Below are positions 1 through 24,000 of a DNA stretch of 24,000 nucleotides, piece after piece. The translations under genes and the position numbers were made by a program. Below the pieces are notes generated by a model. The model worked only from the letters and a program-made list of their open reading frames with translations. It had not been told where the DNA came from and ran no database searches. Numbering within the stretch: position 1 is the first letter of the stretch; every line of letters starts with the position of its first letter. The stretch comes from Arenicella sp. (GTDB lineage: Bacteria > Pseudomonadota > Gammaproteobacteria > Arenicellales > Arenicellaceae): positions 3,567 to 27,566 of the forward strand of contig JBKEFT010000003.1 in assembly GCA_046709645.1 (NCBI GenBank). The letters are read 5' to 3'.

Positions 1-1232
1 AAGACCTTTACGAGAATATTTCCAATAATGCAGGAACGGTGTATGGCTTTGATTACATTGGCGGTGGCATAGGCGCAGTGATATGGGTAATGTTCTGCCT
101 ATCACAACCGATTGTCGTCGTGGCAGCCTCAACGGCACTTCTAAACCTCATTATTGGCGCTGTATTTACGGTTTCTTTTTGGAAGGAAATTCGATATGTA
201 ACGGTATTGGTGTTTTTGAAAATTGTGGTTGGAATGCTGCTGATTACCGTTTTGATCAATGGCAGTGCCTGGATCAATTCGATGAACAGCATGCTGTATA
301 CCGATAAAGTTGTGTACGCAAATAACACTCGATTTCAGAACATAGTGATCACTTCTCGAATCGTTGGCGGAACCAATCAGTCGATTTTGAATTTGTACAT
401 TAATGGCCGTTTGCAGTTTTCGTCTGCCGACGAAAACCTGTACCACGCGATGTTGGTGTCGCCGGCCATGGAAATATCAGCTCGCCAGAAGAATGTGCTT
501 GTTATTGGCGGTGGTGATGGTCTAGCCGCACGTGAAATTCTACGATATCAGCCTGATTCAATTACGCTTGTAGATTTAGATCCAGCAATGACTCAGCTGT
601 TCACTGGCCAAGATGAGTTGGCTCCATCATGGTTGAACAACAGGCTGTTGTCGCTCAACCAAGACGCACTCTCCGACGCGCGAGTCTCGGTGATAAATCG
701 TGATGCATTTCTGCATATTGAACAGTTGGTCGCTCAACGACAATATTATGATGTCATCGTTGTTGATTTACCTGACCCGAATCACCCTGACCTCAATAAG
801 CTATACAGTGCGTATTTTTATCGTCAATTATCCGAGCTACTGAGTGGCGATGGCGCTCTTGTTATTCAGTCGACTAGTCCATACCACAGTAAAGACGCCT
901 TTCTATCCATTGGTGTTACCGCAAGAGAAGCCGGTTTTCAGGTTGATCAATATCGTGCCAATGTTCCGTCATTTGGCGAATGGGGTTGGACAATCGCGAC
1001 TGAAAACGGTCGTCCGCCATTTGAACGATTGAAGAATTTGGAGTTAAATAAGGCCATTAACAGCGACTTTATTGATAGAGATTTTATTATTGGTGCCTTT
1101 AGCTTTCCAAAGTCGTTTTACGATGATGTAGACAAAATTAAACCGAACCAATTAAACAACCCGGTTTTATACAAATACCATTCCGATGGTTGGCGTAAAA
1201 AACAGGGAGTATTCGTGAATAACCCTAACTAG
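1..1232 (+). CDS. Polyamine aminopropyltransferase (spermidine/spermine synthase-like) with N-terminal transmembrane region; 5-prime partial, reading frame open to window edge
   Basis: The frame of the 39..1232 ORF has no stop back to base 3. The N-terminal part is hydrophobic (GGGIGAVIWVMFCL, LLITVLINGSAW). The C-terminal domain carries spermidine synthase motifs: VLVIGGGDGLAAREILRY (SAM-type GxGxG), LVDLDPAMT, DVIVVDLPDPNHP and GALVIQSTSPYH. Confidence 0.85.
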   Translation, partial: DLYENISNNAGTVYGFDYIGGGIGAVIWVMFCLSQPIVVVAASTALLNLIIGAVFTVSFWKEIRYVTVLVFLKIVVGMLLITVLINGSAWINSMNSMLYTDKVVYANNTRFQNIVITSRIVGGTNQSILNLYINGRLQFSSADENLYHAMLVSPAMEISARQKNVLVIGGGDGLAAREILRYQPDSITLVDLDPAMTQLFTGQDELAPSWLNNRLLSLNQDALSDARVSVINRDAFLHIEQLVAQRQYYDVIVVDLPDPNHPDLNKLYSAYFYRQLSELLSGDGALVIQSTSPYHSKDAFLSIGVTAREAGFQVDQYRANVPSFGEWGWTIATENGRPPFERLKNLELNKAINSDFIDRDFIIGAFSFPKSFYDDVDKIKPNQLNNPVLYKYHSDGWRKKQGVFVNNPN

Positions 1233-1242
1233 AGAAAATACT

Positions 1243-1662
1243 ATGAACGAGAAATTGCGAGAGATCGCGGATCAAATAAATTATCTAAGCGTAAAAACAG
1301 ATTCAGTTCTTAACGCGACGGTCAGTGATGACGGTTCGAACGTCAAAATCGAAAATAACAACAATCCTGATGTCGAAATTGTATTAATTGCGACAGAGAA
1401 TCAATTGCTTTCTATCACTCCGTTATTTTCAGTGGCCAGCGTTACCCCAAGCCGCGTTGCCGAACTCGATCGCGCCTTATTAGCCATATCGCTACCCATG
1501 GTTTTATCTTCAGTCAGTATTCAAAACGATGATCGCTATGTGCTATTCGGCTCTATGGCGATTAACACCACAATAGAAAATTTGATGTACGAGCTTGAAG
1601 TGCAAGCCTCAAATTACGACGAACTAATGGCTGCGCTCGCAGAATTCATTGTCGAAGCATAA
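1243..1662 (+). CDS. YjfI-like protein (DUF2170 family)
   Basis: 139 aa, starting 10 nt after the upstream stop. It is collinear with my recollection of E. coli YjfI: LSSVSIQNDDRYVLFGSMAINTTIENLMYEL versus the YjfI pattern LSSVGISSVQQEEYYIVFGALS. It sits directly upstream of a PspA/YjfJ-like gene, as in the E. coli yjfIJK order. Confidence 0.65.
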   Translation: MNEKLREIADQINYLSVKTDSVLNATVSDDGSNVKIENNNNPDVEIVLIATENQLLSITPLFSVASVTPSRVAELDRALLAISLPMVLSSVSIQNDDRYVLFGSMAINTTIENLMYELEVQASNYDELMAALAEFIVEA

Positions 1663-1703
1663 GCATTGATTTTAAAAACTAACACAACCCAAACGGAGTA
1701 TTT

Positions 1704-2387
1704 ATGAGTATTTTAAAAAATTTAATGACCGCATTACGAGGCAATGTAAGCAGTGCCGGCGAAGCAATGATAGATCACCAAGCGATCACTATTCTCGAGC
1801 AAGAGATTCGAGATGGCAAGTCTAGTATTGCTAAGTCATATGTATCAATTCGCAATCTCAAAGCACAGGCAATTAAGTTGCAAGAACAAGTAAATGACAT
1901 CGACGAAGACATTGCTGGCTATACAACTAAAGCTAAGCAATTAGTCAGCGAAGAGAAAATGGACCTAGCTCAAAAGACTGCTCAACGAGTGGCTGATTTA
2001 ACCAACCAGAGAGTCGGCGTAAAAGAAAATGCTGATAAATTGACTGGCCAAGTTGATATGTTACTTTCTAAAGTTAAAGCGTTTGAAACACAGCTTCAGC
2101 AAGATCAGATCGACCTAGAGCAATTGAAAACGTTCGAAGCAGTTCACAAAGTGCAGCAGCAAGTCATCAGTTCAACGCCGTCGGTTAACTCTGATCGTAA
2201 ACGTATTGAACGAGCAAAAAGCCGCGTAAAGCAGCGCCAAGAAAATGTTGAAGCAAAAATGGCGGCAGACGATTGGATGAGCGAGGCAACAAAAGCCGAC
2301 GATCTGGATTCGCAGCTAGCCGCCGCAGGTATCGGCGAGACAGGCACCAGCGCGGATGACATTCTAGCCTCGTTAACCAAGTCATAA
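1704..2387 (+). CDS. PspA/IM30 family protein (YjfJ-like)
   Basis: 227 aa with a long coiled-coil. The N-terminus MSILKNLMTALRGNVSSAGEAMIDHQAITILEQEIRD matches the PspA/YjfJ opening (MGILKSL...LEQHIRDAK). An acidic/Ala-rich tail contains AAAGIGE. A GGAG lies 7 nt upstream of the ATG. Confidence 0.9.
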   Translation: MSILKNLMTALRGNVSSAGEAMIDHQAITILEQEIRDGKSSIAKSYVSIRNLKAQAIKLQEQVNDIDEDIAGYTTKAKQLVSEEKMDLAQKTAQRVADLTNQRVGVKENADKLTGQVDMLLSKVKAFETQLQQDQIDLEQLKTFEAVHKVQQQVISSTPSVNSDRKRIERAKSRVKQRQENVEAKMAADDWMSEATKADDLDSQLAAAGIGETGTSADDILASLTKS

Positions 2388-2450
2388 GCCATGTTGTTCA
2401 AAGGAAGAGGCGCAGAAATTGAGCCCTCTTCATTTTAAAAGGAAATATAA

Positions 2451-3080
2451 ATGTTTGGTAGAAAAAAGAAAGAACGTGAGGCTCGGTCTGTTTCGGTATT
2501 CTCAGACTTGCAGCTTAACGATCTCATTGTATTTAAGCCTAGAGATGTTTTACCTAATGGCATTTCAGATGAAACTCTCACGGTTGAAAAAATAGGGGCT
2601 TACGATTATGACGAAGACCTAAGCGCCGATTTCACCTTACGGCATGCCTCTGGGCAACGATTTTCGGCGGCCTACGATAGCGATGAAAACACCATTACAT
2701 TCGGTCGCAAATTAAAGCGTTCTGAGGTTCTTGGTATTTTTGACGAAGATGATTTTGCCAATGTGTTTGATGGAGGCTTGTCTCAGGTCAACCTACAAGC
2801 GTCGGTTGAAAACGTGCCAGAAGATCTTCAGCTTTGGATAGACGAGTCTTACCAGAGAACGGTCGCCGATGGCATTGCGTACTACTATGAATCGGATCGT
2901 CGAGAACAAGGGGTTTCGGCTTACAAAGATGGCTCACAACAATTTACGTATTTTGAGCTTGAGGGTGGTAATGACCGTAATTCATTGAGCATCGAAATTT
3001 GGTCTGATGGAGAGACCGACGTTTATTGTGAAGTGACCGTTAAAGCCAACGTTGTTGATACTTATCTTTGCCATGATTAG
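2451..3080 (+). CDS. YjfK-like protein (DUF2491 family), tentative
   Basis: 209 aa, soluble and acidic. The call rests mostly on its position immediately after the YjfJ-like gene (yjfI-yjfJ-yjfK synteny). A GGAAA-type RBS region precedes the ATG. Confidence 0.5.
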   Translation: MFGRKKKEREARSVSVFSDLQLNDLIVFKPRDVLPNGISDETLTVEKIGAYDYDEDLSADFTLRHASGQRFSAAYDSDENTITFGRKLKRSEVLGIFDEDDFANVFDGGLSQVNLQASVENVPEDLQLWIDESYQRTVADGIAYYYESDRREQGVSAYKDGSQQFTYFELEGGNDRNSLSIEIWSDGETDVYCEVTVKANVVDTYLCHD

Positions 3081-3591
3081 CAAGAAAAAAACTGACCTGA
3101 TCGATAAAAATGACAAGTGGGCAAAAGAGTCCGCCAATATTTCCTCAAGTGGAGCCGTCAGGTCTACTCAAATTGCCTTTGATTTCGACTTAGACCTCGA
3201 TACGGTTTTGCGGCAAGCCGCGGCCAGAAGGCATATAACTCCAAGTGCGATTATTCGTGAACACTTGGAGCTTACAATCGCTGAGCCTTCTAGAAAACGT
3301 ATTAGTCTTTCGTTTACCGATTCAGAGTTAGCTGAACTGGCAATACGCTACCAGCTTGACCATGTCGACAAGGTAAAAATAAAAAATTGCATAGCAAACG
3401 ATATATCAACGGCATTCTCCGTTGAGGATCGTTCGCAAAGTGACCTTGTTAGTAAAAAAGAAGAATTATTCAAGGTGCAAGAATTATTGAATTGCGTCAA
3501 AACCGAAGTGCAAGCGTTGCAGGCAGCGGCTGATAAAGTAACCAAGACAATTGACACTGCTTGCGCGAAAGATATGAGTAAAGGCCATTGA
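3073..3591 (+). CDS. Hypothetical protein with ribbon-helix-helix-like segment(s) and C-terminal coiled coil
   Basis: I prefer the ATG at 3073 (MISKKK), which overlaps the upstream stop by 8 nt, over the track start at 3052. IAFDFDLDLDTVLRQAAARRHITPSAIIREHLE fits the RHH/CopG strand-helix-helix pattern. A second weaker repeat is ISLSFTDSELAELAIRY. The tail KKEELFKVQELLNCVKTEVQALQAAADKV looks like a coiled coil. Confidence 0.5.
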   Translation: MISKKKTDLIDKNDKWAKESANISSSGAVRSTQIAFDFDLDLDTVLRQAAARRHITPSAIIREHLELTIAEPSRKRISLSFTDSELAELAIRYQLDHVDKVKIKNCIANDISTAFSVEDRSQSDLVSKKEELFKVQELLNCVKTEVQALQAAADKVTKTIDTACAKDMSKGH

Positions 3592-4691
3592 ATGCCCTAA
3601 AGCGCGGAATTGGGTCTTACGCTCGACGCAGGCGAAAGCGGCAACTCACTAAGCATTTATCTTCAAGTATTGGCAAACGAATTGGTTTTTTAATCGCGAT
3701 ATTGTTGGTTCTTATTGCCATCAATTCGATTGCAATGACTCAGTTCGAGAAGATATCACCAGGTGACGCTTTGTGGATGTCATTGGTCACCATCACAACC
3801 GTTGGCTATGGTGATTTTTTTCCAACAACCTTTTGGGGCCGACTGACGACAATCGTTAGTTTATTTATATTTGCCATTTCGGTACTCACAAATTTAATAA
3901 CCGAAGTGATCGAATGGCGTGTAATTATTACAGAGAAGAAGCGCAGAGGCTTCTGGGTATGGAAGAAAATGAACGGACAGATTCAAATTATTAACACACC
4001 AAATAATGATACGGAGCGATACCTTTCAAGACTGCTAACGGAGATAGCTGCAACCGATGAACTAACAGATTTACCAGTTCATTTACTGTCGAGAAAATAT
4101 CCTGAGGGATTACCGCAAAGTTTAGTCGAACAAAAACTGCTTCATAACACTGGAGCTGCCGAGGATATCGCAACCCTACAAAACTCTAATATCGACAAAG
4201 CAAAATATATTTTAATTCTAGCTCGCGACCCCAGTGATACACTCTCTGACAGCGCGACATTCGACGTGTTAAATCAAATTAGATCATTGGGCTCAGAGGC
4301 CAGTATTGTTGCCGAAGCAGTGGCTGACCAAAATAGAGAGCGTTTTCTAAATTCGGGGGCTGACGTCGTTATTCGTCCAATAAGAGCCTACCCAGAATTA
4401 GTAGTTCGTGCGATGGTTCACCCGGGCACTGAACAGGTGCTTGAAGACCTTTTATGCTCAAAAGGTGATTCACTGTATCGCGAAGACATTTCTTTCGATT
4501 CAAAACCATGGATTGACATTGTCACATCAGCGTTAACGGTTGGTTGTGGGACACCTATTGGCTATGTCACTGACGGCAAGGTTATGCTTCAACCTGCCGC
4601 CGATGAAGTTTGTAGTGGGGATGGCATTATGCTGATATCCAAACGAGACACTATCTCTAACATTGATTTGCTTCGTCATAAGCTTTCTTAA
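3588..4691 (+). CDS. Potassium channel protein (2TM pore, TVGYGD filter) with C-terminal RCK/TrkA-like domain
   Basis: The selectivity filter TTVGYGDF lies between two hydrophobic helices. The C-terminal section (ILILARDPSDTLSD...IVAEAVADQNRERFLNSGADVVIRP) resembles an RCK fold. The TTG start overlaps the upstream TGA by 4 nt, which suggests translational coupling. Confidence 0.88.
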   Translation: MNALKRGIGSYARRRRKRQLTKHLSSSIGKRIGFLIAILLVLIAINSIAMTQFEKISPGDALWMSLVTITTVGYGDFFPTTFWGRLTTIVSLFIFAISVLTNLITEVIEWRVIITEKKRRGFWVWKKMNGQIQIINTPNNDTERYLSRLLTEIAATDELTDLPVHLLSRKYPEGLPQSLVEQKLLHNTGAAEDIATLQNSNIDKAKYILILARDPSDTLSDSATFDVLNQIRSLGSEASIVAEAVADQNRERFLNSGADVVIRPIRAYPELVVRAMVHPGTEQVLEDLLCSKGDSLYREDISFDSKPWIDIVTSALTVGCGTPIGYVTDGKVMLQPAADEVCSGDGIMLISKRDTISNIDLLRHKLS

Positions 4692-4728
4692 ATTAGCGTC
4701 CGTAAAATAAATACGCTAAGGAGGTAAG

Positions 4729-5277
4729 TTGGTGCTAAAAAAGAGTTTTCAAATGCCACTCATATTGGTTGGCATTATGTTTGTAGTATTTTTAATCGAC
4801 GTTATTATACCCGGTGACCTCTCTTGGCTGGGGATTAGGCCAAGGTCATTTAGTGGCTTATTCGGCATTTTATTGTCGCCATTCTTGCATGCTAATATTT
4901 TTCATTTACTCTCGAATGCTGTACCTCTTGTAGTGATGGGCGCTATGTTAAATGCTATAGATCAGCGGCTATATCTCTATCGCACCTTCTTATTGGTTGT
5001 TGGCTCCGGGCTTTTAACATGGTTGATCAGTTCTTCCGGCGTGGTAATCGGTGCTTCAGGATTAGCCTTTGCGTATTGGGCGTATCTGATTGTTAATGGC
5101 GTTAGGACGAGAAAAATAAAAGATATTATCATCTCAATTCTGACAATTATTATTTATGGAACCTTGCTTATTAGCCTATTTCGCCATTCGCCAGGCGTTA
5201 GCTGGGCCGGCCATTTTAGTGGCGCCATGGCGGGAGGGTTGTTGGCATGGTATGCGCAGCCTAAATCGAGTGCTTAA
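4729..5277 (+). CDS. Rhomboid family intramembrane serine protease
   Basis: 182 aa and polytopic. It has the catalytic GxSG motif (VIGASGLAFAY), the partner His in AGHFSGAMAGG, and the HxxxN motif (HANIFHLLSN). A strong AGGAGG precedes the TTG/GTG start at 4729/4732. Confidence 0.85.
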   Translation: MVLKKSFQMPLILVGIMFVVFLIDVIIPGDLSWLGIRPRSFSGLFGILLSPFLHANIFHLLSNAVPLVVMGAMLNAIDQRLYLYRTFLLVVGSGLLTWLISSSGVVIGASGLAFAYWAYLIVNGVRTRKIKDIIISILTIIIYGTLLISLFRHSPGVSWAGHFSGAMAGGLLAWYAQPKSSA

Positions 5278-5461
5278 TTCTGGATGCCCAGCAACAAAGC
5301 ATCGTTTTCATGCTTATAAACTTAAGAAAACTTAAGCGGTCAAAGCCTAATGCCGCTTACTTAAGGAAAAACGACCAGACTCAGGCCAAAAAAAAGACTG
5401 TCTCAAGTGTTAGGATTTAGCTACGAAACAACGTCCAGATAACAGCCGGAGACAGCCTTTT

Positions 5462-6307
5462 ATGCATACTAACGATTCATTGGTTCGACTGGGTCGAATC
5501 GTTGTTGCCGAATCATCAAGAACGATTATTCCCCCCTACGGAAACGCTCTCGCTATTTTTGTCACAAGCCGTGAGTTCGGACTGATCCTGTCAAAACGTC
5601 GTGAACCAATCGGCCATCACAACGCTAATCAGCGGACTGCCTAACTGCAGTACGGGAACGGGTGGTTAGTGCAAAGCACGAGCGAGATTGCCGGTGACTC
5701 TAGTTCGGGAACTAACTCGCTTTACAGGGCAATTAATTGACTACAAGGTGTCGGATAAATGGCGCTGGCAAGGACGTAGGGTGCGCATAGTCGACGGCAC
5801 GACAGTGACATTTCCCGACACGCCAGAAAACCAGAATCGGTATCCGCAGCCACGCTCCTAAAAGCCGGGTATCGGCTTCCCGATGTGTCGGGTGGTTGCA
5901 ATCACCTGCCTTTCAAGCGGCGCTCTACTGGACGCCGCGATGTGTCCTGTGAAGGGCAAAGGAAATGATGAACAGTCTCTGCTTCGCACTATGATAAAAA
6001 CTTTTGAAAACAATGATGTATTGTTGGGAGATGCCTTTTATGCAACCTATTTCTTGATCGCTCAATTACAGGAAATGGGCGTTGACGGTGTGTTTGAACA
6101 ACATGGATCTCGACGTCGCAGCACGGACTTTCGACAAGGCAAAAGACTCGGCAGCAAGGATCATTTAATCGTGATCAAACGACCAAAATCGCCACCTAAC
6201 TGGATGAGCCAGAAACAGTTCGAAGCGATGCCCGAGACGAGCTAAACGTCAAAGGAAAGGTCTTGGTGACTACGCTTTGTTGTCCTGTAACGGCGACTAA
6301 AGAACAG
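5462..6307 (+). pseudogene. IS4-family DDE transposase, degraded (multiple in-frame stops and frameshifts, 3-prime truncated)
   Basis: Stitching frames by hand gives ...IIPPYGNALAIFVT / AVSSD*SCQNVVNQSAITTLISGLPNCSTGTGG*CKARARLPVTLVREL...WRWQGRRVRIVDGTTVTFPDTPENQNRYPQPRS*KPGIGFPMCRVVAI...LLGDAFY...DFRQGKRLGSKDHLI... / ELNVKGKVLVTTL. In-frame stops are at 5583 (TGA), 5667 (TAG) and 5859 (TAA), with frameshifts near 5565 and 6240. The DDE D residues are present (VDGTT, GDAFY), but the YxxRWxIE segment is missing. Confidence 0.75.
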
Positions 6308-7423
6308 CCAGTAGCGCAGCATGTTTTTGTTGCCTTCTAATGTCACCATTTGTCGCGGTAGTCGTTCGTCAGCTGGGCATCGGTATTCGTCATCAGCCTC
6401 GATGTAAATAAAATCCCGACGGTCGTACAGCCCTTTCTTTATATTGCCCGAAGTTAACGACTTGGGCACGTAAGGCGTGATGCCCTCATCGACGGTCGCC
6501 TTGATCTCTTCCATGTTGTAGTAACCTCGGTCTGCAATCACTTCGAGGTTTTCAGTGCCCGTTGCTTCTCTCGCTTCCTTCGCCGTTCGGGTTAGTTGTC
6601 GTCGGTCGCTCATGGCCATCGTGACGTCATGTGCGACGATTAGGTGGTGCTTACTATCGACTGCCGCTTGTACGTTGTAGCCTACTGTGCCTGAGCTTCG
6701 GGCATTGGTGGACATAGCTCTGGCATCAGGATCGGTCAGCGAAATTTGCTTATCGGGTGCTGCATTAACAAGCGCCTCGATCGCTTTAACCTCACTCATC
6801 TGACGCTCGAGTGACTCCAACTGCTTATGGATGTGTTCGGTCTTGGCTTTTGGGATTGCTTGTTCCTGGCGGTCGAAGCTTGCCAACTGCCCGAGGTGCC
6901 GATCTAGGCTTGTATTGATCGCCTCGATGCGCCGCTTCACCTTGGCTCTCGTAAAGTTACGGTCTCTATTATTAACCGCCTTGAACCGACTACCGTCAAT
7001 AGCAATCAGCGATTCCGCGAACAGGTTCATTTGCTTGCAGATCATCATAAACTGCCGACAGGAGGCTTTAATCGCCGAACCGTTATCTTTGCGAAAGTCA
7101 GCGATTGTTGTGAAGTCTGGAGCCAGTCGATCCAACAACCACATCAGCTCAGGATTGCGGTTAGCTTCGCGTTCTAGTCGACGGCTTGATTGAACCTTGT
7201 TGAGGTAACCATAAATGTATAACTTCAACATAGTCCTTGGGTGATACGCAGGCCTTCCAGTAGCCTTGGGTTCTGCCGAAGCAAAACCTAGCTCAAACTA
7301 TTTTAGCTTATTAACAAACGCATCTATAAACCGAACTGGATTCTCTTCCGTGATGTAATCCTCTATGCGTTGAGGGAATAATGTCGCCTGTTGGCGATGT
7401 TGCCCTTCGATAAAACGACTCAT
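6308..7423 (-). pseudogene. IS1182-family (IS5-like) transposase, in-frame TAG at codon 42 and 3-prime truncated
   Basis: From the ATG at 7423 the translation reads MSRFIEGQHRQQATLFPQRIEDYITEENPVRFIDAFVNKLK*FELGFASAEPKATGRPAYHPRTMLKLYIYGYLNKVQSSRRLERE... This is the typical IS1182 N-terminus, and it is in frame with the 6242..7231 ORF. The TAG is at 7298-7300. Recognisable similarity ends at ...MLRYW (6308), where the IS4 remnant abuts. The Cys-rich C-terminal part expected for this family is absent. Confidence 0.75.
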
Positions 7424-7461
7424 AAATCACTCCAGCTATCTGATGGAGTAATTATACCATT

Positions 7462-7743
7462 TTGGTCGTTTTCACACAGCCTGAGCATAAAGTGGACACT
7501 GATGATGTTATACATATTAATTATCGACTTGCCACTGACCAACAAGGTAAAGGTCATGCTGTTGAGTCGACATTTGGTGTATTAGATTTTGCAAAAAAAT
7601 CCTTAAAGCTTAAAGCTGTATACGCACTAATAGAGTCAGCGAATATCAGCTCGGTTAAAGTAGTAGACAGAACAGGCTTCCAATTTATTAAATCGTCAGT
7701 ATCTCGTCGCTTTAAAATCGACATATATCAAGTGGTTCTATAA
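7462..7743 (+). pseudogene. GNAT (RimJ/RimL-like) N-acetyltransferase, C-terminal fragment truncated by the IS
   Basis: INYRLATDQQGKGHAVESTFGVLDFAKKSLKLKAVYALIESANISSVKVVDRTGFQF matches the GNAT motif A/B region (Q/RxxGxG/A ... N..S..v.ek.GF). There is no N-terminal half, and the IS1182-like end lies immediately upstream. Confidence 0.55.
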
Positions 7744-7771
7744 AGCGAGATATAACAAGCCATTCTAATAG

Positions 7772-7831
7772 GACAAATAACAGTTGGCTATTTACTCCTT
7801 CGCCGCTTATGTTAGCCAACTATTATTTGTC
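7772..7831. repeat. 19-bp inverted repeat (1 mismatch) with 22-nt spacer
   Basis: GACAAATAACAGTTGGCTA (7772-7790) pairs with TAGCCAACTATTATTTGTC (7813-7831). It lies 29 nt after the GNAT fragment stop, and no T-run follows. Confidence 0.7.
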
Positions 7832-7994
7832 TCGTAATCGGGCATTAAGCACACACAGGGATATCTATTTGTGACCAAAGCTACACCGATATCGGTATAT
7901 AAAGTACTCGAGAAAGTAACGTTTCTAAGTAATCGCAAGTGCTATGCTAGGTGCTCAATTATCTTTACAGCTATTTTCCTGCGGTTTAAGCTAA

Positions 7995-8720
7995 ATGCAA
8001 GAATCTTTCCTATCCATAAGTGCTAATGATGAGTGCCTGATTTATGGTGTTTTAAATCAAGTGCAACCGTCGAATAGACTCATCATTTTTGTTCATGGTC
8101 TGACGGGTGAAAAGGAGAACCATCTCTACTACAATGCTGCGCGTTTTTTCCCAAGGAATGGTTGTCATTCTTACCGCTATGATCTTTTTTCTAATGAAGT
8201 AAATGGACGGAAATTGGTTGACTGCACACTCGCCACATTCAGTGATGATTTAAATCGAGTGTTGAGCTATTTTTCGAACTCATATAAACAAATTCATGTT
8301 GTTGGGCACAGCATCGGCGGCTGTGTGGCGTTGAACGCAAAGCAATCGCTTATTTGCAGTTTTGTCTTGTGGGACACAGGGCTACAGAATGGCTCAAGCG
8401 ATTCAGGGGCTTTTGTGTTTGATGAGCATACCAAGTTGTTTATCGCCGATCTCAAAATACGTTATTTTTTGTCACCTAAGTTGATTGAAGAACGTGCACA
8501 ACAAGGTGGTGACGTGGTTAAGAAAATACGGCGGCCGGTTAAATTAATCTTCGCAGGCAATACCAATATTAAGGATTCATGGAATGATAATCTTTGCCAC
8601 ATAAAACCGTACCACGAAGTGCTTACTATTGAAGGTGCCGGGCATGGATTTAACGAATTTGGTAAAAATGATGAGTTGTTTGATGAAACCTTAAATTGGC
8701 TTAAGGCGTTTAAACACTAA
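7995..8720 (+). CDS. Alpha/beta hydrolase fold protein
   Basis: It has LIIFVHGLTGEKENH (oxyanion-region HG), the nucleophile elbow VVGHSIGG (GxSxG), and a C-terminal EGAGHGF containing a candidate catalytic His. Confidence 0.8.
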   Translation: MQESFLSISANDECLIYGVLNQVQPSNRLIIFVHGLTGEKENHLYYNAARFFPRNGCHSYRYDLFSNEVNGRKLVDCTLATFSDDLNRVLSYFSNSYKQIHVVGHSIGGCVALNAKQSLICSFVLWDTGLQNGSSDSGAFVFDEHTKLFIADLKIRYFLSPKLIEERAQQGGDVVKKIRRPVKLIFAGNTNIKDSWNDNLCHIKPYHEVLTIEGAGHGFNEFGKNDELFDETLNWLKAFKH

Positions 8721-8746
8721 TTACTTGAAAAACTGTAAATCTAGAT

Positions 8747-9664
8747 ATGAAATTTTCGGTCATTATAACCTTGTACAACAAGGCCCCTTACATAAGTCGT
8801 ACGCTTATGTCAGTGCTTAGTCAAAGTAAAAAACCGTATGAAATAGTAATAGTTGATGATGTTAGTACGGATAATAGCTTGGAGGTTGTTAACGCTACTT
8901 TGGCACAAAACTCCGGGCTGTGTGAGGGTGTGAAGGTGCAGTTGATTCAGCATTCTAAAAATGGTGGTCCTAGTGTGTCAAGAAACACGGCACTCAAAGC
9001 TGTTAGTGGTGATTATGTGTTTCTATTGGATGCAGATGATGAATACCATAAAGGAGTGTTTGCGTCTGCTGAACGTATTTTTGAGTTTCATGCCCCCAGT
9101 CTTTTGTTCCTTCAGTTTGAGAGAGACGTTGGCGGACGTGTGTTGCCAATTATCGATAGGCTTAACTCAATCACTCAGCCCTTAGGTAGCGGTGTTTATT
9201 ATCTTCGCAATATTGTTGCTGCCTTTGGCCATGATAGCTTTGGTATGAATGGCAGCAGTGTTGTGTGCAAACGCAGTGCTCTAGAAGGTGTATTTTACCG
9301 AGAAAACCTCAACTGCTTTGAAGGTCTAGAGTATTGGTATCGAGTAGTCAAAGCGTTGCCAGAGGTTGAAAGAACTGCATGCCTGCTTTCGGGTGTTCAA
9401 GTCACTATTCATTTAACTGAAAACAGTGTTTCTCGAAGGTTGGTTGATAATGGTGGTGAAATTTATTTACCCGCGCAGTTCTCTCAGTTTCGAGGCAGCG
9501 ATGACATAGATGACCAACAATTGAGAAAGCGTATTTATACTATTTGGATACGTAATGCGTTCTTAAAATTACCGCATTGGTATCAACGTGCGATTTTCAT
9601 TTGGCGTTTTAAGCGACAAGTAATTGAGAATACATACCTTAACTGGCGCTACCGTCTAAATTAG
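8747..9664 (+). CDS. Family 2 glycosyltransferase (GT2)
   Basis: FSVIITLYNKAPYISRTLMSVLSQSKKPYEIVIVDDVSTDNS and FLLDADDEY (DxD) are present. It is a paralog of the convergent GT2 at 9683-10603. Confidence 0.9.
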   Translation: MKFSVIITLYNKAPYISRTLMSVLSQSKKPYEIVIVDDVSTDNSLEVVNATLAQNSGLCEGVKVQLIQHSKNGGPSVSRNTALKAVSGDYVFLLDADDEYHKGVFASAERIFEFHAPSLLFLQFERDVGGRVLPIIDRLNSITQPLGSGVYYLRNIVAAFGHDSFGMNGSSVVCKRSALEGVFYRENLNCFEGLEYWYRVVKALPEVERTACLLSGVQVTIHLTENSVSRRLVDNGGEIYLPAQFSQFRGSDDIDDQQLRKRIYTIWIRNAFLKLPHWYQRAIFIWRFKRQVIENTYLNWRYRLN

Positions 9665-9682
9665 TTTGTCGCTTAGTTAGAT

Positions 9683-10603
9683 TTAATTTGGCAAGCGCTC
9701 TTTGTAGAATAAAAGCTTTAAATAGCGCTTGTATTGCCAAGCAAATTTGAGCTTGTCGTAGGTGCTAGTCAATCTCGAATAACTGTTACTAAACCAAATT
9801 TTGGCTACACGATGCTGCAGTTGTAGTTCGTATTTGTCGGTGCTGCTTGTATAGCGACGCAATACTTTTGGGTGTTCTATTTCAGTGATGCTAAGCGGCT
9901 TGCGTATTAAGCTTTCGGACACGGCGTGCACTATATGGTAATCACGTAATAGGTAATAGGCCTTACCCCCAATATCAGAAACGTTCCTGATAATGCGAAA
10001 CCAAAAGTCGATGCCTTCATATACTTTAGCGCTTTCATCGTAGCGAAGGTTTTCGACAATGGTTTTTCTTACGGCTACGTTGCTGCCGGGCCCAACGGGG
10101 TAACTTCTATCGTATACAAATTCTAAAGGATTTGTCATGACGCAAGCTTCGTCATCGTAGGCTGTAAGCCAACCGGGGTGTTCTTGCTTAGGGGGCATTA
10201 AAATATTGCTTGGTAATTTACGATAAGCAAAAATCACTACGTCGGCAGAGGCGTTGAATGCGAGGTATTGAATCTTTTGCAATAACTTAGGTTTGTACTC
10301 ATCGTCCGCGTCTAGAAATAAGAGATAATCACCGCGAGCCACTTCAATCCCTCGATTACGTGAAGCTCCTGGCCCTAAATTATTCTTGTTTTGTAAGAAT
10401 GTGACGTTTATTGTTGGTCGTTGTCTTTGTAACTTTTTTATATGTTCCTTAGCAATACTGAAGCTATAGTCTGTACTTACGTCATCAACAATAATAAGTT
10501 CAAACGGCGGATAAGTTTGAGCGTAGACCGAGTCCAATGCGCGCCTTATATGCTGTGCTTTATTGTATAAAGGCACCACAATTGAAAATTTAATTACTGT
10601 CAT
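9683..10603 (-). CDS. Family 2 glycosyltransferase (GT2), last gene of the minus-strand operon
   Basis: FSIVVPLYNKAQHIRRALDSVYAQTYPPFELIIVDDVSTDYS and LFLDADDEY are present. Its start overlaps the upstream stop in an ATGA junction. Confidence 0.9.
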   Translation of the reverse strand: MTVIKFSIVVPLYNKAQHIRRALDSVYAQTYPPFELIIVDDVSTDYSFSIAKEHIKKLQRQRPTINVTFLQNKNNLGPGASRNRGIEVARGDYLLFLDADDEYKPKLLQKIQYLAFNASADVVIFAYRKLPSNILMPPKQEHPGWLTAYDDEACVMTNPLEFVYDRSYPVGPGSNVAVRKTIVENLRYDESAKVYEGIDFWFRIIRNVSDIGGKAYYLLRDYHIVHAVSESLIRKPLSITEIEHPKVLRRYTSSTDKYELQLQHRVAKIWFSNSYSRLTSTYDKLKFAWQYKRYLKLLFYKERLPN

Positions 10604-11586
10604 GCAGCGCTCAATATTTGTTGGAAAGCCTTAATTGTTTCTGGCTCTATATTGGTTTTCTTTAAGACGGTGTTAATGGAGTAAAAGCCACCGGGGCAAC
10701 ACGTGTTTATTTCAGTGATTAAGCGTTTGCCATTGTCACTTTCAAGTGTGTCGATACCGAACATGGAAATGCCTTCTGCCTTAAGCAATGGGGCGAGTTG
10801 ATTTACAGCATCGTACTCCTCGGCATTTAATTCGGTTGAATTTACTTTGCCACCGCTAGAAACATTACACAGCCAGCTGTCTTGAGGAATCCTAAGGCTA
10901 GCACCTACCACTTTACCATTTATGACTAAAATTCTTTTGTCACCGTTGACATATTGCGGCAAGTATTGCATTGCCAAATAAGTTTGGCCTGAACTGAATC
11001 TTTCGTTAAGCACTGCTTCAAGTTCCTTTCTGCGAAACGCATTAGAACCCTCAAAACAGATTTCATTGTTGATCAGGATGTTGGTCTTGCCACCGTAGCC
11101 ATACAGAGGCTTTAAAACGGCTGGGCTTTGGTGCAAAAATTGCATGACATCATCTGCGCAATGACAGAGTAGCATTGGTGGGCATAAGTTGGGGGTGTTG
11201 AGTAGAAACTCTTTTGATTCCGTGCGTAGTATGCTTTCAACGCCATTGATAAAGTCTGCTTGTGTGAAAGAGCGGCCAATCTTTTCAAGCGTTGATTCGC
11301 ATATGGGAAGAACCCGTAGGCAAACCCAATCAAATTCGTGATTACTTATTTCTAAAGAGCCCTCTGTAAAGCAAGAATCTTTGTTTTCAAATACCGTATT
11401 TGTGCTTGGGCGAACGGTATGAAGAGATTGAAAGTTGTTAGAACTCAGTTTCAATGTATTCTGAGCTGTGCCTATGCTGGCAACATAAACCTCTAATCCC
11501 TTAATGGCGGAGGCCCATTTCGTTAGTAAATACACTGAGTCGAAATATCGGTGGTGACGGTGGTCTGTGATAAAGAGTAATTTCAT
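10600..11586 (-). CDS. Prokaryotic glutathione synthetase (GshB)-like ATP-grasp ligase
   Basis: I prefer the ATG at 11586 (MKLLFITDH...); the track start at 11691 would overlap the upstream gene by 95 nt. It is collinear with E. coli GshB as I recall it. [16 protein letters not shown] aligns with [41 protein letters not shown] aligns with [54 protein letters not shown]...[10 protein letters not shown]...[12 protein letters not shown] aligns with [29 protein letters not shown]...GLIFVGLDIIGDRLTEINVTSPT. Confidence 0.85.
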   Translation of the reverse strand: [328 protein letters not shown]

Positions 11587-11596
11587 ATCGTTAGAC

Positions 11597-12934
11597 CTAG
11601 CGCAATGCCTGGTATAGCGTGTCGAAAGTATTGTTTGGTGTGGCTTCGGCGCTGGGCAAAAAGATGGCTTGGCCTTCGCCACTACCAACATTTACACACT
11701 CTTGTTCAGAGGCTCTAAACATACCGACGCCAAAATACTCTGAATCAAAGCATGGCAGTGAACCAACAATATTCATTGGGCCACTTTGTTGCCCGTTCCT
11801 GTAATGCAAAATCGGAGTCGTCGAGTGTGCGAAATATTCTTGCGCCATATACTCATTTTTACCACTTAGTAATACGTTTTCCCATTGTTTTTGAGTACAC
11901 GCTGCGCCAATAAAAAGGTCTAACCCTCGGCCGCCACTGGATTTTTTAAGTACCCATTTATTCTTATTAGCCAAGACCATTTCACATTCTTCATCGATAC
12001 TTAATTCAGCGCTATTTAGCAGGTAGCTTTGCAGTTGAAAATGTTCTGTTTTGGATAGATAAGGCTGCATTATGTCTCGGTCTGCAAGCACCGTTAATAT
12101 GCGTTTATCGTGTACCAGTATTAAGGTGCGAACGTCGTTAATATAATTGCTGGACTCTATAAGTTTATCGATAACGCAGGGAGCAAAACTGAACAGCTCT
12201 TCACGATCGATTTCGAGTATGAAGTTATTTGCATTTACTGATTTTGAACTCTTACCCTGTGCCGTATTAACAATAATATCTTCACCATCAATTGCCAACT
12301 GATCAGGGCGAGCATTAATACAATGTCCCCCAATTCTGTTGAACTGAGCGAGGAAAAATTGACTCTCGCCACCAGTTTCGCTTTTGGCAACGCGTACCAA
12401 TGTTTGATTTGTAGGGAAGCGTGACAGCATGGTTGTGCATATTTTTTGGTTTAAATCATAGCGCTGATAATCATTCCACGATAAGTAATGTGCGTTTTCA
12501 GCCGCTGAGTTCACCCATTGGCTAATAGTCATTCCGTTTAATGGGAAGCGCGCATTTATTTCGCAAATTTTCACTTTGTTGTCACGCCCAAAAATCAGGT
12601 CTGGCCGAATGGTGCCCATTTTGTATGGGCGTTCCTCAGCGCGTTCTAAAAAACGATTGAAGCGTGATGGCAACGGCATTCTCGCGCGAATGCGCTCATC
12701 TCTAATGTAAGACTCTGCTACATAACTAACTGCTTTGAGTAGCAACTCTGCCAGTCTGTGTAAGTCATGCGAAAGACTATTGGGCACGACTAATGGATAG
12801 GGACTGAAGCAGACTTCTTTATACGGCAAAAATTGATTGATCGCGTATATGCGCGATAGAAATTCGGCCTGATGCAAACTGAAATCATTGCTTACAGCAT
12901 TGGGTGTGTTGGCCGCGATTTTAGTTTGCTCCAT
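11597..12934 (-). CDS. ATP-grasp ligase resembling eukaryotic-type glutathione synthetase (GSH_synth_ATP-like)
   Basis: By eye it is collinear with human GS. TIRPDLIFGRDNKVKICEINARFPLNG aligns with LHRSDYMF...LKQIEINTISASFGG. NKWVLKKSSGGRGLDLFIG aligns with SRFVLKPQREGGGNNLYG. EYMAQEYFAH aligns with SYILMEKIEP. EYFGVGMFRAS aligns with ELGIFGVYVR. VGSGEGQAIFLPS aligns with GGVAAGVAVLDNP. Confidence 0.6.
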   Translation of the reverse strand: MEQTKIAANTPNAVSNDFSLHQAEFLSRIYAINQFLPYKEVCFSPYPLVVPNSLSHDLHRLAELLLKAVSYVAESYIRDERIRARMPLPSRFNRFLERAEERPYKMGTIRPDLIFGRDNKVKICEINARFPLNGMTISQWVNSAAENAHYLSWNDYQRYDLNQKICTTMLSRFPTNQTLVRVAKSETGGESQFFLAQFNRIGGHCINARPDQLAIDGEDIIVNTAQGKSSKSVNANNFILEIDREELFSFAPCVIDKLIESSNYINDVRTLILVHDKRILTVLADRDIMQPYLSKTEHFQLQSYLLNSAELSIDEECEMVLANKNKWVLKKSSGGRGLDLFIGAACTQKQWENVLLSGKNEYMAQEYFAHSTTPILHYRNGQQSGPMNIVGSLPCFDSEYFGVGMFRASEQECVNVGSGEGQAIFLPSAEATPNNTFDTLYQALR

Positions 12935-12940
12935 AACGCT

Positions 12941-13804
12941 TTATGCTTGAGCTAGAAGGGTTATCGGATAGCAGTTTTTCTTTAAGTCGTTATTAAGCGT
13001 GGCCATGACTGACGCTTTTTGCGATAAGTATTCGCTAAAAATATCCACCAAGTCATACTCTTCTATTTTCTTTTCGAGCAATTCTAGTAGGTCGTCTAAT
13101 GCTTGTAGCGTTTCATTGAAATGATTTTTTTCGGTGCCTTTTGTATGCACATCAATCCAGAGTAAACAGCGACGCCGTTCTTTGTTGTCTAAGCTTGTAG
13201 TTTGCTGTAACCATTGGTCAAACAAAGGCAGAATAAACTCGACTTCGCCATGGGTATAAACTTCGTGTATCAGAGTTACCAAAAAGCCCATTAGTAGGTC
13301 CGGCTCTCTAAGCATAAACCGGTCTTTCCATCGCTTAAAGTTGGCTCCCTCATTGAGCAAGTATTTGCGAGACAACCATGAATCGTCTTCGCAAATTATC
13401 GTTGCCATTTCATAGTAAAGATCGGAGTGAAGCTTGCCGCCTTTAGCGCCGAGATCTTCATCGGTAACACGATTTAAATGTGACAATACATTTAAATATT
13501 GTCTGTTGATGCGAGGGCTCGGTTCGTGGCTGTGCAGCTTACGCCAGCGCAAGGTTAAGCGATTACAGAAACCGGATAAGCCGACGGCGCTGTTATTGGT
13601 CATACTCCAATTGTGGAAAAAACGGTTTATACATGCTTTTGATGCCACAGAAGAAGGTAACGAACTGGATAATGTGCAGAAAGCTTCTTCAATAAGATCT
13701 AGTTTGTGCTCTGAATTGTCAAATGCCTGCTGTAATGATGTACGAATGAGTGGGTGTGCAACTTCTTGAACAACCTCAGAGATTAAAGTAATTAACTTAG
13801 TCAT
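12941..13804 (-). CDS. Hypothetical protein, possibly heme-oxygenase-like fold (DUF3050 / iron-containing redox enzyme-like); first gene of the operon
   Basis: 287 aa, predicted all-helical. Spaced His/Glu/Asp clusters occur in DEDLGAKGGKLHSDLYYEM, LIHEVYTHGEVEFILPLF and WIDVHTKGTEKNHFNE. These recall the ligand helices of HO-like di-metal enzymes and the DUF3050 pattern (GEESD..GG.SHFELY; RHIELDGDEH). The assignment is weak. Confidence 0.35.
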   Translation of the reverse strand: MTKLITLISEVVQEVAHPLIRTSLQQAFDNSEHKLDLIEEAFCTLSSSLPSSVASKACINRFFHNWSMTNNSAVGLSGFCNRLTLRWRKLHSHEPSPRINRQYLNVLSHLNRVTDEDLGAKGGKLHSDLYYEMATIICEDDSWLSRKYLLNEGANFKRWKDRFMLREPDLLMGFLVTLIHEVYTHGEVEFILPLFDQWLQQTTSLDNKERRRCLLWIDVHTKGTEKNHFNETLQALDDLLELLEKKIEEYDLVDIFSEYLSQKASVMATLNNDLKKNCYPITLLAQA

Positions 13805-13903
13805 GAATAGTTCCGGAATTATATTTATTAAAGTGCTTGTTACTCTTTCGAATTAACCTTGAAGAATCTTACTTCCGAGCATATCGGATTAATATTACCC
13901 TCC

Positions 13904-13932
13904 ATTATACCATCTATTTCAGCTTGAAATAG
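13904..13932 (-). promoter_or_regulatory. Candidate extended -10 promoter (TGgTATAAT) with an adjacent perfect palindrome, upstream of the minus-strand operon
   Basis: On the minus strand, ATGGTATAAT has its TATAAT at 13909-13904, about 100 nt upstream of the ATG at 13804. Immediately upstream, CTATTTCA-gct-TGAAATAG (13914-13932) occupies the -35 region. Confidence 0.4.
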
Positions 13933-13961
13933 TATAGGCAGGATAAAACACATACGGTCTT

Positions 13962-14174
13962 TTATTCCGCCATCTGAAAGATAAAGCTATAGTCGCTGGT
14001 GTAGGGTTTCGGATGCTTCAGGCCGGAAGACGGGTTCAAACTGGCAAACGAGTGGCAATCGATACAGATTTTATTCTGCGCATAGGTTTCCAGTACCGAA
14101 TTAGCCACCGGAAAAGCGTCTAGGAAGATACTCAAAAATAATGGCTGTTCATTCGTAAGGCAAGGAAAAGGCGA
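13962..14174 (-). pseudogene. C-terminal remnant of a CxxCH-motif protein (no start codon)
   Basis: The open frame reads ...FLSIFLDAFPVANSVLETYAQNKICIDCHSFASLNPSSGLKHPKPYTSDYSFIFQMAE*. It contains a c-type heme-binding-like CIDCH motif. It is bounded upstream by a TGA at 14175-14177 and has no Met. Confidence 0.3.
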
Positions 14175-14292
14175 TCATGAGTTCTGGGAGTCTCCAAATG
14201 GTGCTAGGTTTCCAGTTGACGATGGAATGAAATCTAGACACACAGACAATGCTGTTCTGAAACAGGCGGGGATTGATTACAAAATTTCGTAA
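14086..14292 (+). pseudogene. HicA-like mRNA interferase toxin remnant (no start codon, no hicB partner)
   Basis: The frame opens after the TAG at 14083 and reads VSSTELATGKASRKILKNNGCSFVRQGKGDHEFWESPNGARFPVDDGMKSRHTDNAVLKQAGIDYKIS*. This fits the HicA pattern (L.k.G...vRq.GSH..f ... ilKqAGi). There is no ATG/GTG/TTG before the internal Met. Confidence 0.5.
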
Positions 14293-14303
14293 GTAATTAG
14301 AAG

Positions 14304-14325
14304 GATCGCTTTAGCGGTCTTTTTT
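14304..14325 (+). terminator. Rho-independent terminator-like hairpin
   Basis: GATCGC-ttta-GCGGTC is a 6-bp stem with one G-T pair, followed by TTTTTTATT. It starts 12 nt after the HicA-like stop. Confidence 0.4.
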
Positions 14326-14501
14326 ATTGGCTTTTGTTAATGGCTTAGGGTTGGCATTTTGAATTGATCTTGAGCCTCAAAAAAACTAATGTTTTTCTGA
14401 TTCGCGGCCCACCTGTAGCCCAAACGAAAAAAACCGCAAGCCAATCGTTAGATTAATTTGCGATTTTCAGACTTAAACTCTTTTAAATCAACACATTGAA
14501 A

Positions 14502-14548
14502 TGGCTCCCTGACCAAGACTCGAACTTGGAATCCAATGATTAACAGTC
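14502..14548 (-). other. tRNA-Asn(GTT) 3-prime fragment (anticodon loop to CCA); probable att scar of an integrative element
   Basis: The minus strand reads GACTGTTAATCATTGGATTCCAAGTTCGAGTCTTGGTCAGGGAGCCA. It is position-for-position collinear with the 3-prime 47 nt of E. coli tRNA-Asn (GACTGTTAATCCGTATGTCACTGGTTCGAGTCCAGTCAGAGGAGCCA). The T-arm is CCAAG-TTCGAGT-CTTGG. The 5-prime acceptor strand, D-arm and 5-prime anticodon stem are absent. Confidence 0.8.
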
Positions 14549-14851
14549 TGTAAGGAAAACTATAAACTTATACTAATCAACGACTTATAAGGCTAATTGG
14601 TGATAGCGCCTATTCCTTTCTTATCAATAACTTAGGCTAATTAAGGCTGATTTATAAAAACTTAGCAATGTACCCAGAATTGTACCCCGTTTAAGTCTCA
14701 GAATTGGGTTTCATGGATTATAGGGTAGAGTAATCGAATGTTTTGGATCTAGCTTTCTGCTCCATAAATAGCTATAGTGTATGTCTAGATTTGCATGAAT
14801 TTTGCATTTATATTCTTGCATTACTGTATCTAAGAATGTGAAGATATAAAG

Positions 14852-15448
14852 ATGAACAAGCTTAACCAACTCAAGAAGTACCTACGTGCAGGAAAAGTTT
14901 ACCGCCGCTCCGATTTAGAGCAGTGGTCTTGTGCTGTGGATCGCCACTTAAGCGAGCTTGTCGAGGAAGGCCGCCTTCAGAAGCTCTCTGGTGGGCTTTA
15001 TTACTGCCCCAAAATGAGCGACTTTGGTGTTGTGCCCCCGAAAGATGAGGATGTAGTTAAAGCATTTTTGAAAGATGATCGTTTCCTGCTGACTTCGCCC
15101 AATGCGTATAACTCTCTCGGTGTAGGCTCTACACAGCTTTACAATAAGACAGTGGTCTATAATCACAAACGCCACGGCAAATACCAATTTGGAAACCGAG
15201 AATTCGAGTTCAAAAAGAAACCCCACTTCCCCAAAGAGTTAACGCCTGAGTTCTTGTTAGTTGACCTTGTCAACAATCTAAAGCATGTCGCAGAAGACAG
15301 AGACGCGTTGCTTTCTAATGTGCGGGAGAGAGTAGCCGACTTTGATATAAAGCGGCTTAAGAGGGCCGTTCGAGACTATGGTGGTGTCGCGGCTAAAAAA
15401 ATATTTTCTCCCATGCTTGATCAAGCATCGTTAGCGCATGTCGCTTGA
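14852..15448 (+). CDS. AbiEi-family antitoxin (type IV TA system)
   Basis: The N-terminal winged-helix-like signature is RAGKVYRRSDLEQW...LSELVEEGRLQKLSGGLYYCP, the typical AbiEi pattern G.l.r..rGvY. It overlaps the start of an AbiEii-family gene by 11 nt. Confidence 0.8.
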   Translation: MNKLNQLKKYLRAGKVYRRSDLEQWSCAVDRHLSELVEEGRLQKLSGGLYYCPKMSDFGVVPPKDEDVVKAFLKDDRFLLTSPNAYNSLGVGSTQLYNKTVVYNHKRHGKYQFGNREFEFKKKPHFPKELTPEFLLVDLVNNLKHVAEDRDALLSNVRERVADFDIKRLKRAVRDYGGVAAKKIFSPMLDQASLAHVA

Positions 15449-16435
15449 TTTCCTTCATAACCATAAAGAGTTCAGTTCACTGCTTCGGATTGTCGCTGAT
15501 GAGCAGAGGATTGATCCTTATCTTATAGAAAAGGACTACTGGAGGACTACTGGGGCATGCACTCTCTTTATGGCTTGCAAGAAATGGGGTTTAGCTTTGA
15601 ATTGAAAGGCGGTACTTCCTTGTCCAAGGGGTTTGAAATCATCAATCGATTTTCTGAAGATATTGATATTCGTATCGAGCCGCCCTCTGAGCTCGGCGTA
15701 AACCCCAACCCCAAATCGACTAAACAGAATCAAATTTTTGGCCGTAAGGCTTTCTACGATTGGCTAGCCCGCAACATTCACATTGATGGATTAGTCAGTG
15801 TTGGGCGTGATCATGCATTTGATGATGAGCGTTACTATCGTAGTGGAGGGATTCGTCTACATTATCCTATTCAAACCGACAGTCTCGCCGACATCAAAGC
15901 GGTTGTTCTCTTGGAAGTCGGGTTTGATGACGTAACACCAAACATTCCAAAAAAAATCTCTTCCTGGGCATATGATTTTGCAAATGACAAAGTAGAAATT
16001 GTCGATAATCGTGCTCTAAATGTTGACCGCTATCACCCAGGCTACACCTTTGTAGAGAAGCTCCAGACAATTTCAACAAAGTTTCGCAAACAGCAAGAAG
16101 ATGGATCATTCCCTGTTAATTTCATGCGGCACTATTATGATGTCTACTGCTTACTTGAGGTTCCAGAAGTCAAGGCATTCATCGGCACTGATAAATACCA
16201 TGCACACAAGGAAAAAAGATTTCCTATTGCTGACAATCAGATACTCAAGGAGAATGAAGCCTTTGTTCTGAATGATTCTGCTACATACGACTTGCTAAAG
16301 AGTGCATATAGAAGATCAGAGAGTCTTTACTACCGGGAACAACCCGATTTTGATGAGCTGCATGCTTGTTCTGAGAAGTGCGGTCATGAGAGCGGGAATA
16401 TAGTGAAACGTGAGCGGTGCGCAATTACTATTTAG
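15438..16435 (+). pseudogene. AbiEii/AbiGii-family nucleotidyltransferase toxin, frameshifted by an 11-bp tandem duplication
   Basis: From the ATG at 15438 the frame reads MSLDFLHNHKEFSSLLRIVADEQRIDPYLIEKDYW and then shifts. The 15557..16435 ORF carries the hallmark FELKGGTSLSKGFEIINRFSEDIDIRIEP. Deleting one copy of AGGACTACTGG restores ...IEKDYWGMHSLYGLQEMGFSFELKGGTS... as a single 328-codon frame (987 nt). Confidence 0.85.
15532..15553. repeat. Perfect 11-bp tandem duplication AGGACTACTGG x2 inside abiEii
   Basis: 15532-15542 and 15543-15553 are identical when read directly from the sequence. Confidence 0.95.
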
Positions 16436-16659
16436 GGTTTGCTGAGAGGCGTCATTTGAAATTTAGGTTTAAACATCTAGAAATGATTCAAAACGGTATT
16501 GCTAAAATTATGGAGTAGAAAGTAAGTAGGCGAGTAGCGCCGAGAACTTACTTTCGGTAGCTACCAATAAGCAAGCAAGGGGGTAACGCAACAGCCCTAA
16601 GCCAAAATAAATTCTGCTGCAGCGCAGCGCCTAGTATTTATTTTGAGCTTACCGAAGGC

Positions 16660-16962
16660 TTGGGGCTTGTAGTGAACGGGCTGCAAGGCCACTCATGTGG
16701 CTCATCGTTTGATGACCTACTTGAAGAAACGGGTGATTCTGCCGAGGTAAGCGCGGTGGCGATTAAGCGTGTTGTCGCTTGGCAGGTTTTACAAAAAATG
16801 GAAAAAGAAAACATCTCAAAAACGCACATGGCTAAGCTTATGGATACAAGTCGTTCAGCGCTTGATCGGCTACTTGACCCGACCAATACGTCGGTGACTT
16901 TGCACACGTTAGACAGCGCCGCGAAGGCTATCGGTAAGACGTTACACGTACAACTCGTTTAA
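16660..16962 (+). CDS. XRE-family HTH antitoxin (HigA-like), apparently orphan
   Basis: GSSFDDLLEETGDSAEVSAVAIKRVVAWQVLQKMEKENISKTHMAKLMDTSRSALDRLLDPTNTSVTLHTLDSAAKAIGKTLHVQLV matches a widespread antitoxin family normally encoded just downstream of a RelE/HigB-type toxin. The real start is probably the GTG at 16672 or the TTG at 16660; there is no ATG. Confidence 0.7.
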   Translation: MGLVVNGLQGHSCGSSFDDLLEETGDSAEVSAVAIKRVVAWQVLQKMEKENISKTHMAKLMDTSRSALDRLLDPTNTSVTLHTLDSAAKAIGKTLHVQLV

Positions 16963-17493
16963 GGTTTTCTCTAACTGAGATAGCGCGCCCCGCTAGCATG
17001 TAGGCGCGTTTAGCCTTAATTATAGGATGACCGAAGGATGACGAGGAATTCATCGCCAATCTTTTGAATCTCGAAATTTCTGTGCTAGGGTAATTGCAAC
17101 ATCGATGTATACCCCTGAGAGCATCGTCCACTGGGGACTTGTAGCGAGCTTCGTAAATGCTTGCGCACCAACTACGCTTTTAGCTAGTACGCGTTCCACA
17201 AGCGATTTGTCCATCCGGTATCAAACCTTTCGGTAACGATACATTTACTCAACGGGCTTTTTGTCATAAAGCTCACCCAGAGCCAGGCGCTTTGCGCGTG
17301 CCTGATTCATTTCACTTTCCTTTAGGAGGTTCTTATGACTAACCATCATTTTGGTTTTACGTAGTACGTTGTGGCTATTTCATAACGAGCCAATTGGCAA
17401 GTCGTGTAACGAGCGACTTTAATTTCCCGCTTTATCCCCGGGTCAGCTTGCTGAATCCGCTGAGGGATTAACACTAACCTACGGAGTATCGTT

Positions 17494-18378
17494 ATGGATA
17501 AATTAACTTATGAATTATTAGGCCTTTGCAAGCATAACCACGATGGCTCTCGTGGCACCCAAGCGCAAAGAAAAAAGCAACTAAAACTGTTTGCCGAACA
17601 ACTCAAAGAGCTGGGCTACAGACATATGGGTGCTAAATCGCTTGGGACTAGGCATGTTAAAGCGCTCGTAGATTATTGGCTTACCAAGCCATCAAAGTCG
17701 ACCAATAAATTGATATCCCCTAGCACCATTAAGAACAGAATGGCAACCCTGAGATGGTGGGCGCGCAAGATCAATAAATCGGGAGTAACTCCAAAAGATA
17801 ATAGAGCGCTCGGCATACCAAACCGGCAACGGCTGCCGAGCTACAACAAAGCATTTAAATTGACCGATCATCAAATTAGTAAGTTGCCTGACCATCTAAA
17901 GATTAGCCTTCGCTTACAGCAAGAATTTGGATTGAGGCGAGAGGAGGCCGCCAAATTTATTCCAGCTATGGCGATCAAAGAAGACCGCGTTGAACTTAAG
18001 AGGTCTTGGACTAAAGGAGGCCGCGCTCGATCAATGCCTATTACCACTGCTGGTCAACGAGAATTGCTTAAAGAGATTGGAGCGCTAAATCAAAATGCAT
18101 TGCTGATTCCCGCAAAGATAAATTACAGACACTATCTCTCACATAGAGATCATCACTTGGGTATTGCTGGAATTCGGCAGGCACATGGGTTGCGCTATTA
18201 CTATGCACAGCAGCGCTACATTGTATTAAGTAACGGTCTTATGCCGCCAATGTTATGTGACGGTGAAAAACCAACACTGACTCAAGCAGAGCAAGAACTG
18301 GATTTGAAAGCGAGGCTAATCGTTTCTCAAGTATTAGGCCATGACAGAATTAGTGTCACGTGCAACTATTTGGGTTAG
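17494..18378 (+). CDS. Tyrosine recombinase / integrase domain protein (Integrase_1-like family)
   Basis: Catalytic signature residues are present in family order: FGLRREEAAKF (Arg I), WTKGGRARSMPI (Lys), AHGLRYYYAQQRY (His-x-x-Arg) and LGHDRISVTCNYLG (His ... Tyr nucleophile). A GGAG lies 8 nt upstream of the ATG. Confidence 0.85.
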   Translation: MDKLTYELLGLCKHNHDGSRGTQAQRKKQLKLFAEQLKELGYRHMGAKSLGTRHVKALVDYWLTKPSKSTNKLISPSTIKNRMATLRWWARKINKSGVTPKDNRALGIPNRQRLPSYNKAFKLTDHQISKLPDHLKISLRLQQEFGLRREEAAKFIPAMAIKEDRVELKRSWTKGGRARSMPITTAGQRELLKEIGALNQNALLIPAKINYRHYLSHRDHHLGIAGIRQAHGLRYYYAQQRYIVLSNGLMPPMLCDGEKPTLTQAEQELDLKARLIVSQVLGHDRISVTCNYLG

Positions 18379-18402
18379 CGAAAACAAGCCGATTTCTCGT
18401 TC

Positions 18403-18503
18403 GACCTTACCCACAGAATTTCACTCCCTAACGGAGAACGGATCTTTGGGGTGATCCTTTTTTGATGGCTTCGCCATAGTCACGAAATCATGTGGGTAAG
18501 GTC
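18403..18503. repeat. Inverted repeat (13 bp perfect, 18/20 extended) bracketing a 61-bp segment
   Basis: GACCTTACCCACAGAATTTC (18403-18422) pairs with GAAATCATGTGGGTAAGGTC (18484-18503). Confidence 0.8.
18440..18463 (+). terminator. Rho-independent terminator-like hairpin after the recombinase gene
   Basis: GGATC-tttggggt-GATCC is followed by TTTTTT. The stem is short (5 bp), so this is a weak call. Confidence 0.4.
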
Positions 18504-18572
18504 TACCGCTCGCATGTGGAAAAAGTCATGGATAACTCCTGCGGAGTTAACACACAACTTTTACGCACAATC

Positions 18573-19026
18573 GATACAAAGACTAAAACGTTAAGCTGCC
18601 AGCCTTGGTAGATACCTTTATGGATTACCTAGGTATGGCAATTTCCTTCACACTTTCGTACCAACCTGCAGTCGTGAGTTTAATACTAATGTCTTTGTCT
18701 GAGTCATTCTCGAAATACCAGCCGTGGTCACCGGCGAAGGCTGCAGTCAAACTGCCACTTTCTTGACTATCTTGATGCTTTTTGTAGTAAACCAAGGTTC
18801 CTAGGCTACCGTCGTCCGGTTTTTCCGTATGCCCATGAAACTCTGTTAGGGAAAGTCCTTCAGCATCTCCTTGCACTTGCCATTGATAAACCACTGTATC
18901 GTGCTTTTGCATGGCAAATTTAAGCTCCATGGTGTTACCAGAAGCGAGTACGAACTCAAGTTCGGTAGACTTGTATCTTTCGGACTGATCTTGGTATGTA
19001 AAAGGCTCTGGTTCAACCTCCATTCA
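18573..19026. repeat. Direct repeat copy 1 (about 96 percent identical to 23558-24000)
   Basis: In a hand alignment of 18625-19004 with 23620-24000 I count 14 substitutions. Similarity begins at TACAAAGA(C/T)TAAAACGTTA. Confidence 0.9.
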
Positions 19027-19116
19027 TGTGAGTGAGGCATTGTCGGTAGTTCCCGTAGGTAGTTGGCTGCATGCCGATAGTACGGAAGCAGTAGCTATTA
19101 GTTTTATTAATTTCAT
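18625..19116 (-). pseudogene. Small lipoprotein of unknown function, interrupted by an in-frame TGA after the signal peptide (copy 1)
   Basis: From the ATG at 19116 the frame reads MKLIKLIATASVLSACSQLPTGTTDNASLT, with an LSAC lipobox. It is followed by the TGA at 19024-19026 and, in the same frame, the 18625..19023 ORF (MEVEPEPFTYQDQ...). A GAGGG lies upstream of 19116. Confidence 0.6.
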
Positions 19117-19315
19117 CGTCACACCCTCTGTTTTTTTTGAGTCATATAGAAATGGAGTGATACTTGTCTGGGTCGAAAAAAGTTCTTTTCCGTCTAGCCA
19201 TAATAAGCACCTCTACTAAAGGGCGAGTCGTGGCTAGGTAACAAAGGGGGTGGTTTAGTTCATCGCTCTCCAAGCTTAGAGAATCAACAAAAAAGATTAA
19301 TTTTGACCTTAGATT

Positions 19316-19552
19316 TTATCTAATCAGTAAATCAACCCACACTAAGCAATGATCCGATGAGGCTTTGCGTGTTTCTATAAGCGCGTCTTGAGGGTCATTT
19401 TTGTTGGTCGAAGAATTCAAATCACCGATAACCACAAACCTTGAATCTGCCTTAAAACCATCTCTAAACCCCTTGTCGTCAATCAAATAGGGTGTTTGGG
19501 CTTTTGGTAACACACAGTCGAATTCGATGAAAAAGTATATTGTGAATATGTG
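19316..19552 (-). pseudogene. Endonuclease/exonuclease/phosphatase (EEP) family C-terminal fragment
   Basis: The frame reads ...FVVIGDLNSSTNKNDPQDALIETRKASSDHCLVWVDLLIR*. It has the EEP GD(F/L)N and C-terminal SDH motifs. It spans only about 78 codons, is bounded by a stop, and has no N-terminal domain. Confidence 0.4.
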
Positions 19553-19793
19553 TTATATTATAACACTTTCATATATCATCACAGTAAGACCACGCTGAAC
19601 ATAGTCACCGAGTTACATTTTGCGACAGCTCAATATTAGTCTTTTAGTAGGTTCGTACTCGCACGCAGGTGTATTCGAACCGTGGCCATCTCTCTCGAAG
19701 TCTAAGGCTCGTAACCTATCGTTCATCGAAGCGCCTCAATCAAAATTTAAATCCTCTCAGCCAAACGGAGTGTTTGCAGTGACAACAAATAAT

Positions 19794-22256
19794 ATGAATT
19801 TTAAATCAAAATTGGTAATGACTATCGTCATGCTTTGCTCTTTACTGGCGAGTGGCGCAAGCGCGGCGGCTATTCAGCAAACTAAAGGTGATTTCGAAGA
19901 CAAATTTCGTCAACTGGATGAGGTATTGCCAACTCCGAATGACTATCGAAATGCGGCGGGTGAGCCTGGCAAGGAGTACTGGCAACAACAGGTAGACTAC
20001 AAAATCGACATCATCTTAGACGAAAAAAAACGTCGTTTGTCGGGTACCCAAACAGTCACCTACACCAACAATTCGCCATACAGACTTAAATACCTATGGG
20101 TGCAGCTTGAGCAAGATCGCTTTAAACCTGGGTCAATGGCTGAGCGCTCGGCTGAATTTGGAGGAGTTCCGAGACGCGCGCCACAAACAGTTTTACCCAC
20201 AGACGACGAACCCGCGCAAATCAGTATGGGACAGTTGCGACGCAGTCAATTTTACGACGATTTAGAAATTGGTTACAAATTGAGCAATATTGTCGACGCA
20301 AATGAGCAGCCACTGGAATATATTATAAACGGCGCTCAGATGAGAATTGATTTACCTCAGCCGCTCGAGAGCGGTGAGCGCTTTGAGTATAGGTTGGACT
20401 ATGCCTACAATGTTTTGGAAGAAAACGCAGTGAGCGCACGATCAGGCTATGAACATTTCCCTGACGATGCGCGCAAGGGCGGTAATGATATTTTTCTGCT
20501 CGCTCAGTGGTTCCCAAGGGTTGCGGCGTACTCTGACTACGAGGCTTGGCACAATAAGGAATTTCTAGGCAGCGGTGAATTTACGCTCGAATTTGGCGAT
20601 TACGACGTTAAGATGACGGTGCCTGCTGATCACATTGTGGCGTCTACAGGCACTCTTCAAAACTCTGAAGACGTACTTACACAGGCCCAACGAAACCGTC
20701 TTAAAGACGCCGAAACAGCCAAGCAGCCATTGTTTGTCGTGACCGCTGAAGAAGCACTTGCCAACGAGGAGCAGGGCACAAACAATACTAAGACATGGCA
20801 CTTCAAGGCTGAAAACGTACGCGATTTTGCCTGGGCCTCTTCACGAAAGTTTATGTGGGACGCTAAGGGCTACCAGCAGGGTGGTGAAATCCAGCCCCTT
20901 GTTATGGCAATGTCTTACTATCCGAAGGAAGGCGGGGATCTCTGGAAAAAGTATTCTACCGCGTCGGTCGTTCATACAATGGACGTATATTCGCAGTACA
21001 CGTTCGATTATCCGTATCCGGTAGCAATCAGTGTTAATGGACCGGTGGGCGGCATGGAATATCCCATGATTACCTTTAATGGCCCGAGAACTACGTTACA
21101 AAAAGACGGCAGCCGGACCTACACTCAGGCCGAGAAACGATTTCTTATCGGCGTCGTAATTCATGAAATCGGGCACATTTATTTTCCCATGATTGTTAAC
21201 TCCGACGAACGCCAATGGACATGGATGGACGAAGGTTTAAACAGTTTTCTTGACGGTGTTGCTGGTCGAGAATGGGATCCGGATATACCTTGGGGCGTTG
21301 AGCCGCGGGACATCGTTTCATACATGAAGTCAGACGTACAAGTACCCATCATGACGCAGTCCGACAGCGTCTTAAAACTCGGCCCAAATGCGTACACAAA
21401 ACCGGCTGCGGCATTGAATATTCTGCGTGAAGTCATACTTGGGCGCGATTTATTCGACTTTGCGTTTAAAGAGTACTCACTTCGCTGGCAGGATAAACGC
21501 CCCACACCATCCGATTTCTTTCGAACAATGGAAGAGGCCTCTGGTGTTGATTTGGACTGGTTTTGGCGCGGATGGTTTTACACCACTGACCATGTGGACA
21601 TCTCCATTGACCGAGTTTCTAAATTAAGACTCGATACGCTTAATCCTGACATTGATTTAAAACGTCGACGTCAGGAGAAGGCGGACGAGCCCGGATCGTT
21701 ATTCGTTGAACGAAATCAGCAAGAAGGCCAAAAATTATGGATAGATCTAAACAAAGACACGAGTGATTTTTACGACAAGCACGACCGGTTTACCGTAACT
21801 AATGCTGATCGTAATGAATACAATCAAATGCTTGAAGATCTCGACCCTCGTGAGCGAGAAGCCTTGGAGCGAGCGGTGAAGGAAGACCTAAATTACTACC
21901 TAATCAACTTCTCCAATTTGGGTGGTCTGGTGATGCCAATTCTGTTGGACCTGACCTATATTAATGGGAAGCATGAACAACTAGTTTTACCCGCTGAAAT
22001 TTGGCGCAAGTCTCCCAAAAAAGTCAGCAAGCTTCTCATTACTGACAAAGGTAAGGAGCTAAAGTCAGTCGTCGTAGACGCTGGGTGGGAAACCGCTGAT
22101 GTTGATGTGCATAATAATCATTACCCGCGACAGATCATTTCGTCACGCATTGAGGCCTTTAAGAAAGAAGACCCCAAAGGTCGTGTTCACAAAGATATTA
22201 TGCATGACTATAAAACCAAGATAGAAGCTCCTAAAAAGAAGGAACATAGAAAATAG
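19794..22256 (+). CDS. Secreted M1-family zinc metallopeptidase (gluzincin)
   Basis: I prefer the ATG at 19794, because MNFKSKLVMTIVMLCSLLASGASAAA is a classic signal peptide. The zinc site is HEIGH-x18-E (HEIGHIYFPMIVNSDERQWTWMDEG). GGMEYPMITF stands in the position of the M1 GxMEN exopeptidase motif. Confidence 0.9.
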   Translation: MNFKSKLVMTIVMLCSLLASGASAAAIQQTKGDFEDKFRQLDEVLPTPNDYRNAAGEPGKEYWQQQVDYKIDIILDEKKRRLSGTQTVTYTNNSPYRLKYLWVQLEQDRFKPGSMAERSAEFGGVPRRAPQTVLPTDDEPAQISMGQLRRSQFYDDLEIGYKLSNIVDANEQPLEYIINGAQMRIDLPQPLESGERFEYRLDYAYNVLEENAVSARSGYEHFPDDARKGGNDIFLLAQWFPRVAAYSDYEAWHNKEFLGSGEFTLEFGDYDVKMTVPADHIVASTGTLQNSEDVLTQAQRNRLKDAETAKQPLFVVTAEEALANEEQGTNNTKTWHFKAENVRDFAWASSRKFMWDAKGYQQGGEIQPLVMAMSYYPKEGGDLWKKYSTASVVHTMDVYSQYTFDYPYPVAISVNGPVGGMEYPMITFNGPRTTLQKDGSRTYTQAEKRFLIGVVIHEIGHIYFPMIVNSDERQWTWMDEGLNSFLDGVAGREWDPDIPWGVEPRDIVSYMKSDVQVPIMTQSDSVLKLGPNAYTKPAAALNILREVILGRDLFDFAFKEYSLRWQDKRPTPSDFFRTMEEASGVDLDWFWRGWFYTTDHVDISIDRVSKLRLDTLNPDIDLKRRRQEKADEPGSLFVERNQQEGQKLWIDLNKDTSDFYDKHDRFTVTNADRNEYNQMLEDLDPREREALERAVKEDLNYYLINFSNLGGLVMPILLDLTYINGKHEQLVLPAEIWRKSPKKVSKLLITDKGKELKSVVVDAGWETADVDVHNNHYPRQIISSRIEAFKKEDPKGRVHKDIMHDYKTKIEAPKKKEHRK

Positions 22257-22453
22257 TTCTAACCAAGAAGAGGACATCTCGGCGGCGGCACTGCACCTGA
22301 TTCGTCGAGATTGCTGCGCTTCTCATCCACCAACTTAATACGGTACTCGTTATACTGGATCTTTCACGGGTCAATAAATGTCTGCCGGCCAGTCAATTGG
22401 TATGAGTGGAGAATTGTGCAATAACTAACATAGTTTACAATTTACTGATTATT

Positions 22454-22990
22454 ATGCAAAACAAACGTCTTTTTTTTCGGGTGGCAAACTGCTTGCTGTT
22501 CCTGGCCGCATTCGTTTCGGTATCGAGTAGCATTGCTCATCAGCAAAAGGAAGCATACATAACCTTATTGTTTAATAAAAATACCGGCATGCTGGAAGTA
22601 GCACACCGATTCTTATTACATGACGCCGAGCACATTTTTTCGCAAGGCTACGGTTTAGAAAAACTCGAAACATGGGGTGATCTCCTGACCGATAAACGTT
22701 CGCAAGCGGCATTTTCCGCATACGTCGAAACGCACTTTGAAATCGCATCAAGCAATAAGGAAAGCCTGCCATTAAGTTCCGTTGGCCACGAGGTACAGGG
22801 TAAATATTTATGGGTATATCAGGAAATGTCCATTCCAAAGACCGATGAAATCTATGTAAAGCATTCGGCCTTACAGGAACTTTGGGATGAACAAGTTAAC
22901 CACATAAATATAGAGCGAGATGGGAAAGTTCGCTCCATGCGCTTGCAAAAAACTGACGCAAATCGGTGGCGTCTAATCAAGCTTGGTTAA
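22454..22990 (+). CDS. DUF6702-like secreted protein
   Basis: I prefer the ATG at 22454 (MQNKRLFFRVANCLLFLAAFVSVSSSIA, a signal peptide). The mature N-terminus HQQKEAYITLLFNKNTGMLEVAHRFLLHDAEHIF follows the DUF6702 pattern (H.......i.yN..t..lEi..r.f.dD.E). The later WDEQVNHINIE resembles F.eQ.NiI. This family commonly neighbours GGMEYP-type M1 peptidases. Confidence 0.55.
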   Translation: MQNKRLFFRVANCLLFLAAFVSVSSSIAHQQKEAYITLLFNKNTGMLEVAHRFLLHDAEHIFSQGYGLEKLETWGDLLTDKRSQAAFSAYVETHFEIASSNKESLPLSSVGHEVQGKYLWVYQEMSIPKTDEIYVKHSALQELWDEQVNHINIERDGKVRSMRLQKTDANRWRLIKLG

Positions 22991-23130
22991 TCTTTGATTT
23001 TTCCGGCACCTTTTTATTTTTGTACGAGTAAGGTTCAGCCCTCTATATCGCTGTAACGGTGAGTAGTGAATAACATCGGAACATCATTACTCATAAGTCT
23101 AGAATAACTAAAACCATGCACTAAGCAATT

Positions 23131-23307
23131 ATGACTGAAGAAAACAAATCACAACCCTCCCAACTACTCGACGAATCAACATCCTGTTGTAGTAACACAA
23201 GCTGTTGTGCACCTCAAAAAACCTTTAAACGAGTTGCATCTAAAGTGGGGAGAAACGACCCTTGCCCTTGTGGTAGTAATCGTAAATTTAAAAAATGTTG
23301 TGGGTAA
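23131..23307 (+). CDS. SEC-C motif (SecA C-terminal-like zinc-binding) mini-protein, 58 aa; not in the supplied ORF track
   Basis: My translation is [58 protein letters not shown]. The C-terminus is the canonical SEC-C motif ([18 protein letters not shown]). There is an extra CC-x4-CC cluster upstream. Confidence 0.65.
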
Positions 23308-23557
23308 TAAAAGGCACGCCAATAAGGGCAAGGGTTTTAATGCCTGATGAGATGGTATCGTTTTTTTACTATTCGCCTAGGAGCAAGCCATATGTCTGTG
23401 ATAAGCCACTTTGTCTGGCACTGAGCGCTTTTGTGGTATGCGTATGCATCAATGCATTGTTAAAATCCAGATGGATGCCCCCTGTGTATTTGAAAAACTA
23501 TCTAGAAGCAAAATATCTATAAACAGAGAGCCTTAGTCTATGTTTAACCATAGTAAG

Positions 23558-24000
23558 TACAAAGATTAAAACGTTACGCTGCCAGCCTTTGTAGATACCT
23601 TTGTAGATACCTTTATGGATTACCTAGGTACGAAAATTTCCTTCACACTTTCATACCAACCTGCAGCCGTGAGTTTAATACTGATGTCTTTGTCTGAGTT
23701 ATTCTCGAAATACCAGCCGTGGTCACCGGCGAAGGCTGCAGTCAAACTGCCACTTTCTTGACTATCTTGATGCTTTTTGTAGTAAACCAAGGTTCCTCGG
23801 CTGCCGTCGTCCGGTTTTTCCGTATGCCCATGAAACTCTGTTAGGGAAAGTCCTTCAGCATCTCCTTGCACTTGCCATTGATAAACCACTGTATCGTGCT
23901 TCTGCATGGCAAATTTAAGCTCCATGGCGTTACCAGCAGCGAGTACCAACTCAAGTTCGGTAGACTTGTATCTTTCGGACTGATCTTGGTATGTAAAAGG
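23558..24000. repeat. Direct repeat copy 2 (runs off the window end)
   Basis: See copy 1. Copy 2 additionally contains a tandem duplication of GTAGATACCTTT (23591-23602 and 23603-23614). That unit is single in copy 1 (18608-18619). Confidence 0.9.
23620..24000 (-). CDS. Small lipoprotein paralog (copy 2), 5-prime end beyond the window
   Basis: The frame is open from the window edge to the stop at 23620. The protein differs from copy 1 at 8 residues (F/L, S/A, T/A, L/R, D/N, T/A, AI/FV). Confidence 0.6.
   Translation of the reverse strand, partial: PFTYQDQSERYKSTELELVLAAGNAMELKFAMQKHDTVVYQWQVQGDAEGLSLTEFHGHTEKPDDGSRGTLVYYKKHQDSQESGSLTAAFAGDHGWYFENNSDKDISIKLTAAGWYESVKEIFVPR

Follow-up and report, generated by a model that had tools for sequence, protein, structure and literature searches.

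A putative mobile six-gene module in Arenicella sp., related to the E-64 cassette, as a candidate source of a small ligase-built metabolite

E-64 is a protease inhibitor made by a fungal pathway. Cassettes of the E-64/circinamide type (fungal cp1/cp2 and cyanobacterial mfa) encode an Fe/aKG epoxysuccinate synthase together with Cp1B and Cp1D, and Cp1A, Cp1B and Cp1D have been shown to be a minimal cassette (PMC12568646). Cp1B uses C4 dicarboxylates as acyl substrates, and Cp1D is an ANL amide-bond synthetase (PMC12568646). MfaA is an experimentally verified bacterial epoxysuccinate synthase. The dapdiamide pathway employs the amide-bond synthetase DdaG, the ATP-grasp ligase DdaF and the Fe/aKG epoxidase DdaC (PMC12568646). 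The tripeptide mangotoxin is made by a heme-oxygenase-like di-metal oxidase (HDO), which acts on a peptide, and ATP-grasp ligases; the mbo operon encodes the HDO MboA, the reductase MboB, the ATP-grasp ligases MboC/D and MboE (PMC13185094). In bacillithiol and mycothiol formation, a GT4 GlcNAc transferase and a PIG-L/LmbE de-N-acetylase act before ligation onto the freed amine. No description of the gene set analysed here, or of the cassette to which it belongs, was found in the literature searched.

The window, the whole stretch of 24,000 nucleotides of Arenicella sp. DNA that was analysed, contains the following features:

7995–8720, plus strand: gene H, alpha/beta-fold hydrolase, 241 aa, co-directional with E (Abhydrolase_6 3.2e-9, Abhydrolase_1 2e-7)
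8747–9664, plus strand: gene E, second GT2 glycosyltransferase, 305 aa, convergent with the operon (Glycos_transf_2 3.3e-27)
9683–10603, minus strand: gene D, GT2 glycosyltransferase, 306 aa, whose start overlaps the gene C stop (Glycos_transf_2 2.4e-33)
10600–11586, minus strand: gene C, GshB/RimK-type ATP-grasp ligase distinct from true glutathione synthetases, 328 aa
11597–12934, minus strand: gene B, Cp1B/AnkG-family ATP-grasp ligase (PF28486, AnkG_N) with the eukaryotic glutathione-synthetase fold, 445 aa
12941–13804, minus strand: gene A, predicted HDO of an uncharacterised family, 287 aa (AlphaFold2, Foldseek and invariant residues)
14502–14546, minus strand: 3' fragment of tRNA-Asn(GTT), read directly; plausible integration scar, context outside the pathway

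We propose that 7995–13804 is a mobile six-gene module for a small, ligase-built, NRPS-independent metabolite and a lineage-specific variant of an E-64-related bacterial cassette, a reading that the evidence modestly favours on balance.

The four minus-strand ORFs A to D are tightly packed. A and B are separated by 6 nt (12935–12940). The mechanical ORF of gene C begins at 11691; an internal ATG at 11586 gives a 328-aa product, which matches an independent gene call in another assembly (L089) and has the same sequence as database protein P0209. With this start the B–C gap is 10 nt, and C and D overlap by 4 nt at an ATGA (10600–10603), as the preliminary description had reported. A consensus scan of the minus strand from 7800 to 14900 found no terminator-like site, which is consistent with a single A–D transcript. 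Because each ORF has strong homologues (at least 179 matches for A, 88 for B, about 30 close ones for C and the Pfam GT2 match for D), these are real genes rather than chance ORFs. The operon was originally considered a four-gene unit; the conserved block, however, has six genes, since it also includes the convergent pair H and E, which that account had not mentioned. IS remnants were identified at 5883–7231. On the minus strand at about 14546–14502, the 3' part of a tRNA can be read directly, with anticodon loop CTGTTAA (GTT = Asn), T-arm CCAAG-TTCGAGT-CTTGG and acceptor end TCAGGGA-GCCA. This pattern occurs once in the window and in 0/100 shuffles, and neither ARAGORN nor Rfam detected an intact tRNA in the window. 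The suggested tRNA-Asn att scar is thus plausible, as a fragment only.

Gene A has no Pfam match and no PDB sequence match, and no sequence relation to any characterised HDO was found. Its AlphaFold2 model (pLDDT 94, pTM 0.91) matched the heme-oxygenase-like fold in all of the best 36 Foldseek PDB matches, mostly di-metal oxidases, in line with the earlier suggestion for this gene. These matches, which include CADD-like 3b5p, PolF, CT610, BesC, UndA, HrmI and RohS as well as TenA and PqqC, are consistent but have weak E-values (from 3.5e-3; TM 0.44–0.64). Among 60 homologues, D115/E116/D117, H126, H180/E181, H185, E187, E189, H220, E225 and H228 are invariant, and the predicted fold together with these ligand-type residues identifies A as an HDO. 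R82, R112 and K263 are also invariant in this set and were counted as a hint to the substrate. Members of the A family are listed as 'Uncharacterized protein' in the supplementary sequence file of an HDO survey (PMC13185094 SI). Clusters of Pseudomonas and Burkholderia also contain A-family HDOs (41% identity), there together with an aspartate-aminotransferase-like enzyme and a true PEP mutase (416 bits, cut-off 320). The latter two enzymes are predicted to lead to phosphonoalanine, an aspartate analogue, which offers a further hint to the substrate of A.

The protein encoded by gene B is homologous to Cp1B over the full length by its family profile (3.8e-45) and matches Cp1B (9cjn) in a phmmer search against PDB (3.7e-8). 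Cp1B was also the top Foldseek match of the AlphaFold2 model of B (pLDDT 92; E 5e-25, TM 0.79), followed by the soybean, human, yeast and potato (homo)glutathione synthetases (1e-14 to 1e-16), which agrees with the eukaryotic-type fold first proposed for this ligase. The catalytic residues R139/D141/E163/N165 of Cp1B align with R110/D112/E125/N127 of B, and R110, D112 and E125 are invariant among 45 homologues.

Relatives of B are encoded in 139 of 185,579 species-representative genomes. A tblastn-based census yielded 82 classified loci, so the cassette is not the orphan it had been taken for. The commonest form, found in 65 of the 82, comprises an HDO, a Cp1B-like ligase, a GT2 and an ANL adenylating enzyme. 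Four loci are of the window type (A-B-C-GT2 plus GT2-H), in which the GshB-like ligase C stands in for the ANL enzyme. Two loci (L031 and L067) have the form TauD-B-ANL: an MfaA homologue replaces the HDO, GT2 is missing, and their B nests within the HDO-type Bacteroidota clade. In a third form (L093 and L094), a GT4 and a PIG-L de-N-acetylase adjoin A-B-ANL-GT2. The GT4 and PIG-L parallel the GT2 E and hydrolase H pair of the window. Glycosyltransferases are present in 72 of 77 HDO-type loci, and some variants hold up to three; the additional ones include a GT11-like protein in L012 and a second GT2 in Tenacibaculum and Azospirillaceae. Both E and H are kept in all window-type relatives (L001, L010, L008/L011 and L012), with the E-H pair placed between A and B in L012. 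The six-gene block is flanked differently in L001, L010, L011 and L012 and therefore moves as one unit. The cassette has no conserved exporter, regulator or resistance gene, an unusual situation for a secreted bioactive metabolite.

Gene C contains GSH-S_ATP (1.3e-25) and RimK (4.7e-11) domains, both above the Pfam cut-offs, and its top PDB match and best solved relative is E. coli GshB (1gsa, 2e-10). C thus resembles the group of GshB, RimK, LysX, MptN and CofF, but it falls below every equivalog cut-off and belongs to a distinct subfamily of about 30 clusters lacking PF02951, to which true GshBs score only about 1e-13. Annotation pipelines label C 'glutathione synthase'. A true GshB was ruled out by its score against TIGR01380 (104 bits, cut-off 299) and by the missing GSH-S_N domain, and no GshA, NRPS, PKS or transporter lies near the operon, all in keeping with the earlier view that this GshB-like protein does not serve ordinary glutathione synthesis. 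The pipeline label, the fold of B and the nearest models of the L093/L094 proteins (BshB1 for PIG-L, 1.5e-15; BshA second-best for GT4) could suggest a low-molecular-weight thiol, either a glutathione variant or a bacillithiol-like compound made from a sugar scaffold by de-acetylation and Cys/Gly ligation. Many cassette carriers are Bacteroidota, which often lack glutathione. As in the bacillithiol and mycothiol logic, a glycosyltransferase and hydrolase pair lies beside ligases, and L093/L094 have an actual GT4 and PIG-L. Their scores, however, are far below the Bsh and Msh cut-offs, BshC, MshC and any other Cys ligase are missing, and the window pair consists of a GT2 and an alpha/beta hydrolase beside an HDO and a Cp1B-type ligase. 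Known thiol pathways have no place for an O2-dependent oxidase, and the rarity of the cassette and its position in accessory DNA are unlike a core redox buffer. A thiol product is therefore highly improbable.

Gene D reached no NCBIfam equivalog cut-off. Its GT2 assignment agrees with the original description, its top PDB matches are GalT1, chondroitin synthase and PglI, and a DxD-type motif (LDADDEY) is readable in its translation. Gene E is a paralogue of D (30% identity over the full length, E 3e-44). The nucleophile elbow GHSIGG is readable in H, a generic member of the alpha/beta hydrolase fold, in which de-N-acetylation is not the commonest activity. The nearest named matches of D and E (WcaA, PglI, TuaG and EpsD/E) act on lipid-linked glycans, including Und-PP-linked glycan assembly. 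These matches raise a second explanation, in which the GT2s would attach sugars such as a uronic acid or an amino sugar to a glycan that is lipid-linked or on the cell surface, the two ligases would amidate this glycan using amino acids and the HDO would tailor the residue so attached, giving a cell-envelope modification and no free metabolite. In Campylobacter, the capsule enzyme Cj1438 is both a glycosyltransferase and an ATP-grasp amidoligase. The two GT2s of the window, the additional glycosyltransferases of relatives, the aromatic/basic-rich tails of D and E, which judging from the translation could bind membranes, and the lack of a conserved exporter would also suit a glycan. On the other hand, the 82 loci share no conserved gene for a flippase, polymerase, chain-length regulator or initiating transferase and no conserved sugar-nucleotide gene, and the cassette stands alone in unrelated neighbourhoods. 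Moreover, B and its ANL partner are homologous to small-molecule ligases, and two loci retain both with an epoxysuccinate-synthase homologue and without any glycosyltransferase. We consider glycan or glycolipid decoration unlikely.

Modification of a ribosomal peptide or a protein C-terminus can also be considered, with ligases acting like RimK, LysX or tubulin-tyrosine ligase, a GT2 glycosylating like SunS and the HDO oxidising a side chain. The position of C within the RimK/LysX/GshB group, weak SunS-family matches of D and E (6e-6 and 1e-4) and the peptide substrate of the mangotoxin HDO fit this idea. A radical-SAM/SPASM enzyme and a methyltransferase are encoded just upstream of A in 16 Flavobacterium loci. 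In Tenacibaculum L040, a 213-aa protein-isoaspartate methyltransferase homologue lies directly upstream of A, and four related loci encode a protein of 212–214 aa at the matching position. However, the cassette has neither a conserved precursor-peptide gene nor a conserved carrier protein, the 1 kb of the window upstream of A holds no ORF longer than 57 aa, and the genes for the radical-SAM enzyme and the methyltransferase occur only in certain lineages and not in the window type. Cp1B, the sole characterised relative of B, works on free small acids and free amino acids (PMC12568646). Peptide or protein modification thus appears distinctly improbable.

The proposal of a small ligase-built metabolite draws on the comparison with the E-64 cassette. 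The gene combination had initially been regarded as matching no described pathway. Since B is a full-length Cp1B homologue sharing its catalytic residues and fold, and most partner ligases are homologous to Cp2D, the cassette is related to the E-64 pathway as published. In the common cassette, the ANL enzyme of about 390 aa, found in at least 65 related loci, shares 26% identity over 241 aa with the amide-bond synthetase Cp2D (E 6e-16), and the TauD-type protein in the HDO position of L031 and L067 shares 29% identity with MfaA (E 6e-21). The gene order, from oxygenase to ATP-grasp ligase to second ligase, is also the same. In contrast, the window oxygenase is an unrelated HDO instead of an Fe/aKG enzyme, its second ligase is a GshB/RimK-type ATP-grasp enzyme instead of an ANL enzyme, the module further encodes two GT2 enzymes and a hydrolase, and there is no sign in the window of an epoxysuccinyl warhead or an agmatine/polyamine unit. 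The HDO alternates with an Fe/aKG oxygenase, and ANL with C, at fixed positions, which argues for an 'oxidise, ligate, ligate' logic.

Other systems are similar in part. Like the mangotoxin mbo operon, the window has an HDO beside two stand-alone ATP-grasp ligases, suited to a tripeptide-size product without an NRPS. A is unrelated to MboA in sequence (hhalign probability 0.2%), however, the ligases come from different ATP-grasp families, the window lacks an MboB-type reductase and a deiminase, and the mbo operon lacks glycosyltransferases. Dapdiamide is also an NRPS-independent pseudo-tripeptide, one unit of which derives from a C4 dicarboxylate; its pathway likewise uses a single oxygenase and two stand-alone ligases that differ from each other, but it has no sugars, and homology is claimed for none of A, C or the window GT2 enzymes. 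DdaF matched only a neighbour of a Burkholderia A homologue, and weakly (2.6e-7).

The computed folds, conserved catalytic or ligand residues of A and B, six family assignments, gene order and its conservation, and E-64 homology underlie the following pathway. We infer its substrates, all by analogy, as well as the step order, the role of the sugar, and the identity and biological activity of the product. With O2, the di-iron HDO A would oxidise a small acid of primary metabolism, the likeliest being a C4 dicarboxylate or an amino acid resembling aspartate; alternatively, it may act later on the assembled product. B would phosphorylate a carboxylate of the acid and join it to an amino acid through the amine of the latter, so that a pseudo-dipeptide results. 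By forming an acyl phosphate, C would then activate the newly terminal carboxylate and add a third unit as an amine, possibly an amino sugar, a step presumably carried out by a Cp1D-like adenylating enzyme in most relatives. The two GT2 enzymes and the hydrolase would supply or attach the sugar part. In one version, E and H would make a de-acylated (amino-)sugar glycoside, whose amine would be the ligase nucleophile, and D would add a further sugar. The presence of up to three glycosyltransferases in some variants would suit a glycan better than a simple glycoside and was counted against this pathway, as were the lipid-linked-glycan enzymes that D and E resemble most, the lack of a conserved exporter and the co-variation of HDO and GT2, both of which are missing from the TauD-type loci. 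Of the two products suggested in the preliminary description, an amino-acid-decorated glycan ranks as the second-best reading, and an oxidatively tailored small peptide or amide built by ATP-grasp ligases as the best. The most likely product of the module is thus a small sugar-bearing pseudo-peptide, which would be made by an iron oxidase and two ATP-driven ligases.

The operon, genes A to D on the minus strand, is joined to a convergent plus-strand pair, genes E and H, and the unit is therefore a block of six genes and not the four-gene operon of the preliminary description. The genes of the block are as follows:

13804..12941, minus strand, gene A, heme-oxygenase-like di-metal oxidase (HDO), 287 aa
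12934..11597, minus strand, gene B, Cp1B-like ligase, 445 aa
11586..10600, minus strand, gene C, GshB/RimK-type ligase, 328 aa from the ATG at 11586
10603..9683, minus strand, gene D, GT2, 306 aa
8747-9664, plus strand, gene E, second GT2, convergent with the operon
7995-8720, plus strand, gene H, alpha/beta hydrolase with a GHSIGG motif

The mechanical ORF of gene C begins at 11691. The shorter start, the ATG at 11586, is supported by the same start in independent gene calls on an identical contig and by an identical database protein (P0209, labelled Arenicella sp.). Given this start, the packing described previously holds, with spacings of 6 nt and 10 nt and a 4-nt ATGA overlap. No terminator-like site was found on the minus strand between 7800 and 14900, and on this sequence evidence genes A to D likely share one transcript. 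The G+C content of the block (0.40-0.43) is near that of its surroundings. The observation of the operon was thus confirmed, and most of its interpretation also stands.

Gene B is a member of the Cp1B/AnkG family of ligases. In a single-sequence search it matches the crystal structure of 'Ligase Cp1B' (PDB 9cjn) with an E-value of 3.7e-8, and the gene B family profile aligns with 9cjn over the full length (positions 14-408 to 49-508; E 3.8e-45). A match to PF28486 (AnkG_N) is precomputed on gene B itself and on its homologues. The AlphaFold2 model of gene B (pLDDT 92) superposes best on Cp1B in Foldseek (9cjn; E 5e-25, TM 0.79), next on (homo)glutathione synthetases from plants, human and yeast (E 1e-14 to 1e-16), and further on glutathionylspermidine (Gsp) synthetase and YgiC/YjfC. 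The predicted structure has three domains and the ATP-grasp fold of eukaryotic glutathione synthetases, and the original designation of gene B as a eukaryotic-type glutathione synthetase is correct as far as the fold is concerned. In the E-64 pathway, Cp1B is the ATP-grasp enzyme that joins trans-epoxysuccinate to an L-amino acid, and its activity is abolished or attenuated by mutating R139, D141, E163 and N165 (PMC12568646). These residues align with R110, D112, E125 and N127 of gene B, the Cp1B chain numbering being +15 relative to that of the paper. Across 45 homologues, R110, D112 and E125 never vary, and position 127 is N or G in the family. The closest genomic relative of gene B is in an Arenicella MAG (L009; the handles L001-L094 denote related loci in other genomes). 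Together with the label of P0209, this points to an Arenicella-like gammaproteobacterium as the probable host.

A one-genome-per-species scan retrieved 139 gene B relatives, from which 80 loci were kept, and 82 loci were classified by tblastn, which is not dependent on gene calling. A-family and B-family proteins occur on shared contigs. The operon is not the orphan that it was first taken to be, since its ligase family is present in 139 species-representative genomes and the cassette recurs among the 82 classified loci.

Architectures of the classified loci (ANL, adenylating enzyme)
A-B-GT2-ANL: 65 of 82 loci, three of these with an extra GT2 upstream
Window type, A-B-C-GT2 plus convergent GT2-H: 4 of 82 loci (L001, L010, L011 and L012)
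TauD-B-ANL, without GT2: 2 of 82 loci (L031, Saprospiraceae; L067, Aureispira)
Partial architectures: 11 of 82 loci

The carriers include Pedobacter, Flavobacterium, Tenacibaculum, Mucilaginibacter and Fluviicola, as well as Azospirillaceae, Chromobacterium, Lysobacterales, Acidobacteriota and Glaciecola. When gene B proteins are placed in a neighbour-joining tree, window-type loci group in a single clade, and both TauD-type loci are nested in the Bacteroidota HDO-type clade. The neighbours differ in each window-type locus, indicating that the six-gene block moves as a whole. In L012, genes E and H are located between A and B and an extra GT11-like protein is present. In a Reinekea MAG (L008/L011:11189-12126), two ORFs of 139 and 149 aa take the place of an intact gene E, which reflects either a pseudogene or an assembly error. 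Some lineages add genes of their own to the cassette upstream of gene A. In Flavobacterium (L053:4966-6971 and 15 other loci), a radical-SAM/SPASM enzyme (~475 aa) and a small methyltransferase are always encoded ahead of gene A, and in Tenacibaculum (L040:5585-6226) a protein-isoaspartate methyltransferase homologue takes this place. Four related loci have a protein similar in size to that of L040 next to gene A.

The product of gene A is predicted to be an HDO from its fold and its conserved residues. Its AlphaFold2 model, built on an alignment of 60 homologues, is all-helical (pLDDT 94, pTM 0.91), and its best 36 Foldseek matches in the PDB all have the heme-oxygenase-like fold, most of them being di-metal oxidases. 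The matches include CADD-like 3b5p, PolF, CT610, BesC, UndA, HrmI and RohS, and also TenA homologues and PqqC; probability is 1.0 and TM 0.44-0.64, with weak E-values from 3.5e-3. In the alignment, D115/E116/D117, H126, H180/E181, H185, E187, E189, H220, E225 and H228 are invariant in 60/60 homologues, which is the pattern expected for an HDO metal site (three His and three carboxylates). The E-to-H spacing of 10 matches that of SznF. R82, R112 and K263 are likewise invariant in the 60 homologues and, judged by sequence, would suit an acidic substrate. Searches of Pfam (E up to 1), NCBIfam and PDB sequences returned no match for gene A, and curated models such as Haem_oxygenas_2 and DUF3050 accordingly do not cover it. 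Burkholderia relatives of gene A are listed as 'Uncharacterized protein' in the supplementary sequence file of an HDO survey, where they carry InterPro IPR016084 (PMC13185094). The family is therefore catalogued and has no characterised member. A relationship to the mangotoxin HDO MboA was considered and rejected (hhalign probability 0.2%).

The preliminary description recognised no described pathway in this gene combination; the E-64 pathway is a described relative. Its minimal cassette consists of Cp1A, Cp1B and Cp1D and is found in fungi and some cyanobacteria (PMC12568646). The window contains the Cp1B-type ATP-grasp ligase (gene B), whereas an HDO stands in place of the Fe(II)/aKG epoxysuccinate synthase (Cp1A/MfaA) and the ATP-grasp ligase C in place of the Cp1D ANL amide-bond synthetase, which is absent from the window. 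A Cp1D-type ANL enzyme is encoded in the 65 A-B-GT2-ANL loci and in five further loci. This enzyme of the common cassette (~390 aa) has weak AMP-binding, PaaK and DVU_1553-family matches. Its homologue in the E-64-like cp2 cluster is the amide-bond synthetase Cp2D, with 26% identity over 241 aa and an E-value of 6e-16. The cyanobacterial MfaA, shown experimentally to make epoxysuccinate from fumarate, is homologous to the TauD-type protein at the A position of L031 and L067 (29% identity, E 6e-21), the only related loci with MfaA homologues. These homologies and the Cp1A/Cp1B/Cp1D cassette place the bacterial B-family cassettes in the same evolutionary and logical group, whose shared logic, as predicted from sequence, is an oxygenase, an ATP-grasp ligase and a second ligase. 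The two non-orthologous replacements at fixed positions, of the oxygenase and of the second ligase, are good evidence of conserved roles. The two Bacteroidota MAGs (L031:7117-10358 and L067:575-3697) hold a complete E-64-like trio of MfaA-like Fe/aKG oxygenase, Cp1B-like ligase and Cp1D-like ANL enzyme, without a glycosyltransferase, and these trios may make epoxysuccinyl peptides.

Gene C, the second ligase of the window, has GSH-S_ATP and RimK ATP-grasp domains, both over the Pfam cut-offs. Against the GshB equivalogs it scores 104 bits and does not reach the cut-offs of 299 (TIGR01380) and 272 (NF003573), and a Pfam search of gene C for GSH-S_N (PF02951) gave no match. A database search with gene C retrieved ~30 clusters at E <= 1e-41, all without PF02951, followed by a gap and then by true GshBs with PF02951 at ~1e-13. 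This sharp score break and the lack of PF02951 indicate that gene C represents a separate subfamily, which annotation pipelines mislabel as 'glutathione synthase'. No GshA-like protein was found among the window ORFs. Ordinary glutathione synthesis is rejected on these three grounds: the GshB scores, the missing GSH-S_N domain and the missing GshA partner. Distant relatives of gene C (34-38% identity) occur in Bacteroidota (L090:5554-10705 and L092:2924-10083) within a conserved gene set of a 481-aa protein with sub-threshold ATP-grasp matches, the C-like ligase, an AstE/AspA-type amidohydrolase and an Orn/Arg decarboxylase; L092 has in addition an agmatinase and a deoxyhypusine-synthase-like gene. 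This set may be a polyamine-conjugate pathway. Its 481-aa protein was rejected as a B-family ligase (hhalign probability 0.7%).

Genes D and E both encode GT2 enzymes, with a GT-A domain above the Pfam cut-off (Glycos_transf_2, 115.9 and 95.9 bits, respectively; cut-off 23.3) and a readable DxD-type motif, LDADDEY. Gene D matches GT2 in Pfam at 2.4e-33 and reaches no equivalog, and gene E is its full-length paralogue (30% identity). In the tblastn census, a GT2 was present in 72 of the 77 HDO-bearing loci and in neither of the two TauD-type loci. Relatives in Tenacibaculum have an extra second GT2 and a metallophosphoesterase, and those in Azospirillaceae an extra second GT2 and an ATP-grasp-like protein. 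A third cassette form, in L093 (Endothiovibrio) and L094, has extra genes beside A-B-ANL-GT2 encoding a divergent GT4, a PIG-L de-N-acetylase and a probable ATP-grasp protein. Among named models, the GT4 comes closest to GlcNAc-PG synthase or BshA (1e-10) and the PIG-L protein to BshB1 (1.5e-15), with all scores far under the cut-offs. The 318-aa gene of L093 was considered as a gene C orthologue and is unsupported (BLASTP E 0.086, ATP-grasp matches only sub-threshold). The GT4 with PIG-L and the GT2 E with hydrolase H represent a glycosyltransferase paired with a putatively de-acylating hydrolase in two unrelated forms. In bacillithiol and mycothiol synthesis, a glycosyltransferase and a hydrolase together expose the amine of a sugar, which a ligase subsequently acylates. 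By analogy, this logic suggests an amino-sugar glycoside as the amine partner of one ligase in the present cassette. The main rival, decoration of a glycan, appears unlikely. An NRPS-independent pathway to a glycosylated pseudo-peptide is in our view the best explanation, held with moderate confidence.

Several observations bear on the acid substrate of this proposed pseudo-peptide pathway. A-family proteins (~41% identity) occur without gene B in Pseudomonas (L002, L003) and Burkholderia cenocepacia (L006, L007), at ~6700-13700 in each locus. The cluster there encodes a LysR regulator and MFS transporters, along with an aspartate-aminotransferase-like enzyme, another HDO (a paralogue with 24% identity to gene A) and a true PEP mutase (416 bits vs a cut-off of 320). 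In Burkholderia only, the cluster also has a class II fumarase (707 bits, above the TIGR00979 cut-off), and a divergent ATP-grasp ligase lies nearby. PEP mutase and such an aminotransferase constitute a predicted route to phosphonoalanine, an aspartate analogue (PMC8942020), and these loci look like an uncharacterised phosphonate cluster of the phosphonoalanine type that contains two HDOs. Cp1B takes C4 dicarboxylates, and without the epoxidase its cluster gives rise to malate and fumarate analogues (PMC12568646). Together with the isoaspartate methyltransferase neighbour, these clusters and substrates are circumstantial evidence, by analogy, for a C4-dicarboxylate or aspartate-like unit as the acid substrate.

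The six-gene block sits in mosaic accessory DNA, with the following features around it:

5883-7231, two opposed DDE-transposase ORFs, 120 aa (plus strand) and 329 aa (minus strand)
7462-7743, truncated GNAT acetyltransferase, 93 aa
~14502-14546, minus strand, tRNA-Asn(GTT) 3' fragment
14852-16435, AbiEi antitoxin/AbiEii toxin pair beside the cluster (PADLOC 1.8e-90 and 7.9e-56)
16660-16962, HTH gene after the AbiE pair
17494-18378, integrase after the HTH gene

The IS fragments and the truncated GNAT gene (5883-7743) are debris at the left edge of the accessory region, and the G+C content of the IS region (~5500-7500) is 0.50 vs ~0.42. On the other side of the block is ~1 kb without genes that holds the tRNA-Asn fragment, probably an integration scar. 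ARAGORN and Rfam detected no complete tRNA anywhere in the window and no regulatory RNA close to the operon, and neither a full tRNA-Asn matching the fragment nor the other island border was found in the window. A search upstream of gene A for a precursor-peptide ORF gave nothing convincing. The largest ORF there (57 aa; 13962-14135, minus strand) ends ...KICIDCHSFASL... and holds a CxxCH heme-binding motif; it is probably a gene remnant and looks like the end of a disrupted c-type cytochrome gene within this gap of 1 kb. A role in anti-phage defence was considered because the cluster adjoins AbiE in the island, and was rejected, as PADLOC matched only AbiEi/AbiEii and none of the six proteins. 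At 39-5277 on the plus strand lies a co-directional run encoding a spermidine-synthase-like protein (397 aa), DUF2170, a PspA/IM30-family protein, two unknown proteins, a TrkA-N-containing K+ channel and a rhomboid protease. The DUF2170 and PspA-like pair resembles the E. coli yjfIJ region, which lies beside the ATP-grasp gene yjfC.

The cassette was not found described in the searchable literature (HDO with phosphonoalanine; HDO with amide-bond synthetase and glycosyltransferase). What is unusual in this cluster is its uncharacterised HDO family and the modular swapping of every accessory enzyme. A more specific and rather doubtful proposal is that the gene A-family HDO is a new warhead-forming or acid-tailoring oxidase replacing the Fe/aKG epoxysuccinate synthase, and that the cassette makes a new class of glycosylated pseudo-peptides. 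The products of HDO, Cp1B-like ligase, GT2 and second ligase would then perhaps be covalent protease inhibitors or antimetabolites, made by a cassette spread over soil and marine Bacteroidota, Azospirillaceae and some Gammaproteobacteria, and the same HDO family would perform an equivalent step on phosphonoalanine in the Pseudomonas and Burkholderia phosphonate clusters.

Stand-alone ligase pathways, such as those of E-64, dapdiamide and mangotoxin, are a compact means of obtaining bioactive pseudo-peptides as well as useful amide-forming biocatalysts. Our results tie a large unstudied bacterial cassette to the recently solved E-64 pathway, with the ligation core kept and the accessories exchanged: HDO for Fe/aKG oxygenase, ANL for ATP-grasp ligase, and GT2 with alpha/beta hydrolase for GT4 with PIG-L. 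If the product were a cell-surface decoration, the cassette would represent a new route to amino-acid-amidated glycans. The cassette offers a short list of directly testable enzymes, an entry point to the chemistry of the gene A family, an HDO family without a characterised member, and a possible link between this family and the phosphonoalanine-type phosphonate clusters of Pseudomonas and Burkholderia.
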